The notes beneath the pieces are model-generated. The model made no database searches. It was not told the DNA's origin and was given only the letters and a program-made list of their open reading frames with translations. A stretch of 64,000 bases of DNA from Halomonas sp. 54_146 (GTDB taxonomy: Bacteria > Pseudomonadota > Gammaproteobacteria > Pseudomonadales > Halomonadaceae). Positions within the stretch are counted from its first letter, which is position 1, and every line of letters begins with the position of its first letter. Position numbers and translations under genes: made by a program. The stretch covers positions 10,621-74,620 of the forward strand of contig LGEN01000009.1 of the NCBI GenBank assembly GCA_001507855.1. The letters are read 5' to 3'. Below, piece after piece: positions 1 through 64,000 of the stretch.

Positions 1-512
1 ACCGGCTGGCGGGAAAACAGCGCGCACCACACGATTGAAATAACCCCGTACCACGCCGCACCGGCCAACAGCAGCAGCTGGCGTGCCGCTACGTCTTCAT
101 CTACCCCGCCGTGCTGTTCAATGTTGATCATTGAGTAGATCGACAGGATCAGCGTGCCAGAGGTAATGGTGGCGTAACGCTGGCCGATAGCACCGAGCAT
201 GATGAGGGTAAAGGTCGAAAGCCCCAGCCCCACAACAAATAGCCACGGCCAGGGAAACAGCCACTGCACAATAAAGGAGGCTGAGGTAAAACATACCAGG
301 GTTACCAGCAGGGCTTGAAAGCGGCCTTGCCAGCTATCGTCGGTTTCCGACAGCGCACTGGCGATAATGCCCAGAAATAGCGGAATCACCAGTTCCACAT
401 TGCCCATAAGACTACTAAACAGCCATGCACCGCTGAACGCTATAAAAACGCGCAGGCTGTAGGCGAATTTATCAAGAGTCCAAAGACGCCGAAGCGACAA
501 CGAAATGGGCAT
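1..512 (-). CDS. yccS: YccS/FUSC-family inner membrane transporter, N-terminal part (runs off window start)
   Basis: Manual translation from ATG at 512: MPISLSLRRLWTLDKFAYSLRVFIAFSGAW...LFLGIIASALSETDDSWQGRFQALLVTLVCF, typical YccS N-terminus; absent from the ORF track because it is truncated. Confidence 0.8.
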   Translation of the reverse strand, partial: MPISLSLRRLWTLDKFAYSLRVFIAFSGAWLFSSLMGNVELVIPLFLGIIASALSETDDSWQGRFQALLVTLVCFTSASFIVQWLFPWPWLFVVGLGLSTFTLIMLGAIGQRYATITSGTLILSIYSMINIEQHGGVDEDVAARQLLLLAGAAWYGVISIVWCALFSRQP

Positions 513-526
513 AGAGGCTCTTATGA

Positions 527-578
527 GTGATTGTTAATGCTGTGGGTGATTGTTAATGCTGTGTGTGATTGTTAATGC
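527..578. repeat. 19-bp tandem repeat, about 2.7 copies (GTGATTGTTAATGCTGTG[G/T])
   Basis: Units at 527-545, 546-564 and partial 565-578, immediately upstream of the yccS start. Confidence 0.9.
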
Positions 579-686
579 GTAGTATAACAAGACTGGTAAA
601 CTTTAGTATAACTAGGCTGGGGGCGTTAGGCGTTAAAGGGGGGAAAGAGGAAAACCCCACCACGCGGACGTGGCGGGTGGGGCTAA

Positions 687-747
687 CATTGGCAGTTACA
701 AACAGTGGCAGCGACCAGTGGCAGTTACAAACATTAGCAGCTACAAA
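687..747. repeat. Imperfect 16-bp repeats echoing the stop region of the 741-1097 gene
   Basis: CATTGGCAGTTACAAA (687), CAGTGGCAGTTACAAA (716), CATTAGCAGCTACAAA (732). Confidence 0.8.
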
Positions 748-1097
748 TACTTGAGTAGTTTTTGCAGCTTATTCATATCGGCGGAGTCACCCACTAAGCG
801 CACGCTGCCGTCCATCATGCCGTCGAGAAAGGCCTGCTGGGTTGGCTTTTTGAGCACTTTCAAGGCGGTTGCCTGATCGCGGAAACGCAGTTCTAGATCC
901 AAGTCCACCGGTAGCCCTTTAGCGGAGCTGATGCTTTTCGGCGTCATCCGGTAGTGGCGGGCAATGCTTAGATCTTCGGTGGCGATTCCCCAATCAAGGC
1001 CGCGCATGCGTTCTAACTGTTCGCGAAAGCGCGGCTTGCGGCGCAGGGCGCGTTTGAGCAGTAAGCTCAGCAGCCACAGCGTCAGCTTGAGCTTCAT
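741..1097 (-). CDS. SCP2 sterol/lipid-binding-like small protein
   Basis: 118 aa; C-terminal pattern AFLDGMMDGSVRLVGD...MNKLQKLL resembles SCP2 domains; ATG overlaps the HU stop (TAATG). Confidence 0.55.
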   Translation of the reverse strand: MKLKLTLWLLSLLLKRALRRKPRFREQLERMRGLDWGIATEDLSIARHYRMTPKSISSAKGLPVDLDLELRFRDQATALKVLKKPTQQAFLDGMMDGSVRLVGDSADMNKLQKLLKYL

Positions 1098-1369
1098 TAG
1101 GAAACCGCGTCCTTGAGGGCTTTGCCTGGCTTAAAGGCAACGTTTTTGCTGGCCGGAATTTGCAGTGGCGCACCGGTTTGCGGATTTTTGCCGGTACGTG
1201 CAGCGCGCGCGCGCACCGTGAAAGTACCAAAGCCGATGAGAGCGACGTCTTCGCCCTTGGCGACACTGTTGGTGATTTCATCCAGAATCACATTCAGCAC
1301 TTGGCCTGCTTTTTCTTTGGACAGGTCGGCGCTTTCAGCGATGGCAGCAGCGAGTTCAGGTTTGCGCAT
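1097..1369 (-). CDS. hup: HU family DNA-binding protein
   Basis: 90 aa from ATG 1369 (MRKPELAAAIA...); signature IGFGTF and RAARTGKNPQTG; the upstream extension in the ORF track is unlikely. Confidence 0.95.
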   Translation of the reverse strand: MRKPELAAAIAESADLSKEKAGQVLNVILDEITNSVAKGEDVALIGFGTFTVRARAARTGKNPQTGAPLQIPASKNVAFKPGKALKDAVS

Positions 1370-1571
1370 AAGGAGTCTCTCTTTAGTCAATAAGCGGATA
1401 ATAAACAAACAAATAATAAGCAAGCGAACGTTGGTGAAGAATCGAGCCTTTGTTAAAGAATCGAAACTTCGTCAAGTGCCTGGCGCTGAGTGCGTCACCA
1501 CTATGCGTCACCACCAATAGGTTAGCTGCTCAAGGGCAGCTACTCTAGCCTAGTCGTGAACGCGGCGAAAA

Positions 1572-2903
1572 TCAGCCTAGCAGCGCAGGCGCTGCTCTGG
1601 AAAGCTCCACTTTCCTTCTCACGCAGCCACCTGTCAACGCAAAACCAATCAAACGTCCGTCTTTATTTTCAGCTAAGGCGCTGATATCAGAACCTTGGCC
1701 TTCAATACGCCAGCGTTCTGGCCTTGTGTGCGGTGGGTAGGCAACCACGGGCAATAAGGGCGTTTTCACCACGATCGGCCAAGCGCCGAAGCTAACAGGG
1801 GTGGGTGTGCCCGCAAGGGTGGCCGCCAATGCCTTGGTGCTTGCCTGCAGCGGCTGTACGTACATGGCATTAACGCCATCCACGCAGGCTACATCGCCTA
1901 AAGCGTACACATCCTGATGCGATGTACGTAAGTAGCGGTCAACGTCTATGCCGCTCGCCGTGACAGCTAATCCAGCGGCTTGGGCAAGCGCTGTGCGTGG
2001 GGTAAGGCCGGTGGCCATTAGCACCAGATCAGCGCTGACGGTGTCGCCGTTATCCAGACGTAATAGGATGTCTTCGCCGTTTTCGGCCGCGATGGAATCA
2101 ATCGAGCGGCCAAGGTGAAGGTGGATACCTGCTTCGCTAAAGGCATCGCTTAGGGCGTTTCCCAGCGGCGGCGGTAGCAGCCGGGCAAGCAGGGTGGCTT
2201 CAGGGGCGATAACGCTGACCTGATGACCGCCAGCGTGCAGGTCGTTGGCAAATTCACAGCCAACCAGCCCCGCGCCAACAATCGCTACCCGTGAAGAACC
2301 GTGGCCTAACGCCTTATGAAAGCGGCGGTAGTCATCTAGGTCGTTGATAGAAAAGCAGCGTGGCACCACGCTGGGGGCAATGTTATGTGAGGCGGTGTTA
2401 TCTGAAGAGATACTAAAAGGCACGCGGGGTTCAGCGCCTGTTGCTAATACTAGAGTGTCGTAGGTTAGGCGGTCTTCACTGGTTCCATTGCGGTCTTCCA
2501 GAACCACGGTTTTGTTATCCACATCCAGGGTGGTTACTTGGGTGTGGATAACCACGCGGGCGTTTAGCTCTTCGCCAAGTTCAGCGGCGCTTCGCTGGGC
2601 TAATTTTTCGGGGGTTAAGCGTTTGGCAAAGCCGGTGGAGAGCAGCGGCTTGCTGTAGTCATCACCGCTGTCTGCACTTACTAATGTGATTGAGCGTTGG
2701 TCGCCTAGGCGGCGTAATGCGCGGGCAAGGCCAACCCCCGCCATTCCCGTGCCAATAATGACCAACGCCGCGTGAGACGAAGAAGACGGGTGAGACGAAG
2801 CAAGCTGAGTCGTTGAGGTTAGCTGTTGATAGGCTACGGGCATGCAGACACCAAAAGGGTCGCTAAAAAAGTCGTTGGCATAAAAAGCCTGTAAGTGCGC
2901 CAT
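1572..2903 (-). CDS. NAD(P)/FAD-dependent oxidoreductase, rubredoxin-NAD(+) reductase-like (start uncertain, 2903 or 2843)
   Basis: FAD motif IIGTGMAG, YSKPLLS, NADH motif IVGAGLVGCEFANDL, ALGDVA; position between ubiA and HU resembles the Pseudomonas rubB locus. Confidence 0.75.
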   Translation of the reverse strand: MAHLQAFYANDFFSDPFGVCMPVAYQQLTSTTQLASSHPSSSSHAALVIIGTGMAGVGLARALRRLGDQRSITLVSADSGDDYSKPLLSTGFAKRLTPEKLAQRSAAELGEELNARVVIHTQVTTLDVDNKTVVLEDRNGTSEDRLTYDTLVLATGAEPRVPFSISSDNTASHNIAPSVVPRCFSINDLDDYRRFHKALGHGSSRVAIVGAGLVGCEFANDLHAGGHQVSVIAPEATLLARLLPPPLGNALSDAFSEAGIHLHLGRSIDSIAAENGEDILLRLDNGDTVSADLVLMATGLTPRTALAQAAGLAVTASGIDVDRYLRTSHQDVYALGDVACVDGVNAMYVQPLQASTKALAATLAGTPTPVSFGAWPIVVKTPLLPVVAYPPHTRPERWRIEGQGSDISALAENKDGRLIGFALTGGCVRRKVELSRAAPALLG

Positions 2904-3017
2904 GTTACACTAAGTGCCCCGATTTTTTGCGCACGATAGCGGGTGATCTTGATCTACCTTCGCGCTAGGCTATTCCCCTGTCTGTTATTTTTGTCCTTTG
3001 TTTTTCGTGAGGTAAGC

Positions 3018-3908
3018 ATGGATCGTTCACTGTTGCGGCCGAAGGGATTAGCTCGCGTTGCAGATTTTTTACACTTAATGCGCCTAGACCGGCCGATTGG
3101 CACGTGGCTGCTGATGTGGCCGACCCTTTGGGCGCTATGGATTGCCGCGCAAGGCGTGCCAGGCCGGAATATCCTGCTCATTTTTATTGCCGGCGTTTAC
3201 GTGATGCGCGCCGCTGGCTGCGTCGTTAACGATTATGCAGACCGGCATTTCGATGGCCATGTGAAGCGCACTAAAAACCGTCCGCTGGCGACGGGAAAAA
3301 TCAGTGAAACCGAGGCTCAGCTGCTCTTTATTGCCCTGGTGGCGGGGGCGTTTATTCTGGTTTTGCTGACTAATTGGTTTACGGTGGCGCTCTCGCTAGG
3401 GGGTGTGGCGCTGGCGATTATTTATCCGTTTATGAAACGTTACACCCACTTCCCGCAGGTGGTGCTGGGGGCGGCGTTCTCTTGGTCGATCCCGATGGCC
3501 TTTGGTGCAGTGCTGGGCCATGTGCCGCTTGAAGCCTGGCTACTTTTTTGCGCCAACGTACTATGGACCGTCGCCTACGATACCCAGTACGCCATGGTAG
3601 ACCGCGACGATGATTTGAAAATTGGCATTAAATCGACGGCGGTACTGTTTGGTAGCGCGGATCGTTTGATTATCGGCTTGCTTCAGGTGGCTACGCTCAT
3701 ACTGCTGGCGTGGGTAGGCTGGCGGATTGGCTTAGGCGGTTTTTTCTGGCTGGGGCTTGCTGCGATGGCGGCAACATTCGTGCATCAGCAGCGCTTAATT
3801 CGCCATTGTGAGCGGGACGCTTGCTTCCAGGCGTTCTTGAATAATTTTTGGTCGGGCCTGCTGATTTTTGCAGGCATTGCGCTAAGTTGGTGGCCTGCGG
3901 CGGGCTAA
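3018..3908 (+). CDS. ubiA: 4-hydroxybenzoate octaprenyltransferase
   Basis: [48 protein letters not shown]; ATG 3018 follows GAGG. Confidence 0.97.
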
Positions 3909-3942
3909 TAGCGGCTACTCTGATTAGACTGTTTTGATAAGA

Positions 3943-3993
3943 CTGTCACGAGATTGTCATCAAGTCATGATGTTATCGTCACTGATATGTCAT
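3943..3993 (+). promoter_or_regulatory. Pho box array upstream of phoB
   Basis: CTGTCAC-GAGA-TTGTCAT (3943-3960) plus TCGTCAC (3976) and ATGTCAT (3987), all on an 11-bp register. Confidence 0.8.
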
Positions 3994-4029
3994 TGCATGA
4001 TCTTTCTTTGAACACCGTGAGGCTCTGGT

Positions 4030-4719
4030 ATGACCGCCAAGACCGTTCTGATTGTCGATGATGAGTCGTCGATTCGCGAGATGATCGCGGTAGCGCTGGA
4101 AATGGCTGATTATCGCGTACTCGAAGCAGATAACGCCCAGGATGCTCATGCCATGGTGGTTGACCATCAACCCGACTTGCTGCTGCTTGACTGGATGATG
4201 CCCGGCACCAGCGGTATTGAGCTTGCCAGGCGCTTAAAGCGTGAAGAAACGACTGCCGATATCCCTATTATTATGCTGACCGCGAAAGGCGAGGAAGATA
4301 ATAAGATTCAAGGGCTTGAAGCCGGCGCTGACGATTATATTACGAAGCCTTTTTCGCCCCGTGAGCTAGTCGCACGGTTAAAGGCGGTGCTACGTCGTGC
4401 GACCCCGCGTGGCGTTGAAGACCCCATTGAGGTTAACGGCCTGTTGCTTGATCCGGTGAGCCATCGGATAAGCGCACACGGCAAAGCGTTGGAAATGGGC
4501 CCTACTGAATATCGTCTGCTGCAGTTTTTTATGACCCATCAAGAGCGCGCCTACACGCGCAGCCAGCTGCTTGACCAGGTGTGGGGTGGCAACGTTTACG
4601 TTGAAGAGCGCACGGTAGATGTGCATATTCGTCGGTTGCGCAAAGCGTTGGGCGAAGTACATCAACATCTGATTCAAACGGTTCGGGGCACCGGTTACCG
4701 TTTCTCTGCTCGGGGGTAA
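4030..4719 (+). CDS. phoB: Phosphate regulon response regulator PhoB
   Basis: Receiver [10 protein letters not shown]; OmpR tail [14 protein letters not shown] and [10 protein letters not shown]. Confidence 0.97.
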
Positions 4720-4721
4720 AT

Positions 4722-6026
4722 GTGCGCTTATGGAGCCGTGAGCTGTGGCGCTTAGCGTGGCTAGCCGCACTAGGTGCTAGCGTTGGCTGGCTACTGGGTG
4801 CGGCTGGGCTTGGGCTGGCTGTTGGGCTTGCGGTATGCCTGTTTTATCACCTGCGGCAGTTGCGTGCTTTGTACCAGTGGCTAACCCTTCACCCCCACGA
4901 TGAACCGCCTGCCGCACAGGGCATGTGGGGGGAAATGTTTGATCGGTTATACCGCTATCAAAAAAGCCAGCGCATTACTCAGAACCGGCTACGCGCTACG
5001 TTAGCGCGTATTCAAGAATCATCTGAAGCGATGCGCGACAGCGTGGTGATGCTTGACCGCCACGGTGATCTTGAATGGTGGAACAGCGCGGCGACTAACA
5101 TGCTAGGGCTGCAAACCGCCCATGACCGCGGCCAGCACATTACTAACTTGCTACGCGATCCGAGCTTTATTAGCTACTTTAATGCGTGCGACTATAGTGA
5201 GCCGCTAACGCTAAGGTCGCCGATTGATGAACGCTGTATCCTGCAGTATCAAATCACGTTGTACGGTGATGACGAGCGGCTTGTCATGGCGCGGGATATC
5301 ACCCGCTTGCATCGTCTGGAGCAGATGCGCCGTGATTTTGTCGCTAACGTCTCCCACGAGCTGCGCACCCCTTTAACGGTTCTTTCCGGTTATTTAGAAA
5401 CTTATAGCGATTTAGCTGAGCAGCTCCCGCCGCGCTTAGGCAAGGGTATTCATCAAATGCAGGAGCAAACTCAGCGAATGCAGAATTTGGTGAATGATTT
5501 ATTGCTGCTGTCCCGCTTAGAGATTGACCAAGGCGGTAAAGATCATCACCCGCTGTTAATGGCACCATTACTGCAGAGTGTTTGTAATGATGCGCTGGCG
5601 TTATCGCATCAGCGTCATAGTATTACCGTTGCCGTCGAAAGCGATGCTCGTTTGCTGGGCAGTGAGCAGGAGATTCGCAGCGCTGTTTCTAATCTCGCCT
5701 TTAATGCGGTTCGCTACACTCCCCCTGGCAGTCATATCACGTTACGTTGGAAAGCACTGCCTGATGGCGGCGGCTGCATTGACGTTGAAGATAACGGTGA
5801 AGGCATTGACCCGGTGCATATTCCTCGCTTAACCGAGCGGTTTTACCGTGTCGATAAAGGCCGCAGCACCGCGACCGGCGGCACGGGTTTAGGGTTAGCC
5901 ATTGTTAAGCACGTGCTATTGCGACACGATGCGCAGCTGCAAATTGAATCCCACCCCGACAAAGGGGCCGTGTTCCGTTGTGTTTTCCCCGCCTCACGTT
6001 TTCTCCTATCAGAAACATATGCCTAG
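4722..6026 (+). CDS. phoR: Phosphate regulon sensor kinase PhoR
   Basis: H-box FVANVSHELRTPLTV; FYRVDKGRSTATGGTGLGLAIVKH; follows phoB. Confidence 0.97.
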   Translation: MRLWSRELWRLAWLAALGASVGWLLGAAGLGLAVGLAVCLFYHLRQLRALYQWLTLHPHDEPPAAQGMWGEMFDRLYRYQKSQRITQNRLRATLARIQESSEAMRDSVVMLDRHGDLEWWNSAATNMLGLQTAHDRGQHITNLLRDPSFISYFNACDYSEPLTLRSPIDERCILQYQITLYGDDERLVMARDITRLHRLEQMRRDFVANVSHELRTPLTVLSGYLETYSDLAEQLPPRLGKGIHQMQEQTQRMQNLVNDLLLLSRLEIDQGGKDHHPLLMAPLLQSVCNDALALSHQRHSITVAVESDARLLGSEQEIRSAVSNLAFNAVRYTPPGSHITLRWKALPDGGGCIDVEDNGEGIDPVHIPRLTERFYRVDKGRSTATGGTGLGLAIVKHVLLRHDAQLQIESHPDKGAVFRCVFPASRFLLSETYA

Positions 6027-6170
6027 CGCATAATGCTTGCAGACATACTACGTGTAGAAGTGGGCAGTATCGGCACCAGCTTGGTAAAGCGGTGCGCATG
6101 TGCCATTTTTACACAACTTTTGGTGCCCCTTATATGTAGTTATGCGCTTTTTTGGGCGCATTTTTTATTG

Positions 6171-6229
6171 TAAATAACTGATTATAAATTGGTTATTTTT
6201 TATTATGGCTACATGGCATACCTTCTGCA
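6171..6229 (+). promoter_or_regulatory. Sigma54 -24/-12 promoter with upstream IHF site
   Basis: TGGCAT-ACCTT-CTGCA at 6214-6229 (GG-N10-GC); 6171-6183 reads AATCAGTTATTTA on the minus strand, matching WATCAR-N4-TTR. Confidence 0.65.
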
Positions 6230-6239
6230 GGTTTCTATT

Positions 6240-6559
6240 TAAGATGGAACGAGCGGTACTGGCATTACTACCGGGTGCGTCGACAGGGAGTCGCGCGCAA
6301 GGCATTAACGAAACATTTGGTAACAAAACATTGCAATTTTCGCAAAACATTTTACAATTGAAATGTAAGCGAACCATGCGTGAGCATGTCAAACCGAAAA
6401 GGATGCACAACGATTCAAGGAATGAATAAAACGGCAATCAAAACGCTAGTCAGGGTGTAAATCCAAGGTTGGAGTCCCGCAAACGGAAAGGAAGCTAGCG
6501 TTAGTTATTGTCAATAGGTTGTGTATTAAGACCCTGCTTAGGCGGGGTCTCATTTTTTT
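6240..6559 (+). ncRNA. Candidate sigma54-dependent small RNA (ANGGA-rich)
   Basis: Lies between the sigma54 promoter and an intrinsic terminator, with no downstream plus-strand gene; six ANGGA motifs; 8-bp stem AACGCTAG/CTAGCGTT. Confidence 0.5.
6529..6559 (+). terminator. Rho-independent terminator
   Basis: AGACCCTGC-TTAG-GCGGGGTCT followed by CATTTTTTT. Confidence 0.85.
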
Positions 6560-6654
6560 AATGGTGGCGGTCTTCTGATGGTGCTAATGGTGTGCTCGGA
6601 GCGGTGACCGTTCAGCCGCTTCGGCACGCTGCGTGGCACTTTGCATCCAGGCTT

Positions 6655-7386
6655 CTAGGTTGGCGTAATATTGCGCATGTCTCTGTAGTGGTCGTCCCAC
6701 ATCAGTACCGCACCCGCAACGGCACCTGGGAGTAGAAATAAATTAGCCAGTGGCACCCAGGTGATCAGCGTGACCAGTCCGCCAAAGCTGAGGCTTTGCC
6801 ACCAGCGCTTAGCGAGCCGCTGCCGCATGTCGGTAAACGTCACCTTGTTGTTATCCATTGGGTAATCTAAATAGGTGATTGCCATTATCCAGGCAGAAAA
6901 CAACGCCCACAGCAGTGGGGCAACTAAATTCACGCCTGGAATCCAGCTAAGCACAAACAGGCCAGCGGCGCGCGGCAGAATATAGGCGAGCTTAACAAAC
7001 TCACGCCCAACGGCATCGATAGCTGTTTTAGTCAGGTTTCGGTCATCAATAGGCGCGCGGCCAGTCGCTTGAATTTCAACCTTCGCGGCCAAAAAGCCGT
7101 AAAAAGGTGCCGCAATTAAGCTGGTCACCAGCGTGAAAGTGAAAAACACTACGATCAACAGGCTAATAACAAAAAGCGGCCAGATAAGCCACGATAGCCA
7201 ATCAAGCCACGCGGGCACCATGCCCATCCAATGAGCCAACCAACCATCGAAGCGGTTGAGCACAAAGCTGAACATGCTGACGTAAACGATCAGGTTGATC
7301 AAAATAGGCAGGAAAATATAGCGGCGCATACCCGGTTGATACACTTGGCGTGTACCTCGGCTAAGCGCAGTGACGGCATCCAGCAT
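6655..7386 (-). CDS. cysZ: CysZ / EI24-domain membrane protein
   Basis: LIAAPFYGFLAAKVE, YLDYPMDNNK, WVPLANLFLLPGAVAGA motifs. Confidence 0.85.
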   Translation of the reverse strand: MLDAVTALSRGTRQVYQPGMRRYIFLPILINLIVYVSMFSFVLNRFDGWLAHWMGMVPAWLDWLSWLIWPLFVISLLIVVFFTFTLVTSLIAAPFYGFLAAKVEIQATGRAPIDDRNLTKTAIDAVGREFVKLAYILPRAAGLFVLSWIPGVNLVAPLLWALFSAWIMAITYLDYPMDNNKVTFTDMRQRLAKRWWQSLSFGGLVTLITWVPLANLFLLPGAVAGAVLMWDDHYRDMRNITPT

Positions 7387-7466
7387 GTTAGGGGAGACTC
7401 CTTATGATTCAAACGTCCAGGCAGCTAAGCAACCTGGACGTATTGCAGGAGGAAACCCCTATCAGG

Positions 7467-8204
7467 TCAAGACTTTTTTTCTGACTTGTTTTCTATCGCG
7501 GGGTCGAGATTATCGAGGTCGCTATGGCGAATATCCAGGCCTTTGACGAGATAAACCACGTACTCAGCGAGGTTGTCGGCATGGTCGCCTACCCGTTCCA
7601 GCGCCCGCAGTACCCACATAATGCTGAGCACTGAAGAGATAGACCGCGAGTCTTCCATCATAAAGGTCATTAGCGAGCGCATGGCGCTGCTGTACTCGTC
7701 GTCGACCAGCTGGTCTTCACGCACGACCTGCATGGCGAGTTCGGTGTCAAAGCGGGCAAAGGCAGTGAGCGCATCGCGCAACATTTTGCGCACGTGCTCG
7801 CTGATATGACGAACTTCCACCAAGCCGCGAATAGTGCTGGCACTTTCGCTAAGCAGCAGCGCGTTGCGGGCGATTTTGCTGGCTTCATCGCCAATGCGCT
7901 CTAAGTCTGAGGTGGCGCGGATGACAGCGACCACCAAGCGCAAATCGGAGGCCGCGGGCTGACGGCGTGCCAGTACGCGGGTACATTCGTCGTCGATTTG
8001 TAGCTGTAGATCGTTGACCTGACGGTCATTATCACGCACCTGCTCGGCTAAGCGAGTGTCGCCTTCCAGAAGTGCTAAGACGGCATCCTGCACTTGCTTT
8101 TCCACCAGGCCACCCATGGCCATCAGATGGGTTTTTAGCTCTTCCAGCTCCTGGTTGAACTGGCGAGAGATATGCTGGCTGTGGGTATCGCTCGTAATAT
8201 CCAT
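7467..8204 (-). CDS. phoU: Phosphate signalling protein PhoU
   Basis: QHISRQFNQELEEL, RQPAASDLR, DLERIGDEA, ALERVGDHADNLAEYVVYLVKGLDIRH. Confidence 0.97.
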   Translation of the reverse strand: MDITSDTHSQHISRQFNQELEELKTHLMAMGGLVEKQVQDAVLALLEGDTRLAEQVRDNDRQVNDLQLQIDDECTRVLARRQPAASDLRLVVAVIRATSDLERIGDEASKIARNALLLSESASTIRGLVEVRHISEHVRKMLRDALTAFARFDTELAMQVVREDQLVDDEYSSAMRSLMTFMMEDSRSISSVLSIMWVLRALERVGDHADNLAEYVVYLVKGLDIRHSDLDNLDPAIENKSEKKS

Positions 8205-8235
8205 GGAGCACTCCTGACGTTGCAGTTAATAAGGC

Positions 8236-9051
8236 CTAGGTGATGCGGCCAGTGATGTAGTTTTCGGTATGTTGCAATAAAGGGTTGGTGAAAACCTGGT
8301 CGGTAGGCCCGTATTCAACCAGCTCACCTTGATGCAAAAAGGCGGTGTAATCCGACACACGCGCCGCTTGTTGCATATTGTGGGTAACCAACACTAACGT
8401 CAGTTCCGACTTTAGGTTACGGATCAGCTCCTCAATTTTGAGCGTTGAAATCGGGTCTAATGCAGACGCCGGTTCATCAAGCAGCAGCACGTCGGGTTGC
8501 ACGGCTAAGGTGCGGGCAATCACCAGGCGCTGCTGCTGGCCACCGGAAAGCTGCCAGGCAGAGCGGTGCAGGCGATCCTTCACTTCATCCCAAAGGGCGG
8601 CTGAAGTTAATGCCCACTCAATGATGTCGTCGCGCTTGCGCTTGGTCAGGCGCTGTTGCAAACGCAGGCCAAAAGCAACGTTTTCATAGATCGACATGGG
8701 AAAGGGGTTGGGGGTTTGAAACACCATCCCGACACGCCGCCGTAGTTCGGTAACGTTCACGTGTGGGCCATGAATATCTTGCCCTTCCAGCGTGATGCGG
8801 CCGTTATGGGTAACCGATTCATTGAGGTCATGCAGCCGATTAATCGCCCTGAGTAAGGTTGATTTACCGCACCCCGAAGGGCCAATGAAGGCCGTTACCC
8901 GGTGGCGAGGAACGCTAAGGGTTAAGTTGCGCAACGCCTCTTTCCCCGCATAAGCGAGGCTAAAATGATCGATACTCAAGCAGCAGTGCTCAGGCGAAAA
9001 ATGCGTCACTGGTGCCTGAGCGGTATTGGCTGAATGTAATGACGCTAGCAT
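8236..9051 (-). CDS. pstB: Phosphate ABC transporter ATPase
   Basis: Walker [47 protein letters not shown]. Confidence 0.95.
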
Positions 9052-10469
9052 TCGTTTCCCCGTTGACGCCGAAGATAATGACGCAGAAATATGGCAGTTA
9101 GATTAAGTACCAGCACAATTAACACTAAAAGTAGCGCCGTGGCATACACCAGCGGGATGGCCGCCTGCACATCTTCGCCGTGAAAGGCGGTATCAAATAG
9201 ATGATAGCCAAGATGCATGAACTTGCGTTCCAAATGAAGATAAGGAAACTCGCCATCGATGGGCATCTGAGGCGCTAGCTTGGCGACGCCCACAAGCATT
9301 AAAGGCGCTACTTCGCCTGCCGCGCGGGCGACCGCTAAAATGACCCCGGTGAGCATAGCGGGGGCGGCCATAGGCAGCACAATGCGGGTGAGCATTTCTA
9401 AGCGCGTGGCACCCAGCGCCACGGCACCTTCGCGCTGGGCGTCGGGTATACGCGCCAGCCCCTCCTCTGTAGCCACAATCACCACTGGCAAGGTGAGCAG
9501 TGCCAGCGTTAGCGATGCCCACAGCAGCCCGCCGGTGCCAAAGGTGGGCGAGGGCAGGGTGTCGCTGAAGAACCATTCATCCAGCGAGCCGCCAATACCA
9601 TACACAAACACGCCTAAGCCAAATACGCCATAGACAATAGACGGAACGCCGGCAAGATTACGCACGCCAATGCGTACAAAACGGGTTAGCCGCCCCTGAT
9701 GGGCGATTTCGTTAAGATAAATAGCCGCCAGCACCCCAAAAGGGGTGACGATGACAGACATTAAAATCACCATGAGGACGGTGCCAAAAATCGCCGGCCA
9801 GACACCGCCGCTGGTATTGGCTGCCCGCGGGCCTTCGCTCAAAAACCGCCAAACAGCGTCGCCCCACGCCAGCGTTTTCTGCCACCACGACATCGCGTTA
9901 GGTGCCTGCGCGTGAATGACATTGGCAAGCGGCTGGCGCAGCGTTTGGCCGTTGGCGGTGGTAAGCAGCAGCTGGCTTTCTTGGCGTTGGCTGGCAGGAA
10001 GCGCCAAAAGAGCCGTTAAACGTTGCCAGGCGGCCTCGCCTTCCCAGCGCTGTTCGGCCTGTTCAACTGCCACTAAACGGCCGATAAAATCATCCCATGG
10101 GCTGCGCTCTAAGCGAATCAGATCAACCGGCTGGGTGCGTTCAACAATCTCTTCAACCTTCACCCAGCGCCAGCGTGCTCCCTCTAGATCGCGGTTGCCG
10201 GTGAAGTACAGGCGTTCATCGCCCTCTTGAAGGGGCAGCGCAACTTCACGCACTGCGTGGCCCGCAAAGATGTCACCTGAACGCAGGGTAACTTCCTCTA
10301 ACGTGGCGGGCCAGAAGTGGCCTAGCCCACGCACCAACAGCAGTGTCAGTAGCGCCCCTAGCATCAACAAAGAGAGCGCCACGCTGGCTGCACATAACCA
10401 AGGCCATAGGCTATTTAGCCAGTTGAAGCGGTAGCTAGGAGAGGCCGCGTTGTTCGGTACAGCGGTCAT
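9045..10469 (-). CDS. pstA: Phosphate ABC transporter permease PstA (long type)
   Basis: [41 protein letters not shown]. Confidence 0.93.
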
Positions 10470-11584
10470 GAAGGCCCTCCCATCTGTCGGTAACGGCGGC
10501 GCAAGCGCTGGCGGACGACCTCGGCCAAGGTGTTAACTAAAAAAGTGAAGATAAACAGCACCAAGGCCGCCAGAATCAGTAAGTGGTATGTCAGGCCACC
10601 GGGCGCGGCTTCGGGTAGCTCGATGGCGATCGCGGCAGACAGCGTTCGCATCCCTTCAAAAGGGCTGGCGCTAAGCAGGGCGGTATTGCCGCTGGCCATC
10701 AGCACAATCATGGTTTCGCCTACGGCTCGCCCGGCCCCGATCATCACCGCTGAGAAAACCCCCGGCCCCGCTGCCCTCAGGGCGACTTTCCACAGTGCCT
10801 GCCATCGGCTAGCGCCCAGGGCTTGAGCGCCTTCTATTAAGGTATTCGGTACATCGGCCAGCGCATCTTCCGCCAGTGAGTAGATGCCGGGAATCACGGC
10901 AAAGCCCATCGCAATGCCGACAATTAGGGCGTTACGAGTGGCGTAATCAATGCCAAAACGTTGGTCGAGTAACAAACGCAAATCGCCGCCTAGCCACTGC
11001 TGTTCTATCCAAGGGGTGAGCCAGAGTGCCAGCGCCATCATTATCGCAAGCCAGGGAACCAACCAAAGCCCCGCCCAAGAAAGCGGAAAATAGCGCCGTA
11101 GCCGCGTTTTGGTCAGCTGCCAGAGAAGGCCGGCAAGCGCTGCGCTGAGCGGCAGCCAAATAATCAGCACCAAAGTGCTCGCCAAGTGGCGTTCCACCCA
11201 GGGTGCCAAAATGAGCCCGGCAATAAAACCGACTACCACACCGGGAATAGCTTCCATCATTTCTAGCGTGGGTTTGATACGGCTGCGAAGGCGCGCTGAC
11301 ATAAACAGCGCTGAGTAAATGGCGGCACCCAAGGCAACAGGAATAGCAAACAGCAAGGCGGATAAGGCTGCTTTCAATGTGCCCCATGCCATGGGAGAGA
11401 GTTTTGCCAGCGCCAAGGTGTCGCCAATGGCCAATAATGGCAGGGTTTCCCACACCAAAAAAACGCCGATAGCCAGTATCGCCATCAGCACGCCAACGCC
11501 GCCAGCGGTAATTAACCCCGTGGCCACGCGGTCTTGCAGCAGGCGAAGCGGCTGACGAGAGGTAGTTAACCGAGGTGGGATCAT
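10466..11584 (-). CDS. pstC: Phosphate ABC transporter permease PstC
   Basis: GTLKAA, MEAIPGVVVGFIAG, AEDALADVP, GRAVGETMIVLMASGN; ATGA overlap with pstA. Confidence 0.92.
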   Translation of the reverse strand: MIPPRLTTSRQPLRLLQDRVATGLITAGGVGVLMAILAIGVFLVWETLPLLAIGDTLALAKLSPMAWGTLKAALSALLFAIPVALGAAIYSALFMSARLRSRIKPTLEMMEAIPGVVVGFIAGLILAPWVERHLASTLVLIIWLPLSAALAGLLWQLTKTRLRRYFPLSWAGLWLVPWLAIMMALALWLTPWIEQQWLGGDLRLLLDQRFGIDYATRNALIVGIAMGFAVIPGIYSLAEDALADVPNTLIEGAQALGASRWQALWKVALRAAGPGVFSAVMIGAGRAVGETMIVLMASGNTALLSASPFEGMRTLSAAIAIELPEAAPGGLTYHLLILAALVLFIFTFLVNTLAEVVRQRLRRRYRQMGGPS

Positions 11585-11663
11585 GTTGGCATCATTAAAT
11601 AACCAGAGCGACCACAGAGCTGATCAGTGAGCATAAGACGACCCCTTACCCTAAGGTGCTTTT

Positions 11664-11681
11664 GTGACATTAAGATGACAA
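11664..11681 (-). promoter_or_regulatory. Pho box between pstS and pstC
   Basis: Minus strand TTGTCAT-CTTA-ATGTCAC, about 80 bp upstream of the pstC start. Confidence 0.75.
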
Positions 11682-11691
11682 GCCGTGGCAT

Positions 11692-12657
11692 TTACCTGAT
11701 TGGCGCTTGCCATACCCGCTGTGATTCTAAAATGTTCTTCGATAACGCAACAAAACCCGAGGCGCGGGCAATTTGCTGGCCTTCCTCAGACATAATCAGG
11801 TCAAGCAATGCCTGCTCAGCAGGCGGCAGTTGCTCGCCAGGCGGCAAGTTAACGTAGAGATAAAGATCCCGCGATAGCGGGTAATCACCGTTTTGGATCG
11901 CGGCCTCTGTAGGGGGAATGGCGTTGCCGCTAGCGTTAATGAGGCTTAGCGCGTGTACCGCGGGGGTAAGGTGATTGTATCCCGCATAGCCCATGGCATT
12001 GATCGACTCGCCCACGGCAGCAACCACGGCGGATGAGCCCGGGTGCTCGCTGATATCAATGCGAAATTGGCCATCACATAACGCCCGTGCTTGAAACAGC
12101 CCGTGGGTACCTGAGGCAAGATTACGCCCGTGCAGTGCAATACTGCCCAGCACCGCTTCTTGAGTGGCAGGGAGTTGATTCCAACGCCGGATAGGCGCTT
12201 CAGCACCGCAGGCGCGTGAGGTTGAGAAGATAGCATCAATCTGCTGTCGCGTTAGCGCACGCAATGGATTATGCCGATGCACAACAATGATAAGGGCATC
12301 GCGGGCAACGGTTAATTCCAGGGGGGGGTAGCCATAGCGCTCAGTAAAATTATCGCGCTCAGCTTTGGTCATCGGCCGGGACATCGGCCCAAGCCGAGTG
12401 GTGCCTGCCATTAATGCCGGTGGCGCACTGGCAGAACCGCTCGCTTGAAACTGCAGCTTGACGTCTGGGTGGCGGGTGGTAAGGGTTTCGCCCCAACGCA
12501 GCATCAAACCCGCCATGGTGTCAGAGCCAACAGCCCCTAAGGTACCGCTAATGTTCTGCGGCTGCCCCCAGGCCAGTGGGGCTGTCAGCACTAGGGTGAC
12601 CATAAACGTAAAGGCCATCATAAACGTATTTGAAAGAGTCGTTAAAAGGGTATTCAA
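11692..12657 (-). CDS. pstS: Phosphate-binding protein PstS family
   Basis: Signal peptide, GSDTMA, GSASAPPAL, GPMSRPM, GRNLASGTHG, YPLSRDLYLYVN. Confidence 0.9.
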   Translation of the reverse strand: MNTLLTTLSNTFMMAFTFMVTLVLTAPLAWGQPQNISGTLGAVGSDTMAGLMLRWGETLTTRHPDVKLQFQASGSASAPPALMAGTTRLGPMSRPMTKAERDNFTERYGYPPLELTVARDALIIVVHRHNPLRALTRQQIDAIFSTSRACGAEAPIRRWNQLPATQEAVLGSIALHGRNLASGTHGLFQARALCDGQFRIDISEHPGSSAVVAAVGESINAMGYAGYNHLTPAVHALSLINASGNAIPPTEAAIQNGDYPLSRDLYLYVNLPPGEQLPPAEQALLDLIMSEEGQQIARASGFVALSKNILESQRVWQAPIR

Positions 12658-12749
12658 ACTAAGTTCCTCTTATGGTTAACTGAAATCCTATTATTGTGTT
12701 GCGCTGCAGCAACGCTCCTTAACAGCGCTCATCGCAGTGATGATGACAG

Positions 12750-12790
12750 CGAATGTCTACAGCAAATGTCTATAGCAAAATGTTTACAAC
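12750..12790. repeat. Imperfect 13-bp repeats in the pstS/thioesterase divergent intergenic region
   Basis: GAATGTCTACAGC, AAATGTCTATAGC, AAAATGTTTACAAC. Confidence 0.7.
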
Positions 12791-12815
12791 AATAAACGGA
12801 TAAAGCGACCACCAC

Positions 12816-13229
12816 ATGACTCTTCTACAAACGGATTTAGACGACGTACCTGCCCCCCAGGGCTTACTCACCTTAAAGTTACTGGCTTCACGCCAAGATA
12901 CCAATCTTTATGGCGATATACCCGGTGGCTGGCTGGTCAATAAAATGGATCAAGCGGCCGAGCTAGCCGCAGGGCGTGAAGCCGGCGGCCGCACAGCCAC
13001 CGTGGCGATTGAAGCCATGGATTTTTTAAGCCCGGTACGCGTTGGTTCAATGGTCAGCGTTTACACCCAGGTTCAGGAGATTGGCCATAGCTCGATGAAA
13101 ATCGTTGTCGAAGTATGGGTGCGTTCGCTCCATGGGCGCCTGCTTGAAGAGCGCCAAAAAGTGACGGAAGCGCGTTTTGTGATGGTGGCGCTAGACGACA
13201 ACGGCCGCATTCGGGCGGTGCATGGCTAA
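12816..13229 (+). CDS. Acyl-CoA thioesterase (YciA/hotdog family)
   Basis: DTNLYGDIPGGWLVNKMDQAA, FLSPVRVG, VTEARFVMVALDDNGR. Confidence 0.85.
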   Translation: MTLLQTDLDDVPAPQGLLTLKLLASRQDTNLYGDIPGGWLVNKMDQAAELAAGREAGGRTATVAIEAMDFLSPVRVGSMVSVYTQVQEIGHSSMKIVVEVWVRSLHGRLLEERQKVTEARFVMVALDDNGRIRAVHG

Positions 13230-13336
13230 TTCTAGGCAGAGCTAACCCAGCGTTAATACCTTAATTCGATAACCTAGTTAAGCTAAGAGCTCAGTTAATT
13301 TAAAAACCTAGCTAGCTCGATAAGCCATTTAAAGAA

Positions 13337-13363
13337 CAAAAGAGCGCATCATGCGCTCTTTTG
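13337..13363. terminator. Bidirectional terminator between convergent genes
   Basis: AAAAGAGCGCATCATGCGCTCTTTT palindrome with A and T tails. Confidence 0.75.
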
Positions 13364-13423
13364 CCGCTTCTCTTTTTTGCTCTTCTATTAACGCGTTATC
13401 GAGTGAGCCGGCAGGCGGATTAT

Positions 13424-14518
13424 TTAAGAACCAACGTTGTCGCGGCTCTTAAGATACGCGTATTCGCCCACATCGCTAAACGGACGCAGCACCTTCTGGA
13501 ACGCAGAGTAAGACTCATATACTTGACGAGACTCTTCGTCATTTTCTACCTGGCGCTGAATAACGTCCTGCGAAGAGGTGTAAAGCGCTTTCATGACATC
13601 GTCAGGGAACGTGCGCAGCTGAACGCCATGCTCATCCACCAGCGTGGCCAGCGCTTGAGCGTTGCGGAAAGCGAATTCGCTAATCATCGCAAGGTTAGAC
13701 GCCCGCGCGGCTTCACGGATCACATCTTGCAGGTCTTCCGGCAGCGCGTTCCACGCATCCAGGTTGATGGTACCTTCCAGCGCGGCGGTGGGCTCGTTCC
13801 ATACCGAGGTGTAGTAGTAATCAGCTACCTGATGTAGGCCGAACGCCATATCGTTATACGGGCCGACCCAGTCTGCGGCATCCAGTACGCCGGTTTGCAG
13901 CGAGGTGAAAATATCAGAGCCCGGCATATTAACGGTCGTTACCCCAATGCCGTTCATCGCCTCACCAGCCAAGCCGGGTAAGCGAAGCTTCAGCCCCTGC
14001 ATATCGTCCAGTGAATTGATCTCTTTCTTGAACCAGCCTGCCATTTGGCTGCCGGTATTGCCTACCGCGAAGGGTTTCAGATTGTGCTTGGCGTAGATCT
14101 CATCCCACAGCTCCTGACCGCCGCCATGGTACAACCAAGCGTTCATTTCGGTGGTGTTCATGCCGAATGGCACCGCCGTAAAGAACTGCGAGGCAGCCAC
14201 TTTGCCGCGCCAGTAGTAAGAGGCCGAGTGCCCCATTTCAGCGGTGCCGGCAGCGACAGCGTCGAACACTTCCAGCGCCGGCACCAGTTCACCCGCGCCA
14301 TGTACGCGAATCTGCATACGACCGTTGGAAAGCTGTTCTACCCGGCGGGCGAAATCATTCGCACCGGTGCCCAGGGCAGGGAAGTTTTTCGGCCAAGAGG
14401 TCACCATGTCCCAGGTATAGGTTTCCTGGGCGCGTGCGTTTGAGGTCGTGACGAAAGGGGCGGCAACGGCCCCAGCGACGCCAAGACTGGCGGTTTTAAG
14501 GAAGTGACGGCGTTGCAT
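13424..14518 (-). CDS. TRAP substrate-binding protein, TakP-like keto-acid type, Tat-exported
   Basis: MQRRHFLK Tat signal; VTSWPK, GAGELVPALEVFDAV, YYWRGK, GLKLRLPG, DWVGPYND. Confidence 0.88.
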   Translation of the reverse strand: MQRRHFLKTASLGVAGAVAAPFVTTSNARAQETYTWDMVTSWPKNFPALGTGANDFARRVEQLSNGRMQIRVHGAGELVPALEVFDAVAAGTAEMGHSASYYWRGKVAASQFFTAVPFGMNTTEMNAWLYHGGGQELWDEIYAKHNLKPFAVGNTGSQMAGWFKKEINSLDDMQGLKLRLPGLAGEAMNGIGVTTVNMPGSDIFTSLQTGVLDAADWVGPYNDMAFGLHQVADYYYTSVWNEPTAALEGTINLDAWNALPEDLQDVIREAARASNLAMISEFAFRNAQALATLVDEHGVQLRTFPDDVMKALYTSSQDVIQRQVENDEESRQVYESYSAFQKVLRPFSDVGEYAYLKSRDNVGS

Positions 14519-14646
14519 AATGAGCAAGACTCCGGAAATTGTATGATTTTTTTGTCAGTGCGCGGGTAAGCGCAGTGTCCGTTAGCCAGTATGCGCTAAG
14601 CAGGTTTTAATCGGCAAGCCGATGAACTCAACGCCACGGGCGCGGC

Positions 14647-16845
14647 TCACAGTGGCGTCAGCTTGGCAAAGCCGAGCACTAACCATTTAACGCCTTCGCC
14701 CTCAAAGCTGACCTGCACCCGGGCGCGTGCACCTTCGCCTTCTGCGTTAAGAATAATCCCCTTGCCGAACACTGGGTGCTCCACCCCTTGGCCGACGTGC
14801 AAACTTGGCAAGTCGCCGCTACTTTCGATGCTTTGTTGGGCAAACGATGAACGCGAGGCGGTGACCGGGCGAGAAATATGCCCGCGCAGGCGCACTTCTT
14901 CCAGCAAGTGCGGCGGCAGCTCGCGCAAAAAGCGCGACGGCCGCGGGAACACTTCTTTGCCGTGCAGGCGGCGGGTTTCCGCGTGGGTCAGGTAGAGTTT
15001 CTGCATGGCGCGGGTGACGCCGACGTAACACAGCCTGCGCTCCTCTTCGAGCCTGCCCGGTTCTTCAAGCGACATTTTATGCGGAAACAGCCCCTCTTCG
15101 ACGCCGGCAATAAACACCACGGGGAACTCCAGGCCTTTGGCGGAGTGCAGCGTCATTAGCTGCACGCTGTCTTCAAACTCTTCCGCTTCGTGGTCGCCGG
15201 CGTTAAGCGCTGCCTCAGAAAGGAACGCTTCCAGCGCCGCCATGCCTTCGCCTGCTTCGGGGGCTTCAAACACATCGCCTTGGGTGAAGGCGCGGGCAGC
15301 GGTGACCAGTTCTTCCAGGTTTTCTACCCGTGCTTGGCCTTTTTCGCCGCGCTCGCTTTTGTGATGCTCAATCAAACCGGTATGCACCATGACATGGTCG
15401 ATAATTTCGTGCAGCGCCATGCCGGCTGCGTCGTTATCGAGCTGTTCAATCAGGTTGGCGAACGTTTGCAGCGCATTGGCCGCACGGCCTTTTAGGCTGC
15501 CGTCGTGAACCACATCGTGCAGCGCCTGCCACAGCGGAATGCTCTGCTCGCGGGCGCGCAGGCGGACAATCTCAATGGTGCGCGTGCCGATGCCACGGGT
15601 AGGCACGTTAATCACCCGCTCAAGTGAGGCATCGTCATCGCGGTTAAGCAGCAGGCGCAAATAGGCCAGCGCATTTTTGATTTCCAAGCGCTCGTAAAAG
15701 CGGTGGCCGCCGTAAATACGGTAGGGCATGCCTTGGCGAATCAGCGTCTCTTCCAGCAGCCGCGACTGGGCGTTGGAGCGGTAGAGAATCGCGATATCCC
15801 GGCGGTTGAAGCCTTCATCGACCTTTTCTTTAATGGTATCAACGATATAACGCGCTTCTTCCAAGTCGTTAAAACCGGCGTAGATGGAGATTGGCTCGCC
15901 TTGGATGCCGTCGGTCCATAGGTTCTTGCCCATCCGCTCGCTGTTGTGGCTGATCAGCGTATTGGCGGCTTCTAGAATCGCGCTGGTGGAGCGATAGTTC
16001 TGCTCAAGCCGCACGGTGTGGGTTTGCGGGAACTCCTGCTCAAAGCGGCTGATATTTTCCACCTTGGCGCCGCGCCAGCCATAAATCGACTGGTCGTCAT
16101 CACCTACTGCGGTCATCGGTGTTTTCATGCCGGTGAGCAGCTTTAGCCAGGCGTATTGCAGCGTATTGGTGTCTTGAAACTCATCCACCAGCACGTGACC
16201 AAAGCGCTCCTGGTAGTGGTTTAGCAGCGCAGGGTTATCGCGCAGTAGCTCCAGGCTGCGTAGCAGCAGCTCGCCGAAGTCGACCAGGCCACCGCGGTCA
16301 CAGGTAAGCTGGTAGCGCTCGTACAGTTCGACCATTTGGCCGATATAGGCATCGCCATCGACATTCACCTGGTGCGGGCGCAAGCCTTCTTCTTTGCAGC
16401 CGGAAATAAATCCCTGCACCTGGCGCGGCGGGTAGCGCTCGTCGTCAATCGAGTAATCTTTCAGCAGCCGTTTGACTAGGCGTAGCTGGTCATCGGAATC
16501 AATAATCTGGAAGTGTTGCGGCAGCCGGGCGTCCTGCCAGTGGGTGCGCAGCAGGCGGTGGGCAATGGAGTGGAAGGTACCGACCCATACGTGGCGTAGC
16601 GAAATGCCCAGCAGCGCCTCAAGGCGGGTGCGCATTTCTTTGGCGGCTTTATTGGTAAAGGTAACCGCCAGCAGGGCGTAGGGAGAAAGCCCTTCGGCCT
16701 GCATTAGCCAGGCAATGCGATGAACCAGCACGCGGGTTTTGCCGGAGCCTGCGCCTGCGAGCACCAATAGATTGCCTTGAGGGGCGCTCACTGCTTCGCG
16801 CTGGGCGGAGTTGAGCTGATCGAGAATCGCCGTGACGTCGTCCAT
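14647..16845 (-). CDS. uvrD: DNA helicase II
   Basis: LAGAGSGKTRVL, VDEFQDTN, VGDDDQSIYGWRGA, MTLHSAKGLEFP, EERRLCYVGVTRA. Confidence 0.97.
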   Translation of the reverse strand: MDDVTAILDQLNSAQREAVSAPQGNLLVLAGAGSGKTRVLVHRIAWLMQAEGLSPYALLAVTFTNKAAKEMRTRLEALLGISLRHVWVGTFHSIAHRLLRTHWQDARLPQHFQIIDSDDQLRLVKRLLKDYSIDDERYPPRQVQGFISGCKEEGLRPHQVNVDGDAYIGQMVELYERYQLTCDRGGLVDFGELLLRSLELLRDNPALLNHYQERFGHVLVDEFQDTNTLQYAWLKLLTGMKTPMTAVGDDDQSIYGWRGAKVENISRFEQEFPQTHTVRLEQNYRSTSAILEAANTLISHNSERMGKNLWTDGIQGEPISIYAGFNDLEEARYIVDTIKEKVDEGFNRRDIAILYRSNAQSRLLEETLIRQGMPYRIYGGHRFYERLEIKNALAYLRLLLNRDDDASLERVINVPTRGIGTRTIEIVRLRAREQSIPLWQALHDVVHDGSLKGRAANALQTFANLIEQLDNDAAGMALHEIIDHVMVHTGLIEHHKSERGEKGQARVENLEELVTAARAFTQGDVFEAPEAGEGMAALEAFLSEAALNAGDHEAEEFEDSVQLMTLHSAKGLEFPVVFIAGVEEGLFPHKMSLEEPGRLEEERRLCYVGVTRAMQKLYLTHAETRRLHGKEVFPRPSRFLRELPPHLLEEVRLRGHISRPVTASRSSFAQQSIESSGDLPSLHVGQGVEHPVFGKGIILNAEGEGARARVQVSFEGEGVKWLVLGFAKLTPL

Positions 16846-16898
16846 AGTAGCCGCTGCCGGATCAAAAAATAGGCGGCTAGTCTAGCACAGCCAGCGAA

Positions 16899-16914
16899 CT
16901 GGCTGTGTATACAG
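16899..16914. promoter_or_regulatory. LexA (SOS) box upstream of uvrD
   Basis: CTGGCTGTGTATACAG (CTG-N10-CAG) about 55 bp upstream of the uvrD start; uvrD is SOS-regulated in E. coli. Confidence 0.65.
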
Positions 16915-16923
16915 GTCTAACGA

Positions 16924-17778
16924 CTAAGGCTCTTCGGGAAAGCGCAGCGTGTTAAGGCTCTTTTTAACGGCTTTGAGCTGTTCGGCGAGTTTCGGGCCGC
17001 GGGTTTTGGCCACGCCGACGGCTAGTACGTCAATCAGCACCAGGTGGGCAATGCGAGAACTAAGCGGCGTGTAGATCTCGGTGTCTTCGTGGACATCGAT
17101 ATACAGCGGCAGGCTGACTTCTTCAGCGAGCGGTGAGCCGCTGGGGCACAGGCCAATCACCGTCGCGCCCGCTTCACGGGCTAAGCGCACGCTGGCGACT
17201 AGCGCTTTGGTACGGCCGGTTTGCGAAATAGCCACCACCACGTCGCCATCGTTCAACGTCACTGCCGACATATTCTGCATGTGGGGGTCTGCGTAAGCAG
17301 ATGTTGAAATTTGCAGCCGGAAGAACTTGTGCTGTGCATCAAAGGCCACCGCGCCGGAAGCCCCAAAACCGTAGAACTCAACGCGGTTGGCCATCGCCAG
17401 GGCATTAACCGCTCGACCCAGGGCGTCGTTATCCAGCCGGTCGCGCACCGATAGCAGCGTGCCCACGGTGGAGTCAAAAATGCTGTGAGAAAATTCCGCC
17501 ACTGAGTCGCTATCGTTCATGGAGAACTGGGCGAACTGGCTGCCGCTGGCCAGCATTTGCGCTAGCTGTAGCTTGAAATCTTGAAAGCCGTTGCAACCCA
17601 GCGCACGGCAAAAGCGCACCACGGTAGGTTCGCTAACGGTGGCTTCGGTGGCTAGATCCACAATGCGCATGTGGATGACTTCTTCGGGGTTGCGCAGTAC
17701 AAACCGCGCCACTTTTTGCTCGGAGCGTCGAAAGTGCTCCATGCGGCGTCTCATTTCATCGAACAGGGCGCGACTCAC
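16924..17778 (-). CDS. hexR: RpiR/HexR family transcriptional regulator
   Basis: HTH VSEPTVVRFCRALGCNGFQDFK; SIS domain FYGFGASG, AISQTGRT, YTPLSSRIAHL; may be the second HexR paralogue (RccR/PA5438 type) given uvrD adjacency. Confidence 0.8.
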   Translation of the reverse strand: MSRALFDEMRRRMEHFRRSEQKVARFVLRNPEEVIHMRIVDLATEATVSEPTVVRFCRALGCNGFQDFKLQLAQMLASGSQFAQFSMNDSDSVAEFSHSIFDSTVGTLLSVRDRLDNDALGRAVNALAMANRVEFYGFGASGAVAFDAQHKFFRLQISTSAYADPHMQNMSAVTLNDGDVVVAISQTGRTKALVASVRLAREAGATVIGLCPSGSPLAEEVSLPLYIDVHEDTEIYTPLSSRIAHLVLIDVLAVGVAKTRGPKLAEQLKAVKKSLNTLRFPEEP

Positions 17779-18120
17779 GTTCAGCTCCTTGGGTGCTCAA
17801 CCAACAGGTATTCAACAGTACGTCAATATACAGTCGTTTGAAACGACCGTTTCTGTCTGTCTGCTCATTTCTATCTGCTCATTATTATGTTTTTACGTTT
17901 CTTTAACACTGATGAATACAGTATGCCTCAATGAGTGGATAGGGCCACTAACTATTGGGCAGGTTAGCCTCAGCGTTTAAAGGACGTTAGACAATTTTTT
18001 TATGAATAGTCATCATTTTGTCAAGTAGGTTATAGTAATAAGTGAAGTGCCGCACTGCATCATAACAGTCGTCACCGATGCAGGTGGACGGAGGCATATT
18101 CACCTGGAGGAACGTCGATC

Positions 18121-18336
18121 ATGAGAAACGTCGAACGCATCACCTCGGTTAAAAGCGAATTGCTCGACATATTTATGAGTCTACAAGTGGATGAGCATGA
18201 ACAACGCCAACGCAGCGCTGCCCAGCGTAGCTTAAGAGCGCGGCGGGGTATTGAGCTGCATCGGGAATTCCAGAAATTGTCGCGGGATATCGCCCCCTTG
18301 CCCGATGAAGAGCGGCAAGAGAGCGAATTGCACTAA
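18121..18336 (+). CDS. Small hypothetical protein, PA3496-family-like
   Basis: 71 aa with strong SD GGAGG; RARRGIELHRE...L pattern resembles the PA3496 family. Confidence 0.55.
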   Translation: MRNVERITSVKSELLDIFMSLQVDEHEQRQRSAAQRSLRARRGIELHREFQKLSRDIAPLPDEERQESELH

Positions 18337-18430
18337 CGTTACTCGTTATGCATACTCGCCCTGCTTTCTAGCAGGGCTGAAGTGGATTAACGTCGGCTTT
18401 TATCACTATCGCTAAGTTTCAAACTCGGCC

Positions 18431-19774
18431 TTATAAGAGTCCGGTAATGAACACCGCGATAACCCCAGCGGGCGCTACATAGCGCGCGATGATGTTCCAC
18501 ATATTCTTGCCGGTTGCTGAAAGCCCAAGTTCAGCTTCCACGCTTTCGCGCTTCAAGCACCACCCTACAAACACAATCGCCCCCAGACCCGTTAACGGCA
18601 GCATTATTTTGCTGGTAAAGGTATCCAGTAGGTCGAAAATATTCAGGCCGAAGAACAGTACCTCAGACCACACGTTAAACGACAGCAGCGCTGCAACACC
18701 CAGTAACCACACCCCAATACCGCTGGCGAGCGTTGCGGTTACCCGCGTCATCGTGGTGCGTTCTTCAAGCATTTCCACGGTGGGTTCCAGCAAAGAAATG
18801 GCTGATGTTAGCGCGGCGAAGGTAAGCAGCAGGAAGAAAATCAGCCCCAGAATGGTGCCGCCTGCCATGTTGCCGAATGCCAGCGGCAGGGTAACGAAAA
18901 TCAAGCCGGGCCCTTCACCGGCACTCAAGCCGTTGGCGAAGACAATCGGGAAGATGGCCAAACCGGCCAATAGCGCGATCACGGTATCCAGAATGATCAC
19001 CGTGCGGGCGGTGCTGATCAGGTTAACGTCTTCTCCCAGGTAAGAGCCGTAAGCCATCATAATGCCCATGCCCAGTGAAAGCGTGAAGAAGGCTTGACCC
19101 ATGGCGGCTAACACCACCCCGCCGTTAAGCGCGCTCCAGTCAGGGCGGAACATAAAGGCTAACGCTTCGCCAAAATAGCCGCTAGCGACGCCGTAACCTA
19201 CCAGTATCAGCATTAGTATGATCAGCGCAGGCATTAGCAAGCGCGCCGCACTTTCCAGCCCTTTGGTAACCCCGCGTGCCACAATGCCGACGACCAGCGC
19301 CATAAAGGCGGTGTGCCAGAGCAGCAACGTGGTGGGGCTACCCAGCATGCCGCCAAACAAGCCGCTGATGCCGTCGGCGTCTTGGCCATTAAAGGTGCCA
19401 AGCACCGAGCTTAAGGTGTAGTTCAGCGACCAGCCGCCGATCACGCTGTAAAACGACAGAATCAAAAACGCCGCTAACACACCGCTCGCGCCGATCAGCG
19501 CCCACGCCTTGGACTTACCGTGGTTAGCGGCCAGTTCGGCCATGGTGTTAATGGGGTTTTTCTGGCCTCGGCGGCCAATCATCCACTCCGCCACCAGAAT
19601 AGGCAGCCCCACCAGCGTCACACAGGCGAGATAGACCAGTACGAAAGCCGCGCCGCCGCTGTCGCCCACCATATAAGAAAAACGCCAAATATTACCTAGC
19701 CCAACCGCTGAACCAGCGGCGGCCAGCACAAAAGTCATCCGCGATGACCACTGTGCATGCGCAAGTTTTGCCAT
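18431..19774 (-). CDS. Sodium-dependent transporter (NSS/SNF family)
   Basis: AAAGSAVGLGNIWRF, GQAFFTLSLGMG, GEGPGLIFVTLP, ALTSAISLLE. Confidence 0.95.
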   Translation of the reverse strand: MAKLAHAQWSSRMTFVLAAAGSAVGLGNIWRFSYMVGDSGGAAFVLVYLACVTLVGLPILVAEWMIGRRGQKNPINTMAELAANHGKSKAWALIGASGVLAAFLILSFYSVIGGWSLNYTLSSVLGTFNGQDADGISGLFGGMLGSPTTLLLWHTAFMALVVGIVARGVTKGLESAARLLMPALIILMLILVGYGVASGYFGEALAFMFRPDWSALNGGVVLAAMGQAFFTLSLGMGIMMAYGSYLGEDVNLISTARTVIILDTVIALLAGLAIFPIVFANGLSAGEGPGLIFVTLPLAFGNMAGGTILGLIFFLLLTFAALTSAISLLEPTVEMLEERTTMTRVTATLASGIGVWLLGVAALLSFNVWSEVLFFGLNIFDLLDTFTSKIMLPLTGLGAIVFVGWCLKRESVEAELGLSATGKNMWNIIARYVAPAGVIAVFITGLL

Positions 19775-19928
19775 GACACACCTTCTTTTAATCAGTTGTA
19801 ATGAGTTTTTCGGTGCGATACACCGTTTTTTCGGAAAAATGAGTCGTTGTTAGCACCTTTTTCCGAAAGTAAGCGCAATTTATCTGATCAATAGGCTGCA
19901 TGCCAGTTAGCTCACCTAAAAAGGTGGG

Positions 19929-20783
19929 CTAAAACAGCTGGCTTTGCTTTTCACCGGCGAAGGGTGCAAGAGGGGGTAGCGGTGTCTGTTCTCCCAGCGC
20001 GTTATAGAGTAAACGGGCCATGTGAGGAGGCTCCCGATTATCAGCAGTATGCACAAATAAGAAAGGGGTTTTCCCCTGACTTATCCACAGTTTTAGACGG
20101 GCTTTCCAAGCAGTGAAGTAGTTGCTGTTAATCGTTTTGTCAATATGGCCAATGAAGCGAATTACCGGATAATTTGCCGTGGAAAGCACGTGTAGCGGCA
20201 GTTTCGGCTTTTCTTGCTGTGCATGAGCAAGGCCTGCATGACCATTTGCTGGAGTTGAAAAGACCGGACGGACATCAAGCATCACACGATTGGCCGAATA
20301 AGTTATCAACAGGCGGTTAAGTGCCCTCTCGGCGGCTCCCTTGTGGAAAAACTCAGGGTGGCGCACCTCTACCGCGCAGGGCAGGTGTGAAGGCCATTGG
20401 GCGAGCAATGCTTCTAGTTTGGGCAGCTCCTGGGGGCCAAAATCTCGCGGCAGCTGCACCATGGTGGGGCCAAGGCGGTCATGCAGCGGTTCTAACGCTG
20501 CTAAAAATGCCCAGGCATCCTCTAAGCGGGTTAAACGCTGGTTGTGGGTAACGCTTGAGGGCAGCTTAAAGCAAAAACGAAAATACGCCGGTGCCTGGCG
20601 CGCCCAGGCGGCAATGGTCTCGGGCTTAGGTGCGCCGCTATAAAAGGTGGTGTTGCCCTCCACGCTTGAAAAAACCGCCGCATAGTCACTTAACAGGTCG
20701 GTTTTGGCGTGGCGCGGGTACAGGCTACCCTGCCAATCCTGATTGGCCCACATGGGCAAGCCTACATAAAGCGGAAGCGTCAT
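19929..20783 (-). CDS. DUF72 family protein (YecE-like)
   Basis: YVGLPMWAN, SVEGNTTFY, FRFCFKLP, AVEVRHPEFF, PFLFVHTADN. Confidence 0.85.
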   Translation of the reverse strand: MTLPLYVGLPMWANQDWQGSLYPRHAKTDLLSDYAAVFSSVEGNTTFYSGAPKPETIAAWARQAPAYFRFCFKLPSSVTHNQRLTRLEDAWAFLAALEPLHDRLGPTMVQLPRDFGPQELPKLEALLAQWPSHLPCAVEVRHPEFFHKGAAERALNRLLITYSANRVMLDVRPVFSTPANGHAGLAHAQQEKPKLPLHVLSTANYPVIRFIGHIDKTINSNYFTAWKARLKLWISQGKTPFLFVHTADNREPPHMARLLYNALGEQTPLPPLAPFAGEKQSQLF

Positions 20784-20861
20784 AAGGGGTGAATCTGCAT
20801 AAGCAAGGCCTTCGTGGGTATTAAGTTAGTACCAAACGATATAGTGACGAACTTGGAAAAA

Positions 20862-20875
20862 TTGATCTATATCAA
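20862..20875 (+). promoter_or_regulatory. FNR/ANR box upstream of the nap operon
   Basis: Perfect TTGAT-CTAT-ATCAA 90 bp upstream of the napE ATG. Confidence 0.85.
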
Positions 20876-20964
20876 GTGACAAATAAGGCTTAATTACTAC
20901 GCTTTATAGATAACTACTTTAATACACATCTACAGCGGTGTGTTCTTCCCCTGTGGAGTTATCT

Positions 20965-21147
20965 ATGTCAAAAAAATCTCATCCAATAATAGAAGAGGAA
21001 GCGCCCCTCAAGCGTCAAGAACGAGGGCTTTTTCTGTTTATTGTCGTGTTGCTCTTTCCCATTTTGGCCGTAGCGGTGGTAGGGGGCTATGGCTTTTTGG
21101 TGTGGATGTATCAAATGTTTGCAGGCCCCCCTGGCCCGCCGCTATAG
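20965..21147 (+). CDS. napE: Periplasmic nitrate reductase protein NapE
   Basis: 60 aa; E..LFLFIVVLLFPILAVAVVGGYGFLVWMYQMFAGPPGPP. Confidence 0.9.
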   Translation: MSKKSHPIIEEEAPLKRQERGLFLFIVVLLFPILAVAVVGGYGFLVWMYQMFAGPPGPPL

Positions 21148-21229
21148 CAGTGTCACAAGCTTCTATCTGATCACTTTAAAGGTGTTAACCGCTGCTAAAT
21201 AAAGTGGTTAACATTTTTTTAACGCAGGA

Positions 21230-21751
21230 ATGCTCATGACGCGCACGGATAACAATAATAATCGGCGCAATCTTTTTCGCCGCTTGTCAGGGCGTGATGA
21301 TGTGCGTCGGCCGCCCTGGAGCAGAGCTTCCTTTCTCGACCTGTGCACCGGCTGCAACGCCTGTATTGATGCGTGCTCGGAAGGCATTTTGAGCCGCGGT
21401 GGCGGTGGCTACCCTGAACTTAGTTTTGCCCAAGAGGGCTGCTCGCTGTGTGGTGATTGCGCCACGGTATGCGAGCCACAGGCGATACAGCCAGCCGGTA
21501 GCATTAGTGATGCTTTTCCTTGGCACGCCGAAGTGCAGCCGCACTGCTTGGCACTGGCCGGCATTCATTGCCAAAGCTGCCAGGACGCCTGTGAATGGAG
21601 CGCAATCCGCTTTCCGCTGAAACCCGGTGGCCGGCCGCCGCAACCCGATATTCATCTAGAAAGCTGCACCGGCTGCGGTGCCTGCTACTCCGCCTGCCCT
21701 AATCAGGCGATTTCACTATTAACAAAAGAAAAAGATACCGCTTATGTCTGA
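21230..21751 (+). CDS. napF: Ferredoxin-type protein NapF
   Basis: RPPW; repeated CxxCxxCxxxC 4Fe-4S motifs. Confidence 0.92.
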   Translation: MLMTRTDNNNNRRNLFRRLSGRDDVRRPPWSRASFLDLCTGCNACIDACSEGILSRGGGGYPELSFAQEGCSLCGDCATVCEPQAIQPAGSISDAFPWHAEVQPHCLALAGIHCQSCQDACEWSAIRFPLKPGGRPPQPDIHLESCTGCGACYSACPNQAISLLTKEKDTAYV

Positions 21752-22031
21752 TCAACTGCTGCACATTATTAGCTTTATCGTTCATGTGCGGCCCGACGCG
21801 CTGACACAGACGACGGCGTGGATTACCCAAAATACCGTTGGGGAAGTAAGGGGCGAAGACGCGGCCGGAAAGCTTGTGGTGGTCGCTGAACATACCGACG
21901 AACAACAGCTATTGGCTGTAATGGATCAGGTACGCGAGCAGCCTGGCGTCATTGACGCTGCGTTTGTTTATCACGAAGTTGTCAATGCCCAGGCAGCAGA
22001 TGAGCCGCACGTACAGGAGGGGGAACAATGA
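21744..22031 (+). CDS. napD: NapA chaperone NapD
   Basis: [30 protein letters not shown]. Confidence 0.9.
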
Positions 22032-24532
22032 AACTAACACGCCGAGAATTTGTAAAGGCGAATGCCGCGGCGGTGGCTGCTGCCACGGCAGGGATGTCGA
22101 TTCCCGCAGGCGCCAGCAATCTCATTACCCATGCGGATATGAACCGCCTGCAGTGGGATAAAGCCCCGTGCCGCTTTTGTGGTACCGGCTGCAGCGTCAT
22201 GGTAGGCACCTATGAAGGCCAAATCGTGGCGACCCACGGCGACAACCAGTCCGAAGTTAACCGGGGGCTTAACTGCGTTAAAGGCTACTTTCTTTCCAAA
22301 ATTCTTTACGGAGAGGATCGCTTAACCCAGCCGCTGCTGCGTAAGCGCAACGGCCAATACGCGAAAGATGGCGATTTCGAGCCGGTCTCCTGGGATGAAG
22401 CGCTCGACCTTATGGCGGAAAAATTCACCAGCGCCATTCGTGAACATGGCCCAGAGAGCGTCGCGCTGTTTGGCTCTGGCCAGTGGACGATCTGGGAAGG
22501 CTACGCGGCCAGCAAGCTATTTAAAGCCGGGCTGCGCTCGAACAATATCGACCCCAACGCCCGCCACTGTATGGCTTCGGCGGTGTATGGTTTTATGCGC
22601 ACTTTCGGCTCGGATGAGCCCATGGGCGTGTATGACGATATCGAACACGCAGATGCCTTTGTGCTGTGGGGCTCTAACATGGCCGAGATGCACCCGGTGC
22701 TCTGGACCCGCGTTACCGACCGGCGGCTTTCCTTCCCAGACACAAAGGTCGCCGTGCTGTCGACCTTCGAGCATCGCAGCTTTGAGTTGGCCGATATACC
22801 CATGGTCATGTCGCCTCATGCGGATATCGTGATCCTTAACTACATCGCCAACCATATTATTCAGACCGGCCGGGTAAATCAGTCATTCGTCGATAAGCAC
22901 GTCAACTTCGCCCGGGGTGCTGATGACATCGGCTACGGCCTGCGCGACGAGCACCCGCTGCAACAGGCAGCGGAGAACGCCGATGATGCCAACAGCTGGA
23001 CGGACATGAGCTTTGAAGCGTTCGCGGACTATGTCGCGCCCTACACCTTAGAGCGGGCAGCGCGGGAATCCGGCGTCTCTGAAAACCATCTTGAGGCGCT
23101 GGCAGAACTGTATGCCGACCCCGATAAAAAGGTGATGACCTTCTGGACCATGGGGGTTAATCAGCATACCCGCGGGGTATGGGTTAATAACCTGATTTAT
23201 AACCTCCACCTGCTGACCGGCAAAATTTCCGAGCCGGGTAACAGTCCTTTCTCGCTCACCGGCCAGCCTTCTGCCTGCGGCACGGCGCGGGAAGTGGGCA
23301 CCTTCGCCCACCGCCTGCCCGCCGACCGCGTGGTTACTAATCCTGACCATCGCCGCGATGCGGAGAAAATCTGGAAGCTGCCCGAAGGCACCATTCCTTC
23401 ATGGGTGGGCTTTGACGCAGTGGCCCAAAGCCGCCGCCTTAAAGACGGTGACATCAAGGTTTACTGGACCCAGGTGACGAATAATATGCAGGCGGGTGCC
23501 AACGTCATGCAGGAAATTCTGCCCGGCTGGCGTAACCCTGAAGCCTTTGTGGTGGTCTCTGACATCTACCCCACGGTTTCAGCCCAGTCGGCGGATTTGA
23601 TTTTGCCCGCCGCATCCTGGGTAGAAAAAGAAGGGGCTTTTGGTAACTCCGAGCGGCGCACCCAGTTTTTCCATCAGCTGGTCAATGCCCCCGGCGAGGC
23701 GCGTTCAGACTTATGGCAGACCGTGGCGCTTTCCCAGCGCATCCGCGTGGCTGACGTATGGCCCGAGGAGTTGTTGGCAGCCGCCCCGGAAATGCGCGAC
23801 AAAACCCTGTTTGATTTACTGTTCGCCAATGGCCAGGTTGACCAGTTCCCCACCTCCGACATGGAAGAGGGCTACGCCAACGCCGAGGCAGACGATTTCG
23901 GCTTCTATATCCAAAAAGGGTTGTTTGAAGAGTACGCCCGCTTTGGCCGCGGCAAAGGCAAGGATTTGGATAACTTTGATGCGTACCACGCCAGCCGTGG
24001 CAAGCGCTGGCCGGTGGTGGATGGCCAGGAAACCCTATGGCGCTACCGAGAGGGGCTTGACCCCTATGTAGAGCCAGGCAGCGGCTGGCAGTTCTACGGT
24101 AAGCCCGATAATCGCGCGTTAATTTTCGCCGTACCGGCCGAGCCACCCCCCGAGGCACCTGACGCCGATTTCCCTTATTGGCTCTGCACCGGGCGCGTGT
24201 TGGAGCATTGGCACACCGGCTCCATGACCCGCCGCGTGCCGGAGCTGCACCGGGCAGTGCCTGCCGCGCTGTTGTATATGCACCCAGAAGATGCCCGAGC
24301 CGAAGGGTTCCGGCGGGGAAGCGAGGTTAAAGTGGCCAGCCGGCGTGGCGATGTGAACCTGCGGGTAGAAACCCGTGGGCGGGTTAAACCGCCCCGCGGC
24401 TTGGTGTACGTGCCCTTTTTTGATGCCTCCTACTTGATCAATAAGGTCACGCTGGATGCAACTGATCCCATTTCCAAACAGACCGATTTCAAGAAGTGCG
24501 CGGTGCGCCTTGATCTCGTTAATCTGGCGTAA
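22028..24532 (+). CDS. napA: Periplasmic nitrate reductase catalytic subunit
   Basis: Tat TRREFVK; [10 protein letters not shown]...NCVKG; NARHCMAS; C-terminal TDFKKCAV. Confidence 0.98.
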
Positions 24533-24552
24533 ACAGACTAAGGAGAACAATC

Positions 24553-25038
24553 ATGAAATGGCTTTTTCCTCTCTGTTTATTCATGGCTTTGCTGGGAAGC
24601 ACGGTCAGTGCAGATGAAACACGCGATGCCTCGGCACCGGATGGCTTACGCCCTGGTGGCACCATTAGCCAGACCCAGCCCGCAGCACCTATCGCCGGCG
24701 AGCCGCGGGACAGCGGCCGTGAAGTGCGCAATTACCCAGAGCAACCGCCGGTGATTCCGCACTCAATTCGCGATTATCAAGTCGATATGCGCGTTAACCA
24801 GTGCTTAAACTGCCATAGCCGTGAACAGGCCGTCAGTGCGGGCGCGCCTATGGTGAGCATTACCCACTTTATGGATCGCCATAAGCAGGTGTTGGCCGCC
24901 GTATCGCCGGACCGTTACTTCTGCACCCAGTGCCACGTGCCTAAAACCGATGCTGAACCGCTGGTTCCCAATCGCTTTCAGTCCGTGGAAGAGGTAATGA
25001 CCGAGGCGCTACGTGAGCGCCAGGAGGGTGGGCAATGA
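24553..25038 (+). CDS. napB: Diheme cytochrome c NapB
   Basis: PEQPPVIPH; CLNCH and CTQCH. Confidence 0.95.
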
Positions 25039-25697
25039 AACGCTTTTTCACCCGCTACTGGCGTATTTTAAGCCGCTCGAGTGTTCACTACAGCCTAGGG
25101 TTTTTAACCCTAGGCGGTTTTATCGCCGGCATTATCTTCTGGGGCGGTTTTAACACGGCCATGGAAGTAACCAACACCGAGCAGTTTTGCACCTCCTGCC
25201 ACGAAATGGAGCGCAACCCAATGCAGGAACTCAAAACCACCATTCACTACTCCAACCGTTCTGGAGTGCGGGCGACCTGCTCAGATTGCCACGTTCCCCA
25301 CAGCTGGACGCATAAAGTGGCGCGCAAAATGGAGGCCTCTAAAGAAGTATGGGGCTGGGTATTTGGCTCTATTCGCACCGAAGAGCAGTTTGAGGCAAAG
25401 CGCCGCCAGCTTGCCGAACGTGAATGGTCGCGGCTACAGGCCAATGACTCGCTAGAGTGCCGTAACTGCCACGAATTTGACTCGATGGATTTTACCCAGC
25501 AAAGCACGCGTGCTGCCCGTGCCCACTCCACCAACCTTGCTTCGGGTGAGTCGACCTGTATCGATTGCCACAAAGGCATCGCCCACGAGCTGCCGGATAT
25601 GAGCCCCCATATAGGTGCCGCCACGTTAGGCATGTCTGATATCGTTTCCTGGGCTGCGCATTTAGAGCTAGAAAGCGGTGTCTACGCCGAGCAGTAG
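25035..25697 (+). CDS. napC: Tetraheme cytochrome c NapC
   Basis: CTSCH, CSDCH, CRNCH, CIDCH; N-terminal TM helix. Confidence 0.95.
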
Positions 25698-25817
25698 CGG
25701 CTTTTTACCCAGCGCCAGCACGCCTCGCTTGAACGGGCGCTGGCGCAGTGCGCGGGTTAAGTGATAGAACAGGCAGTATCGTTAATTCATACGCCAACGT
25801 GCTGGGTGGAAAAGAGA

Positions 25818-26261
25818 ATGAGTCAGGGAAAAGTAGTGGTGCTTCATGGCCCCAACCTAAATTTGCTGGGCACTCGCCAGCCCGAAATATACGGGTACGA
25901 AACGTTAGACGACGTGAATAACATGCTGCGAGAGAAAGCAGTAATGGCAGATTGGGACATCACCTGCTTTCAAAGTAATCATGAAGGCGCTTTGATTGAT
26001 GCTATTCACGCCGCCCGCCTTGATGGCACCCAAGCGATTATTATCAACCCAGCTGCCTATACGCATACCTCAGTGGCGATTCTTGATGCCCTCAATGCCT
26101 TTGATGGCAAAGTGATTGAAGTGCACTTATCGAATGTTCACAAGCGCGAAGCTTTTCGCCATCACTCCTACGTCTCGCTGCGCGCTGATGGCGTGATTGC
26201 TGGGTTGGGGTCGCAAGGGTATCGGGCGGCGCTAGACGCCGTGATGGCAGGCTCTTATTAA
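25818..26261 (+). CDS. aroQ: Type II 3-dehydroquinate dehydratase
   Basis: [58 protein letters not shown]. Confidence 0.95.
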
Positions 26262-26298
26262 TAGGCTTTTATTAACAGGCTTTTAATAACAGAACCTA
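26257..26298. repeat. 14-bp stop-codon echo repeat after aroQ
   Basis: ATTAATAGGCTTTT, ATTAACAGGCTTTT, AATAACAGAACCTA. Confidence 0.7.
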
Positions 26299-27075
26299 AT
26301 TAACATGCGAGCGTATTTGAGCCACTTTGTTTTGCAACACAGGTAGGTACACGTTAATCAACGTATCGAGACTGACCCGAGCAGCGTTAGTGCTGATGTT
26401 AATCGCGCCCATTAACTGCTGCTTGGCGTCATAAACAGGAACGGCAATGGAGCGTAAGCCAGAATCAAGTTCCTGATCAGAAATCGCGTAGCCTTGCTGC
26501 TTTGCGTTCATGATCTGATGGCGTAACTCATTAACGTCTGTCACCGTTTTATCGGTATAGGGCGCTAAGGCCACCGTGGAGAGGAAGTGCTCAATATCCG
26601 TATCGCTGAGTTGCGCCAACAGCATACGCCCCATGGAGGTATGCGCCGCTGGCAGCCGGGTGCCGACGGATAGCGTAATGGCCATTAAGCGATGTTTCGC
26701 TGCAGAGCGCGCGACATAAATGACATCCTTACCATCCAGCACGCCAAGCGAAGAAGACTCCCCTGTTTCAGCGGTAATATCTTCTAAATGCTGCTGAATA
26801 ACATCCCGATAGTTATTAGCCGATAAAAAGGCATAGCCGAGCTGAAGAACCCGAGGTGCTAATTCAAAGTAGCGCTGCTGCTTACGCACGTACCCCAGTG
26901 CATGCAGCGTGAGCAAAAAACGCCTAGCTTTCGCTCTATTCATGCCGGTGCGCGTGGCCACTTCGCTTAGCGTCATGCGTGGATGCTCAGCGTCAAATGC
27001 CTGTATAACCTCCAAGCCGCTAGCAAGCGCTGTTACAAAATCACGGCTATCTTCACTCAGCATGTCTTCCTGCAT
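26296..27075 (-). CDS. pcaR: IclR family regulator, PcaR/PcaU/PobR type
   Basis: DFVTALASGLEVI...RRFLLTLHALGYV; LSVGTRLPAAHTSMGRMLLA; DQELDSGLRSIAVPV. Confidence 0.8.
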   Translation of the reverse strand: MQEDMLSEDSRDFVTALASGLEVIQAFDAEHPRMTLSEVATRTGMNRAKARRFLLTLHALGYVRKQQRYFELAPRVLQLGYAFLSANNYRDVIQQHLEDITAETGESSSLGVLDGKDVIYVARSAAKHRLMAITLSVGTRLPAAHTSMGRMLLAQLSDTDIEHFLSTVALAPYTDKTVTDVNELRHQIMNAKQQGYAISDQELDSGLRSIAVPVYDAKQQLMGAINISTNAARVSLDTLINVYLPVLQNKVAQIRSHVN

Positions 27076-27126
27076 TTTTTACTGTCCGTTGTCTTAAAGG
27101 CTGAGATAAAAGATTAACGTAAAAAA

Positions 27127-27141
27127 GTTCGCAATGCGAAC
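27127..27141. promoter_or_regulatory. PcaR-type operator (autoregulatory)
   Basis: GTTCG-CAATG-CGAAC about 50 bp upstream of the IclR start. Confidence 0.75.
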
Positions 27142-27219
27142 TAGTGTGCTTGGCAGTGGATCGACAAGCTCAGTGCTGTTTTTCAGTGCTGTTTCTTAGC
27201 GCTATGCCTTGTTAGCTGA

Positions 27220-28164
27220 CTATCTCAGCCCCAGCAGCGTCATCAGCCAGATGACCAGGCTAAGCGTGAAGAAAGAGGCAACGGTGGCTATCAGCATGGC
27301 AGCAGCGCTAATGCCCCCTAGCCCATAGCGCTGGCCGAACAGCGGGTAAATGCTGATCATCGGCGAGGCAGCGAATAGCACCGCGCCCACCATGTAAAGT
27401 GGGTCAATGCCTGGGGTCAGATAAAAAGCGATAAAAATAATCAAAGGGTGAATCAGAAGTTTACCGATAACAATCTGGCCAACATCCCTGGCCATGCCTT
27501 TCACCTGTAAGCCAAACAGTGCGCCGCCGATCACGAACAGCGCCGCTGGGCCGGCTGCTTCGGCCAGCATATCGATCGCTTTAAACAGCGGCGCGGGAAG
27601 CTGAATGCCGGTAACGGCTAAGAAAATGCCGACCAATAAGCCGACTAACACCGGGTTTTTGATGAGGTTAAGGGCGGTCTGTTTAACCGTTTTCCATAAG
27701 CTGGAGCCTTGTTGGCTGCCCATTTCAGCAAGAATGAGCGCCATAGGAATAATAATCAGCGTCTCAATCACCATGTTCAGCGCCAACAGCACCGCCGCCG
27801 GCGAGCCAATCACCATTGCCGCGACTGGGTAGCCAACAAAGCCACTGTTAGCGGCCGCCATGCCCAGCGCCTGCATGGCGCTGGTATTAAGCGGCTGGCG
27901 CTGTAGCTTCAAGCAAAGCAGTAGCCCGGCACCGAACACTGCGATAGACCCCAGGCCGTAGGCAATTAGATAGTTGAGCTTAAAAATCTCTTCCAAAGGC
28001 TGCTGGGTTAAGGCGCGAATCACCAGCGCGGGCAGCGCGCAATACATCACAAACACACCCACACCCTGCATCTGCTCGCGTTGGATAATGCCGCTCCACC
28101 TCACGACGTACCCCAAACCGATGAGTAGGAAGATAGGGGTGGTAATACTAAGAATAGCGAGCAT
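27220..28164 (-). CDS. AEC (auxin efflux carrier) family transporter
   Basis: NSGFVGYPVA, IKNPVLVG, AAGPAALFVIG, KLLIHP; about 10 TM helices. Confidence 0.85.
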   Translation of the reverse strand: MLAILSITTPIFLLIGLGYVVRWSGIIQREQMQGVGVFVMYCALPALVIRALTQQPLEEIFKLNYLIAYGLGSIAVFGAGLLLCLKLQRQPLNTSAMQALGMAAANSGFVGYPVAAMVIGSPAAVLLALNMVIETLIIIPMALILAEMGSQQGSSLWKTVKQTALNLIKNPVLVGLLVGIFLAVTGIQLPAPLFKAIDMLAEAAGPAALFVIGGALFGLQVKGMARDVGQIVIGKLLIHPLIIFIAFYLTPGIDPLYMVGAVLFAASPMISIYPLFGQRYGLGGISAAAMLIATVASFFTLSLVIWLMTLLGLR

Positions 28165-28239
28165 CGCGGCCTCGTTAGCTCATAGAGACAGGTTCGGGTG
28201 TGTTCGTTGAGCGAATAAGTGTACGTTATTTTTAAGGCA

Positions 28240-29118
28240 TCAGGGCATGCGGTGGGCAGTGAGCGAAACCAGCTGTTCAATATAATGAGTACGCAGCGGT
28301 ATCACGTGGGCATCGATCTGTTCAGAAGCGATAGCCTCAGCGGTAAAGAAACGAAACGCATCAACGCCTTGAAATACGAAGAGATCAACACCCGAAAGCG
28401 ATTTAGCGCCCGCCTGGTGGGCGGCGTTTAAAAGCTCGGTGTGGGCGGGAATATACACCGCATCAAACACCCAGTGCTGGGGCCCCAGCCCTGCGGTATC
28501 GATGGGGCAGCCGGGGTGATTAATATGGCCGATGGGCGAGCAATTGACCACGCCCTGCCACTTAGGCAGCGCGTGTTGCGCCTGCTCCGGCGTGATGCAT
28601 TCTGCGGTTATGCCCATGGCGTTAAGGTCACGGCTGAGGCTTTCCCCGCGTGCGCTATCGCGTTCCAGAATATGAAGGCAGCTGGCGGCCAGCTGGCCTA
28701 ACGCACACGCCACCGCACGGCCCACGCCGCCAGCGCCGATCAACAGCACATCGCCCGCAGGCTGGTCACCAAACGAATGGCGATAGGCGCTGATAAAACC
28801 GGTGTAATCGGTGTTTTCAGCGCGCAGGCCACCTTCATCAAACAGCAGCGTGTTGGCGGTGCCTACTCGCTTGACGCCTTCGCCGCGAATATCGGCAAGC
28901 TGTGCGGCTTTTTCTTTAAACGGGAAAGTGACATTGGTGCCACGGTAGCCTTTCTCGCGCAGCGTTTGTATAGCGCTGGGAAAGTCAAAATCTGCCACGC
29001 CCAAGCTGTCCACCAAGTCATAACGCACCGGTAAACCGAGTGCTGCGCCTAAGCGTTCGTGTAGATCAGGAGATTGCGATTTGGCGATGCCTTCGCCTAC
29101 CAGTCCGAGTTTGATCAT
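28240..29118 (-). CDS. Quinate/shikimate 5-dehydrogenase (AroE-like paralogue)
   Basis: KSQSP, NVTFPFK, NTL...ENTDYTG, IGAGGVG, FDAVYIPAHTELL. Confidence 0.88.
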   Translation of the reverse strand: MIKLGLVGEGIAKSQSPDLHERLGAALGLPVRYDLVDSLGVADFDFPSAIQTLREKGYRGTNVTFPFKEKAAQLADIRGEGVKRVGTANTLLFDEGGLRAENTDYTGFISAYRHSFGDQPAGDVLLIGAGGVGRAVACALGQLAASCLHILERDSARGESLSRDLNAMGITAECITPEQAQHALPKWQGVVNCSPIGHINHPGCPIDTAGLGPQHWVFDAVYIPAHTELLNAAHQAGAKSLSGVDLFVFQGVDAFRFFTAEAIASEQIDAHVIPLRTHYIEQLVSLTAHRMP

Positions 29119-30974
29119 GCTTGGCTCTCTCCCGTGCCGTGGTTCTGCGCTTCCAGGCGCTGCTGCGCAGTGACACGCACAAACGCATTTGGCGCGCCAA
29201 GGCCTTGGTAGCCCTCGCGCTGCACCAGCTCAAAAAAGAACGCCTTGCGGCCAGGCTGGGTATACAGCTGGTGGAAGTCGCCGCTGCTGTCTTGATCAAA
29301 CAGAATGTGGTGCGCCTGCATCCATGCGTGAGTTTGGGCTGGCAGGTCAAAGCGCGCAGCAAGGTCGCGGTAGTAGTTACCGGGAATCGGCAGTACCGGC
29401 GTGCCGGCCTGCTGCAGCGCTGCGCTGGTATCACGTATAGAGTTAGTGCGCAGGGCAACGTGGTGAATCCCCGAGCCGCCGTACTGGCGAACAAAACGGT
29501 TGCTGGCGGTATCTGGCGAGGCGCTGGCGTTAAGCGCCAGGCGGAAGCGGCCGTTGCCGTTTTGCAGCACCTGGCTTTGGATCAGCCCACGCGGGTCGGT
29601 GACATCGAACGAAGGCGTTGGTGCCAGCTGGAAAATGGCTCGGTACTGCAGCATCAGCGAGAGGTAATCGTGGTAGGAAAGCGCCACGCTGATGTGGTCG
29701 ATATCCACCAATGCCCCTTGGGGAACCGGCTGCACATCCACGGGGAACTCACGATCCCAGGTGCGGCTTAGCTGCGAGTCATCAATAATATAAGAGAGGC
29801 TGCCATCTACATTGCGCAGCGCGCTCATGCGGTGGGAAGCGCCTACTTCTTCGGGCTCGACGATGGCGTAACCAAGCTTGTCCGCCCGCTTGAATGCTTC
29901 ATAGGCATTGGCGACGCGCAGGCCAATCGCGGTGACCGCCGTGGCGTCGCGCCCTGGCGTGCGGCCGGTAAAGCTCGATTCAGTGTTAAGCACCAGGTTA
30001 ACGTCACCCGCCGCCCAGCGCTCAGCGCTCAGCGTATGGTGACGCCCCACGCAGGCCATGCCGAGTGCGCTGAGTAACTCGCGCAGCGGGGCTAAATCGT
30101 CTGGCTCCACGGCAATTTCGAGAAAGGCGACTGATTCAATCGGCTGCGGTGCGGGAATGCCGCTGCCTTGCTGCATGCTGCGCAACAAATGGTAGGAGCG
30201 CAGGCCATCGCAGGCGGTTTGTTCGCTGTGGCCCATGCGGAACACATCGTTAAAGATTTCGTGGGAGAGCGGGCCGTCGTAGCGGGTCTCTTCCAGCATG
30301 GCCATGAATTTATCCATCTGCAGCTCGCCCTGGCCGGGGAAGCAGCGGTAGTGGCGGCTCCACGACAGGTGATCCATCGAGAGACGCGGCGCATCGGCGG
30401 TCTGCACCAGGAAGATACGGTCCCCCGGAATGCGGCCGATGGTGCCAAGCTCTGTCTGGCGCGAGAAAATATGGAAGGTATCCAGCACCAGCCCGACATT
30501 GGGGTGCGCGGCGCGGCGCACCACTTCCCAGCTGTCGCGGTAATCGTGAATATGCCGACCCCAGGCCAGCGCTTCATAGGCCACGCGCAGGTTACGCCGA
30601 GCGGCGCGCTCGCCCAGCTCATAAAAGTCATCGGCGGCGCGGCTTAAGCCCGGTAGCGAATCAGGGTGAACGGTACTGCAGGCCATTAACAAATCAGTAC
30701 CGAGTTCTTCCATCAGGTCAAACTTGTGCTCGGCGCGGTCGAATGCCCGCTCCCGCGCGCGACCCTGCAGGCCTTCGAAATCGCGAAACGGCTGCAGCGT
30801 GACCAGCTTAAGGCCACGGGCACGAATCAGCTCACCGGCTTCACGCGGCGTGCCTGCGAACGCGGTTAGGTCGTTTTCAAATAGCTCAAGCCCTTCAAAG
30901 CCGGCTTTGGCAATGGCGTCTACCTTCTCTTCCAGCGAGCCGCTTAGGCAAACGGTAGCAATCGATGAATACAT
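29115..30974 (-). CDS. quiC: 3-dehydroshikimate dehydratase, QuiC1/QsuB type (TIM barrel plus HPPD-like domain)
   Basis: SIATVCLSGSLEEK, YEALAWG, LDTFHIFSR, SRHYRCFPGQG, SHEIFND; C-domain IDH, IHHVAL, FFFELVQR. Confidence 0.9.
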   Translation of the reverse strand: MYSSIATVCLSGSLEEKVDAIAKAGFEGLELFENDLTAFAGTPREAGELIRARGLKLVTLQPFRDFEGLQGRARERAFDRAEHKFDLMEELGTDLLMACSTVHPDSLPGLSRAADDFYELGERAARRNLRVAYEALAWGRHIHDYRDSWEVVRRAAHPNVGLVLDTFHIFSRQTELGTIGRIPGDRIFLVQTADAPRLSMDHLSWSRHYRCFPGQGELQMDKFMAMLEETRYDGPLSHEIFNDVFRMGHSEQTACDGLRSYHLLRSMQQGSGIPAPQPIESVAFLEIAVEPDDLAPLRELLSALGMACVGRHHTLSAERWAAGDVNLVLNTESSFTGRTPGRDATAVTAIGLRVANAYEAFKRADKLGYAIVEPEEVGASHRMSALRNVDGSLSYIIDDSQLSRTWDREFPVDVQPVPQGALVDIDHISVALSYHDYLSLMLQYRAIFQLAPTPSFDVTDPRGLIQSQVLQNGNGRFRLALNASASPDTASNRFVRQYGGSGIHHVALRTNSIRDTSAALQQAGTPVLPIPGNYYRDLAARFDLPAQTHAWMQAHHILFDQDSSGDFHQLYTQPGRKAFFFELVQREGYQGLGAPNAFVRVTAQQRLEAQNHGTGESQA

Positions 30975-31005
30975 GGCATCATGCTCCTGTAATAAATGAT
31001 GAAGA

Positions 31006-32271
31006 TCAGTAGCCCGCCAAGCGCGGTAGGAAGGTGACCAGCGCCGGTACGAAGGTAATCAGCAGCAGAATTAAGAACTGCACGGCCAGCATCGGCATAA
31101 TGCGGCGGATAATCGCCCCCATCCCCACGCCGGAAACCGAGTCAGCGACAAACAAGCACAGCCCCATGGGCGGCGTAATCAGCCCCATCATCAGGTTGAA
31201 AATCACGAGAATGCCGAAGTGCAGCGGGTCGATACCCAGCGCCATGGCAATGGGGTGAAGAATTGGCACCAGCACCAAAATGGCCGCGATACCTTCTAAA
31301 AACAGCCCCACCACCAGTAGCAGCACAATGACGGCAATCAGGAAGGTCCACTGGGTATCGATGCTCATCAGTGCCCATTCGGTGAGCATGTTGGGCACGC
31401 GCTCGAATGTTAATACCCAGTTGGCCGCAGCCACGGCACCCATGATGACCATAATCACGGCGCTATCGCGCATGGCGCGGGCGAAGATGCCAGGCAGGTT
31501 GACCAGTTTGATATTTCGGTAGAGCACCACGCCGAGAATCAGCGCGTAGACCACGGCAAAGGCGGCTGCTTCAGTCGGTGTGACGATACCGGCGAGAATC
31601 GCCCCCACCACAAATACCGGCATGAGCGCGGGCAGCAGGCCGTGGAGGAGGGCGTGGCGGCGAGACTGCTTTCTTGTCTGTGCTGCGCCCAAATCACCGG
31701 CGAAAAAGTAGACGTAAATGGAAAGCCCCAGTGCCAGCAGTAGCCCTGGCACAATCCCCGCCAAAAATAGCCCGGGTACCGACACGCCCGACACCGTCAG
31801 CGCGTAGATAATCACCGGAATACTCGGCGGAATAATCGGGCCAATCACGGAGGAGGCCGCGGTGAGTGCCGCCGCAAAATCCCGTGGGTAGCCCTCTTTT
31901 TCCATTGACGGAATAAATACCCGCCCAAGGGCTGAGGTATCGGCAATCGCTGAACCGGAAAGGCCGGCAAAAATCACCGACGCCCAGATATTCACGTGCG
32001 CCAGCCCTGCCTTCATGCGGCCGACAATCGCAGTGGCCAGGTTAATAATCCGGTGAGTGATGCCCGCTTCGTTCATTAGCTCGCCGGCCAGAATAAACAG
32101 CGGTATCGCCAGCAGGGGGAAGGATTCCATGCCGCCGAAAAACTGCTGCGACACAATACGGATATGGTAGGGCAAGTCGCCGGTGCTCATCAGCACCGTC
32201 AGCGTGCCGAGTATGGCAAAGGCAAAGGGTACGCCGAGCAACACTAGCGCTATCAGCAGCACAAAAATCAT
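31006..32271 (-). CDS. dctM: TRAP transporter large permease DctM
   Basis: LAIPLFILAGELMN, SGSAIADT, IIPPSIP, GLITPPMG. Confidence 0.93.
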   Translation of the reverse strand: MIFVLLIALVLLGVPFAFAILGTLTVLMSTGDLPYHIRIVSQQFFGGMESFPLLAIPLFILAGELMNEAGITHRIINLATAIVGRMKAGLAHVNIWASVIFAGLSGSAIADTSALGRVFIPSMEKEGYPRDFAAALTAASSVIGPIIPPSIPVIIYALTVSGVSVPGLFLAGIVPGLLLALGLSIYVYFFAGDLGAAQTRKQSRRHALLHGLLPALMPVFVVGAILAGIVTPTEAAAFAVVYALILGVVLYRNIKLVNLPGIFARAMRDSAVIMVIMGAVAAANWVLTFERVPNMLTEWALMSIDTQWTFLIAVIVLLLVVGLFLEGIAAILVLVPILHPIAMALGIDPLHFGILVIFNLMMGLITPPMGLCLFVADSVSGVGMGAIIRRIMPMLAVQFLILLLITFVPALVTFLPRLAGY

Positions 32272-32765
32272 GATGAAGTCTCCTCGCCACGGTGATCACT
32301 CAAACGCAGCGCGCCCATTACCAGGGCAGAGAGGCTGAGCAGGCCGCCGCCCATCAGCATGGAGGCTTGAAATAACCACATGGGCATGCCGGTGCTTGAG
32401 GAAGTACGCCCACCGCGGGCAGAAATGAACTCGAACGCCGATACCATCAAGCCAATACCAACGGCCAGTACCACCAGGTCGATGGCGACCGCCTGCCAGC
32501 GCAACCAGCGTGGGGGTAACAGGCGGCGAATAAGGTCAAAGCCGATGTGTTTGTCTTGAAGATACGCCCAGGACATGCCAAACATCAGGCCATAAATCAT
32601 CAGGTAAATAGCGGTGTCTTCTCCCCAGGTAATGGAGCCGCCATAGGTGTAGCGCGCAAAGGCATTGCCTGCGACCAATAGAAAAATCAGCATCATGGCA
32701 AGCCCGGCCAAGCTGCCATTGAACAGGATCAGGCCGCGGTGTATCCGGGCGAGAAGAGCAGACAT
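32268..32765 (-). CDS. dctQ: TRAP transporter small permease DctQ
   Basis: 4 TM helices; ARY...SITWGEDTAIYL; HIGFD. Confidence 0.88.
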   Translation of the reverse strand: MSALLARIHRGLILFNGSLAGLAMMLIFLLVAGNAFARYTYGGSITWGEDTAIYLMIYGLMFGMSWAYLQDKHIGFDLIRRLLPPRWLRWQAVAIDLVVLAVGIGLMVSAFEFISARGGRTSSSTGMPMWLFQASMLMGGGLLSLSALVMGALRLSDHRGEETSS

Positions 32766-32851
32766 AAAAGCACCTTCAATCGATAGTCAGGCACGCAAAC
32801 TCGCGAGTGAGCCATCATTGGCCCACTCGCAAGCGCTTTGGTCAGGCAGGG

Positions 32852-33865
32852 TTAGAAGCGCGTGGAGGCTTCTTCTACAGCGGAAGAGAGGCGGTCGATC
32901 CAAGCGGCGTCATCGCCAAGCTCAGCGCGCAGGTAGGCTTGCACCGGCGGCTGGGCCGCTTGGCGGAAGGCTTCCATCTGCTCAGCAGTGGGCTGAGTCA
33001 CTTCCATGCCGGCTGCTTCTAACTTGGCAATACCCTCCGCCGAGTTGAACTGTTGAATGGCACGGCCAGTGGTGCCCGCGACCACCGCGGCGCGTTTCAC
33101 CGCGGCCTGCTCTTCCTCGGTGAGTGACTGGAATATCTCATCGTTGATCAGCAGGTGATCGACCCCATAAACGTGGCGATCCAGCGTCAAGTAGTCCTGA
33201 AACTCGTAGAAGTTATTGCCGTAGATCACCGAGATAGGATTCTCCTGGCCATCGACGACGCCGGTTGCCAGTGCGGTCGGCACTTCGCCCCACGCGATGC
33301 CCTGAGGTTCAGCCCCTAGCCCGCGCACCATTTCCAGGTAAAGCGGAATGGTTTGCACGCGGAATTTCAGCCCTTGCATGTCTTCCGGTGAGTTGATGGG
33401 GCGCACGGAGTTGGTGAAGTGACGAAAGCCCGTTTCGCCGTAAGCCAGTGTGCGTAGGCCAGTCTGTTGTAAGCAGTGCTCGGCTAGTGCTGTACCAAAC
33501 TCGCCGTCCATCACTTGCCACGCCACTGGCGCTGACGGGAAGGTGTAAGGGATATCCGTTACGGCGACTGCCGGACAGAAATTGGCGTAGGCACCGGAGA
33601 CCATCGCAAGACTAATGGTGCCATCCTGAGCGCCTTCAATCAGCTCGGTTTCACCGCCTAGCGAGCCAGCGGGGTAGAGCTCTACAGTGAGATCGGTTTC
33701 GGCTTCCACCAGGTTTTTAAACACCTGTCCGGCCGCGCCCTTTTTCGAGGTGGTCCAGTCATCTGGGTCAACGTGGGCAAAGCGTAGCGTCTGGGCGGAG
33801 GCGGTAGTGGCTGCGGCCAGCGTTGCGGCTGTTACGGCGAGTGTGAGAGTACGCTTAATCGACAT
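32852..33865 (-). CDS. dctP: TRAP substrate-binding protein DctP
   Basis: Signal peptide; LYPAGSLGGE, GETGFRHFTN, GLKFRVQ, VDGQENP. Confidence 0.93.
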   Translation of the reverse strand: MSIKRTLTLAVTAATLAAATTASAQTLRFAHVDPDDWTTSKKGAAGQVFKNLVEAETDLTVELYPAGSLGGETELIEGAQDGTISLAMVSGAYANFCPAVAVTDIPYTFPSAPVAWQVMDGEFGTALAEHCLQQTGLRTLAYGETGFRHFTNSVRPINSPEDMQGLKFRVQTIPLYLEMVRGLGAEPQGIAWGEVPTALATGVVDGQENPISVIYGNNFYEFQDYLTLDRHVYGVDHLLINDEIFQSLTEEEQAAVKRAAVVAGTTGRAIQQFNSAEGIAKLEAAGMEVTQPTAEQMEAFRQAAQPPVQAYLRAELGDDAAWIDRLSSAVEEASTRF

Positions 33866-33904
33866 TGTTGTTGTCCTTTTATCGGCCTGTTGTCACGGGT
33901 TTGA

Positions 33905-33950
33905 AACAGTGCTGCTCTAATCAGTGTTGCTTTTCTTCAGTGTTGCTTTC
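33905..33950. repeat. Imperfect repeats of about 15 bp upstream of dctP
   Basis: ACAGTGCTGCTCT, TCAGTGTTGCTTTT, TCAGTGTTGCTTTC. Confidence 0.65.
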
Positions 33951-34058
33951 TGTTTTAAGCAACCCTTCTATTTTAGATAACAATGTACGAAATGGTACGT
34001 TCAGTCAAGCTATGGCATACTAGACAAAAGACGACCACGATAATAAAAGGCACGTTCT

Positions 34059-34742
34059 ATGACAGCCCCTTCAAACAAGGTCAGCCCCCCTGCCGTGCGG
34101 CGTCGGCGTAAAAATAACCCCGAATCAGTGCGCGCCGATATTCTTGCGGTGGCCACCCACGAATTCTCGGAAAAAGGCCTTTCCGGGGCACGCATTGATG
34201 AAATCGCTGAGAAAACCCGCGCCTCCAAGCGGATGATTTACTACTACTTTAAGGATAAAGAGACGCTCTACCTGCACACCCTGGAAGCCGCCTACCAGAA
34301 AGTGCGCTTGCAAGAAGCCGAGCTGGCACTTGATCATTTAGCCCCGCTAGAGGCGCTTTGTCGGTTAGTGCGGTTCACTTTTTGCCACCACGCCAAAAAC
34401 CCCGATTTTATTCGCTTAGTCATGATCGAAAATATCCATCACGGGCGTTTTTTGGCGCAGTCAGAGCTGATTCAATCGCTCAATGCCGGAGTGATTGATG
34501 TGCTCACTAATGTCTATGTTCGCGGTGTGGAAGAGGGCTGTTTTCGTGAAGGTTTGGACCCACGAGAACTGCACTGGCTAATTAGCGCGCTGTCGTTTTT
34601 CAATGTCTCCAACCTGCACACCTTTTCGCGCATTTTTGATTGGCAGCAAGCCGCGCCGGAAAATCAGCAAAAGCTAGAAGACCACGTGACCGAGATGGTG
34701 CTGCGCTACGTGCGCGCTGACAGGCCAGCGCTGACAAGTTAA
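34059..34742 (+). CDS. TetR family regulator, divergent from the quinate operon
   Basis: ILAVATHEFSEKGLSGARIDEIAEKTRASKRMIYYYFKDKETLY; FIRLVMIENIH. Confidence 0.9.
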   Translation: MTAPSNKVSPPAVRRRRKNNPESVRADILAVATHEFSEKGLSGARIDEIAEKTRASKRMIYYYFKDKETLYLHTLEAAYQKVRLQEAELALDHLAPLEALCRLVRFTFCHHAKNPDFIRLVMIENIHHGRFLAQSELIQSLNAGVIDVLTNVYVRGVEEGCFREGLDPRELHWLISALSFFNVSNLHTFSRIFDWQQAAPENQQKLEDHVTEMVLRYVRADRPALTS

Positions 34743-34765
34743 TGCCACGCTACTTTTAGCGTATA

Positions 34766-34793
34766 GTTCGAAAGGCGAGTTCGAAGGGCGAAC
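34766..34793. promoter_or_regulatory. Tandem PcaR-type operators upstream of pcaB
   Basis: GTTCG-AAAGG-CGAGT (34766) and GTTCG-AAGGG-CGAAC (34779). Confidence 0.75.
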
Positions 34794-34865
34794 AACTGTG
34801 CGGTTTTGTTGCGCCTGCCGTTGAACCATGCCTTGCTGAAACACGTTAAAAGGAGCCTGCTAGCC

Positions 34866-36206
34866 ATGTCCTCTGCCTTTCTAAAGCACCCCTTTATGAG
34901 CCAGCACGCCATTGCTGCGTGTGATGATGACGCCACGGTGCGCGCCATGCTGGCTTTTGAGTTAGCCCTGGCGGAAGTACAAGAAGCGAGCGGAGCAGTG
35001 CCTAGCGGTGCCAGCCAGCAGATGCGCGAGCAGTTTGAGCACGCCTCTTTTAACGTCGCTGAGATGGCCAAAGGCATCGCCAGCGGCGGCAATGTGGCCA
35101 TTCCCTTTGTCAAACAAAGCCGTGCGCTGCTGCCTGAAGCGCTTAAACGCTACTGGCACCAGGGCGCGACCAGCCAGGACGTGGTTGATTCCGCGCTGAT
35201 GCTGCTGCTTAAACCCCGCTTAGCGGCGCTGAATGAACTATTGCTACGCTGCCGTTCGGCGTCGATGGCGCTGATGGATGCCCACATCGCCACGCCCATG
35301 GTGGGGCGCACCTTAATGCAGCAGGCGCTGCCGATCACCTTTGGGGTCAAGGTGGCTCACTGGGCAATTGGCTTGGAGCAAGCGCGCCGCCGCTTAAGTA
35401 GCGTAGAGCTACCCGTGCAGTTTGGCGGCGCGGTGGGCGTGCATTCAGGGTGGGATGTTCAAGGGCTTGAGTGGATGGACGCCGTGGCGGAACGGTTAGG
35501 CTTAGCGGTGCCGGTATTGCCCTGGCATACCGACCGCTACCCCATTCATGCCCTCGGCACGGCGTTAGATGGCGTGGCCGGGGCGGCGGAAAAAGTCGCC
35601 CTGGATGTGTCGCTGCTGACCCAAACCGAAGTGGGCGAAGTGGCGGAACCTTCGGCACCGGGCATGGGTGAATCCTCCTCGATGCCCCATAAGCGTAACC
35701 CGGTGCGCAGCGCGCTGATTCGCGGCGCGGCGCGGCAAGTGCATGGCCACACCAGTGTGCTGATCAACGCTGCCGCCCAGCCGCTAGAGCGCGGCTTGGG
35801 CGAATGGCATGCGGAGTGGGCACCGTTAATGGAAAGCGTTTTGCTCGTAGAAGGTGCGCTAGAGCAACTGGCGGTGCTGCTTGAAGGGCTAGAAGTGAAC
35901 CCCGCCAATATGCAGCGCAACCTGGCCGCTACCGGTGGCGGCATTATGGCCGAGCCGGTGGCGCGTTTGCTCACCCCAACCTTGGGGGCAGATAACGCCA
36001 AAGCCGTCAGCGCCGCCGCTGCGGAAACCTCACGCCTCGAATCCCGGCCCTATTTTGAGGTGCTACTTGACGTGCTGGCTGGGCATCCTGAGGTAAAGGG
36101 AAGCGTAGACGCTGATGCTCTCCGCAACGCCTGTAATCCAGCTTTATACCTTGGTAGTAGTGCTGCCCAGGTTGAACGCGCAAAGAAATGGCTGGCAGGT
36201 GAATAA
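34866..36206 (+). CDS. pcaB: 3-carboxy-cis,cis-muconate cycloisomerase
   Basis: HQGATSQDVVDSA, GRTLMQQALPITFG, GESSSMPHKRNPV, ERGLGEWHAEW. Confidence 0.92.
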   Translation: MSSAFLKHPFMSQHAIAACDDDATVRAMLAFELALAEVQEASGAVPSGASQQMREQFEHASFNVAEMAKGIASGGNVAIPFVKQSRALLPEALKRYWHQGATSQDVVDSALMLLLKPRLAALNELLLRCRSASMALMDAHIATPMVGRTLMQQALPITFGVKVAHWAIGLEQARRRLSSVELPVQFGGAVGVHSGWDVQGLEWMDAVAERLGLAVPVLPWHTDRYPIHALGTALDGVAGAAEKVALDVSLLTQTEVGEVAEPSAPGMGESSSMPHKRNPVRSALIRGAARQVHGHTSVLINAAAQPLERGLGEWHAEWAPLMESVLLVEGALEQLAVLLEGLEVNPANMQRNLAATGGGIMAEPVARLLTPTLGADNAKAVSAAAAETSRLESRPYFEVLLDVLAGHPEVKGSVDADALRNACNPALYLGSSAAQVERAKKWLAGE

Positions 36207-36315
36207 GCAGCTGAAATATTTACGTTTACGGGGCGCTGTTAAGCGCGGGGAAAATACCACGCTGGCACACGGTTAGCGGCGGAGTATTTGACCTCATCCG
36301 CGATCAGCAGTAACT

Positions 36316-36351
36316 TGTTCGCATTGAGAATATATGTTCGTCAAACGAACA
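36316..36351. promoter_or_regulatory. PcaR-type operator pair upstream of pcaIJF
   Basis: TGTTCG-TCAAA-CGAACA (36335-36351) preceded by TGTTCG-CATTG-AGAATA. Confidence 0.8.
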
Positions 36352-36394
36352 ATCACCTGCACAATCGCCCACCACCAGCTAAGAGGCACCCATC

Positions 36395-37213
36395 ATGGCC
36401 GAGTTTCTCAGCTTGCATGACGCGGTAGCGCGCTACGTCCAAGACGGCGCCACCGTTGCCATGGAAGGCTTTACCCACCTGATTCCGTTTGCCGCGGGCC
36501 ACGAAGTGATCCGCCAGAAAAAGCGTGACCTGACGCTGATCCGCATGACCCCCGACATCATTTACGATCAAATGATTGGCGCGGGTTGCGCGAAAAAAGT
36601 CATCTTCTCCTGGGGCGGCAACCCCGGCGTTGGCTCGCTGCACCGCCTGCGCGATGCGGTTGAGAAAGGCTGGCCGCATAAGGTCGAGATTCTTGAGCAT
36701 AGCCACGCGGCCATGGCCTGCGCCTTTGAAGCGGGTGCGGCGGGATTACCGCTGGCGGTTTTTCGCGGCTACATCGGCAGCGAACTGCCCAGCGTCAACG
36801 ACCAAATCAAATTCATTGAGTGCCCGTTCACCGGCGAGCGCCTAGCCGCGATACCGTCGGTGCGCCCGGATGTCTCAATCATTCACGCCCAGCGCGCAGA
36901 CCGCCAAGGCAACGTGCTGGTGGAAGGCATTGTGGGCGTACAGAAAGAAGCCGTACTGGCCGCCAAACACAGCATCGTGACGGTGGAAGAAATCGTCGAT
37001 GACCTGAACACGCACCCGAATGCCTGCGTGATTCCCAGCTGGGCGATCAGCGCCATTGCGGTGGCCGAGAAAGGCGCGCTGCCTTCCTACACCCACGGCT
37101 ATTACGGCCGCAGCAACCGCTTCTATAAAGAATGGGACGCCATCGCTCGCGACCGCGACACCTTCACCCAGTGGCTCGACGACAACGTCTTTAATGCAGG
37201 AGGCCAAGCCTGA
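36395..37213 (+). CDS. pcaI: 3-oxoadipate CoA-transferase subunit A (GctA-like)
   Basis: AMEGFTHLIPFAAGHE, FSWGGNPGVGSLHR, HAQRADRQGN. Confidence 0.9.
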   Translation: MAEFLSLHDAVARYVQDGATVAMEGFTHLIPFAAGHEVIRQKKRDLTLIRMTPDIIYDQMIGAGCAKKVIFSWGGNPGVGSLHRLRDAVEKGWPHKVEILEHSHAAMACAFEAGAAGLPLAVFRGYIGSELPSVNDQIKFIECPFTGERLAAIPSVRPDVSIIHAQRADRQGNVLVEGIVGVQKEAVLAAKHSIVTVEEIVDDLNTHPNACVIPSWAISAIAVAEKGALPSYTHGYYGRSNRFYKEWDAIARDRDTFTQWLDDNVFNAGGQA

Positions 37214-37986
37214 TGAGTCTGGAATATACCTCTTCTGAAATGATGACCGTGACCGCTGCACGGGCGCTGGAAAACGGCACCACCTGCTTTGTAGGGATTG
37301 GCTTGCCTTCCGAGGCTGCCAACCTGGCGCGGCTGACCCACGCCCCCGACGTGGTGCTGATTTATGAATCCGGCACGCTGCAAACCAAGCCTGATGTACT
37401 GCCGCTTTCGATCGGTGATGGCGAATTAGCCGAAACCGCGCTAACCACCGTTGCCGTACCGGAAATGTTCCGCTACTGGCTGCAGGGCGGCAAAATCAAC
37501 GTGGGCTTTTTAGGCACCGCGCAAATCGACCGCTATTGCAACCTTAACACCACGCTGATTGGTGACTACCGCGAACCCAAGGTACGCCTGCCCGGCGGCG
37601 GCGGTGCGCCGGAAATTGCCACCAACGCCGGTGAAGTGTTTATCACCCTCAAGCACTCCAAGCGGGCGTTTGTGGATAAGGTCGATTTTGTCACCACGCT
37701 GGGCTTTGGCCGCGACGGCAAAGGGCGTGATAACGTGCCCAATATCGGCAAAGGTCCCACCCGTGTGATCACCGACCTGTGCGTGATGAAGCCTGACCCC
37801 GAGACCAAAGAACTGGTGGTGGTGTCGCTGCACCCGGGCGTCACCCGCGAGGAAGTGATTGACGCCACCGGCTGGGACATTCGCTTTGCCGAGCAGCTGG
37901 AAAGCACGCCTGAGCCAAATGCCAACGAGCTTGAAATTCTACGTGAGCTGAAAGCGCGTACCGAGCGAGCCCACGCGGGCGCATAA
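37213..37986 (+). CDS. pcaJ: 3-oxoadipate CoA-transferase subunit B
   Basis: CFVGIGLP, catalytic IYESG, RLPGGGGAPEIA. Confidence 0.9.
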   Translation: MSLEYTSSEMMTVTAARALENGTTCFVGIGLPSEAANLARLTHAPDVVLIYESGTLQTKPDVLPLSIGDGELAETALTTVAVPEMFRYWLQGGKINVGFLGTAQIDRYCNLNTTLIGDYREPKVRLPGGGGAPEIATNAGEVFITLKHSKRAFVDKVDFVTTLGFGRDGKGRDNVPNIGKGPTRVITDLCVMKPDPETKELVVVSLHPGVTREEVIDATGWDIRFAEQLESTPEPNANELEILRELKARTERAHAGA

Positions 37987-37996
37987 GGAGTACTTT

Positions 37997-39214
37997 ATGA
38001 GTGATGTTGCCATGAGAGACGTGTTTCTTTGTCACCCACGCCGCACTGCCGTTGGCCGTTTTGGCGGCACCTTGGCCAGCGTGCGCCCGGATGATTTCGC
38101 CGCGAGCATCTTTAAAGCCGTACTAGCGGAGGCACCGGATCTCGACCCCGCGGCCATTGAAGAAGTGTTTATGGGCTGCGCCAACCAGGCCGGTGAAGAT
38201 AACCGCAACGTAGCGCGCATGTCGTCGCTGCTGGCGGGCATTCCCACCTCGGTACCCGGCACCACCATGAACCGCCTGTGCGGTTCGGGTATGGACGCAG
38301 TGGGCACGGCGTTTCGCGCTATTAAAGCCGGCGAGATGGAGCTGGCGCTGGCCGGCGGCGTGGAATCCATGTCCCGCGCGCCTTATGTGATGGGCAAGGC
38401 CGATAGCGCTTTCACTCGTGGGCAAAAAATTGAAGACACCACCATTGGCTGGCGCTTGATCAACCCGCTGATGAAGAAAGCGTTTGGGGTGGATTCGATG
38501 CCGGAGACGGCAGAAAACGTCGCCGAGCAGTTCAATATCTCTCGCGAAGATCAGGACGCCTTTGCCCTGCGCTCGCAGCAAAAAGCCGCTGCTGCCCAAA
38601 AGGCCGGCCGCTTTGCCCAAGAGATTACGGCGATTGAGATTCCCCGCCGCAAGCAGGAGCCGCTGATTTTTGATACCGATGAGCACCTGCGGGAAACCAC
38701 CCTTGAGAAGCTGGCAGGTTTGCCCACGCCGTTCCGTGACGGCGGTAGCATCACCGCGGGTAACGCTTCAGGCGTTAACGACGGTGCGGCCGCCATGCTG
38801 GTCGCCAGCGAAACCGCGGTTAAACAGCACGGCCTAACACCGATGGCTAAAATTATCGGTATGGCCACGGCAGGCGTTGAGCCACGCATCATGGGCTACG
38901 GCCCGGTTCCCGCCGTGCAGAAGCTGCTTAAGCGTACCGGCATTTCCATGGACGACATCGACGTATTTGAGTTTAACGAAGCCTTTGCTGCTCAGGCGCT
39001 AGCCTGTACGCGCGACCTGGGCCTGAAAGACGACGACCCGCGGGTGAACCCCAACGGCGGCGCGATTGCACTGGGCCACCCGCTGGGCATGTCCGGCGCA
39101 CGGCTGCTGCTTACCGCCGCCCACGAGCTGCAAAACAGCGGCAAGCGCTACGCGCTATGCACCATGTGCGTAGGTGTTGGCCAGGGTATCGCCACGCTGA
39201 TCGAACGCGTTTAA
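37997..39214 (+). CDS. pcaF: 3-oxoadipyl-CoA thiolase
   Basis: [45 protein letters not shown]. Confidence 0.93.
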
Positions 39215-39225
39215 CGGAGAACGTC

Positions 39226-40395
39226 ATGGCTTTTCATACGATTAATGGCCGCAGCGTGGCTTACCGGCTGCTCGGTTCAAAAGTAAACCCCCTCGTGGTG
39301 CTGGCGCACCCCTTGGGCATGAGCCAAGCCGTGTGGGACGACGTAATTCCCGCGTTGCTGCCCCGCTACCGCGTGCTGACCTGGGATTTACCCGGCCACG
39401 GTGCCAGCCAAGCGGTGAGCGGTACGCAAATTACCCCCGCTGATTTGGCCGCTGAAGCGTTGGCGCTGGCAGAGCTTGCGGGCGCTGCGCGCTTTCACTT
39501 TGCCGGTACCTCTATCGGTGGCGTGGTTGGCCAGCAGCTGATTGCCGAGCATAGCGAGCGCCTGCTTTCCGCCACGCTGACCAACACCGGCGCGGTAATC
39601 GGTAACGCGGAGCTGTGGAACACCCGCGCTGGCCGCGTTCGCCAGGAAGGGCTGGCGGAGATGTCTGAAGAGATCGTGCCGCGCTGGTTTGCCCCAACAG
39701 CGTTTGAAGCAAGCCCGGCGTTAAAAGCGGGTTGGTGCACTCAGATGGGTCGTGGCGATGATGAGTCTTACGCGCAGCTGTGTGAAATGCTTGGCCGCGA
39801 TACCTTCACTGGCAAATTAGCAGCCAAGCAGGCCAAGGTGCAGCTGTTCGGCGGCAGCGAAGATCTGGCCACGCCGCCCGCCACGCTGGAAGCGCTTGCC
39901 GCTGAACTCGATGGCGCACCGCTGGAGGTGTTTAACGGCGTGGGGCATGTGCCTTCAGTAGAAGCGCCGGCGCTGTTCGCGCAGAAGCTACTGGCAGTGA
40001 TGGCGGCTGATTTAGGTGATGTTGCCAACCACGGCGTGGCTTACGCTGCCGGCCTTGAGACCCGCAAGCAGGTATTGGGCGAAGAGCACGTTGAGCGTTC
40101 TACCGCCAACGCCAACAGCCTGGATGCGCCTTTCCAGCAGATGATTACCCGCCTGGCTTGGGGCGAGCTGTGGAGTAACGACGACTTAACCCGTCGTGAG
40201 CGCAGCATGATCACCACCGGGATTCTCGCTGCCCTTGGCCGCGAAGAGCTAACGCTGCACTTAAAAACCGCCAAGCGTATTGGGCTGACTGAGGCCGAGC
40301 TGCGCCAAGTACTGATGCACGTGGCGATTTACGGCGGCGTACCGGCGGCTAACCACGCCTTTGCGCTGGCCAAAGAGCTGGGCTGGGGCGAGTAG
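39226..40395 (+). CDS. pcaL: Fused 3-oxoadipate enol-lactonase / 4-carboxymuconolactone decarboxylase (PcaD-PcaC, PcaL-like)
   Basis: Hydrolase GTSIGG, GSEDLATP, GVGHVP; then CMD domain GLETRKQVLG...AWGELWS...RRERSMIT...HVAIYGGVPAAN in one 389-aa frame. Confidence 0.88.
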   Translation: MAFHTINGRSVAYRLLGSKVNPLVVLAHPLGMSQAVWDDVIPALLPRYRVLTWDLPGHGASQAVSGTQITPADLAAEALALAELAGAARFHFAGTSIGGVVGQQLIAEHSERLLSATLTNTGAVIGNAELWNTRAGRVRQEGLAEMSEEIVPRWFAPTAFEASPALKAGWCTQMGRGDDESYAQLCEMLGRDTFTGKLAAKQAKVQLFGGSEDLATPPATLEALAAELDGAPLEVFNGVGHVPSVEAPALFAQKLLAVMAADLGDVANHGVAYAAGLETRKQVLGEEHVERSTANANSLDAPFQQMITRLAWGELWSNDDLTRRERSMITTGILAALGREELTLHLKTAKRIGLTEAELRQVLMHVAIYGGVPAANHAFALAKELGWGE

Positions 40396-40445
40396 TCACG
40401 CGTCAACGCTCCTCGCGATATGCTCGCGGTGAGCGTGCTATCCTC

Positions 40446-40461
40446 ATAACCTAAAGGTTAT
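40446..40461. promoter_or_regulatory. PcaQ-type operator upstream of pcaQ
   Basis: ATAACC-TAAA-GGTTAT, matching the ATAACC-N4-GGTTA(A/T) PcaQ pattern. Confidence 0.75.
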
Positions 40462-40473
40462 GAGGATTTTTTT

Positions 40474-41415
40474 ATGCTGAACGCACGGATTAAGCTGCGC
40501 CACCTGCAAGCGTTTCTTGAGGTGGCGCGCCAGCGCAGCTTTGCCCGCGCGGCTGAGCGGCTGTCGATCAGCCAGCCGGGCATTTCCAAAACCATCCGTG
40601 AGTTGGAAGATACGCTCGCTGTTGCATTGTTCGAGCGCACCCCGCACGGCGTTTCGCTTACCCAGGCGGGCTTAACATTGCTTCGCCATGCAGGGCCTGC
40701 TGTGCGCGCCTTGGAAGAAGGCGTAGAAGCCCTGCAGGCGGTGCAAACCGGCGCGCACTGGCTGCGCGTTGGCACGCTGTCTACCGTTGAAAGCCGGCTA
40801 CTGCCCGAAGCCCTGCGCCGCTGGCAGGCTAACACCACCACCGAGCGGGGCGCGCAGGTCGTTACCGGCACCAGTGCCTTTTTGCTCTCGCGTTTACGGC
40901 GCGGGGAGCTGGATGTGGTGGTTGGCCGCATGACCGAAGCGCGCGAAATTCAAGACCTGAGCTTTGAACATCTGTATTACGAACGTCTTCAGCTGGTGGT
41001 TCGCCAAGGCCACCCGCTGCTGGCCGAGCAGGCGCTAGGTGCCCACAACCTCTGCGCGTACCCCTGGATTATCCCACCGCCGCAAACCACCCTACGCCAG
41101 CAGGTTGATAGCTTTTTTGTCCGCCATGCGCTTTTGCCGCCGCCCCTGCGCATCGAGACGCTGTCGCTAGCGCTTGGCCGGCGTTATGCCCTGATTGGCG
41201 AAGCCATTTGGGTAGCCCCAGAAGAGGCGGTGCGCTCTGCGATACAGCGCGGTGAGCTGTGTGAACTTTCCCTGCCTCTAGAGCAACACGGCGGTTCGGT
41301 CGGGTTATGCATCAACCGTTCGTTGCGCCCTTCGCTTGCCGCTGAAGCCTTTTGTGAAGTGCTGCGCGAAGTCGCCGCCGACGTGGTGAAGGGCTATCAC
41401 GCTGAAAGCTCATAA
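40474..41415 (+). CDS. pcaQ: LysR family regulator PcaQ
   Basis: RIKLRHLQAFLEVARQRSFARAAERLSISQPGISKTIRELE; directly upstream of pcaHG. Confidence 0.85.
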   Translation: MLNARIKLRHLQAFLEVARQRSFARAAERLSISQPGISKTIRELEDTLAVALFERTPHGVSLTQAGLTLLRHAGPAVRALEEGVEALQAVQTGAHWLRVGTLSTVESRLLPEALRRWQANTTTERGAQVVTGTSAFLLSRLRRGELDVVVGRMTEAREIQDLSFEHLYYERLQLVVRQGHPLLAEQALGAHNLCAYPWIIPPPQTTLRQQVDSFFVRHALLPPPLRIETLSLALGRRYALIGEAIWVAPEEAVRSAIQRGELCELSLPLEQHGGSVGLCINRSLRPSLAAEAFCEVLREVAADVVKGYHAESS

Positions 41416-41427
41416 CCCATAGGTTAT
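41412..41427. promoter_or_regulatory. PcaQ-type operator upstream of pcaHG
   Basis: ATAACC-CATA-GGTTAT, overlapping the pcaQ stop codon. Confidence 0.8.
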
Positions 41428-41508
41428 GAGGGTAGGGTAAGTTATTAATTGGCAGGTCGCGCATTAACCACGACACTAATGGTTTGTTTCAATCAATGAG
41501 ATAATTGT

Positions 41509-42240
41509 ATGCAAAATGACAATAAACGCTTTGTGACACGCGACCGCAATTGGCATCCGCCCGCCTATGCGCCGGGCTATAAAACCTCGGTGGCGCGTTC
41601 CCCCCAGCAGGCGCTGGTGAGCATGCAACAACCCACGGTATCTGAGCTGACCGGCCCAGACTTCAGCCATCTGCGCATGGGCCCTCACGATAACGACCTG
41701 CTGCTGAACTTTCGCCAAGACCCTCAGCATCAGGGCTTGCCGCAGGGTGAGCGGATTATCATGTTTGGCCGGGTAGTCGATCAGTTTGGCAAGCCCGTAC
41801 CGCACACGTTGGTTGAGATGTGGCAAGCCAATGCGGGTGGCCGTTACCGGCACAAAAACGATAAGTACCTGGCACCGCTAGATCCTAACTTCGGCGGTGT
41901 AGGTCGCTGCTTGACCGATGAGCAGGGTATGTACCGTTTCCGCACCATCAAGCCCGGCCCTTACCCGTGGCCGAACGATATGAACAGCTGGCGGCCTGCG
42001 CATATTCACGTCTCAGTAACTGGCCCTGCGATTTCCACCCGGCTGATTACCCAGATGTATTTTGAGGGCGACCCGCTAATTCCCCTGTGCCCGATCGTGC
42101 ATACGCTGAAAGACCCGCTCGCGGTTGAAACGATGATTGGGCGGCTTGATATGGCGCACAGCAAACCGATGGACTGCTTGGCCTATCGCTTTGACATCGT
42201 GGTGCGCGGCGAGCTGCAAACCTATTTTGAAAATCAATAG
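41509..42240 (+). CDS. pcaH: Protocatechuate 3,4-dioxygenase beta subunit
   Basis: [21 protein letters not shown]...[16 protein letters not shown]. Confidence 0.97.
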
Positions 42241-42270
42241 CTGAAAACCAATAGCCGAAAACCAATAAGG
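42235..42270. repeat. 14-bp stop-codon echo repeat after pcaH
   Basis: CAATAGCTGAAAAC, CAATAGCCGAAAAC, CAATAAGG. Confidence 0.85.
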
Positions 42271-42285
42271 CCAGGGGAAATAAAC

Positions 42286-42918
42286 ATGAAGCAGCCTAAT
42301 AGCCAGCCGACCAGCGAACTGATGCTGCGGGAAACCGCCTCACAAACCGCTGGCCCCTACGTTCATATTGGTCTTGCTCTTGCGGCGGCGGGTAACCCCG
42401 TGCGGGATGAAGAGATCTGGAACGAGATGGCTAAGCCCGATGCCGAAGGCGAGCATATCGAAGTGGTCGGTACCGTTATTGATGGTAACGGCGATTTAGT
42501 GCGCGATGCATTTGTTGAAGCGTGGCAGGCCGATGCCAACGGTAACTATCAAGCCGATTACGACCTGAGCAAACCGTTTAATAGCTTTGGGCGTACCGCG
42601 ACGACGTTTGATCACGGCAGCGAGTGGTCGCTAACCACCATCAAACCCGGTGCGGTGCAGCACCCTAGCGGCCAACCAATGGCACCGCACATTAACCTTG
42701 CGCTGTTTGCGCGTGGGGTGAATATTCACCTGCAGACGCGGCTCTATTTTGACGATGAAGCCGATGCCAATGCCAAGTGCCCCGTGTTAACACGCATCGA
42801 GTCACCGGCACGCCGACAGACGCTGATCGCTAAGCGTGAAGAGGTCGACGGCAAGGTTCGTTACCGGTTGGATATTCGCTTGCAGGGGCAGGGCGAGACG
42901 GTATTTTTCGATTTCTAG
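42286..42918 (+). CDS. pcaG: Protocatechuate 3,4-dioxygenase alpha subunit
   Basis: ETASQTAGPYVHIGL, WQADANG, APHINLALFARGVN, TVFFDF. Confidence 0.97.
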   Translation: MKQPNSQPTSELMLRETASQTAGPYVHIGLALAAAGNPVRDEEIWNEMAKPDAEGEHIEVVGTVIDGNGDLVRDAFVEAWQADANGNYQADYDLSKPFNSFGRTATTFDHGSEWSLTTIKPGAVQHPSGQPMAPHINLALFARGVNIHLQTRLYFDDEADANAKCPVLTRIESPARRQTLIAKREEVDGKVRYRLDIRLQGQGETVFFDF

Positions 42919-42950
42919 CCCGTTGAACCGCACGTGCGGTGAATAAAGCC

Positions 42951-42985
42951 AAAAGCGCTACTCTTTAGGGGGTAGCGCTTTTTTT
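42951..42985 (+). terminator. Intrinsic terminator after pcaG
   Basis: AAAAGCGCTAC...GTAGCGCTTTTTTT. Confidence 0.85.
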
Positions 42986-43020
42986 GGTTAGGCACGACCA
43001 TGGTCGTGGATAAATATTGG

Positions 43021-43053
43021 AAAAGTCCAATTTTATGTGGGTATTGTACTTTT
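43021..43053. promoter_or_regulatory. Palindromic operator shared with the pobA promoter
   Basis: AAAAGTCCAAT-N11-ATTGTACTTTT; the left arm is identical to 47153-47163. Confidence 0.55.
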
Positions 43054-43243
43054 CTATGAGGGCTTCAAAGCGACAAGTGCTGCCGGTGACGGTAAGGCGG
43101 CTTGAAGGGCGTCAGCGGCTGCTTAGACATAGACGAATGTCGATTAGCCCTAGGCCTCATAGTGAACTAATGTGGTGGCTCAGAGCGAACTACTATTCGC
43201 CATACGAACTTATAATAATCCAAAAAAAATCCTGGAGGCTCCT

Positions 43244-44275
43244 ATGAAAATGACCCTATCCCGCTGCGTGTTGGCAGCAGCGATTGCTGGCCTAGCCGTC
43301 AGTTCCGCACAGGCAGAAACGACGCTGCGTATGGCGCATTTTTGGCCAGGCGCTTCCGGTGTTAACGAAGATGTTTTGCAAGCCTGGGCGGATACCATTG
43401 CCGAGGAGTCTAATGGCGACCTGACGGTTCAGATGTTCCCTTCCGGCACCTTAGCCAAGCCAGATTCCATTTATGAAGCCGCCGCAAACGGCATTGCGGA
43501 TATTGGTGCCACGGCTCAGGGCTATACCGCTGGGCGCTTCCCGCTTTCACAAATTGTGGAGCTACCGGGCGTTGCCAGCACCGCAACACAGGGTGCCTGT
43601 GTTCTGCAGACGCTTTATGACGAGGGCCATTTAGATAGCGAATACGAAGACACCCGCCCGCTATTTATGTTTACCACCGGGCCTGGCGGTATTCATACCA
43701 TCGACACCGATGTGCAAACACCTGCCGACCTAGAAGGAATGCGCATTCGTCGCCCCACCGCCGTTGCCGGTGAAATGCTAGAAAATATGGGTGCGATTCC
43801 GGTAGGCATGCCTGCTCCCGATATCTATACCTCTATGCAGCGCGGCGTTATTGAAGGCCTGAGTTTTCCGTGGGAAGGCTTAAAAGGCTTTCGCGTCAAT
43901 GAGCTAGTGAATTACCACACCGAAGTGCCGTTTTATACGCTGATCTTCGTTGCCACCATGAACCAGCGCGCCTATGACGGCTTAACCGCCGAGCAGCAGG
44001 CGGTGATCGACAATAACTCCGGCATGAAGTGGGCTGAAAAAGCCGGCGCAGTGTTTGATCAACTGGATGTAGAAGGTAAGCAAGAAGCGGTTGATGCGGG
44101 CCATACCATTCGTGAAATCGAAAACCCGCTGGACCACCCCGACTGGCAAGCGCCGCTGCAAACCGGCATTGAAAACTATCTGACGCAGCTGGAAGAGCGC
44201 GGATTAGACCAGGCGCGAGAGGTTTATGAAGCTGCGCTGGCCGCCAGTGAGTCTTGTGGTGCCCAACAGGGGTAA
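43244..44275 (+). CDS. dctP: TRAP substrate-binding protein (aromatic acid type)
   Basis: Signal peptide; MFPSGTL, IVELPG, DLEGMRIRRP; SD GGAGG. Confidence 0.9.
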   Translation: MKMTLSRCVLAAAIAGLAVSSAQAETTLRMAHFWPGASGVNEDVLQAWADTIAEESNGDLTVQMFPSGTLAKPDSIYEAAANGIADIGATAQGYTAGRFPLSQIVELPGVASTATQGACVLQTLYDEGHLDSEYEDTRPLFMFTTGPGGIHTIDTDVQTPADLEGMRIRRPTAVAGEMLENMGAIPVGMPAPDIYTSMQRGVIEGLSFPWEGLKGFRVNELVNYHTEVPFYTLIFVATMNQRAYDGLTAEQQAVIDNNSGMKWAEKAGAVFDQLDVEGKQEAVDAGHTIREIENPLDHPDWQAPLQTGIENYLTQLEERGLDQAREVYEAALAASESCGAQQG

Positions 44276-44282
44276 GGTTTTC

Positions 44283-44828
44283 ATGCGGTCTTCTTTTGAT
44301 TTTCAACACGTCCTGTATAGGGCCAGCCATTGGCTGGCCCTCATTTGTCGCTTGGTAGCGGGAATCGCACTGATTGGCCTGCTGGCGGTGACTATCGCTG
44401 ATGTCAGCACGCGCTATCTTTCCCGGGTAACCGAAGGCGCGATTGCGTTGCGCGTTTCCGGCAGTGTGGAGTTAGTCAGCTATTTAATGCTGTTCGCGCT
44501 ATTAGCTGCGATGGCCGCTAACGTGGAGAAGAGCCAAGTGGTGGTAGAAGCGTTCTCACACGGGTTGCCGAAAACGATAAAAAATCGCCTACAAGGCTTG
44601 TTTTTCCTCGGCTTTATGGCATTGGGGCTGATTTTGTTTGTGGGGTTGCTGGATTCAGCCGCGGCCGCTAGTCGGCACGGCGAGATAACCCAAGACCTGC
44701 GGATGCCCATGGGGCCGATTTATCAGCTGGCAGCGGTGCTCAGTTTGCTATTGGGGATACGTAGCTTTATTCACGCCTTATTAGGCGTTATTTATGCGGC
44801 AGGTGAGGAGACAACTCATGGGGAGTGA
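44283..44828 (+). CDS. dctQ: TRAP small permease DctQ
   Basis: 4 TM helices; DVSTRY...GSVELVSY; TQDLRMP. Confidence 0.85.
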   Translation: MRSSFDFQHVLYRASHWLALICRLVAGIALIGLLAVTIADVSTRYLSRVTEGAIALRVSGSVELVSYLMLFALLAAMAANVEKSQVVVEAFSHGLPKTIKNRLQGLFFLGFMALGLILFVGLLDSAAAASRHGEITQDLRMPMGPIYQLAAVLSLLLGIRSFIHALLGVIYAAGEETTHGE

Positions 44829-46107
44829 AGCAATCGGTGCCATCGGGTTAGGGCTGTTATTGGTACTGATGATTTTGCGCGTACCGGTCGCCTTAACCAT
44901 GCTTATTGTGGGGGTAGTGGGGTTTGCACAAATTATTAGTTGGGATGCCGCCATTGCCCAACTGAAAACCGTGCCCGTCGAAGTGCTTTCCAACTACAGC
45001 TTCAGCGCCGTGCCCATGTTTATTTTAATGGGCGTACTGGCGGCCCATTCGGGCATGGCCGGTAAGCTGTTTGATTCAACCCGCGTTATTTGCGGGGGCT
45101 GGAAGGGCGGCTTGGCGATTGCGGCGGTGGGCTCTTGCGGTATTTTCTCCGCGATTTCCGGTTCTTCGTTAGCCACGGCGAGCACCATGACCCGGGTAGC
45201 ATTGCCGGAAATGGAGCGCTATGGCTACAACCGTGGCTTAGCGACCGGCGCGCTTGCCGCTGGCGGCACGCTGGGCATTATGATTCCGCCCAGTATCGCG
45301 CTGCTTATCTACGCCATTCTTACCGAGCAGTCTGTTGGCGATATGTTCATGGCCGGGTTGATTCCCGGTTTGCTAGGGCTGGTGATGTATTCACTGACCA
45401 TTACGGTCGTGATGTATCTGCGCCCCTCCCTGGCGGTAGCAGGAGAACCGACCAGTTGGAAAGATAAACTGCTTTCGCTGACCGGCTTAGTGCCCTTCTT
45501 TGGCGTTTTCCTGGTGATGATTTTAGGTATCTATTTTGGTGCCTTTACGCCGACGGAAGGGGCCAGTGTTGGCGCGTTTGCCACGCTGCTTTACGCCTTA
45601 GTAAAAGGCATGCGCGGTGCGCAGCTATGGCGCAGCGTACAAGAGACGTTGGCGCTTTCTGCCGTGGTGTTTTTTATGCTGGTGGGGGCTGAAACGCTCG
45701 GCTACTTCATCTCGGTGTCGCGCATTTCGTTTTCCATTACTGACCTGCTCTACGGTATGGATCTCACGCCTATCGTCGTGGTGCTGTGCATTCTTGCGCT
45801 CTACTTTGTGCTGGGCATGTTTATGGACTCTATCGCGATGCTGGTGATCACCGTGCCGGTGGTGTATCCGATTATTCAGGCCATGGGCATCGACCCCATT
45901 TGGTTCGGTATTTTGACCGTACTGACCGTTGAGTTGGGGCTCATGACCCCGCCGGTGGGCATGAATGTGTTTGTAATAAAAGCGATGGCACCGCACGTTG
46001 GGCTGGGTGAGATTTTTAAAGGGGTCGCCCCGTTTGTGGTCTCGGATTTAATACGCTTGGCGCTATTAATCCTTTTCCCGGTGCTTTCTACCTTCTTCTT
46101 GCTTTAA
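44818..46107 (+). CDS. dctM: TRAP large permease DctM
   Basis: SAVPMFILMG, SGSSLATA, GGTLGIMIPPS, GLMTPPVGMNVFV. Confidence 0.93.
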   Translation: MGSEAIGAIGLGLLLVLMILRVPVALTMLIVGVVGFAQIISWDAAIAQLKTVPVEVLSNYSFSAVPMFILMGVLAAHSGMAGKLFDSTRVICGGWKGGLAIAAVGSCGIFSAISGSSLATASTMTRVALPEMERYGYNRGLATGALAAGGTLGIMIPPSIALLIYAILTEQSVGDMFMAGLIPGLLGLVMYSLTITVVMYLRPSLAVAGEPTSWKDKLLSLTGLVPFFGVFLVMILGIYFGAFTPTEGASVGAFATLLYALVKGMRGAQLWRSVQETLALSAVVFFMLVGAETLGYFISVSRISFSITDLLYGMDLTPIVVVLCILALYFVLGMFMDSIAMLVITVPVVYPIIQAMGIDPIWFGILTVLTVELGLMTPPVGMNVFVIKAMAPHVGLGEIFKGVAPFVVSDLIRLALLILFPVLSTFFLL

Positions 46108-46153
46108 GCAACGCGCTTGTTTAAGCAAAGAGGTTGTTTAGCTAAAGGGCTAA
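46103..46153. repeat. 17-bp stop-codon echo repeat after dctM
   Basis: TTTAAGCAACGCGCTTG, TTTAAGCAAAGAGGTTG, TTTAGCTAAAGGGCTAA. Confidence 0.75.
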
Positions 46154-46159
46154 CCGGTA

Positions 46160-47071
46160 TTAACGCGCTTGCGACTGACGAATGCGAAAGTCGCGAGGTG
46201 AAAGCGCGGTATTGCGCTTAAAAAAGCGGGTGAAGTAGGCAGGTTCAGAGAAGCCCAAGCGGTCAGAGACTTGGCCGATAGTCATATTGGTATAAGTTAG
46301 CTGGCGCTTGGCTTCTAGCAGTAAGCGTTCATGCAGTAATTGCAGAGCGCTGCGTCCAGCGAGTTGGCGGCACAGCATGTTTAAGTGCGCGCTACTTACC
46401 CCTAATTGCTCGGCTAACGCTTCAATACTGGGTTGCTCACGGTAGTGCGCCTCAATCAGCGTTTGGTAGCGCTCTAAATGCTGCCGACCTTTGTCGCTTT
46501 GGCGGGGGCCATAGCGTTTTATAGGGTTCTCTGTGCAAGCACCAAGACGCGAAAGCTCCACCACCAAGGCTTGAATCAGTGCTTCGAGCAGCCTATCTCG
46601 GCCAGGGGCAGGCTGGCGGTACTCCTGGTCGATTTGACTAACCAGCGTAACTATTCGTTTTTGTGGGTTTGATTCGCTCTGGCTTGAAAGGTGCAGAGGA
46701 TAGAAGTCTGCTTGTTTAAGGGTGCTGCTTTCACCCATTACTGCATGTAAGTGATCCGCCAGCGGTTTCGCCAGGGTAATAATATGACCTTGAACATCGG
46801 GCGAGAAAAGAAAACCGTGAATGGCCATTGCGGGCACAACGATAGCGCAAGCGCTCTGTAGCCGATGCGTTGTTCCCTCCAGCGCTAGCTCAACGCTGCC
46901 TTGGGTAATCAGCAGAATATGCACCAGGTCAGCATGGCGATGTGGTCGAATGCGCCAATCATGCAGCTGGCTGCGCTCAGGAATGGATTCGCAGTGGAGC
47001 AAATCTGGCGTGGGCCAGTGCTGCGTTTCGCCATAGAGTTTAAATACCGGAACGGCCGTTCTCGACGACAT
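46160..47071 (-). CDS. pobR: AraC family regulator PobR
   Basis: VPVFKLYGE...DLLHCESIPERSQLHDWRIRPHRH; LGFSEPAYFTRFFKR; divergent from pobA. Confidence 0.88.
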   Translation of the reverse strand: MSSRTAVPVFKLYGETQHWPTPDLLHCESIPERSQLHDWRIRPHRHADLVHILLITQGSVELALEGTTHRLQSACAIVVPAMAIHGFLFSPDVQGHIITLAKPLADHLHAVMGESSTLKQADFYPLHLSSQSESNPQKRIVTLVSQIDQEYRQPAPGRDRLLEALIQALVVELSRLGACTENPIKRYGPRQSDKGRQHLERYQTLIEAHYREQPSIEALAEQLGVSSAHLNMLCRQLAGRSALQLLHERLLLEAKRQLTYTNMTIGQVSDRLGFSEPAYFTRFFKRNTALSPRDFRIRQSQAR

Positions 47072-47206
47072 TGCTTGTATCCTTTAATAAGCACCCTTCA
47101 CATTCGTCATCTGGATTTTTCGTCTACGACTAAGGTGGGGTAATAAAGCGCTAAAAGTCCAATAATTGATCTAAATCATGCCTTATTATGCGGCGTGTTT
47201 CATTGA

Positions 47207-48472
<1,266 letters not shown>

Positions 48473-48500
48473 CGTATTGCCAGGCCTAGCTAGCCCAATC

Positions 48501-48542
48501 GCCCAAGCGTCTGCTTGGGCTTTTTTTGCTCGGGCTTTTTTT
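48501..48542 (+). terminator. Intrinsic terminator after pobA with duplicated GGGCTTTTTTTGCT tail
   Basis: GCCCAAGC-GTCT-GCTTGGGC-TTTTTTT, then GCTCGGGCTTTTTTTGCT. Confidence 0.85.
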
Positions 48543-48850
48543 GCTTGCGCGTCGGCTTAAAAGAGCCGTGCGTGGCTGATATGGAAGCGGATTGGAGCAT
48601 CCATTAGTTGTAAGCGATATGTCATAACGTAGCGGAATATCTATTTTCTATGCCATCGCCATGAATAGGGTGGGCTCAAAACCAACTGCTTTTTAGCTAA
48701 TAACTAGCTGATTTATTTAGTGATAACGCGTTATTTCTCATAACGTTTGTTAGCTCGATTAGGTATGCAAAGCAACTTGAGAGGTATTGGCAGCGCGGCC
48801 TTTTAACCGTAACACTTATTTTTACTGTCACTACCATGCAGGTTATTACC

Positions 48851-50347
48851 ATGTCGCAAACTTCAGGGGCAATCGAACAGGCACCCAATGCGGTTGCTTT
48901 CAAGCCTATTTCGCTTGTCCTGGGTATCCTCATTGGCCTGGGTGTTTTCTTTCTATTGCCCGAGACCCTAGCCTTCAATGCACGGCTTGTAGCTGCCATT
49001 GCTATGCTGATGGCCATTTGGTGGATGACCGAGGCGATCCCTATTCCGGTCACCTCGCTATTACCTCTGGTGCTTTTTCCCTTCTTCGATATTGCCTCGA
49101 TAGGTGAGACAGCCTCGCCCTATGCCCACAGCATTGTGTTCTTAGTGCTGGGGGGCGTGCTTTTAGGCTTGGCGACACAACGCTGGAATCTCCATCGACG
49201 CTTTGCGTTACTGACAGTGCTCGCCGTGGGCACCAAGCCCGCTCAGATCGTTTTTGGCTTAATGTTTGCTAGCTGGTTTATCACCATGTGGGTTAGCAAT
49301 ACGGCTACTGCGGTGATAATGGTGCCGATAGGTGGCTCCATTATTGCCTTAGTAAAGTCGTTAGGTAACGGCGATGACACGCCGAAATTCTCAGCGGCTG
49401 TGCTGCTCGGCATTGCCTATGCGATCACCATTGGCTCGATGGCAACGTTAATTGGTCAACCTCCGATGGCGCTGATGCGTGCTTATATGGAGAGCGCTCA
49501 TGGGCTGGACATTAGTTTCGGCCACTGGATGCTATTAGGGGTGCCTTTCTCTACCACTATGCTGATTGCGGCCTGGTTTGTGCTTAACAAAATCGTATTT
49601 CGTGCGGAAGTCGAGGACATTCAGGGCGGGCGCGCGATGATCGAATCTGAACTCAAAGCCATGGGGCGGCTCGCAACAGAAGAAAAGCGGGTGTTGATGG
49701 TCTTCGCGGGCGCGGTGTTTTTTTGGGTCTGCGTACCACTGATCGGTAAGCTTTCAGCGGTTCAGGCAGTGCTGCCTTGGTTGTCAAATATTAACGACAC
49801 TAGCGTCGCCATTCTGGCGGCTATTTTGATGTTCGTCATTCCAGCGACGAAAGGGCAGGGCACATTACTAGAGTGGACGGCCACCCGCGACGTACCCTGG
49901 GGAGTGCTGATTTTGTTCGGCGGTGGCCTAACCCTTTCTGCACAGTTCACTGCCACCGGGCTGAGTGTCTGGATTGGCGAAAGCGTGTCTGGTTTGGCTG
50001 GGTTACCACCGATTCTCATACTGGCTGTCACTGCGCTGGTCATCATCTTATTAACCGAGCTGACCAGCAATACGGCCACCGCAGCGGCCTTCTTCCCCAT
50101 CATGGGAGCCATCGCTGTTGGGCTGGATATTGATCCTTTTCTGATGACTATCGTGGTGACCTTTGCTGTCAGCTGCGCTTTCATGTTGCCGGTGGCGACA
50201 CCTTCCAATGCCGTGGCCTTCGCGACGGGAGACTTGCCCATTAAGAACATGATACGCGCAGGCATTTGGCTCAATATGATTGGTCTGCTGGTGATTATCG
50301 TAGCGCTCTACACCATTGTTCCTCTGGTCTTCGATGTCTCATTCTGA
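48851..50347 (+). CDS. DASS/SLC13 family di/tricarboxylate transporter
   Basis: WWMTEAIPIPVTSLLP, MWVSNTATA, LIGQPPM, TELTSNTATA, FMLPVATPSNA. Confidence 0.92.
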   Translation: MSQTSGAIEQAPNAVAFKPISLVLGILIGLGVFFLLPETLAFNARLVAAIAMLMAIWWMTEAIPIPVTSLLPLVLFPFFDIASIGETASPYAHSIVFLVLGGVLLGLATQRWNLHRRFALLTVLAVGTKPAQIVFGLMFASWFITMWVSNTATAVIMVPIGGSIIALVKSLGNGDDTPKFSAAVLLGIAYAITIGSMATLIGQPPMALMRAYMESAHGLDISFGHWMLLGVPFSTTMLIAAWFVLNKIVFRAEVEDIQGGRAMIESELKAMGRLATEEKRVLMVFAGAVFFWVCVPLIGKLSAVQAVLPWLSNINDTSVAILAAILMFVIPATKGQGTLLEWTATRDVPWGVLILFGGGLTLSAQFTATGLSVWIGESVSGLAGLPPILILAVTALVIILLTELTSNTATAAAFFPIMGAIAVGLDIDPFLMTIVVTFAVSCAFMLPVATPSNAVAFATGDLPIKNMIRAGIWLNMIGLLVIIVALYTIVPLVFDVSF

Positions 50348-50476
50348 ACCTATTTAACAGGTGTCTTCGCACAACGTGACCGGTGTGACTGGCCGGTATG
50401 ACGGGTAGTTGCTTAGATGCTATTCGGGTGTGATGATCGCCAACATCTGATTTATTGCGCTCACAATACAAACTAA

Positions 50477-50493
50477 TGTTCGTCATAAGAACA
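50477..50493. promoter_or_regulatory. PcaR-type operator upstream of the BKACE gene
   Basis: TGTTCG-TCATA-AGAACA, 15/17 identical to the pcaI operator TGTTCGTCAAACGAACA, just upstream of the SD. Confidence 0.75.
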
Positions 50494-50506
50494 AGTGGAG
50501 GTTTCC

Positions 50507-51340
50507 ATGTCTGATCAGCCTTGCATTATTTGCGTTGCCATTACCGGCAGCTTGCCGCGTAAAGAGAACAACCCGGCCGTGCCTATCACGGTTGAAGAGC
50601 AGATTGAAAGCACCCAAGCGGCGTTCGAGGCGGGCGCGACTATTGCCCATTGCCACGTGCGTAACGATGACCAAACGCCTTCTTCAGACCCTGAAAAGTT
50701 TGGCCGTTTGATGGAAGGGCTCAAGAAACACTGCCCTGGCATGATTATTCAGCTTTCTACCGGCGGCCGTTCTGGCGCAGGGGAAGCGCGGGGCGGGATG
50801 CTGCCGCTGAAGCCTGATATGGCCAGCCTCTCGGTGGGTTCCAATAACTTCCCTAATCGTGTTTATGAGAACCCACCGCAGCTGGTGGAGTGGCTTGCCG
50901 ATGAAATGCTGAAGTATGACATTAAGCCTGAAATCGAGGCGTTTGATTTGTCGCATATCCATCAGGCGGTGAGCCTTTCCAAGCAGGGTAAGCTCAAAGC
51001 CCCGCTTTACGTGCAGTTTGTGATGGGGGTTAAAAACTCAATGCCCGCAGACAAACCCACGTTTGATTTTTATATCGAAACGCTTAAGCGCTTAGCGCCA
51101 GACGCCCAGTGGTGTGGTGCCGGCATCGGTGCCAATCAGGCGGTGCTCAACGAATGGTCAATCGCCGCAGGCGGCCATACCCGCACCGGGCTTGAAGACA
51201 ACGTGCGCCTGGATAGCGCTACACTCGCACCTTCCAACGCTGCGTTGGTTGAGCGTACCGTGGCTCTGTGCGAAAAGTACCAGCGCCCGGTGGCTACCTG
51301 GCAGCAGGCGCGTGAGATGCTTGGGTTGAACAATGTGTAA
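50507..51340 (+). CDS. Beta-keto acid cleavage enzyme (DUF849/BKACE/Kce family)
   Basis: CVAITG...NPAVP, Zn ligands AHCHVR, LSTGG, KPEIEAFD, HTRTGLEDN. Confidence 0.93.
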   Translation: MSDQPCIICVAITGSLPRKENNPAVPITVEEQIESTQAAFEAGATIAHCHVRNDDQTPSSDPEKFGRLMEGLKKHCPGMIIQLSTGGRSGAGEARGGMLPLKPDMASLSVGSNNFPNRVYENPPQLVEWLADEMLKYDIKPEIEAFDLSHIHQAVSLSKQGKLKAPLYVQFVMGVKNSMPADKPTFDFYIETLKRLAPDAQWCGAGIGANQAVLNEWSIAAGGHTRTGLEDNVRLDSATLAPSNAALVERTVALCEKYQRPVATWQQAREMLGLNNV

Positions 51341-51638
51341 AAATGTTAGCTGCTACCCAACGGTGGGTGAAGGAACATACTCAATCACCATCGGATTGTT
51401 GTGTAGTCGTCTTTAAGGTGTCAGAGAGGGCTACTTACTTCGCGATATGTCAGTAGTCACCGGTAATTTTTCATAAAGCAGCCAGTATTATCCTTTTGTC
51501 GTAAATGTATTTTGTAGCGCGATGTGGTTGAGAACCCTAGCGGCCGCGGCAAATGGCTGTCGTATCGGGCTAACGGCTGAAGTGCTACGGCTTTTCTCAT
51601 TTCGTTATTTAAGGTATTTATGCTCATTTAGTGATTAG

Positions 51639-51667
51639 TGGTGCAGCGTTAAGCTGCACCATTTTTT
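51639..51667 (+). terminator. Intrinsic terminator in the BKACE-catB gap
   Basis: TGGTGCAGC-GTTAA-GCTGCACCA-TTTTTT. Confidence 0.75.
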
Positions 51668-51803
51668 ATTGTAGTCATTTGATTTAGTTGAATTTTAATC
51701 TATCAGTATTTAAGAAAATATATTTTTAGTTTGTTTTGCACGGTTTAATTTAAGCTACAGCTACACATGAGCGTTAAACAGCAACGCTAATGCTGGGTTA
51801 GCG

Positions 51804-51818
51804 ATACCCTTACGGTAT
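51804..51818 (+). promoter_or_regulatory. CatR/BenM-type LysR operator upstream of catB
   Basis: ATAC-CCTTACG-GTAT (ATAC-N7-GTAT). Confidence 0.8.
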
Positions 51819-51905
51819 GGAAAGGCACTTAAACAATATTGGTTTCTAAAATCAGATGCTACCAAACTGCAGCCTAGCTAATGATTGCCAGACGCTGGAG
51901 CCTGC

Positions 51906-53024
51906 ATGTCAACCGTCATCCAACATATTGAGACGCTGCTGGTCGATTTACCGACTATCCGTCCTCACAAACTCTCCATGACCACCATGGCCTGCCAAAC
52001 CATGGTGATTGTGCGCATGCGCCACTCCGACGGTATCGAAGGGCTCGGCGAAGGCACCACCATTGGTGGCTTGGCCTATGGCCCGGAAAGCCCGGAGAGC
52101 ATTAAGCGCAATATTGATACTTATCTAGCCCCTCTACTGGTCGGCCAGCCCTCTAACAATGTTCATCAGTTGCGTGCTCGGCTTAACCGCCATGCTCGCG
52201 GCAATATGATCGCCAAATCTGCATTAGAAACGGCTCTGTTGGATGCTCAGGGCAAGCGCTTGGGATTGAGCGTCGCCGAGCTGCTGGGCGGCGTACGTCA
52301 GGATCACTTGCCCGTACTATGGACGCTAGCCAGTGGTGATACCGCCAAAGATATTGATGAGGCCATGCTGCGTTTAGAACAGCGTCGGCACTGCGACTTC
52401 AAGTTAAAAATTGGTGCTAACCCGGTGGATCAGGACGTGCGCCATGTGGCGGCTATCAAGGAAGCGCTGGGTGATCGGGCCAGCGTGCGAGTTGATGTTA
52501 ATCAGGCGTGGGATGAATCCACCGCCGTTCGCGGTATTCAGGTGCTACAGGATGCTGGCATTGAGTTAATTGAGCAGCCCATTGGCGCTCGTGAACATGC
52601 CGGCTTAGTTCGCTTGGCTAACCGCTTCAATGTGCCAATGCTCGCCGATGAGGCGGTGCAAGATGCCCGCGACGGGCTTGATCTTGTGTGCGGCGGCTTC
52701 AGTGGTGCCTTTGCGCTGAAGATTGCCAAATCCGGCGGTATTTACGGGGTACTAGAGTTAGCTCACGTCGCCCAAGCGGCTGGCATTGGCTTATATGGCG
52801 GCACCCTGCTGGAGGGCACTATCGGTACGGCTGCCTCTCTACATGCCTGGGCAACGCTGCCAGCAATGGCCTGGGGCACGGAAATGTTCGGCCCGCTGCT
52901 GCTGCAAGACGACATCGTCGTTTCCCCTCTCAACTACACCGAATTTGGGGTGGAGTTACCGCAAGGGGCTGGGCTCGGCATCACTCTAGATGAAGATAAG
53001 TTGGCGCATTACTCACGCAAGTAA
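51906..53024 (+). CDS. catB: Muconate cycloisomerase
   Basis: VDLPTIRPHKLS, GEGTTIGGLAYG, FKLKIG, RVDVNQAW, LIEQP, LADE, YGGTLLEG. Confidence 0.96.
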   Translation: MSTVIQHIETLLVDLPTIRPHKLSMTTMACQTMVIVRMRHSDGIEGLGEGTTIGGLAYGPESPESIKRNIDTYLAPLLVGQPSNNVHQLRARLNRHARGNMIAKSALETALLDAQGKRLGLSVAELLGGVRQDHLPVLWTLASGDTAKDIDEAMLRLEQRRHCDFKLKIGANPVDQDVRHVAAIKEALGDRASVRVDVNQAWDESTAVRGIQVLQDAGIELIEQPIGAREHAGLVRLANRFNVPMLADEAVQDARDGLDLVCGGFSGAFALKIAKSGGIYGVLELAHVAQAAGIGLYGGTLLEGTIGTAASLHAWATLPAMAWGTEMFGPLLLQDDIVVSPLNYTEFGVELPQGAGLGITLDEDKLAHYSRK

Positions 53025-53043
53025 ACGTCACGTAAGTAAAAGC
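53014..53043. repeat. 15-bp stop-codon echo repeat after catB
   Basis: CACGCAAGTAAACGT, CACGTAAGTAAAAGC. Confidence 0.7.
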
Positions 53044-53097
53044 CGCAGTAAATAAAGCCATCGTTTGTGATCGCCCGCGATGAAAGAGGAGAGCCAT

Positions 53098-53388
53098 ATG
53101 CTGTTTCAAGTTGAGATGACCGTTAAGTTGCCGCCGGACATGCCTGCCGAGCAGGCAGCCAAGATCAAGGCAACGGAAAAGGCGTATTCCCAAGACCTGC
53201 AGCGCCAGGGTAAGTGGCGCCACTTGTGGCGGGTAGCGGGTAGCTACTCGAACGTCAGTATTTTTGACGTGGAAGACAACGCCGAGCTGCAAGAGTTGGT
53301 CAGCAATCTGCCGCTCTTCCCCTATATGGAGATCAGCGTCAAACCGCTGTGTCGTCACCCCTCTTCAGTGCGTGATGACGACAGCTAG
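53098..53388 (+). CDS. catC: Muconolactone delta-isomerase
   Basis: 96 aa; MLFQVEMTV, GKWRHLWRVAGSYSNVSIFDV, LPLFPYMEI...LCRHPSS. Confidence 0.97.
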   Translation: MLFQVEMTVKLPPDMPAEQAAKIKATEKAYSQDLQRQGKWRHLWRVAGSYSNVSIFDVEDNAELQELVSNLPLFPYMEISVKPLCRHPSSVRDDDS

Positions 53389-53454
53389 TTCTCCACATAA
53401 CACGCCAAATCGTATGACGACAACAACACCCCATAACAAACAGAGGGTTTCACC

Positions 53455-54429
53455 ATGACTGTAAAAATATTCGACACGCCCGAGGTTCAAGACTTCATCA
53501 AAACCGTGGCCGGCTTTGATAAAGCCGGTGGCAATGACCGCGCCAAGCAGATCGTCCATCGCCTGGTCAGCGACCTGTTCAAGCTGATCGATGACTTCGA
53601 TGTCACCGAGGAAGAGTACTGGGCCGGTGTCAACCTGCTCAATGCCCTGGGTAGCCAAACCCAGTTCGGGTTGCTCTCGCCCGGTCTCGGCTTTGACCAC
53701 TTCCTCGATATGCGTCAAGACGCCATCGATGCCGAAGCCAAGCGCACCGGCGGCACCCCGCGTACCATCGAAGGCCCGCTCTACGTGGCCGGTGCCCCGG
53801 AAGCGGAAGGCTTCGCCCGCATGGACGACGGCAGTGATCCCGATGCCGAGGTGATGTGGCTGACCGGTCAGGTGCGCGATGTCGACGGTACCCCGATCCC
53901 CGGCGCTAAGGTTGAAATCTGGCACTGCAACTCCAAGGGCGGCTACTCGTTCTTTGATCCCTCCCAGGATGAGTACAACATGCGCCGCACGATCTATGCG
54001 GACAGCGAAGGCCGCTACACCGCGCGCAGCATCATTCCCTCCGGCTACGGCGTGCCTGAAGGCGCCCCCACCGATGTGGTGCTCAAGTCCCTGGGCCGTC
54101 ACGGCGAACGCCCGGCGCATATCCACTACTTCGTCTCCGCACCGGGCCATCAGCACCTGACCACCCAGATCAACCTGGCGGGCGACCCCTACACCTTTGA
54201 CGACTTCGCCTTCGCGACCCGGGAAGAGCTGGTGGTGCCCGCTGAACGGATCGAAGATCCGGCCGAGATCGCCAAGCGCGACCTGGACGGCCCGTTCTCC
54301 CATGTGGTGTTTAACGTCGAACTGGCTAAAACCGAAGCCCCTGAGCTGCAAGTGCGTCACGCCCGCCCCCGCGCCAAGGAAGACGAGCAGGATCTCGCTA
54401 GCCAGTTGGCGGGTACCGCGAAGGTTTAA
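53455..54429 (+). CDS. catA: Catechol 1,2-dioxygenase
   Basis: GLGFDHFLD, GTPRTIEGPLYVAGAP, SIIPSGYGVP, RPAHIHYF. Confidence 0.97.
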   Translation: MTVKIFDTPEVQDFIKTVAGFDKAGGNDRAKQIVHRLVSDLFKLIDDFDVTEEEYWAGVNLLNALGSQTQFGLLSPGLGFDHFLDMRQDAIDAEAKRTGGTPRTIEGPLYVAGAPEAEGFARMDDGSDPDAEVMWLTGQVRDVDGTPIPGAKVEIWHCNSKGGYSFFDPSQDEYNMRRTIYADSEGRYTARSIIPSGYGVPEGAPTDVVLKSLGRHGERPAHIHYFVSAPGHQHLTTQINLAGDPYTFDDFAFATREELVVPAERIEDPAEIAKRDLDGPFSHVVFNVELAKTEAPELQVRHARPRAKEDEQDLASQLAGTAKV

Positions 54430-54538
54430 TAGCCTTGTTAATTTCCTTTAAGTGCTTGAAGGGGCTTTAAAGAAGGGCCGCGCTAGGAAGGGGAATTGGC
54501 AAGCTCCAAAGGATCCACTTTCCTTTGAATATCATAGG

Positions 54539-55441
54539 TTATGGGTAGCGGCCCATGAAGCGATCATCAACAAGCTTGTGTAAAATGGTGGTCGCTTCAT
54601 TCATGAGAAGTGATGGTTTTTCACCGCGGCGACGGCTGCAGACAACAGGTGAGGTGATTGTCTTGTCCGCCAATGCTACATAAGAAATACCATCTCGTTG
54701 TACGCGCTTTACCTCCTCAGGTACCAGTGTAATACCGATATCAGAGGCGACGAGGCTAAGTGCTGTCTGAACTTCGTTTGCTTCCTGTATGACCTCAACC
54801 TTTAAGCCTTGTCGGCGGAAAATACCTAGTACCATATCTGCCAAGCTAGGACGTGGTTTGGCGGGGAAAAGAATAAGTGGATAACGTGCCAATTCTTCGC
54901 ATGTAGGCGTAGTGCCCTCTAAAGGGTGACCGCTAGGAAGGGCAGCAATAAATGGCTCATTGAAGAGTATCTCTTGCTCTACGTCTGGATCATCAATGCG
55001 AAGACGTCCAAATCCCATGTCAATACGACCTGCTTTAAGCGCCTGAATTTGCTGTATGGTCGTAAGTTCTGTCAATGATATTTCCACATTCTCAATTTGA
55101 CGCAAGTCGCGAACCAGCATTGGAATCTGCCCATAAAAGATAGAGGGGACAAAGCCAATTCCAAATAGAGTTCGCTTGCTACGTGCCATGTGGCGTGTTG
55201 TATCAATAGTGACGTCTACTTTCTCCAAAATTTCTAAAGCACGCTGCTGAAAAAATATACCCGATGGTGTTAAGCGAAGGCCTCGCGAGCTTCTCTCAAA
55301 CAGTTCGACCCCAACTTCCTGCTCTAGCTGTTTAACTTGGCGCGAAAGTGGCGGCTGTGACATATGCAAGCGTTTAGCGGCACAGGTGAGATTAAGCTCT
55401 TCAGCGACAACGCAAAAGTACCTCAGGTGGCGTAATTCCAT
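54539..55441 (-). CDS. catR: LysR family regulator CatR/BenM-like
   Basis: MELRHLRYF...SQPPLSRQ, IGFVPSIFYG, FPAKPRPSLAD. Confidence 0.88.
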   Translation of the reverse strand: MELRHLRYFCVVAEELNLTCAAKRLHMSQPPLSRQVKQLEQEVGVELFERSSRGLRLTPSGIFFQQRALEILEKVDVTIDTTRHMARSKRTLFGIGFVPSIFYGQIPMLVRDLRQIENVEISLTELTTIQQIQALKAGRIDMGFGRLRIDDPDVEQEILFNEPFIAALPSGHPLEGTTPTCEELARYPLILFPAKPRPSLADMVLGIFRRQGLKVEVIQEANEVQTALSLVASDIGITLVPEEVKRVQRDGISYVALADKTITSPVVCSRRRGEKPSLLMNEATTILHKLVDDRFMGRYP

Positions 55442-55862
55442 AAGAACTCCAAGGTATGAGTAACTTCTTAACTAATGGTGGCATTTACCTTCGGTGGCTT
55501 CCAATCAGGCTGCATTGCTCAAACAACCGGGCAATCTGCTACTAACTAGGTGAGGCGCTATAACGCTACCAGTATTTACGCACTTGAAAGCTAAATAACG
55601 TCTAAGACTTTAGTAATGCAAGGTAGTAACAAGAGGGGGAAAGCTTCCGAGTACGCCTATTCGCTGAGCTTTCAGCAACGACTCGTATAGCTTGGTTAGT
55701 CGCTGACACATAGTTGCACGAGGAAGGGGCTTCAACGCTTTATAATGCCTAGTATCGAACCGCCAGGAAATTACTTGCCGTCTAACACACCCTAGCCCAT
55801 GCTTTTAGCAAGACGCTATAACCTAGGGTATTGGCTAAAACGAAACGTTAGGACGTTTGAAC

Positions 55863-56390
55863 ATGGCAAAATTCTTCCAGGAATTCCGAGAGTTTGCGGT
55901 AAAAGGCAACGTCGTCGATATGGCGGTGGGGATCATTATCGGTGGGGCGTTTACGCTGATTGTGCAGAGCCTGGTGGCGGATGTGATGAACCCGCTGATT
56001 GGCTTGTTGGTGGGCGGTGTGGATTTTTCCAATCTGTTTGTAGTGTTACGCCAAGGGGCGGTGGGCGGCCCTTATGCGACGCTGGCGGATGCCCAGGAGG
56101 CAGGGGCGGTAACGCTAAACCTCGGGCTTTTTATCAATGCGGTGGTCAGCTTTATGATTGTCGCCTTCGTGGTCTTCTTATTGGTACGCACCATTAACCG
56201 ATTAAAGCGCGAAGAGGCGGTAGCGCCTGCGAACCCTACGGAGCAGCCGTGCCCTTACTGTTTGATGGTGGTGCCGATCAAAGCCACGCGCTGTGGCCAC
56301 TGCACAGCAATGTTGGATCAGCCAGCGGAGGCTGAAACGCCGGTTGAAGTTACCTCTGCGCCACCGCAAATGCCACCCGCAAAACCTTGA
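55863..56390 (+). CDS. mscL: Large-conductance mechanosensitive channel with C-terminal Cys4 extension
   Basis: [24 protein letters not shown]; [14 protein letters not shown]; tail CPYC-x10-CGHC. Confidence 0.93.
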
Positions 56391-56397
56391 GCCACTA

Positions 56398-56431
56398 AAA
56401 AGGGCGCCACTGCTGAAGAGGCGCCCTTTCA
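56398..56431. terminator. Terminator-like hairpin between convergent mscL and hemY
   Basis: AAAAGGGCGCC...GGCGCCCTTTC. Confidence 0.7.
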
Positions 56432-56450
56432 CGTTATACCAGAAGCAACC

Positions 56451-57728
56451 CTAGGCGCTTTTCTTAATGGTTTTGCTGTCTTTTTGCTTACTGCCGGGCT
56501 TTTTGCTGTCGTTAGCATCGCTGGGTTGCGGCAGCGATGGCAGCGATTTGGCCAGCATTTCGACGCTGTGGCGATAGTAGAGCTGGCTCTTATTATGCTC
56601 GCCAAGGCTTGCATAGAGACGTGCAAGTTCAGCGCAAACTTCGCCATTGGGGCGCTGACGCTGGCTGGCTTCAAAGTACTCTAATGCCTTTTGCCATTGG
56701 CCGGTGCGCAGCGAAAGCCGACCACACGCTAGCAGCAGCTCGGGGTCGTTGGGGCGCTCTTGAAGCCACTTTTCGGCTTTAATAAGCTGGCGACCCGCAT
56801 CCACATTCAGCAGGCCATAGCGCTTCACCAACCGCGCGTCCCAGTGTTGGTCCAGCGAGTGGTTGAGCAGGCGTTCTGCAATTGGTTCTTCGTTGGCTTG
56901 AATCAACGCTTCACTGTAAAGCACGATCAGCTCGGTATTGCCGCGCAGGTAGTCAGGCATATCTGCCCACAGGCCGCGCACTCGCTCAATGTTAGTGGGG
57001 TTTTGGGCTTCGAACACGATGAGTTCGCGGTAGGCTTTAAACTCTAACTGCTCACGTTCTTGCTGGGTGATTAGCTTTTGCGCTGCCAGGCGTGGAATCA
57101 AGTGCCGCAGGCCTTCCCAATCGTTAACGCTTACATGCACCTGCTTGAGCAGTTTGAGCACCTGCGGATGGTTCGTGAGCTTTTTATCCAACCGGTTGAG
57201 AATTGCCTGGGCTTCTTCCGGCTGCTGGCGCTCAATCATCATCTGCGCTTGCATCAAGCCAACGGCGGTATCGGCTCCGTCGGTGGTGAGCTGCGCCTGA
57301 TTCAGGTGCTCCTGGGATTTAGCGTGATGGCCCTGGTAATGGGCAGCCAGCGCCGCCGATAGGTAGTTAACCAGCGGTGTGCTGGAGTCGTCTGCAGCAC
57401 TCACCAGGGTTTTTTCAGCTTTTTTCCAGCGGCCTTCGGTCAGCGCTACCAAACCGCGCACGGTGCGCTGCATGGCGCGACGGTTGCGGGCACGGCTGTT
57501 CCAGCTGCGAAAGCGCCCCATCGGGCGAATAATGCCGCTGAGCAGGCGCAAAACAAAATGCAGTGCGATAAACGCCGCGAACAGCAGCACCAGGCCAAAC
57601 CAGAACGACGTTTGAACGGAAGCGTCGCCTACGCGGATCAGCCAGTAGCCGGGCACGGACATCATCAGGTGCCCAAACAGGGCACCGACGGCGAGGCCTG
57701 CAACAATGAGGAGAACAAGCTTTCTCAT
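56451..57728 (-). CDS. hemY: HemY-family (protoporphyrin-associated TPR) protein
   Basis: PGYWLIR...QTSFW, ALTEGRWKKAEK, LLLACGRLSLR; follows hemX. Confidence 0.88.
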   Translation of the reverse strand: MRKLVLLIVAGLAVGALFGHLMMSVPGYWLIRVGDASVQTSFWFGLVLLFAAFIALHFVLRLLSGIIRPMGRFRSWNSRARNRRAMQRTVRGLVALTEGRWKKAEKTLVSAADDSSTPLVNYLSAALAAHYQGHHAKSQEHLNQAQLTTDGADTAVGLMQAQMMIERQQPEEAQAILNRLDKKLTNHPQVLKLLKQVHVSVNDWEGLRHLIPRLAAQKLITQQEREQLEFKAYRELIVFEAQNPTNIERVRGLWADMPDYLRGNTELIVLYSEALIQANEEPIAERLLNHSLDQHWDARLVKRYGLLNVDAGRQLIKAEKWLQERPNDPELLLACGRLSLRTGQWQKALEYFEASQRQRPNGEVCAELARLYASLGEHNKSQLYYRHSVEMLAKSLPSLPQPSDANDSKKPGSKQKDSKTIKKSA

Positions 57729-59116
57729 GAATCACCTCCGCTTTGGCCACGCGTCTCATAGCGGTTGTCGATAAAGCGTGCGAGTTCCTGCTGTGAAGCG
57801 CTGATATCCGGCAGCTCCGGCTTTACCTGAGCCTGCTTGAGCTCTTGCAGGCGCGTGATAACGCTTTGTGTCTCGTCACGAGAGGTATCGTAATAGCCGT
57901 TCAGCAGCTGTAGCGCTTTGTCGATGCTGGCTTCATAAAGTGCCTGCTCTTCGTTGAGCAGCGCCAGCTGAGATTGCTCCAGCACTAAGCGCATGCTCTG
58001 GCGCAGGTAAGACTCTTGCTCAGGTGTGATCAACGCTTCCAGCGCTTCATCGTGCTGACGAATCACCACCAGGTCTTTTAGCTCTTGCCCAAAGCGCGCC
58101 AACTGGCGCTGGAAAGTGCCGGTAGGTGGCTGTTCGATGCTAGAGGTGACGGCGCGCTCTTCGATTTCCTGCGAAAGACGCAAGCTCGACAGGCGCTCCT
58201 GCTGGGCATTCAGGGCGAGATAAATACCGGTGCGGTCAACCCTGGGCACGGCATCCAGCGCTGCTAGTTCACTGGCAATCTCACGGCGCACCGTGGTTAG
58301 CGCAGGGTTGTCAGCATCAACCAAGCGGGCGTCAGCGGTACGCAGCAGCGCGGCTGCGCCTTCAACGTCGCCTTCTAACTGTAAGCGCTGGTTAGCTAGG
58401 CGCAGCAGATAAGCCGCTTCGGCATGTAGCCAGTCGCGTTCGTCGGTGTCCTGCTCTTGAGAGAGCTGGTCCAGCACTTGGCCTAGGGTTTGGTCGACCT
58501 CGCTGCGGTAGCTGTCAAGTTCATCACGCAGCTCACCCATGGTGCTTTGCAGCGCTTCATCGCGCTGTGCTTCGCCGCTGTCTAGGCGCGCTGCAAGGTC
58601 GTTAAGCGCTTGTTGCGAGGCATTGCCTTCCGCCTGCTGGGCCAGTGCGTCGATACGCTGCTGCTGGCTTTCAAGGCGTTGCCAGCCTTGCCAAGCGACG
58701 AATATTAAAGCGATTGCCAGGATAATCACCAGGATAATGGCAAAACCACTGCCTTTACCCCCGCCACTGCCTTTACCGCCGCCGCTGCCTTTACCGCCGC
58801 CGCTGCCTTGATGGCCGGTGGCCGGCGGCACGGCGCTGCCTGAGGCCGGTGTTGAAGCGGCCGCGTTAGCTGCAGGTGTTTCTGCCGCCTGAGCACCTTT
58901 GCCACGTCGCCGTGAACGGTTTTGCTTGTTGGCGTTCTGGTTACCGCTCTGGTTGCTGCTCTGAGACGAAGACGTTGATGCCTCCGGCGGTGTGGTCGCT
59001 GTCGTCTCCGAAGCAGAGGCAGAAGCGGGTTTGTCGGTCGTCTTAGCGATGCCGGGTGAGGCATCTGCAGACGTCGGTTGTGCATCATCCTGATCGTTTA
59101 TTTGTTTGCTGCTCAT
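57725..59116 (-). CDS. hemX: HemX-family protein with long low-complexity N-terminus
   Basis: WLHAEAAYLLRLANQRLQLEGD, LITPEQESYLRQ, QVKPELPDISAS. Confidence 0.88.
   Translation of the reverse strand: MSSKQINDQDDAQPTSADASPGIAKTTDKPASASASETTATTPPEASTSSSQSSNQSGNQNANKQNRSRRRGKGAQAAETPAANAAASTPASGSAVPPATGHQGSGGGKGSGGGKGSGGGKGSGFAIILVIILAIALIFVAWQGWQRLESQQQRIDALAQQAEGNASQQALNDLAARLDSGEAQRDEALQSTMGELRDELDSYRSEVDQTLGQVLDQLSQEQDTDERDWLHAEAAYLLRLANQRLQLEGDVEGAAALLRTADARLVDADNPALTTVRREIASELAALDAVPRVDRTGIYLALNAQQERLSSLRLSQEIEERAVTSSIEQPPTGTFQRQLARFGQELKDLVVIRQHDEALEALITPEQESYLRQSMRLVLEQSQLALLNEEQALYEASIDKALQLLNGYYDTSRDETQSVITRLQELKQAQVKPELPDISASQQELARFIDNRYETRGQSGGDS
58746..58808. repeat. 18-bp in-frame tandem repeat (GSGGGK) x3.5 in hemX
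   Basis: CCACTGCCTTTACCCCCG, CCACTGCCTTTACCGCCG, CCGCTGCCTTTACCGCCG. Confidence 0.9.
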
Positions 59117-59129
59117 CTGTCGCTAGCCC

Positions 59130-59909
59130 TTAGTAAGTTCCTTGATCGACATCGGCACCCTGTGAGTCGCAGGTCTCCAACGCCGCTATCAACGCAGCGG
59201 GCGTTGCTCCAGACGCCACTTTGAGGTTACAAAAACCTAGTATGCCTGCCAGTGTAGCTAAACGGCGGCTGGAAACGATTAGCGGTTGGTTCAAGGCCGC
59301 CTGATTGCACCATTTTGCCAGATGTTCTAGCAGTTCGCTGCTGGTGACGATCAACGCCCGGTAATTACCTGAAAAAAGGCACGTTTGCTGGGCGGGTGCA
59401 GGGGGGTGGAGCGTGCGCCGATAAACGGCCACACGAGTAATATTAGCACCTCGCGTGGCAAGCGTTTCTGCTAATAGCGTGCGGCCACCTTCACCCGCCA
59501 CCAGTAGAATGCGCTGGTTATCTAGCTGCTGCAGCGAAGCCAGCGCCAGCAACGCTTCGCTAGTATCTTCGCCGGCGCTGGGCGAAGGCACGTGTACGCG
59601 CACACCCAGCTGGTCATAAAGCGTTGCTGCGGTGGCACTGCCGACGCTGTAATAGTCAATCCCGACCGGCAGTTGGGGCCAAAAGCGGTCGAGCGATTCG
59701 CTTAAGCAAACGGCGGCAAAGGGGCTGACCACTACGATCTTATGGTACTGATCAATATCCAGCCAGATACGCCGCATCGCGGGGTCTTCTGGCAGCGGCT
59801 CAAGCTGCATGACGTCCAGCGTTTCAACGCGCTCGCCCTGGGCGCGTAATGCAGCGGCTAGCGCCTCACCGCGCTCGCCAGGGCGGCAGATCAGTACCGG
59901 TTGGCTCAT
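59130..59909 (-). CDS. hemD: Uroporphyrinogen-III synthase
   Basis: [37 protein letters not shown]. Confidence 0.92.
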
Positions 59910-60850
59910 ATCTCGCGGCCATACACCTCGGCCAAAATAGCGCCTGCGCCTTGGTCGAGGAGTTCTTCGGCAATGCGAATGCCCAGCGCTTCGGGCTCAT
60001 GCATTGAACCCCGCCCTTCGGCGCGCAGCACTTCGGTACCCTCAGGGTTGCCGACTAAGCCGCGTAACCACAGGGTTTCATTGTCGCTGTCTAGCACTGC
60101 GTGGCCTGCGATGGGCACTTGGCAGCCGCCTTCTAGGCGGGTATTCATTGCCCGCTCGGCGCGCACTCGTGTGGCGGTGTCGGCGTCATCCAGCGGGGCT
60201 AGCAGGGCAATAAGGTCAGGGTCGTGCAGGCGGCACTCAATGCCTAGTGCGCCTTGGCCGCAGGCGGGCAAGCACACTTCTGGCGGCAGCGCCTGGGCAA
60301 TTCGCTCGTCTAAGCCCAAACGTTTTAAACCAGAAGTGGCGAGAATAATGGCGTCGAATTCTTCGGCATCTAACTTGGCAAGCCGCGTTTGCACGTTGCC
60401 ACGCAGGTTAAGAATTTGCAGATCAGGGCGGGCTTCGCGAATTTGCAGGCCGCGCCGTAGGCTTGCGGTGCCAATACGGGCGCCTTCAGGCAGCTCTTCA
60501 AGGCTGGCGTAATGGTTAGAGACAAACGCATCGGTGGGGTCGGCACCCGCTAGGATGACCGACAAACCAAGCCCTTCAGGAAAGTGCATCGGCACGTCTT
60601 TCATGGAATGGACGGCAATATCGGCGCGGCCATCCAGCATGGCGTCTTCCAGCTCTTTAACAAACAGCCCCTTGCCGCCAATCTTGGAAAGTGGGGTATC
60701 AAGAATCTTGTCGCCCTTGGTAGAAAGCGCTACAAGCTCGACTTCCAGGCCGCTGTGTTCCGCCATTAAGCGGTCGCGAACGTACTCGGCCTGCCACATG
60801 GCCAGTTGACTTTTGCGCGTGGCAATGCGCAATTTTGTGATAGATAGCAC
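59906..60850 (-). CDS. hemC: Porphobilinogen deaminase
   Basis: [43 protein letters not shown]. Confidence 0.98.
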
Positions 60851-60954
60851 GTTATTCTCCCTATACCGCAGACACGGCGTGTCAAACTATGATAAACCTC
60901 ATCATAAAGCACCCGGCCACGCAGTAAAAATAACCTGAACAATTAAACGCCGGC

Positions 60955-63054
60955 GTGAACCCGTTATTTACCTCTTTGTTATCTACCTTTTTAGGCGATG
61001 CCATGCTTTCAGTTGTGCCTCAGTGTGAGCTAGACCAGTTCTTTCTGCTTTCTCAGGATCTGTTCTGCTGTATTGACGTTGAAGGCACGCTGCTGCAAGT
61101 CAATCCAGCCTTCGAGACGCTGCTGGGGTACTCGTCCGAACAATTAATCGGTCGTGCCTGTGGCGTCGTTGTGGATCCCCTTGATCACCCCGTGATCGAG
61201 CGGGCGTTACAGCGAGTGCATCAAGGCGAAAAGGTTACCCCCTTTGAGGTGCGCGCTATTTCCGCAACCGGCAAGCAGCACTGGTTAGAAATTTCGCCGT
61301 CGTTGGGGGAGGACGTGATTTACGTAATCGCTCGGGTGATTACGCGGCGTAAAGCTAGCGAACAACAGCTAAAATTATTGGAGCGTAGTGTTGAATCAAG
61401 CACCAATGGTGTGCTTATTGTCGATGCTCAGAGCAGCGATCTGCCTCTGGTTTACGTCAACGCTGCCTTTGAGCGCATTACCGGTTATTCGCGCAGTCAG
61501 GCACTGGGGCGTAACTGCCGTTTCCTGCAGGGCGCAGAGACCGACCCCGCCACCGTCAAGCAGCTAAAGGTAGGGGTTACCGAACAGCGTGAAGTCCACG
61601 TGGTTATCCGCAACTATCGGCATGACGGCACGGTTTTTTGGAACGACCTGCACATTTCACCAGTACGTGATGAGAACGGCCAAGTGACGCACTTTGTTGG
61701 CGTGCAGAACGATATCTCCGAACAGCGCGAATACCAGGCCCAGCTAGCCCATAACGCCCATCACGACGCTTTAACGGGACTCCCCAACCGGGTAATGCTG
61801 AATCAGCGCTTGATGCAAGGGTGTGTGCTGGCAAGACGCTACCATCGCTATATCGCCGTGTTGTTTATTGACCTGGATGATTTTAAACCCATTAACGATA
61901 CCCTCGGCCATGATGTCGGTGATTTTATTCTGGTTGAGGTCGCCAAACGGTTAGAAGAGGAGTTACGCCCCTGGGATACCGTGGCGCGCTTTGGTAGTGA
62001 CGAGTTTGTTGTGCTGTTGCCGGATCTGGCCCATGAAAATGATGTGGTGCAAGTCGTTGAGCGCTTACTTCTGCGACTTGCTCCGCCTTACTGGTATCGC
62101 GGTAGCGAGCTGCGTATTACGGCGAGTATTGGGATCGCCATTGATGATGGCAGCATGGAGAACCCTCGCCAGTTGATTCAGCAGGCGGATTTGGCGATGT
62201 ACAAGGCCAAGCGCCGGGGGCGTAATACCTATCACTGGTTTACCGAAGATTTAAACCGCAAGGTCAGCGAACGTGTGAAATTACGCAGTGCGCTGCAGCA
62301 AGCTATCGAAAAGCAGCAGTTTAGGCTGCATTACCAGCCGCAAATCCATGCGCCAACAGGGCGGGTGGTAGGCATAGAAGCTTTGCTTCGTTGGCACCAC
62401 CCAGAACGCGGCAATATTCCGCCTTCCGATTTTATAAGCCTTGCCGAGGATACTGGCCAAATTATTCCCATCAGTGAATGGGTGTTGGCGACCGCCTGTC
62501 GAGATGCTCAGCAGCTTAATGCTATGGGGGTTGGCACTATTATCATGGCGGTCAATATCTCGCCTATGCAGTTTCAACGGCCGGGGTTTTTAGCCTCTAT
62601 TGAGCAAGTATTAGCTGACAGCGGCTTAACGCCTGCGCTTTTAGAGCTGGAGTTAACTGAAGGCGTGATGATGGACAGCACTGAGCAAGCCATCCAAGTG
62701 CTACAAGATTTACGCACGTTGGGAATACTTATTGCCCTGGATGACTTTGGAACAGGCTTCTCCAGCCTGAGCTACCTAAAGCGTCTGCCGATTAATAGAA
62801 TCAAAATTGATCGCTCTTTTGTTCGCGATGTCATCACTGACATCAATGATGCGGCCATTATTGATGGCGTCGTTGCCATGGCGGGAAAAATGGGGTTAGA
62901 GGTGTTAGTAGAGGGCGTGGAGACGTGGGAGCAGTTCGCCTACTTAGAACAGCGTAAGTGTGACTATTTTCAGGGTTACTACTTTGCTCGCCCCATGCCC
63001 CTCAGCGCTCTCTGTGCGTTTCTGAACTTACCGCCCGCGTTTACTGCTCGCTGA
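60955..63054 (+). CDS. PAS-LOV-GGDEF-EAL c-di-GMP signalling protein (start may be ATG 61003)
   Basis: PAS1; LOV motif GRNCRFLQG, NYRHDGTVFWN, FVGVQND; GGDEF variant GSDEF with RPWD I-site; EAL with EALLRW, DDFGTGFSS, EGVE. Confidence 0.92.
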   Translation: MNPLFTSLLSTFLGDAMLSVVPQCELDQFFLLSQDLFCCIDVEGTLLQVNPAFETLLGYSSEQLIGRACGVVVDPLDHPVIERALQRVHQGEKVTPFEVRAISATGKQHWLEISPSLGEDVIYVIARVITRRKASEQQLKLLERSVESSTNGVLIVDAQSSDLPLVYVNAAFERITGYSRSQALGRNCRFLQGAETDPATVKQLKVGVTEQREVHVVIRNYRHDGTVFWNDLHISPVRDENGQVTHFVGVQNDISEQREYQAQLAHNAHHDALTGLPNRVMLNQRLMQGCVLARRYHRYIAVLFIDLDDFKPINDTLGHDVGDFILVEVAKRLEEELRPWDTVARFGSDEFVVLLPDLAHENDVVQVVERLLLRLAPPYWYRGSELRITASIGIAIDDGSMENPRQLIQQADLAMYKAKRRGRNTYHWFTEDLNRKVSERVKLRSALQQAIEKQQFRLHYQPQIHAPTGRVVGIEALLRWHHPERGNIPPSDFISLAEDTGQIIPISEWVLATACRDAQQLNAMGVGTIIMAVNISPMQFQRPGFLASIEQVLADSGLTPALLELELTEGVMMDSTEQAIQVLQDLRTLGILIALDDFGTGFSSLSYLKRLPINRIKIDRSFVRDVITDINDAAIIDGVVAMAGKMGLEVLVEGVETWEQFAYLEQRKCDYFQGYYFARPMPLSALCAFLNLPPAFTAR

Positions 63055-63135
63055 GCGACGACTCTGGTACACTTTCCGCAACGACTCCCACTTTCCGTAA
63101 CGACTTTTACGTTTTGTCAGCAGGATATACCTTCG

Positions 63136-64000
63136 ATGAGCCAAGCTACGAATCAGTCTTGGGGCGGTCGCTTTAGCGAGCCCACCGATGCCTTTGTCGC
63201 ACGCTTCACTGCGTCTGTTACTTTCGACCAGCGCTTAGCGCGTCAAGATATTCAGGGCTCCATTGCCCATGCCGCGATGCTGGCCCGCGTGGGCGTGCTG
63301 ACCGATGACGAGCGCGATGCCATTATCAACGGTCTGAACGAGATTCAGGGTGAGATTGAGCGTGGCGAATTCAACTGGTCGGTGCCGCTTGAAGATGTGC
63401 ACATGAACATCGAAGCACGGCTGACCGACAAAATCGGCATTACCGGCAAAAAGCTGCACACCGGGCGTTCGCGCAACGACCAGGTAGCCACCGATATCCG
63501 CCTGTTTATGCGCGATGAGATTGATGTCATTGAAGTGGAATTGAAGCGCCTGCGCGAAGGCATGATTGAGCTTGCCGACCGTGAAGCCGACACTATTATG
63601 CCGGGCTTTACGCATCTGCAGACCGCCCAGCCGGTTACCTTTGGTCACCATATGTTGGCGTGGCAAGAGATGCTGGCCCGGGATCACGAGCGCTTATTAG
63701 ACTGCCGTAAGCGCGTTAACGTGATGCCGCTGGGGGCCGCCGCGCTGGCCGGGACGACCTACCCGATTGATCGCCACGTAACAGCAGAGCTACTAGGCTT
63801 TGACCGCCCGGCGGAAAACTCGCTAGACGCCGTTTCAGATCGTGATTTTGCGATTGAATTTACTAGCTTCGCCAGCATCCTATTGATGCACTTGTCGCGC
63901 ATGAGCGAAGAGCTGGTGTTGTGGACCAGCGCCCAGTTTAACTTTATTGATCTGCCCGACCGCTTCTGCACCGGCTCATCTATCATGCCGCAGAAGAAGA
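63136..64000 (+). CDS. argH: Argininosuccinate lyase (N-terminal part, runs off window end)
   Basis: Manual translation: [16 protein letters not shown]...EDVHMNIE...[16 protein letters not shown]...[12 protein letters not shown]...GSSIMPQKK. Confidence 0.97.

What the first reader, a model, noticed from the sequence alone, without database searches (positions are those of the whole stretch)
6073..6559. Unannotated sigma54/IHF-driven, ANGGA-rich small RNA candidate between phoR and cysZ
Seen: an IHF-consensus site (6171-6183), a correctly spaced -24/-12 element (6214-6229), NtrC-like half-sites upstream (GCACCA-N3-TGGT at 6073-6085, TTTTGGTGC near 6118-6126), then about 320 nt with no convincing gene, ending in a strong terminator (6529-6559). 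The next gene is on the opposite strand. The transcript has six ANGGA motifs (6244, 6285, 6399, 6417, 6483, 6488), A-rich tracts and an 8-bp stem (6442-6449/6495-6502). Established: clustered ANGGA motifs define CsrA/RsmA sponges, and sigma54-dependent sponge RNAs (CrcZ) exist in pseudomonads. Inference: a CsrA or Hfq titrating RNA controlled by an enhancer-binding protein, an unusual combination.
Basis: partly seen in the sequence, partly recalled or inferred. Interest (0 to 1): 0.65.

Follow-up and report, generated by a model that had tools for sequence, protein, structure and literature searches.

The report
Sigma-54-linked CsrA-sponge small RNA
Between phoR and cysZ lies an unannotated, structured, GGA-rich small RNA found almost only in Vreelandella (Halomonas sensu lato); it most likely soaks up the global regulator CsrA and, unusually for such RNAs, sits behind a conserved sigma-54 promoter instead of a GacA box.

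Summary
The conserved core is shorter than proposed: a ~195-nt RNA (about 6365-6559). A covariance model finds it in 82 of 101 genomes of the genus, in 1-2 copies, always between phoR and cysZ in the loci examined, and in no other genus apart from one weak hit. Its helices show compensatory changes, and many of its invariant bases lie in GGA/GGG motifs in loops or single strands. csrA is present. Rfam has no match and there is no GacA box.

The -24/-12 element, the IHF site and two upstream activator sites are conserved in all 25 units aligned. In most relatives this promoter first transcribes a ~100-aa secreted acidic protein gene, with the GGA module behind it and no terminator in between. 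This genome has deleted the gene(s), so the promoter is fused to the RNA. A conserved sigma-70-like promoter (6331-6358) also precedes the core.

The "NtrC half-sites" are not conserved. The conserved activator motif, CATGTGYCATT, recurs beside an orphan NtrC-family two-component system elsewhere in the genome, and that system co-occurs with the RNA.

Verdict: a new Csr/Rsm-type sponge family with probable sigma-54 input.

The parts
6060..6076 (+). Distal upstream activator site (GTGGGCAGTATCGGCAC; family consensus GTGTGYCA-N4-5-TGGCA)
   Evidence: Position-conserved in the 25 units aligned. This genome differs from the consensus at about 3 positions.
6097..6107 (+). Proximal upstream activator site CATGTGCCATT, 117 nt before the -24 element
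   Evidence: Nearly invariant in all 25 units. It occurs only 5 times in the 3.56-Mb genome. One other copy lies 108 nt before a sigma-54-like promoter next to an NtrC-family regulator gene.
6142..6167 (+). Terminator-like hairpin plus T-run, probable end of the phoBR transcript
6171..6183 (-). IHF-consensus site (AATCAGTTATTTA on the - strand)
   Evidence: The matching position in relatives reads YAANNNNTTGATW. It lies between the enhancer sites and the promoter.
6214..6229 (+). Sigma-54 promoter TGGCAT-N6-CTGCA (GG 6215-6216, GC 6227-6228); expected +1 near 6240
   Evidence: Present about 190 nt after the phoR stop in all 19 genomes examined, and before each tandem unit. It differs at 1 of 16 bases from the unit-1 promoter of G013.
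6240..6330 (+). Degenerate leader and deletion scar: remnant of the leader motif (UAAGAUGGA), of a Shine-Dalgarno sequence (AGGGAG 6285-6290) and of the last codons of the type-2 small ORF (..AACATTTGGTAA 6312-6323); no ORF left
   Evidence: Comparison with intact units. No other species shares 6121-6310. No homologue of the small proteins remains in this genome.
6331..6358 (+). Predicted sigma-70 promoter TTGCAA-16-TACAAT
   Evidence: The hexamers are kept at a fixed distance (-43/-44) before the RNA in all type-2 copies (TTGCAA-16-TACRAT), and as TTKACA/TTGCAA-16/17-TACGCT in most single-copy genomes, with variable spacers.
6365..6559 (+). Core small RNA (~195 nt), Csr/Rsm-type sponge candidate; the sigma-54 isoform would span 6240-6559 (~320 nt)
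   Evidence: Conserved in 82 of 101 genomes of the genus. Structure supported by covariation. MFE z-score -3.2.
6375..6388 (+). 5' hairpin CATGC-GTGA-GCATG (tetraloop); in type-1 copies a GGGGC-AAGGAU-GUCCC hairpin is aligned at this position
6399..6403 (+). GGA motif 1 (AAGGAUGC; relatives read CA(A/G)GGAUG)
   Evidence: G12, G13, A14 and T15 are invariant or nearly invariant in alignment A1.
6412..6428 (+). Hairpin GAUUC-AAGGAAU-GAAU(A) with GGA in the loop
   Evidence: Helix 1: 92% of cells paired, 2 pairs with compensatory change.
6433..6438 (+). 5' strand of helix P2 (GGCAAT), pairs with 6507-6512
   Evidence: Helix 2: 5 of 7 pairs with changes on both sides (e.g. AU 17 / GC 16).
6442..6449 (+). 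5' strand of helix P3 (AACGCTAG), pairs with 6495-6502; encloses the GGA-rich multiloop
   Evidence: Helix 3: 5 of 8 pairs with changes on both sides.
6450..6494 (+). Invariant GGA-rich core: UCAGGGU, UCCA-AGGU-UGGA mini-hairpin, single-stranded ACGGAAAGGAAG
   Evidence: Many of the invariant columns of A1 lie here.
6495..6512 (+). 3' strands of P3 (CTAGCGTT 6495-6502) and P2 (ATTGTC 6507-6512)
6529..6559 (+). Rho-independent terminator (9-bp stem, 7 U)
   Evidence: Helix 6: 6 of 9 pairs with compensatory change.

Best explanation
Window ~6365-6559 encodes a ~195-nt structured small RNA of a new family that is almost confined to the genus Vreelandella. It works as a Csr/Rsm-type sponge. Five to seven conserved GGA/GGG motifs are held in a hairpin loop, a mini-hairpin and a single-stranded multiloop by covarying helices. 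They bind CsrA dimers and so relieve CsrA control of its target mRNAs.

The RNA has two transcriptional inputs:
1. A sigma-54 promoter (6214-6229) with an IHF site and two enhancer sites. It gives a ~320-nt isoform that carries two further GGA motifs. It is probably activated by an orphan NtrC-family two-component regulator encoded at G000:C38:100161-102421.
2. A probable internal sigma-70 promoter (6331-6358), which gives the core RNA.

In most relatives the sigma-54 promoter first transcribes a small secreted acidic protein gene, and the GGA module is its 3' extension. In this genome a deletion removed the protein gene(s) and fused the promoter and leader directly to the RNA.

Shown: conservation, structure, motif invariance, promoter architecture, gene loss, and co-occurrence with the regulator.
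Inferred: CsrA binding, use of both promoters, and the identity of the activator.
For: RNA is real and structured:
- Found in 82 of 101 genus genomes, in 1-2 copies. It lay between phoR and cysZ in all 19 genomes whose flanks were examined.
- On 41 copies, 93.8% of cells are paired against 31-48% for slid controls. 18 pairs show compensatory change against 5-8. 97 cells are compensatory against 13-29.

Sponge character:
- Many invariant columns lie in GGA/GGG motifs.
- One motif sits in a 7-nt hairpin loop, and relatives carry CA(A/G)GGAUG hairpins.
- ANGGA density is in the top 0.09% of genome windows.
- csrA is present, 85% identical to E. coli CsrA.

Sigma-54 input:
- UAS, IHF site and TGGCAY-N6-xTGCW are conserved in 25 of 25 units with variable spacers.
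- rpoN and 6 enhancer-binding proteins are in the genome.
- No terminator lies between the promoter and the RNA here, or between ORF and RNA in G021.
- At least 6 species (G018 clade) and G154/G188 keep the promoter directly before the RNA with no ORF.
- Type-1 copies in tandem genomes lack any good sigma-70 promoter.

Activator:
- The same CATGTGYCATT and GTGTGTCA sites, an IHF site and a -24/-12-like element lie next to the NtrC-type regulator/kinase pair in this genome and in all 24 relatives that have it.
- Co-occurrence across 31 genomes: regulator+/RNA+ 24, +/- 1, -/+ 0, -/- 6.

Sigma-70 promoter.
Against: - No transcript, TSS or binding data.
- No detectable homology to Rfam CsrB/CsrC/RsmX/Y/Z and no GacA box, so assignment to the class rests on motifs alone.
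- The plain GGA count (7 in 320 nt) is only modestly above what composition predicts. The argument rests on invariance and placement.
- In this genome the leader is degenerate and the junction is unique to the species, so the sigma-54 promoter could be a decaying relic. The distal enhancer and the IHF site each carry mismatches to the family consensus.
- Co-occurrence of RNA and regulator is confounded by phylogeny.
- The putative -10 hexamer is flanked by short complementary segments in several lineages. This could mean the stretch is RNA, not a promoter.
Confidence: 0.6

Rival explanations
1. The RNA is a CsrA sponge made only from its own sigma-70 promoter. In this strain the sigma-54 promoter, IHF site and enhancers are the orphaned control region of the lost small-protein gene(s) and contribute nothing functional.
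For: - Relatives place a ~100-aa ORF between the sigma-54 promoter and the RNA.
- This genome has lost all three paralogous small-protein genes.
- The leader is degenerate and species-specific.
- The distal enhancer and the IHF site carry mismatches.
- A conserved sigma-70-like promoter precedes the RNA.
- In G154 and G188 the second RNA copy survives with only the sigma-70 promoter.
Against: - The -24/-12 element and the proximal enhancer are still perfect.
- No terminator separates them from the RNA, so any firing yields a longer RNA isoform.
- Independent ORF-less lineages keep the sigma-54 promoter at a fixed 137-138 nt before the RNA, with varying spacers.
- The candidate activator is retained.
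Confidence: 0.25
2. The RNA is not a protein sponge. It is a base-pairing (Hfq-type) small RNA, or another structured RNA, whose conserved single-stranded G-rich core pairs with C/U-rich mRNA sites.
For: - It has a strong terminator with a long U-tail and a conserved, unpaired 45-nt core.
- There is no homology to known Csr/Rsm RNAs.
Against: - The invariant bases are repeated GGA/GGG units, not one long seed.
- The motifs match the CsrA preference (GGA in short hairpin loops, CA(A/G)GGAUG).
- Related sigma-54 mRNAs in the genus end in GGCUC-AAGGAU-GAGCC hairpins and have GGA-flanked Shine-Dalgarno sequences. This fits a shared CsrA theme.
Confidence: 0.12
3. The interval encodes a small protein (the 61-codon ORF from 6244, or the 74-codon ORF from 6205).
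For: Open frames exist.
Against: - There is no Shine-Dalgarno sequence.
- The 5' part lies in unconserved DNA.
- The frame runs through the promoter hexamers and into RNA helices that are conserved by compensatory change.
- Relatives have indels there.
- The real small ORFs of relatives are absent.
Confidence: 0.02

Closest known systems
RsmY/RsmZ/RsmX (Pseudomonas) and CsrB/CsrC (Enterobacteria, Vibrio): CsrA/RsmA-sequestering small RNAs
   Same: A 100-350-nt RNA with several GGA motifs in hairpin loops and single strands, and a Rho-independent terminator. Copies can be duplicated in tandem. CsrA is present in the genome.
   Different: No sequence or structure match to any Rfam model of these families. 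No GacA/UvrY box (TGTAAGN6CTTACA), although perfect boxes exist elsewhere in this genome. The architecture differs: two long-range helices enclose a GGA multiloop. A sigma-54 promoter lies upstream.
CrcZ/CrcY (Pseudomonas; CbrB, sigma-54 and IHF-dependent Hfq/Crc sponge)
   Same: A protein-sponge RNA behind a sigma-54 promoter with an IHF site and enhancer sites, controlled by an NtrC-family response regulator. The size is comparable (~320-400 nt).
   Different: CrcZ carries A-rich (AANAANAA) Hfq motifs, not GGA, and lies next to cbrB. The enhancer consensus differs (CbrB TGTTAC-N14-GTAACA against CATGTGYCATT here). There is no Rfam CrcZ match.
Other sigma-54/EBP-dependent small RNAs: Qrr1-5 (LuxO), GlmY (GlrR plus IHF), NrsZ (NtrC)
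   Same: An enhancer-dependent promoter drives a non-coding RNA. Like GlmY, it may have overlapping or nested sigma-54 and sigma-70 promoters.
   Different: Those are base-pairing RNAs or an RapZ decoy, not CsrA sponges. There is no sequence relationship.
3'UTR-embedded regulatory RNAs and mRNA-borne CsrA sponges (for example the Salmonella fimAICDFGH leader; 3'UTR-derived small RNAs such as CpxQ)
   Same: In relatives the GGA module is the 3' extension of a protein-coding mRNA. A third paralogous mRNA family ends in a GGA hairpin just before its terminator.
   Different: Here the module has become a free-standing RNA with its own promoter. In this genome it has lost the coding part altogether.

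Membership tests
Csr/Rsm-type CsrA-sequestering sRNAs (functional class) | Several GGA motifs, a number of them in loops of short hairpins or in single strands | tested here: met
   GGA at 6401, 6419 (7-nt hairpin loop), 6471, 6485 and 6490; GGG at 6453; AGG in the loop at 6466-6469. All are invariant or nearly invariant in 23-41 copies.
Csr/Rsm-type CsrA-sequestering sRNAs (functional class) | A CsrA/RsmA protein encoded in the same genome | tested here: met
   tblastn finds C38:160986-161162, 85% identical to E. coli CsrA over 59 aa.
Csr/Rsm-type CsrA-sequestering sRNAs (functional class) | Direct, multivalent binding of CsrA and titration of its activity | not testable with these tools
   Needs EMSA, RIP-seq or reporter assays.
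Rfam CsrB / CsrC / PrrB_RsmZ / RsmY / RsmX families (homology) | Match to the family covariance model at or near the gathering score | tested here: not met
   The only hit is a 14.3-bit match of the terminator to RsmY (gathering score 57). Nothing reaches gathering threshold in the whole window.
GacA/UvrY-dependent Csr/Rsm genes | Upstream activating box TGTAAGN6CTTACA about 60-80 nt before the start | tested here: not met
   No box with 1 mismatch or fewer lies on this contig. Eleven such boxes (four perfect) exist elsewhere in the genome. Only a half-site, TGTAAG, lies at 6365-6370, downstream of the -10 hexamer.
Sigma-54/EBP-dependent sRNA genes (CrcZ, Qrr, GlmY, NrsZ type) | -24 GG / -12 GC element with canonical spacing, conserved across relatives | tested here: met
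   TGGCAT-N6-CTGCA at 6214-6229. The same element is present in 25 of 25 units with variable spacer sequence.
Sigma-54/EBP-dependent sRNA genes (CrcZ, Qrr, GlmY, NrsZ type) | Upstream enhancer sites and a DNA-bending (IHF) site; rpoN and an EBP in the genome | tested here: met
   Two conserved sites at about -155 and -117, and an IHF site at about -43. rpoN plus 6 EBPs are present. The same sites occur next to one EBP gene.
Sigma-54/EBP-dependent sRNA genes (CrcZ, Qrr, GlmY, NrsZ type) | Transcript start about 12 nt after the GC, dependent on rpoN and the EBP | not testable with these tools
CrcZ family (Hfq/Crc sponge) | Repeated A-rich CA motifs; Rfam CrcZ model; location next to cbrB | tested here: not met
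   No Rfam match. The A-rich tract 6322-6362 is the sigma-70 promoter region. The neighbours are phoR and cysZ.

The most novel reading that the evidence does not exclude
This is the first CsrA-sponge RNA family placed under an enhancer-binding protein and sigma-54. It arose from the GGA-rich 3' UTRs of a family of sigma-54-dependent small secreted acidic protein mRNAs. It wires an uncharacterised envelope- or ion-sensing two-component system of Vreelandella directly into the global Csr network. In this strain the coding part has been discarded and only the regulatory RNA is kept.
Probability: 0.4. Interest if true: 0.75.

Novelty: new variant of a known kind. Interest (0 to 1): 0.6.

Why it matters
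- Csr/Rsm sponges described so far are, to my knowledge, mainly under GacA/UvrY-type control with sigma-70 promoters. A sponge driven by an enhancer-binding protein would give the Csr network a new kind of input: tight on/off control tied to a specific signal.
- The Csr system of Halomonas/Vreelandella is described as uncharacterised (PMC12889724). These bacteria are used as industrial chassis, so knowing their CsrA antagonists is of practical use.
- The locus gives a natural series across species: mRNA with a GGA 3'UTR, then ORF plus RNA with its own promoter, then RNA alone. This series shows how a free-standing sponge RNA can evolve from a 3'UTR.
- It gives a testable regulon for an orphan two-component system.

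Tried and rejected
- Rfam searches of the interval, the whole window, relatives' units and two other loci found no family.
- GacA-box control was rejected. No box lies here, although perfect boxes exist elsewhere.
- NtrC control via GCACCA-N3-TGGT was rejected because the palindrome is not conserved.
- The coding reading (61- or 74-codon ORFs) was rejected.
- Pfam and NCBIfam have nothing for the relatives' small proteins. NCBIfam has nothing for the locus-2 lipoprotein.
- An outer helix P1 (GGAUGCACAAC / GUUGUGUAUU) seen in the MFE fold could not be supported across subtypes and is not claimed.
- Genome-wide ANGGA density alone is a poor detector: the other top windows checked are coding repeats or lie next to coding sequence.
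- A search for a species sharing this genome's deletion junction found none among 101 genomes.
- Literature searches found no described Halomonadaceae Csr small RNA and no sigma-54-dependent Csr/Rsm RNA.
- Earlier notes of this scan hold no look-alike sequence.
- The hairpin overlapping the putative -35 in the G018 clade is nearly invariant. It therefore cannot decide between an RNA structure and a promoter.

Full report
**Setting.** The window carries phoB (4030-4719) and phoR (4722-6026) on the + strand. A 628-bp gap follows, then cysZ (6655-7386), phoU and pstB on the - strand. The genus is therefore Vreelandella, that is Halomonas sensu lato.

**Observation check.**
- the IHF match at 6171-6183
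- TGGCATACCTTCTGCA at 6214-6229
- six ANGGA motifs at 6244, 6285, 6399, 6417, 6483 and 6488
- the 8-bp stem 6442-6449/6495-6502
- the terminator at 6529-6559

Rfam has no match at gathering threshold in the window. In the interval it gives only a 14-bit match of the terminator to RsmY.

**What is conserved.**
- BLAST against 40 relatives found the 3' part (about 6390-6558) in 18 of 24 other genomes of the genus. It always lies between phoR and cysZ, and eight genomes carry two tandem copies 0.9-1.2 kb apart.
- A covariance model built from 23 copies (R1) finds the RNA in 82 of 101 genomes of the genus, in one or two copies.
- In a sample of 24 other genera of the family it gives only a single weak hit.
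- This genome has one copy.

**Structure.** On a model-based alignment of 41 copies I scored a structure of six helices: the GGA hairpin, two nested long-range helices P2 and P3, two small inner helices, and the terminator.

| Measure | Proposed structure | Slid controls |
|---|---|---|
| Cells paired | 93.8% | 31-48% |
| Pairs with changes on both sides | 18 | 5-8 |
| Compensatory cells | 97 | 13-29 |

- P2 (6433-6438/6507-6512) switches between AU and GC at two positions in roughly half of the copies.

**Sponge signature.**
- Many of the invariant columns fall in GGA/GGG units: AAGGAUG at 6399, the loop of GAUUC-AAGGAAU-GAAUC at 6412-6428, UCAGGGU, the UCCA-AGGU-UGGA mini-hairpin, and single-stranded ACGGAAAGGAAG.
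- Relatives add hairpins such as GGGGC-AAGGAU-GUCCC. From my own knowledge, these match the CsrA SELEX preference RUACARGGAUGU.
- Four ANGGA in 180 nt is reached by only 0.09% of sampled genome windows.
- csrA is present.
- This genome also has perfect GacA boxes elsewhere, one followed by a different GGA-rich RNA candidate. None lies at this locus.
- I therefore file the RNA as working like a Csr/Rsm sponge, but not as a homologue of any Rfam Csr/Rsm family.

**The sigma-54 promoter.** Aligning 25 units from 19 genomes shows four elements at fixed positions, with variable sequence between them:
- a distal site, GTGTGYCA..TGGCA
- a nearly invariant CATGTGYCATT, 117-121 nt before the promoter
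- an IHF site, YAANNNNTTGATW
- TGGCAY-N6-xTGCW

This is a textbook enhancer-dependent promoter. The NtrC-like GCACCA-N3-TGGT of this genome is not kept in relatives.

**What the promoter drives in relatives.**
- In most relatives it is followed by a conserved leader. The leader carries GGA motifs, two crossing complementarities and a GGA-flanked Shine-Dalgarno sequence.
- A ~100-aa ORF comes next, with a signal peptide and an acidic tail. It occurs as two paralogues: type 1 (MMSKELLKKAGILGVSFGLMASPLAFA...) and type 2 (MFNVFVKK...DLTHDEGDGNVW).
- The GGA module follows the ORF with no intervening terminator.
- Pfam and NCBIfam have no family for these proteins.

**What happened in this genome.**
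- The promoter here matches the unit-1 promoter (15 of 16 bases identical to V. titanicae unit 1) and sits at the unit-1 position.
- The RNA is of type 2. It is preceded by the last codons of the type-2 ORF (..AACATTTGGTAA against ..AACGTTTGGTAA) and by a Shine-Dalgarno remnant.
- A deletion running from leader 1 to the end of ORF 2 has therefore fused promoter 1 to RNA 2.
- No other species shares the junction.
- The genome has no homologue of any of the three small-protein paralogues.

**Does the sigma-54 promoter serve the RNA?**

Evidence for:
- No terminator lies between about 6240 and 6529.
- Six species of the G018 clade have no ORF. They keep enhancer, IHF site and promoter exactly 137-138 nt before the RNA, with varying -24/-12 spacers.
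- G154 and G188 have independently lost ORF 1 yet keep promoter 1 directly before RNA 1.
- Type-1 RNA copies in the tandem genomes have no convincing sigma-70 promoter.

Evidence against:
- A sigma-70-like promoter (TTGCAA-16-TACAAT, 6331-6358) is conserved at a fixed distance before all type-2 copies and most single copies, with variable spacer.
- RNA 2 of G154 and G188 survives with that promoter alone.
- This genome's leader is degenerate.

I conclude that nested sigma-54 (~320 nt) and sigma-70 (~195 nt) transcripts are the most likely arrangement. The relic-promoter reading is the main rival.

**Candidate activator.**
- CATGTGYCATT occurs five times in the genome.
- One copy, at C38:99161, is preceded by GTGTGTCACAACG. 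It is followed by an IHF site and TGGCGC-N5-TTGTA, 108 nt downstream. Then comes an acidic lipoprotein gene. An NtrC-family response regulator and an AtoS/ZraS-like kinase lie convergently next to it.
- That arrangement is conserved in all 24 relatives that have the regulator.
- Across 31 genomes, regulator and RNA co-occur: 24 have both, 6 have neither, 1 has the regulator only, and 0 have the RNA only. Shared ancestry inflates this association.
- The genome has only six enhancer-binding proteins, plus rpoN.

**Wider family.** A third paralogous small-protein locus in other Vreelandella genomes also has a sigma-54 promoter and a related enhancer. Its mRNA ends in GGCUC-AAGGAU-GAGCC just before the terminator. 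This suggests that the free-standing RNA evolved from GGA-bearing 3' UTRs of this gene family.

**Limits.**
- The literature I could search describes no Halomonadaceae Csr small RNA and no sigma-54-dependent Csr/Rsm RNA. Absence from that library is not proof of novelty.

Noticed in passing
G000:C38:99100-99960 (locus L088, outside the window): A second enhancer-dependent unit with the same CATGTGCCATT and GTGTGTCA sites and an IHF site. In this genome its leader holds a 12-nt tandem repeat, GATATGGATGTA/GATAGGGATGTA, of about 7 full copies (99330-99415). Each copy carries a GGAUGU motif, so the repeat could be a second CsrA-binding array. It lies ahead of an acidic lipoprotein gene (99522-99959). 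Relatives lack the repeat.
   Followed up: partly
G000:C38:100161-102421 (outside the window): An orphan NtrC-family response regulator and an AtoS/ZraS-like histidine kinase. All NCBIfam hits fall below their cut-offs. The pair lies next to proVWX and a BCCT transporter. It is the candidate activator of both sigma-54 units.
   Followed up: partly
G000:C38:148784-149150 (locus L087, outside the window): A perfect GacA box, TGTAAGAGATATCTTACA, after a likely enolase gene (my reading; not checked). It is followed by a hairpin and a ~190-nt GGA-rich stretch (CAGGGA, CAAGGAC, CAGGAUG, UAAGGAG...) with its own terminator. This is a probable canonical GacA-dependent Csr RNA, and it too has no Rfam match.
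   Followed up: partly
G000:C52:133430 and C52:144211 (outside the window): Two perfect GacA boxes lie ahead of paralogous protein genes that both begin ..QQLYIAYYGRPADP.. These boxes sit before coding genes, not small RNAs.
   Followed up: no
Relatives, e.g. L020 (G021) 2000-2110 on the - strand; L009 995-1095: The conserved 5' leader of the small-ORF mRNAs has two crossing complementarities (AAGGAAGA/UCUUCCUU and ACCGC/GCGGU) around a variable hairpin followed by a U/C-rich run. It looks like a pseudoknot or an attenuator/antiterminator switch. GGA motifs flank the Shine-Dalgarno sequence.
   Followed up: no
Relatives, L115-L138 (e.g. L124 1240-1880): A third paralogous family of small acidic secreted proteins (MMKTESLKKLGILGVSFGLMASPLAFA..., poly-Glu tail). 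It has its own sigma-54 promoter, a CATGTGCCTATT enhancer and a GGA-hairpin 3'UTR. It is absent from the window's genome.
   Followed up: partly
window 5560-5575: TGGCACCATTACTGCA, a perfect -24/-12 match, lies inside the phoR coding sequence and is probably coincidental. Likewise, TGGCATTTTAGGTGTA recurs inside the signal-peptide codons of the relatives' small ORFs.
   Followed up: no
window 6353-6368: The putative -10 hexamer, TACAAT, sits in the loop of a 6-bp inverted repeat (ACATTT/AAATGT). Analogous short complementary flanks surround TACGCT in other lineages. This could be an operator or an RNA hairpin.
   Followed up: no

Follow-up and report, generated by a model that had tools for sequence, protein, structure and literature searches.

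The BKACE (DUF849) gene embedded in the pca/pob/cat cluster of Halomonas sp. 54_146 probably encodes an enzyme that cleaves 3-oxoadipate and probably belongs, as an accessory member, to the PcaR regulon, within which it would be co-induced with PcaIJ/PcaF. The gene lies in the 64-kb stretch of DNA analysed here (hereafter, the window), and is the only BKACE copy found by a search of the genome. The gene and the adjacent Shine-Dalgarno sequence, the latter read directly from the nucleotides, are located as follows:

50507-51340, plus strand: BKACE gene (277 amino acids), predicted 3-oxoadipate:acetyl-CoA acetyltransferase; the ATG is at 50507 and the stop codon ends at 51340
50497-50501, plus strand: Shine-Dalgarno sequence GGAGG, 5 nt ahead of the BKACE ATG

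The open reading frame is intact and shares 96-98% identity with its orthologues. The original prediction of an intact BKACE gene with HxH, STGG and RxGxED motifs is borne out by the location of all these elements in the protein (H48-C-H50, S84-TGG, E144 and R226-T-G-L-E230-D231); they include the Zn ligands and the catalytic residues, and align without gaps to the structures 3CHV and 3FA5. We take these residues to be the counterparts, residue number by residue number, of those in Kce. Position 50477, which had been assigned as the start of the gene, instead corresponds to the first nucleotide of the upstream box described below.

Among the models of BKACE families, only the NCBIfam equivalog NF053568.1 recognizes the protein above its cut-off (491.2 bits, with the cut-off at 350). 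The scores with the other models are below the respective cut-offs, namely 252.2 bits for Kce (cut-off 382), 165 for the KAL-CLE fusion (cut-off 725) and 158 for the dioxohexanoate enzyme (cut-off 430); on this score, membership in the Kce equivalog, and with it an identity as a lysine fermentation enzyme, was rejected, and the protein falls into neither the Kce nor the dehydrocarnitine subgroup. The NF053568 model is discriminating: the scores are 490-502 bits for nine orthologues taken from pca clusters in other taxa, compared with 220 bits for a paralogue that is 36% identical. The alphaproteobacterial copies, including those from Rhodobacterales, which are 75-84% identical to the window protein, are in the same range of 490-502 bits. 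The Pfam domain PF05853 covers the protein over its full length (310.7 bits, gathering cut-off 24.8; residues 5-274 correspond to model positions 1-274), and the matches in the PDB are 3CHV (477 bits), 3FA5 and 3NO5, with Kce (2Y7D) at 186 bits. These similarities assign the protein to the Zn-dependent, TIM-barrel beta-keto acid cleavage enzymes of the 3-oxoadipate:acetyl-CoA acetyltransferase type, in line with the original prediction, and 3-oxoadipate would be its substrate in Halomonas sp., judging from the equivalog model and the gene context.

The genomic neighborhood points in the same direction. The BKACE gene is located between pobA/DASS and catBCA, with pcaIJF-DC and pcaHG 10 kb away, that is, among genes for the production of 3-oxoadipate. 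The canonical route and the terminator downstream of BKACE are located as follows:

36395-40395, plus strand: pcaI-pcaJ-pcaF-pcaDC, the two-step canonical exit plus the enol-lactonase/decarboxylase (pcaF, 688 bits; pcaDC, 386 bits; CoA_trans domain in both CoA-transferase subunits)
51637-51663, plus strand: intrinsic terminator, an 11-bp stem followed by a T run, about 300 nt past the BKACE stop codon

Apart from this terminator, the region 3' of the BKACE gene folds only marginally better than shuffled sequences, and a scan of the whole 64-kb window against Rfam yielded no matches.

Association of BKACE with aromatic catabolism extends far beyond this genome: 60 of the 80 BKACE-related loci, from two classes of Proteobacteria, have pca, pob or cat neighbors, with the BKACE gene directly following pcaG in 45. 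BKACE genes in pca clusters that act on beta-ketoadipate have been described previously (Bastard 2014, as cited in PMC8963497 and PMC12379598). Conceivably, the physiological substrate could be another beta-keto acid, with the linkage to pca genes due to a secondary activity or to a fortuitous location; promiscuity is frequent among BKACE members, whose activity profiles overlap between groups (PMC4922564), and relatives carry a second copy in a different cluster, adjoining an intradiol dioxygenase. We consider this very improbable given the score far over the NF053568 cut-off, the only such family, and the breadth of the pca/pob/cat linkage; moreover, 3-oxoadipate would presumably be formed in the intradiol dioxygenase context as well, by way of maleylacetate, and a pcaHGBL-kce construct confers growth on protocatechuate on M. 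extorquens PA1 (PMC12379598). Cleavage of 3-oxoadipate is thus the reading adopted here.

The case for regulation by PcaR rests on a set of related palindromes in the window and on the regulator that is encoded next to one of them:

26296-27075, minus strand: PcaR, IclR family (TIGR02431, 299.1 bits, cut-off 284.75; PDB 8EJU, P. putida PcaR, 194.8 bits)
27127-27141, unstranded: pcaR box, a perfect palindrome (GTTCGCAATGCGAAC) located 52 nt ahead of the start of pcaR, a putative autoregulatory site (23.3 bits, the top site of the genome)
34779-34793, unstranded: pcaB box GTTCGAAGGGCGAAC, ahead of pcaB (ATG at 34866)
36317-36350, unstranded: pcaI double box, GTTCGCATTGAGAAT, 4 nt and GTTCGTCAAACGAAC, with 19-bp spacing
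50459-50473, unstranded: box 1 of the BKACE gene, GCTCACAATACAAAC, an eroded version of the consensus for the genus, GTTCGTAATACAAAT, located 19 bp ahead of box 2 (7.2 bits)
50478-50492, unstranded: box 2 of the BKACE gene, GTTCGTCATAAGAAC, predicted half of a double PcaR operator, with its end 14 nt before the BKACE ATG (13.9 bits)

The PcaR protein is the sole member of the PcaR/PcaU/PobR subfamily in the genome, the next IclR protein being only 30% identical. The 17-mer TGTTCGTCATAAGAACA at 50477-50493, 14 nt before the BKACE ATG, has a single additional match with up to three mismatches in the window, TGTTCGTCAAACGAACA at 36335-36351, 45 nt before pcaI, with 0.08 expected by chance; our count of 15 identical positions of 17 between the two is the one originally reported for the similarity to the pcaIJF operator. 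The similarity to the pcaB and pcaR boxes, also noted at the outset, is seen in the 15-bp core GTTCG-N6-GAAC, which occurs without mismatches four times in the window, always in intergenic regions, before pcaR (27127), pcaB (34779), pcaI (36336) and BKACE (50478). The core GTTCG-N5-(C/A)GAAC is common to the BKACE, pcaR, pcaB and pcaIJF boxes and to the experimentally defined P. putida PcaR operator, GTTCGATAATCGCAC (PMC12455658).

Taken as an isolated site, the BKACE box is weak. At position 11, an A in place of a near-invariant C breaks the palindrome, and in a genome-wide ranking by a weight matrix built exclusively from sites of other genomes at genes other than BKACE, the box comes 18th, with 13.9 bits compared with 17-23 bits for the canonical sites. 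The loose pattern, with up to two mismatches, is not enriched in the window (128 occurrences, 151 expected), and the exact palindrome GTTCG-N5-CGAAC is found 5 times genome-wide, equal to the 5 in a reversed control, yet three of the five are in the pca cluster. Similarly, seven of the top 18 weight-matrix sites are within the window, which makes up 1.8% of the genome; the top sites outside it (on contigs C43, C60, C69 and C65) were dismissed as chance matches inside an MCP gene, rpoA, a cardiolipin-synthase-like gene and deoD.

What sets the BKACE box apart from a chance match is its conservation in the promoters of orthologues. It is present in all 14 same-genus promoters of group A, as well as in loci L047, L048, L050, L051 and L080 and in Billgrantia (L055, L060), where the same double box precedes a BKACE gene located between pcaB and pcaI. 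In the 14 same-genus promoters, the arrangement TTGACG-17-TATTTT, box 1, 4 nt, box 2 and Shine-Dalgarno sequence is retained despite differing upstream neighbors; conservation of the box columns is 85% or higher, in comparison with an identity of 0.54 at the 4-fold sites of the same genes, which serves as the neutral baseline. The promoters of BKACE and pcaI can be aligned element by element (-35, -10, box 1, 4 nt, box 2), with the choice of the pcaI hexamers being ambiguous. Double boxes with the 19-bp spacing also precede pcaI or pcaF in L052, L053, L062, L064 and L067, and a site equivalent to the pcaR box is found 62-68 nt before pcaR in other Halomonadaceae; boxes ahead of pcaR, pcaB and pcaI are shared by the window and loci across Halomonadaceae. 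In other Halomonadaceae, BKACE is placed within pca operons, next to pcaI or pcaF; where it lies behind pcaF or pcaDC, it has no box of its own, being then inside a PcaR-controlled operon. The operator is, then, conserved in orthologues, and the inclusion of BKACE in the PcaR regulon proposed in the original prediction stands as a strong comparative-genomic prediction that draws on a regulator of the appropriate subfamily, a shared operator and conservation among orthologues. The predicted Halomonadaceae PcaR regulon also includes two transporter candidates.

It is hardly plausible that a different regulator, such as the TetR protein encoded at 34059-34742, recognizes the palindrome, or that the palindrome is not a protein-binding site at all. 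The TetR gene is indeed located immediately upstream of the pcaB box, but the motif agrees with the PcaR site determined by experiment in P. putida, the top-ranking site of the genome falls in the promoter of pcaR itself, a placement shared by nine other Halomonadaceae loci, and the conservation is far above the neutral level. Furthermore, the boxes are absent from PcaQ-type alphaproteobacterial loci, which lack PcaR.

A more specific concern is the state of the promoter in this particular strain, in which the -35 element (GTGATG), the -10 element (TATTGC) and box 1 (four changes) are the most eroded among the 14 orthologous promoters. A consensus scan of positions 50400-50500 detected no sigma-70-like promoter, unlike in the relative L008, where TTGACG-17-TATTTT is found. 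No terminator was detected in a scan of the stretch between the DASS gene and BKACE, such that a large share of the transcripts could come from read-through; the DASS gene is preceded by a conserved leader of its own, and no PcaR box was found ahead of this gene except beside a PcaR paralogue in L051. All this would fit a decaying remnant of a box, with transcription that is constitutive or comes mainly by read-through from the DASS gene, and with PcaR control weakened or lost. This seems quite unlikely to us, given that the reading frame is intact and nearly identical to those of the orthologues, and that box 2 is intact and is located between any upstream promoter and the Shine-Dalgarno sequence, so that bound PcaR could still block read-through.

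Under the preferred scenario of a functional operator, PcaR would bind the two inverted repeats, each of 15 bp and with 19-bp spacing, that separate the core promoter from the ribosome-binding site; the same layout is seen at the pcaIJF-pcaDC promoter. By analogy with P. putida, the effector of PcaR is expected to be beta-ketoadipate; its formation through either the protocatechuate or the catechol branch would then jointly induce the BKACE and PcaIJ/PcaF exits. The BKACE enzyme would convert 3-oxoadipate and acetyl-CoA to acetoacetate and succinyl-CoA; the acetoacetate would be activated by the housekeeping succinyl-CoA:3-oxoacid CoA-transferase ScoAB (contig C69), and the resulting acetoacetyl-CoA would be cleaved by thiolase or enter PHB. 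PcaR binding, the identity of the inducer, the sense of control (activation or repression) and the division of flux between the exits are what we infer from the sites and genes described.

The genes required for such a sink are represented in the genome by matches above the cut-offs for ScoA (247 bits), ScoB (329 bits) and BdhA (324 bits); genes for PHB are also present (PhaC, 759 bits; PhaB, 345 bits). Acetoacetyl-CoA synthetase has no match above the cut-off in the genome and was discarded as a sink for acetoacetate. A PcaR-like site at C57:42837, located 31 nt ahead of a phaB paralogue, would connect PcaR with PHB but is probably due to chance: it falls within the ORF that precedes the paralogue, the right half of the site is degenerate, and the sole orthologue, at 99% identity, is too similar for conservation to be informative.

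The distribution of the genes in the genus is that of an accessory parallel exit and not of a replacement: all 18 genomes with BKACE possess pcaJ, in agreement with the initially proposed coexistence of the BKACE and PcaIJF routes, and 9 genomes have pcaJ without BKACE. Any benefit of BKACE must be conditional, given that it is missing from half of the pca-bearing relatives. An arrangement in series can be envisaged in which BKACE produces succinyl-CoA and acetoacetate, after which PcaIJ and PcaF act on the C4 analogues to yield acetoacetyl-CoA and then two acetyl-CoA; a single regulon would thereby encode a three-enzyme route, with BKACE priming PcaIJ with succinyl-CoA. 3-Oxoacid CoA-transferases and thiolases can often use C4 as well as C6 substrates, and this arrangement would also account for the constant company of pcaJ in the genus, the insertion of BKACE beside pcaI or pcaF in other Halomonadaceae and the missing acetoacetyl-CoA synthetase match. 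We nevertheless regard it as unlikely: a dedicated ScoAB pair is already encoded elsewhere in the genome, pcaIJF functions without BKACE in nine genomes, Alphaproteobacteria have BKACE without pcaIJF nearby, and PcaIJ is of a divergent type, with just 38 and 46 bits on the ScoA and ScoB models. Hence parallel exits are favored here.

The purposes suggested for the BKACE exit, namely overflow, CoA balancing or the feeding of PHA, are speculation, compatible with the presence of the sink genes. One tentative possibility, to which we give limited credence, is that Halomonadaceae maintain BKACE beside PcaIJF under one beta-ketoadipate sensor because it would deliver a ready-made C4 unit (acetoacetate, then acetoacetyl-CoA via ScoAB) to PHB without the unfavorable thiolase condensation, and may also prime PcaIJ with succinyl-CoA; PcaR would then set the branch point between respiration and storage for aromatic carbon.

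In practical terms, the protein can be annotated as a 3-oxoadipate:acetyl-CoA acetyltransferase, in place of "DUF849" or "3-keto-5-aminohexanoate cleavage protein", and the gene can be added to the list of Halomonadaceae PcaR regulon members. Halomonadaceae present a natural case in which both known exits from beta-ketoadipate coexist and appear to be co-regulated, in contrast to Alphaproteobacteria with the one-step exit alone. Should the one-step exit channel more of the aromatic or lignin-derived carbon into PHB in a halophilic PHB producer, this could be relevant to lignin valorisation. For Halomonas/Vreelandella, the finding is a sound but incremental advance in annotation that does not overturn current understanding. 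The novelty claimed for the regulatory link has to be narrowed accordingly: what is new is only the predicted PcaR wiring of BKACE alongside pcaIJF, whereas the enzyme, its pca context, the link to a regulator of aromatic catabolism and the acetoacetate/PHB idea have all been published.

Comparison with the characterized or predicted systems delineates this new part. The P. putida PcaR regulon, with the operator at pcaIJ, involves a regulator of the same subfamily and a 15-bp GTTCG...CG.AC core near or after the -10 element, and in both cases the targets include pcaIJ, pcaF, pcaB and pcaR itself; the descriptions of that regulon that we found list no BKACE member, and the window differs in having pairs of sites with 19-bp spacing at pcaI and BKACE. 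Kce (2Y7D) shares the fold and the catalytic machinery with the window protein but functions in lysine fermentation rather than within an aerobic aromatic catabolism cluster. The kce genes in the pca operons of Methylobacterium and Rhodobacteraceae (pcaHG-kce-pcaB; PMC8963497, PMC12379598, bioRxiv 10.64898/2026.03.02.709203) encode an orthologous enzyme with the same proposed reaction and the same SCOT/PHB connection, the path from acetoacetate through SCOT to PHB having been published for Methylobacterium in the last of these reports; in these taxa, however, kce replaces pcaIJF and is located inside the pcaHG operon, without a PcaR box, whereas in the genus analysed here, BKACE always accompanies pcaIJF and has a PcaR-type operator. 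The 3-oxoadipate:acetyl-CoA acetyltransferase of Cupriavidus necator H16 (NF053568; BKACE/DUF849) belongs to the same equivalog family and has the same length, intact motifs and linkage to the beta-ketoadipate pathway. A COG3246 gene of R. eutropha H16 has been predicted to be controlled by the aromatic pathway regulator CatM/BenM (PMC6449761; Suvorova and Gelfand 2019); there, a LysR-type regulator acts on a catBCD-COG3246 unit, whereas in the window the predicted regulator is the IclR-type PcaR, and BKACE is a standalone gene with a double operator of its own.

The BKACE open reading frame runs from an ATG at 50507 to a stop at 51340 (277 aa), with GGAGG 5 nt upstream of the ATG. The original prediction was right that the frame is intact, but the start it gave, 50477, marks where the upstream box begins; the motifs it listed are found in the protein (H48-C-H50, S84-TGG and R226-TGLED). 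The Pfam BKACE model covers the full protein length (310.7 bits), and the equivalog NF053568, "3-oxoadipate:acetyl-CoA acetyltransferase", is the sole NCBIfam model over its curated cut-off (491.2 bits vs 350), with the Kce (lysine-fermentation) model (252 vs 382) and two further BKACE subfamily models falling below theirs. On NF053568, the orthologues from pca/pob/cat-linked clusters each reach 490-502 bits, and a 36%-identical paralogue 220. Among solved structures, the closest are the DUF849 entries 3CHV (477 bits), 3FA5 and 3NO5 from structural genomics; the Kce structure 2Y7D scores 186 bits. The window (G000:C2:10621-74620) is part of a 3.56 Mb genome that is closest to named Vreelandella/Halomonas species (Halomonadaceae). 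In the window's gene order, BKACE has the pob module on one side and the cat module on the other, and the canonical-exit genes are about 10 kb away:

25761-26261, forward strand: aroQ
26296-27075, reverse strand: IclR regulator, PcaR/PcaU/PobR subfamily (299 bits vs 284.75)
27220-33865, reverse strand: AEC transporter, aroE-like gene, quiC, TRAP system
34059-34742, forward strand: TetR
34866-36206, forward strand: pcaB
36395-40395, forward strand: pcaI-pcaJ-pcaF-pcaDC
40474-42918, forward strand: pcaQ, pcaH, pcaG
43172-46107, forward strand: second TRAP system
46160-47071, reverse strand: AraC-type regulator
47231-48472, forward strand: pobA
48836-50347, forward strand: DASS symporter
50507-51340, forward strand: BKACE
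51885-54429, forward strand: catB, catC, catA
54539-55441, reverse strand: LysR regulator

The IclR protein is the only PcaR-subfamily regulator in the genome. PcaI and PcaJ (36395-37986) are of a divergent CoA-transferase type, with 38 and 46 bits on ScoA/ScoB-family models, far under the cut-offs.

With up to three mismatches allowed, the window contains a single further match to the 17-mer of 50477-50493, TGTTCGTCAAACGAACA at 36335, 45 nt upstream of pcaI, and the claimed 15/17 identity between the two boxes holds (0.08 chance matches expected). Its 15-bp core, similar to the experimentally defined PcaR operator of P. putida, GTTCGATAATCGCAC (PMC12455658), occurs with zero mismatches at four sites in the window, every one intergenic:

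27127: 52 nt upstream of pcaR
34779: upstream of pcaB
36336: upstream of pcaI
50478: upstream of BKACE

Taken alone, the BKACE box is not a very strong site. A loose box pattern is not enriched, and the exact palindrome occurs five times in the whole genome (three within the pca cluster) vs five for the reversed control. A weight matrix whose training set was limited to sites in the pcaR, pcaI and pcaB promoters of other genomes assigns the BKACE box 13.9 bits and genome-wide rank 18; seven of the top 18 sites fall in the 64-kb window, and the top-scoring sites beyond it, among those inspected, lie within coding sequences. The case for function is therefore based on cross-genome comparison.

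Of 37 genomes sampled from the genus, 18 have a BKACE orthologue (91-98% identity). In 14 loci, BKACE stands between catBCA and either the DASS gene, pobA or pcaHG, and all 14 share an upstream module consisting of GATTTGACGCT, 17 nt, TATTTT, box 1 (GTTCGTAATACAAAT), 4 nt, box 2 (GTTCGCAATAAGAAC), GAGG and ATG; a consensus promoter scan picks up TTGACG-17-TATTTT in one relative. Conservation is 85% or more in the box columns, compared to a mean identity of 54% at the genes' own 4-fold degenerate sites, and the module stays with BKACE even where the upstream neighbour changes. Its hexamers and boxes have one-to-one counterparts in the window's pcaI promoter, down to the 19-bp box spacing, a double box that is the hallmark of pcaI/pcaF promoters in five other Halomonadaceae loci; which hexamers form the actual pcaI promoter is ambiguous. 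In Billgrantia, where the gene sits between pcaB and pcaI, the same double box (with a perfect palindrome) stands upstream of BKACE, and in other Halomonadaceae BKACE follows shortly downstream of pcaF, pcaDC or pcaG without a box of its own, that is, inside pca operons. Alphaproteobacterial loci, which have pcaQ and no pcaR nearby, lack PcaR-type boxes. Taken together, these comparisons make membership of BKACE in the PcaR regulon a well-supported prediction. In one relative (G005:C1:4738133-4738938; L018/L024), residues 3-101 and 103-275 of the BKACE orthologue are encoded in two different, overlapping frames; the gene is either a frameshifted pseudogene or misread in sequencing.

Among the 14 orthologous promoters, that of the window (50410-50476) is the most eroded, with GTGATG at -35, TATTGC at -10 and four changes in box 1 (GCTCACAATACAAAC); box 2 and the BKACE frame are intact. 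The consensus scan finds no sigma-70-like promoter here, and the stretch from the DASS gene to BKACE lacks a terminator; a strong one lies downstream of BKACE at 51637-51663. Part of BKACE transcription may therefore come from DASS read-through, with PcaR on box 2 as a possible roadblock. The erosion of the core promoter and box 1 may represent regulatory decay or a switch to read-through. Control by PcaR could be positive or negative; the P. putida protein is reported to act as repressor or activator according to site position (PMC12455658).

Two further PcaR-type boxes are found upstream of the second TRAP dctP gene (ATTCGCCATACGAAC, 43195-43209; kept upstream of the orthologue in loci L048 and L050) and 38 nt upstream of the AEC-family transporter start at 28164 (GTTCGTTGAGCGAAT, 28202-28216); both transport systems may belong to the PcaR regulon. 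The DASS upstream region (48536-48835) has no PcaR box and no Rfam match; this long leader contains blocks conserved in about 10 relatives (CATCCATTAGTYGTAAGC; TTAGGTATRCAAAKCAACYTGAGAGGTATTGGC; CGTAACACT) and a 12-bp palindrome, ATAACGCGTTAT.

With respect to replacement of the canonical exit, among the 37 same-genus genomes, pcaJ is present in 27 and pcaH in 23; all 18 BKACE genomes carry pcaJ, and nine pcaJ genomes lack BKACE, which is thus accessory and never alone in the genus. BKACE has pca/pob/cat genes nearby in 60 of 80 related loci in public genomes, and pcaG immediately upstream in 45; pcaI, pcaJ or pcaF lies within 8 kb of BKACE in 11 Halomonadaceae loci vs one locus outside the family, and coexistence with pcaIJF is therefore a Halomonadaceae-specific feature. 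Between Halomonadaceae and Rhodobacterales/Hyphomicrobiales (L066-L126 vs the window), BKACE is 75-84% identical, compared to 53-64% for pcaH, 43-56% for pcaG and 31-39% for pcaB, a pattern suggesting that BKACE either is under unusually strong constraint or was transferred between classes. In L083, a record under the title Nocardioides marinus, the pcaQ/pcaHG/BKACE locus is of Rhodobacteraceae type (78% identity), probably through mislabelling or contamination.

Five relatives, G001 (L040), G028 (L042), G021 (L043), G023 (L045) and G015 (L041/L017), encode a second BKACE copy (91-93% identical). In the first four, it lies about 5 kb from a cluster, free of PcaR boxes, of an intradiol dioxygenase (~30% identical to CatA), an amidohydrolase, a dehydrogenase and a nitroreductase-like gene; in G015, it is divergent to a PcaR paralogue (70% identical) with a double box. 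This context may reflect another 3-oxoadipate-yielding pathway.

As for the fate of acetoacetate, no acetoacetyl-CoA synthetase match in the genome reaches the cut-off; contig C69 carries a canonical ScoA/ScoB pair together with 3-hydroxybutyrate dehydrogenase (bdhA), and a class I PhaC and two PhaB genes are encoded. By our arithmetic, BKACE with ScoAB and thiolase has the same net stoichiometry as the PcaIJ/PcaF route; any advantage of BKACE would therefore be kinetic or come through acetoacetyl-CoA for PHB. That PcaR governs a branch point at which aromatic carbon is either respired or stored as PHB seems rather unlikely. A PcaR-like site 31 nt upstream of a phaB paralogue in a PHB-related cluster (GTTCGCAAGACGATC, G000:C57:42837-42851, 14.0 bits) lies within the 3' end of the preceding ORF, its sole orthologue (G022) being 99% identical, and is probably due to chance.

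BKACE enzymes acting on beta-ketoadipate are attributed to Bastard et al. 2014 in the passages of PMC8963497, PMC12379598 and PMC4922564 that cite that work. Suvorova and Gelfand (PMC6449761) assigned a COG3246 gene of R. eutropha H16 to the CatM/BenM regulon, observed that COG3246 often occurs with pcaHG and proposed a role in beta-ketoadipate cleavage. In Methylobacterium, kce has been suggested as a substitute for pcaIJF (PMC8963497, PMC12379598), a pcaHGBL-kce construct conferred growth on protocatechuate on M. extorquens PA1 (PMC12379598), and experimental evolution of the kce system implicated acetoacetate CoA-transferase and PHB (bioRxiv 10.64898/2026.03.02.709203). Thus, the enzyme function, the "shunt" and the PHA link of the original prediction were already in print. 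The observation it made of a BKACE gene with a PcaR-type box (15/17 vs the pcaI box) is confirmed and its interpretation right in substance, but its novelty was overstated. The literature searched, with subscription journals and RegPrecise outside its scope, contains no account of a standalone BKACE gene with an IclR/PcaR operator in front of it, or of systematic BKACE/pcaIJF coexistence in Halomonadaceae. The window's BKACE comes from a curated enzyme family and sits in the pathway context usual for it; what is new, in its details, is the predicted regulatory wiring.

Follow-up and report, generated by a model that had tools for sequence, protein, structure and literature searches.

The gene lying between hemC and argH in Halomonas sp. 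54_146 encodes a protein with four domains: an N-terminal PAS domain, a LOV domain, a GGDEF domain with the motif GSDEF, and an EAL domain. We consider that it is probably a light-sensing LOV phosphodiesterase of c-di-GMP, in which the GSDEF domain has a regulatory role, and we see no functional tie to the neighboring genes of heme synthesis. Our analysis of the 64,000-nt stretch of DNA carrying the gene (hereafter the window) established its domain composition, its key residues, the fold, the linker length, the conservation, and the genomic history of the locus. The initial annotation of the window had arrived at the same domain reading. Two elements of its interpretation did not stand: a GGDEF domain that it called degenerate, and a coordination with porphyrin synthesis.

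The ORF listing of the window contains the reading frame that had been described, opening with GTG and coding for 699 aa, and all the motifs attributed to it can be read directly from the sequence at their reported positions (Table 1). However, the true start is probably the ATG located 48 nt downstream, resulting in a product of 683 aa. This start is preferred because the closest homologs measure 683-692 aa, because NCBI holds the exact 683-aa product (the 699-aa version is a JGI call), and because it is aligned with the start codon at orthologous loci.

Table 1. Features of the LOV gene and of its neighborhood in the window
Feature	Position	Strand	Remarks
hemC (hydroxymethylbilane synthase)	59906..60850	-	TIGR00212, 1e-107; divergent neighbor
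hemC promoter-like site (TTTACT, 16 nt spacer, TATGAT)	60901..60928	-	Promoter scan
Open reading frame, GTG start	60955..63054	+	699 aa
PAS-LOV-GGDEF(GSDEF)-EAL coding sequence, ATG start	61003..63054	+	683 aa, likeliest coding sequence
N-terminal PAS domain (PAS1)	61051..61353	+	Pfam PAS_4, residues 33-133
LOV domain	61378..61722	+	Pfam PAS/PAS_9, residues 142-256
LOV signature GRNCRFLQG	61507..61533	+	Sequence
Photoadduct Cys codon TGC	61516..61518	+	Cys188 (699-aa numbering) = Cys172 (683-aa numbering); sequence
Helical linker, 21 residues	61711..61773	+	D of DIS to L of DxLT (D253-L273); counted from sequence
GGDEF domain	61756..62226	+	Pfam GGDEF, 1.6e-46, residues 268-424
I-site RxxD (RPWD)	61966..61977	+	Five residues before GSDEF
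GSDEF motif	61993..62007	+	GGT AGT GAC GAG TTT
EAL domain	62287..62994	+	Pfam EAL, 2e-78, residues 445-680
GACTCTGGTACACT element upstream of argH	63060..63073	+	Extended -10-like, TGnTACACT; starts 6 nt past the LOV-gene stop
argH (argininosuccinate lyase)	63136..63999	+	TIGR00838, 2.5e-122; downstream neighbor, cut by the window end

The order of the domains was obtained with Pfam, and the profiles, the structural matches, and the individual residues agree on a LOV domain of canonical type, a GGDEF domain with GSDEF, and an intact EAL domain in a single protein, as the initial annotation had it. The best structural match over the whole chain is DosP, a PAS-PAS-GGDEF-EAL sensor phosphodiesterase (Foldseek, E 7e-57), and PA0575 and MorA share 42-43% identity with the GGDEF-EAL tandem. 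We also scored the protein against the NCBIfam equivalogs (DibA, DosP, Tlr1612, PdeR-like). The best was DibA, with 554 bits for a curated cut-off of 980, while the YtvA_fam profile gave 162 bits for a cut-off of 250, with only the LOV part aligned. As these scores are well under the whole-protein cut-offs, we rejected membership in DibA, DosP, or the other named equivalogs. The count of N-terminal PAS modules differs between orthologs at the fixed locus.

The second PAS domain is matched by PAS_9 (E 4.5e-34, residues 151-256) and aligns with solved LOV structures, including YtvA, PpSB1-LOV, and MsLadC, with E-values from 6e-38 to 1e-30. A chance occurrence of the LOV signature can hence be set aside. 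The best 60 PDB matches to this segment are all LOV proteins or LOV fusions (E 6e-38 to 2e-27), and AlphaFold models it with a pLDDT of 90-95. The three hallmarks on which the LOV assignment was originally based, GRNCRFLQG, NYRxDG..FWN (here NYRHDGTVFWN), and the signalling Gln in FVGVQND, are all present in the sequence, and the matches to solved LOV domains agree with them. The cysteine expected to form the photoadduct aligns with Cys62 of YtvA and is found in 115 of the 116 homologs that we aligned; counting it, the LOV residues Cys, Asn, Arg, Gln, Asn, Asn, and Gln are each conserved in 115-116 of them. We compared the protein with YtvA at N61, R63, Q66, R79, N94, N104, and Q123, which we take to be flavin contacts, and found six of the seven positions to be identical, and invariant in the family. 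The remaining one, R79, which in YtvA binds phosphate along with a second arginine, is replaced by Lys205, a conservative change at a position where 95 of the 116 homologs have Arg and 11 have Lys.

The N-terminal PAS domain (pLDDT about 88-92) has its best solved match in a diguanylate cyclase, whose PAS domain (8px4) aligns with it at E 4e-12. We considered and rejected that it could be a second LOV or flavin domain, since none of the contacts RFLQ, N, N, and Q is present in it. The position equivalent to the LOV cysteine is indeed a Cys (GRACGVVV), but one found in only 75 of the 116 homologs.

The LOV domain is joined to the GGDEF domain by a linker whose length is the same in every one of the 114 homologs having both boundary motifs, to which the count was restricted, and in the predicted model a helix spans residues 239-253 (683-aa numbering). 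A linker of 21 aa corresponds to the short-linker class of LOV-GGDEF proteins (PMC10396304). The protein has the layout of SL2, with the LOV domain followed directly by the GGDEF domain and then by the EAL domain, and with a linker of this length. Yet the architecture alone does not guarantee a response to light, because of the two LOV-GGDEF-EAL proteins studied in Synechococcus elongatus only SL2 displayed a phosphodiesterase activity that depends on light, SL1 having shown no light-dependent activity (PMC8846402, PMC10124867). One could thus conceive a phosphodiesterase whose LOV domain is not a light switch in vivo, and which is either constitutive or responsive to redox state, or to some different signal, by way of the flavin or of the N-terminal PAS domain, a domain with no assigned ligand and, as mentioned above, present in variable numbers between orthologs. 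The retention of the photoactive Cys and of the flavin contacts in nearly all homologs would be hard to explain without photochemistry, and the strictly fixed length of the linker also argues against this alternative, which we find distinctly improbable.

The EAL domain has the complete catalytic set (EALxR, N, ExLxE, DDFGTG at the DDFG(T/A)G loop 6, K, EGVE, and QG), and these motifs, already described as intact, are invariant across the aligned residues of the 116 homologs. Its model superposes on the active EAL domains of MucR, BifA, MorA, TBD1265, and PdeA with TM scores of 0.91-0.95 and rmsd of 1.5-2.1 Å.

The case of the GGDEF domain is more delicate. Its motif is GSDEF and departs from the canonical GG(D/E)EF, and it is preceded by an RxxD I-site at canonical spacing, two points on which we agree with the initial annotation. 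To call the domain degenerate is nonetheless an overstatement. It is the best-conserved domain of the protein, within the group of homologs with GSDEF and within the group with GGDEF alike, and the I-site and the equivalents of D327, N335, D344, K442, and R446 of PleD are present and kept in 115-116 of the 116 homologs. The second Gly position of the motif is occupied by Ser in 48 homologs, by Gly in 67, and by Ala in one, with at least seven switches between Gly and Ser. The recurrence of this exchange is a modest new point. It may be that lineages have switched the photoreceptor back and forth between two forms, a bifunctional one with both cyclase and phosphodiesterase activity and one with the latter alone, and have in this way adaptively tuned how it responds to light, but we advance this as a tentative and somewhat doubtful suggestion.

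The same data bear on whether the Halomonas protein could itself be a light-switched bifunctional enzyme, in which the GSDEF domain would still make c-di-GMP and light would alter the relative weight of the cyclase and the phosphodiesterase. This would account for the high conservation of the domain, for the retention of the remaining GTP- and Mg-binding residues together with the I-site, and for the canonical motif of 67 of the 116 homologs. Some cyclase activity may even persist with GSDEF, because a Pseudomonas fluorescens protein with this motif, once activated by a mutation, gives a phenotype that depends on c-di-GMP, and is inferred to make c-di-GMP in that form. Against this, the characterized GSDEF/EAL protein SesB is a light-regulated phosphodiesterase with no detectable cyclase activity, and when LOV-GGDEF-EAL proteins whose linker is likewise 21 aa long were truncated to LOV-GGDEF, the constructs gave no light-regulated synthesis (PMC10396304). 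We therefore regard a bifunctional enzyme as rather unlikely and favor a phosphodiesterase with a regulatory GSDEF domain. Such a role for a GGDEF domain has precedents in PdeA, RbdA, PA0575, and the GSDEF protein SesB: GTP activates PdeA, whose motif is GEDEF, and in the solved structure of PA0575 the GGDEF site contains GTP.

From these elements, we infer how the protein may work, from flavin binding and the photocycle to the sign of the light response, the loss of the cyclase function, and the effect on physiology. It would be a cytoplasmic, probably dimeric, one-component photoreceptor enzyme, with FMN held by the LOV domain. Blue light would produce a covalent adduct between Cys188 (699-aa numbering) and the flavin, and the conserved Gln251 and the beta-sheet would relay the change to the helical linker, which in turn would reposition the GGDEF-EAL tandem. 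The EAL domain would convert c-di-GMP to pGpG, faster in the light by analogy with SL2, and this would turn cells away from a sessile life in biofilms. Efficient synthesis of c-di-GMP by the GSDEF domain has most likely been lost, and the domain would have been retained as a nucleotide-binding regulatory or scaffold module, with GTP bound in the active site and the RxxD I-site taking up c-di-GMP.

The genes hemC, hemD, hemX, and hemY are on the minus strand, divergent from the LOV gene, and argH follows the latter on the plus strand. This had led to the proposal that the LOV gene shares a short divergent promoter region with hemC, and that this region serves to coordinate the sensing of light and the synthesis of porphyrins. 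The two genes are indeed divergent, and with the ATG start the intergenic region would be 152 bp, not 104 bp. We could not find support for their co-regulation. The hemC gene has a GTG start preceded by AGGGAG, in a region conserved in the genus, and its promoter block is conserved in the genus both at sites occupied by the LOV gene and at empty ones, with -10 and -35 regions that recur across the bacterial family. A scan for sigma-70 consensus sequences revealed no promoter for the LOV gene on the plus strand of the intergenic region, where only the hemC-directed site was found, and the stretch from the hemC -35 to the LOV start is poorly conserved. On the other side of the gene, the element GACTCTGGTACACT is found in the hemC-argH intergenic region in all seven empty sites of the genus; the 26 genomes from other genera also have it, either exactly or with a single mismatch. 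Like that of hemC, the promoter element of argH is thus alike at occupied and at empty sites. There was no Rfam match to a structured RNA or riboswitch at E <= 0.1 within positions 56000-64000.

The history of the locus points in the same direction. A survey of hemC-argH synteny, which had been suggested along with the initial annotation, showed that hemC directly adjoins argH in each of the 26 genomes from the family's other genera. In the genus itself, the LOV gene is present between them in 18 of the 25 genomes and missing from the other 7. At least two of these empty sites are nested inside occupied clades in the tree, which implies secondary loss. The empty site of genome G004 keeps the LOV-upstream-specific sequence seen in its occupied relatives; this sequence and the place of G004 in the tree both fit a loss. 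At the empty site of genome G011, two short stretches, GGCATGCC and GCTGAGCG, look like the sequence that immediately precedes the LOV start codon and that surrounding the stop codon. We considered that they could be the scar of a deletion, but the matches are too short for proof. As for the more distant homologs, their neighbors are chemosensory or two-component clusters and not heme genes. For comparison, in Pseudomonas aeruginosa PAO1 the interval between hemC and argH is presumably occupied by algZ/algR, as the initial annotation stated for Pseudomonas; among the papers searched, none names all three genes, and we found there no support for algZ/algR within the Pseudomonas hemC-argH interval.

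Since there is no linkage beyond the genus and the hemC block is the same with or without the gene, we do not count the LOV gene as a functional or regulatory member of the hem cluster. It looks like a genus-specific accessory insertion, repeatedly lost, between ancestral and independently promoted hemC and argH genes. Its vicinity to hemC looks like an accident of this insertion, and we saw no functional tie to heme synthesis. The short distance to a divergent hemC and the maintenance of this placement in most genomes of the genus are what a coupling to porphyrin synthesis could invoke; set against the empty sites, the losses, the unchanged hemC promoter, and the homologs in signalling clusters, they leave it highly implausible.

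The protein is not new. Its type is well known, since LOV-GGDEF(-EAL) proteins account for about 18% of bacterial LOV proteins (PMC4844311), and an ortholog was already in the 2014 LOV census. The finding thus carries little weight as a discovery, given that one such protein has already been shown to be stimulated by blue light and that the ortholog has been published in a list. What it adds to evolution is small: the switching between Gly and Ser, the variable number of N-terminal PAS domains at a fixed locus, and the presence/absence polymorphism between hemC and argH. Together, these variants provide a natural comparison set for the role of the GGDEF domain in GGDEF-EAL photoreceptors. The practical interest is that of a compact natural candidate for the light-controlled lowering of c-di-GMP. 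Halomonas strains are industrial chassis organisms, and to our knowledge no member from Halomonas or Vreelandella has been characterized.

Among known systems, the most relevant is SL2 of S. elongatus PCC 7942, a LOV-GGDEF-EAL protein whose phosphodiesterase is stimulated by blue light (Cao et al. 2010, as reviewed in PMC8846402 and PMC10124867). In our searches, we came across no other LOV phosphodiesterase of this layout for which stimulation by blue light has been demonstrated biochemically. It has in common with the Halomonas protein the order of the LOV, GGDEF, and EAL domains, the canonical Cys of the LOV domain, and the class of 21-aa linkers (PMC10396304), whereas the Halomonas protein differs by its GSDEF motif and by an additional PAS domain at the N terminus. 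The host of SL2 is a phototrophic cyanobacterium, and the two proteins are not orthologs; the likeness is one of layout and linker class.

MsLadC (PDB 8c05, PMC10396304) also connects a LOV domain (E 1e-30 in our search) to a GGDEF domain through a helical linker with a heptad pattern, and the linker is delimited in both proteins by D(I/V)(T/S)...DxLT. However, LadC has an active GGDEF domain and no EAL domain, and MsLadC has a long linker of 35 aa and a caged dark state (PMC10396304), whereas the Halomonas protein has a linker of 21 aa and its presumed output is the EAL domain. DosP (PdeO) of Escherichia coli has the same order of four domains, with a sensor PAS domain that controls the EAL domain through the GGDEF domain and a phosphodiesterase output. 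It differs by its heme-binding PAS domain, which senses O2 in place of a flavin LOV domain, and its identity to the Halomonas protein is around 25%. None of the GGDEF-EAL proteins PA0575, RbdA (PA0861), and MorA of P. aeruginosa, PdeA of Caulobacter, and SesB of Thermosynechococcus has a LOV sensor, that of SesB being a cyanobacteriochrome GAF domain.

The closest counterpart is WP_022521218.1 of Halomonas sp. A3H3, which the 2014 census lists with other Halomonas entries as PAS+LOV+GGDEF+EAL (Losi et al., PMC4844311, supplement S1). For strain TD01, the census has an ortholog of 816 aa. This census is a bioinformatic listing and makes no mention of the GSDEF motif or of the locus. The protein is an ortholog of 684 aa, 89% identical, with the same GSDEF motif, and its relatives in the genus have the gene at the same locus between hemC and argH.

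The gene between hemC and argH likely encodes a LOV-controlled c-di-GMP phosphodiesterase, and this part of the prediction made in the initial annotation was retained. Its open reading frame (60955-63054, plus strand) is real and is the sole long frame in its stretch, and all the motifs named in that annotation, including NYRHDGTVFWN and FVGVQND, were found where they had been placed. The start codon had to be moved. Public annotations differ on this point, with 699 aa from the GTG at 60955 in JGI/IMG and 683 aa from the ATG at 61003 in NCBI (exact product). We adopted the latter because the nearest homologs have 683-692 aa, NCBI records the 683-aa product, and this ATG lines up with the start codons of orthologous loci. 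It is separated by 152 bp from the hemC GTG at 60850. The genes hemC, hemD, hemX and hemY point away on the minus strand, and argH lies downstream on the plus strand. In HemX (57725-59116, minus strand), a long N-terminal stretch of low complexity, rich in Ala, Ser, Thr and Gln, contains three tandem GGGKGS repeats ahead of a membrane segment. In the 699-aa product, whose numbering we use for residues, Pfam identified PAS_4 (33-133), PAS/PAS_9 (142-256), GGDEF (268-424, 1.6e-46) and EAL (445-680, 2e-78); an RPWD motif lies five residues ahead of GSDEF.

Features of the hemC-argH interval (window positions)
Feature	Position	Strand	Basis
hemC promoter-like block (TTTACT, 16 nt spacer, TATGAT)	60928-60901	-	promoter scan
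LOV gene as adopted	61003-63054	+	ATG start, 683 aa
Adduct motif GRNCRFLQG	61507-61533	+	read from sequence
Cys codon TGC	61516-61518	+	within GRNCRFLQG
GSDEF (GGT AGT GAC GAG TTT)	61993-62007	+	read from sequence
GACTCTGGTACACT element upstream of argH	63060-63073	+	conserved family-wide

For the second PAS domain, matches among solved LOV structures include the LOV histidine kinase 9vf7 (6e-38), YtvA (6e-33), PpSB1-LOV (8e-33) and MsLadC (1e-30). Aligned to YtvA, it keeps N61, C62, R63, Q66, N94, N104 and Q123, and has a Lys at the equivalent of R79; apart from the adduct cysteine C62, we take these positions to be the flavin contacts. Among the 116 full-length homologs, the cysteine is present in 115 and the remaining contacts in 115-116, while at the R79 position 95 have Arg and 11 have Lys. 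The only homolog lacking the cysteine is a 687-aa protein of Halomonas sp. BC1 (P0054), a natural Cys-to-Gly variant (GRNGRFLQG). The linker that joins the LOV domain to GGDEF, measured with the Asp of 'DIS' (LOV) and the Leu of 'DxLT' (GGDEF) as its ends, has 21 residues, as in every one of the 114 homologs with both motifs located. Judging from this length, it belongs to the 'short-linker' class described by Vide et al. (PMC10396304) for LOV-GGDEF proteins and earlier-studied LOV-GGDEF-EAL proteins.

Over the GGDEF-EAL tandem, identity is 42-43% to MorA and to PA0575, whose solved structure contains GTP at the GGDEF site. The EAL catalytic residues form a full set, invariant among the aligned residues of the family. 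An AlphaFold2 model using 40 homologs (mean pLDDT 84.7) has four well-folded domains, and its EAL domain superimposes on active ones with TM scores of 0.91-0.95. The top whole-chain match is DosP, a PAS-PAS-GGDEF-EAL phosphodiesterase that senses oxygen. None of the named NCBIfam equivalogs was reached (DibA, at 554 bits, fell short of its cut-off of 980).

The GGDEF domain had been described as degenerate, which holds for the second Gly of the motif, replaced by Ser, and for nothing else: no equivalent of PleD D327, N335, D344, K442 or R446 is missing, the RxxD I-site is also there, and all of these are conserved. The domain shows no decay; it is the best conserved of the protein, both in homologs with GSDEF (mean pairwise identity of 86%, with EAL at 85% and LOV at 80%) and in those with GGDEF (79%, 74% and 73%). 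Across the 116 full-length homologs (P0001-P0120 series), the second motif position is Gly in 67, Ser in 48 and Ala in one, a pattern requiring at least seven independent changes on the family tree. SesB, a GSDEF/EAL protein, is a light-regulated phosphodiesterase with cyclase activity below detection, and cyclase activity is presumably lost here as well. Speaking against a simply 'dead' GSDEF domain, c-di-GMP production was inferred for a Pseudomonas fluorescens GSDEF protein once it had acquired an activating mutation. We favor a GSDEF domain that would act as a regulatory module binding GTP and c-di-GMP.

A survey of the hemC-argH interval, as the initial annotation had proposed, showed the two genes as immediate divergent neighbours, separated by 188-412 bp, in 26/26 genomes of the family's other genera. 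Within the organism's own genus (Vreelandella/Halomonas), the LOV gene occupies the interval in 18 of the 25 genomes and the site is empty in seven, a distribution for which the HemC+HemD tree needs no fewer than four gains or losses. Two empty genomes (G011 and G004) are nested in occupied clades, which indicates secondary loss, and the empty site of G004 retains sequence found upstream of the LOV gene in occupied relatives. Two other empty sites, L061 (G016) and L062 (G014), have longer intergenic regions (346 and 267 bp, counting the start codons on both sides), the former with short TCTCTGCCCGGCTGTATCGTTTT-like direct repeats. The GC content of the LOV gene (~50-55%) is lower than that of its neighbours (57-62%). 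How many N-terminal PAS modules are present varies between orthologs at this same locus (L002-L012, L043-L059), and homologs fall into length classes of 683-692 aa, about 815 aa, about 927-934 aa and about 957 aa. An additional pair of PAS domains is found in the 927-aa forms; it lacks the LOV motif and shares ~48% identity with residues 13-274. Since short and long forms interleave on the tree, there were repeated gains or losses of these modules.

The hemC promoter-like block and its leader are identical at occupied and empty sites, and GACTCTGGTACACT, which looks like an extended -10 promoter (TGnTACACT), is kept exactly or with one mismatch in 33 empty-site genomes of the family (including loci L017-L042). 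Hence, the LOV gene sits between two ancestral promoters, unaltered by its arrival. Conservation is poor from the hemC -35 to the start codon of the LOV gene, and the promoter scan of the hemC-LOV intergenic region found no plus-strand promoter for the LOV gene. More distant homologs lie elsewhere. In Halomonas chromatireducens the neighbours are receiver-HD_5 proteins, a kinase and another gene of the PAS-GGDEF-EAL kind, and in a Pseudomonas the homolog closes a CheA/CheY/MCP cluster. Given the unchanged hemC promoter, the variable locus and these other contexts, the suggested coordination with porphyrin synthesis finds no support here and is unlikely.

In the mechanism we propose, the LOV domain would hold FMN and blue light would form a Cys188-flavin adduct. 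Gln251 and the beta-sheet would relay the change to the helical linker, shifting the GGDEF-EAL tandem and altering c-di-GMP hydrolysis. If SL2 of Synechococcus elongatus is taken as the analogue, hydrolysis would most likely rise in light; SL2 is the sole LOV-GGDEF-EAL protein with demonstrated blue-light-stimulated phosphodiesterase activity in the literature searched (PMC8846402, PMC10124867). Light had no effect on its sister protein SL1, so the architecture by itself is no proof of a light response. The analysis itself establishes composition, residues, fold, linker and conservation, and from these the photochemistry, the direction of the response, the loss of cyclase activity and the effect in the cell are inferred.

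About 18% of bacterial LOV proteins have GGDEF or GGDEF+EAL outputs (PMC4844311). Many Halomonas members of the family appear in the supplement of this 2014 census, among which WP_022521218.1 of Halomonas sp. A3H3 (684 aa, 'PAS+LOV+GGDEF+EAL'), our homolog P0002, is 89% identical to the protein studied here. The census also records a short LOV protein for most Halomonas genomes; outside the window, this genome has a second LOV gene (contig C6, around 41150-41580, plus strand; ~143 aa, YRDCRFLQ) of the PpSB1/PpSB2 type. Only the recurrent GGDEF/GSDEF switching, the variable PAS modules and the history of insertion and loss between hemC and argH are mildly new. In view of its 89%-identical counterpart in the census, the protein itself is an uncharacterised ortholog of a catalogued member of a well-known architecture.
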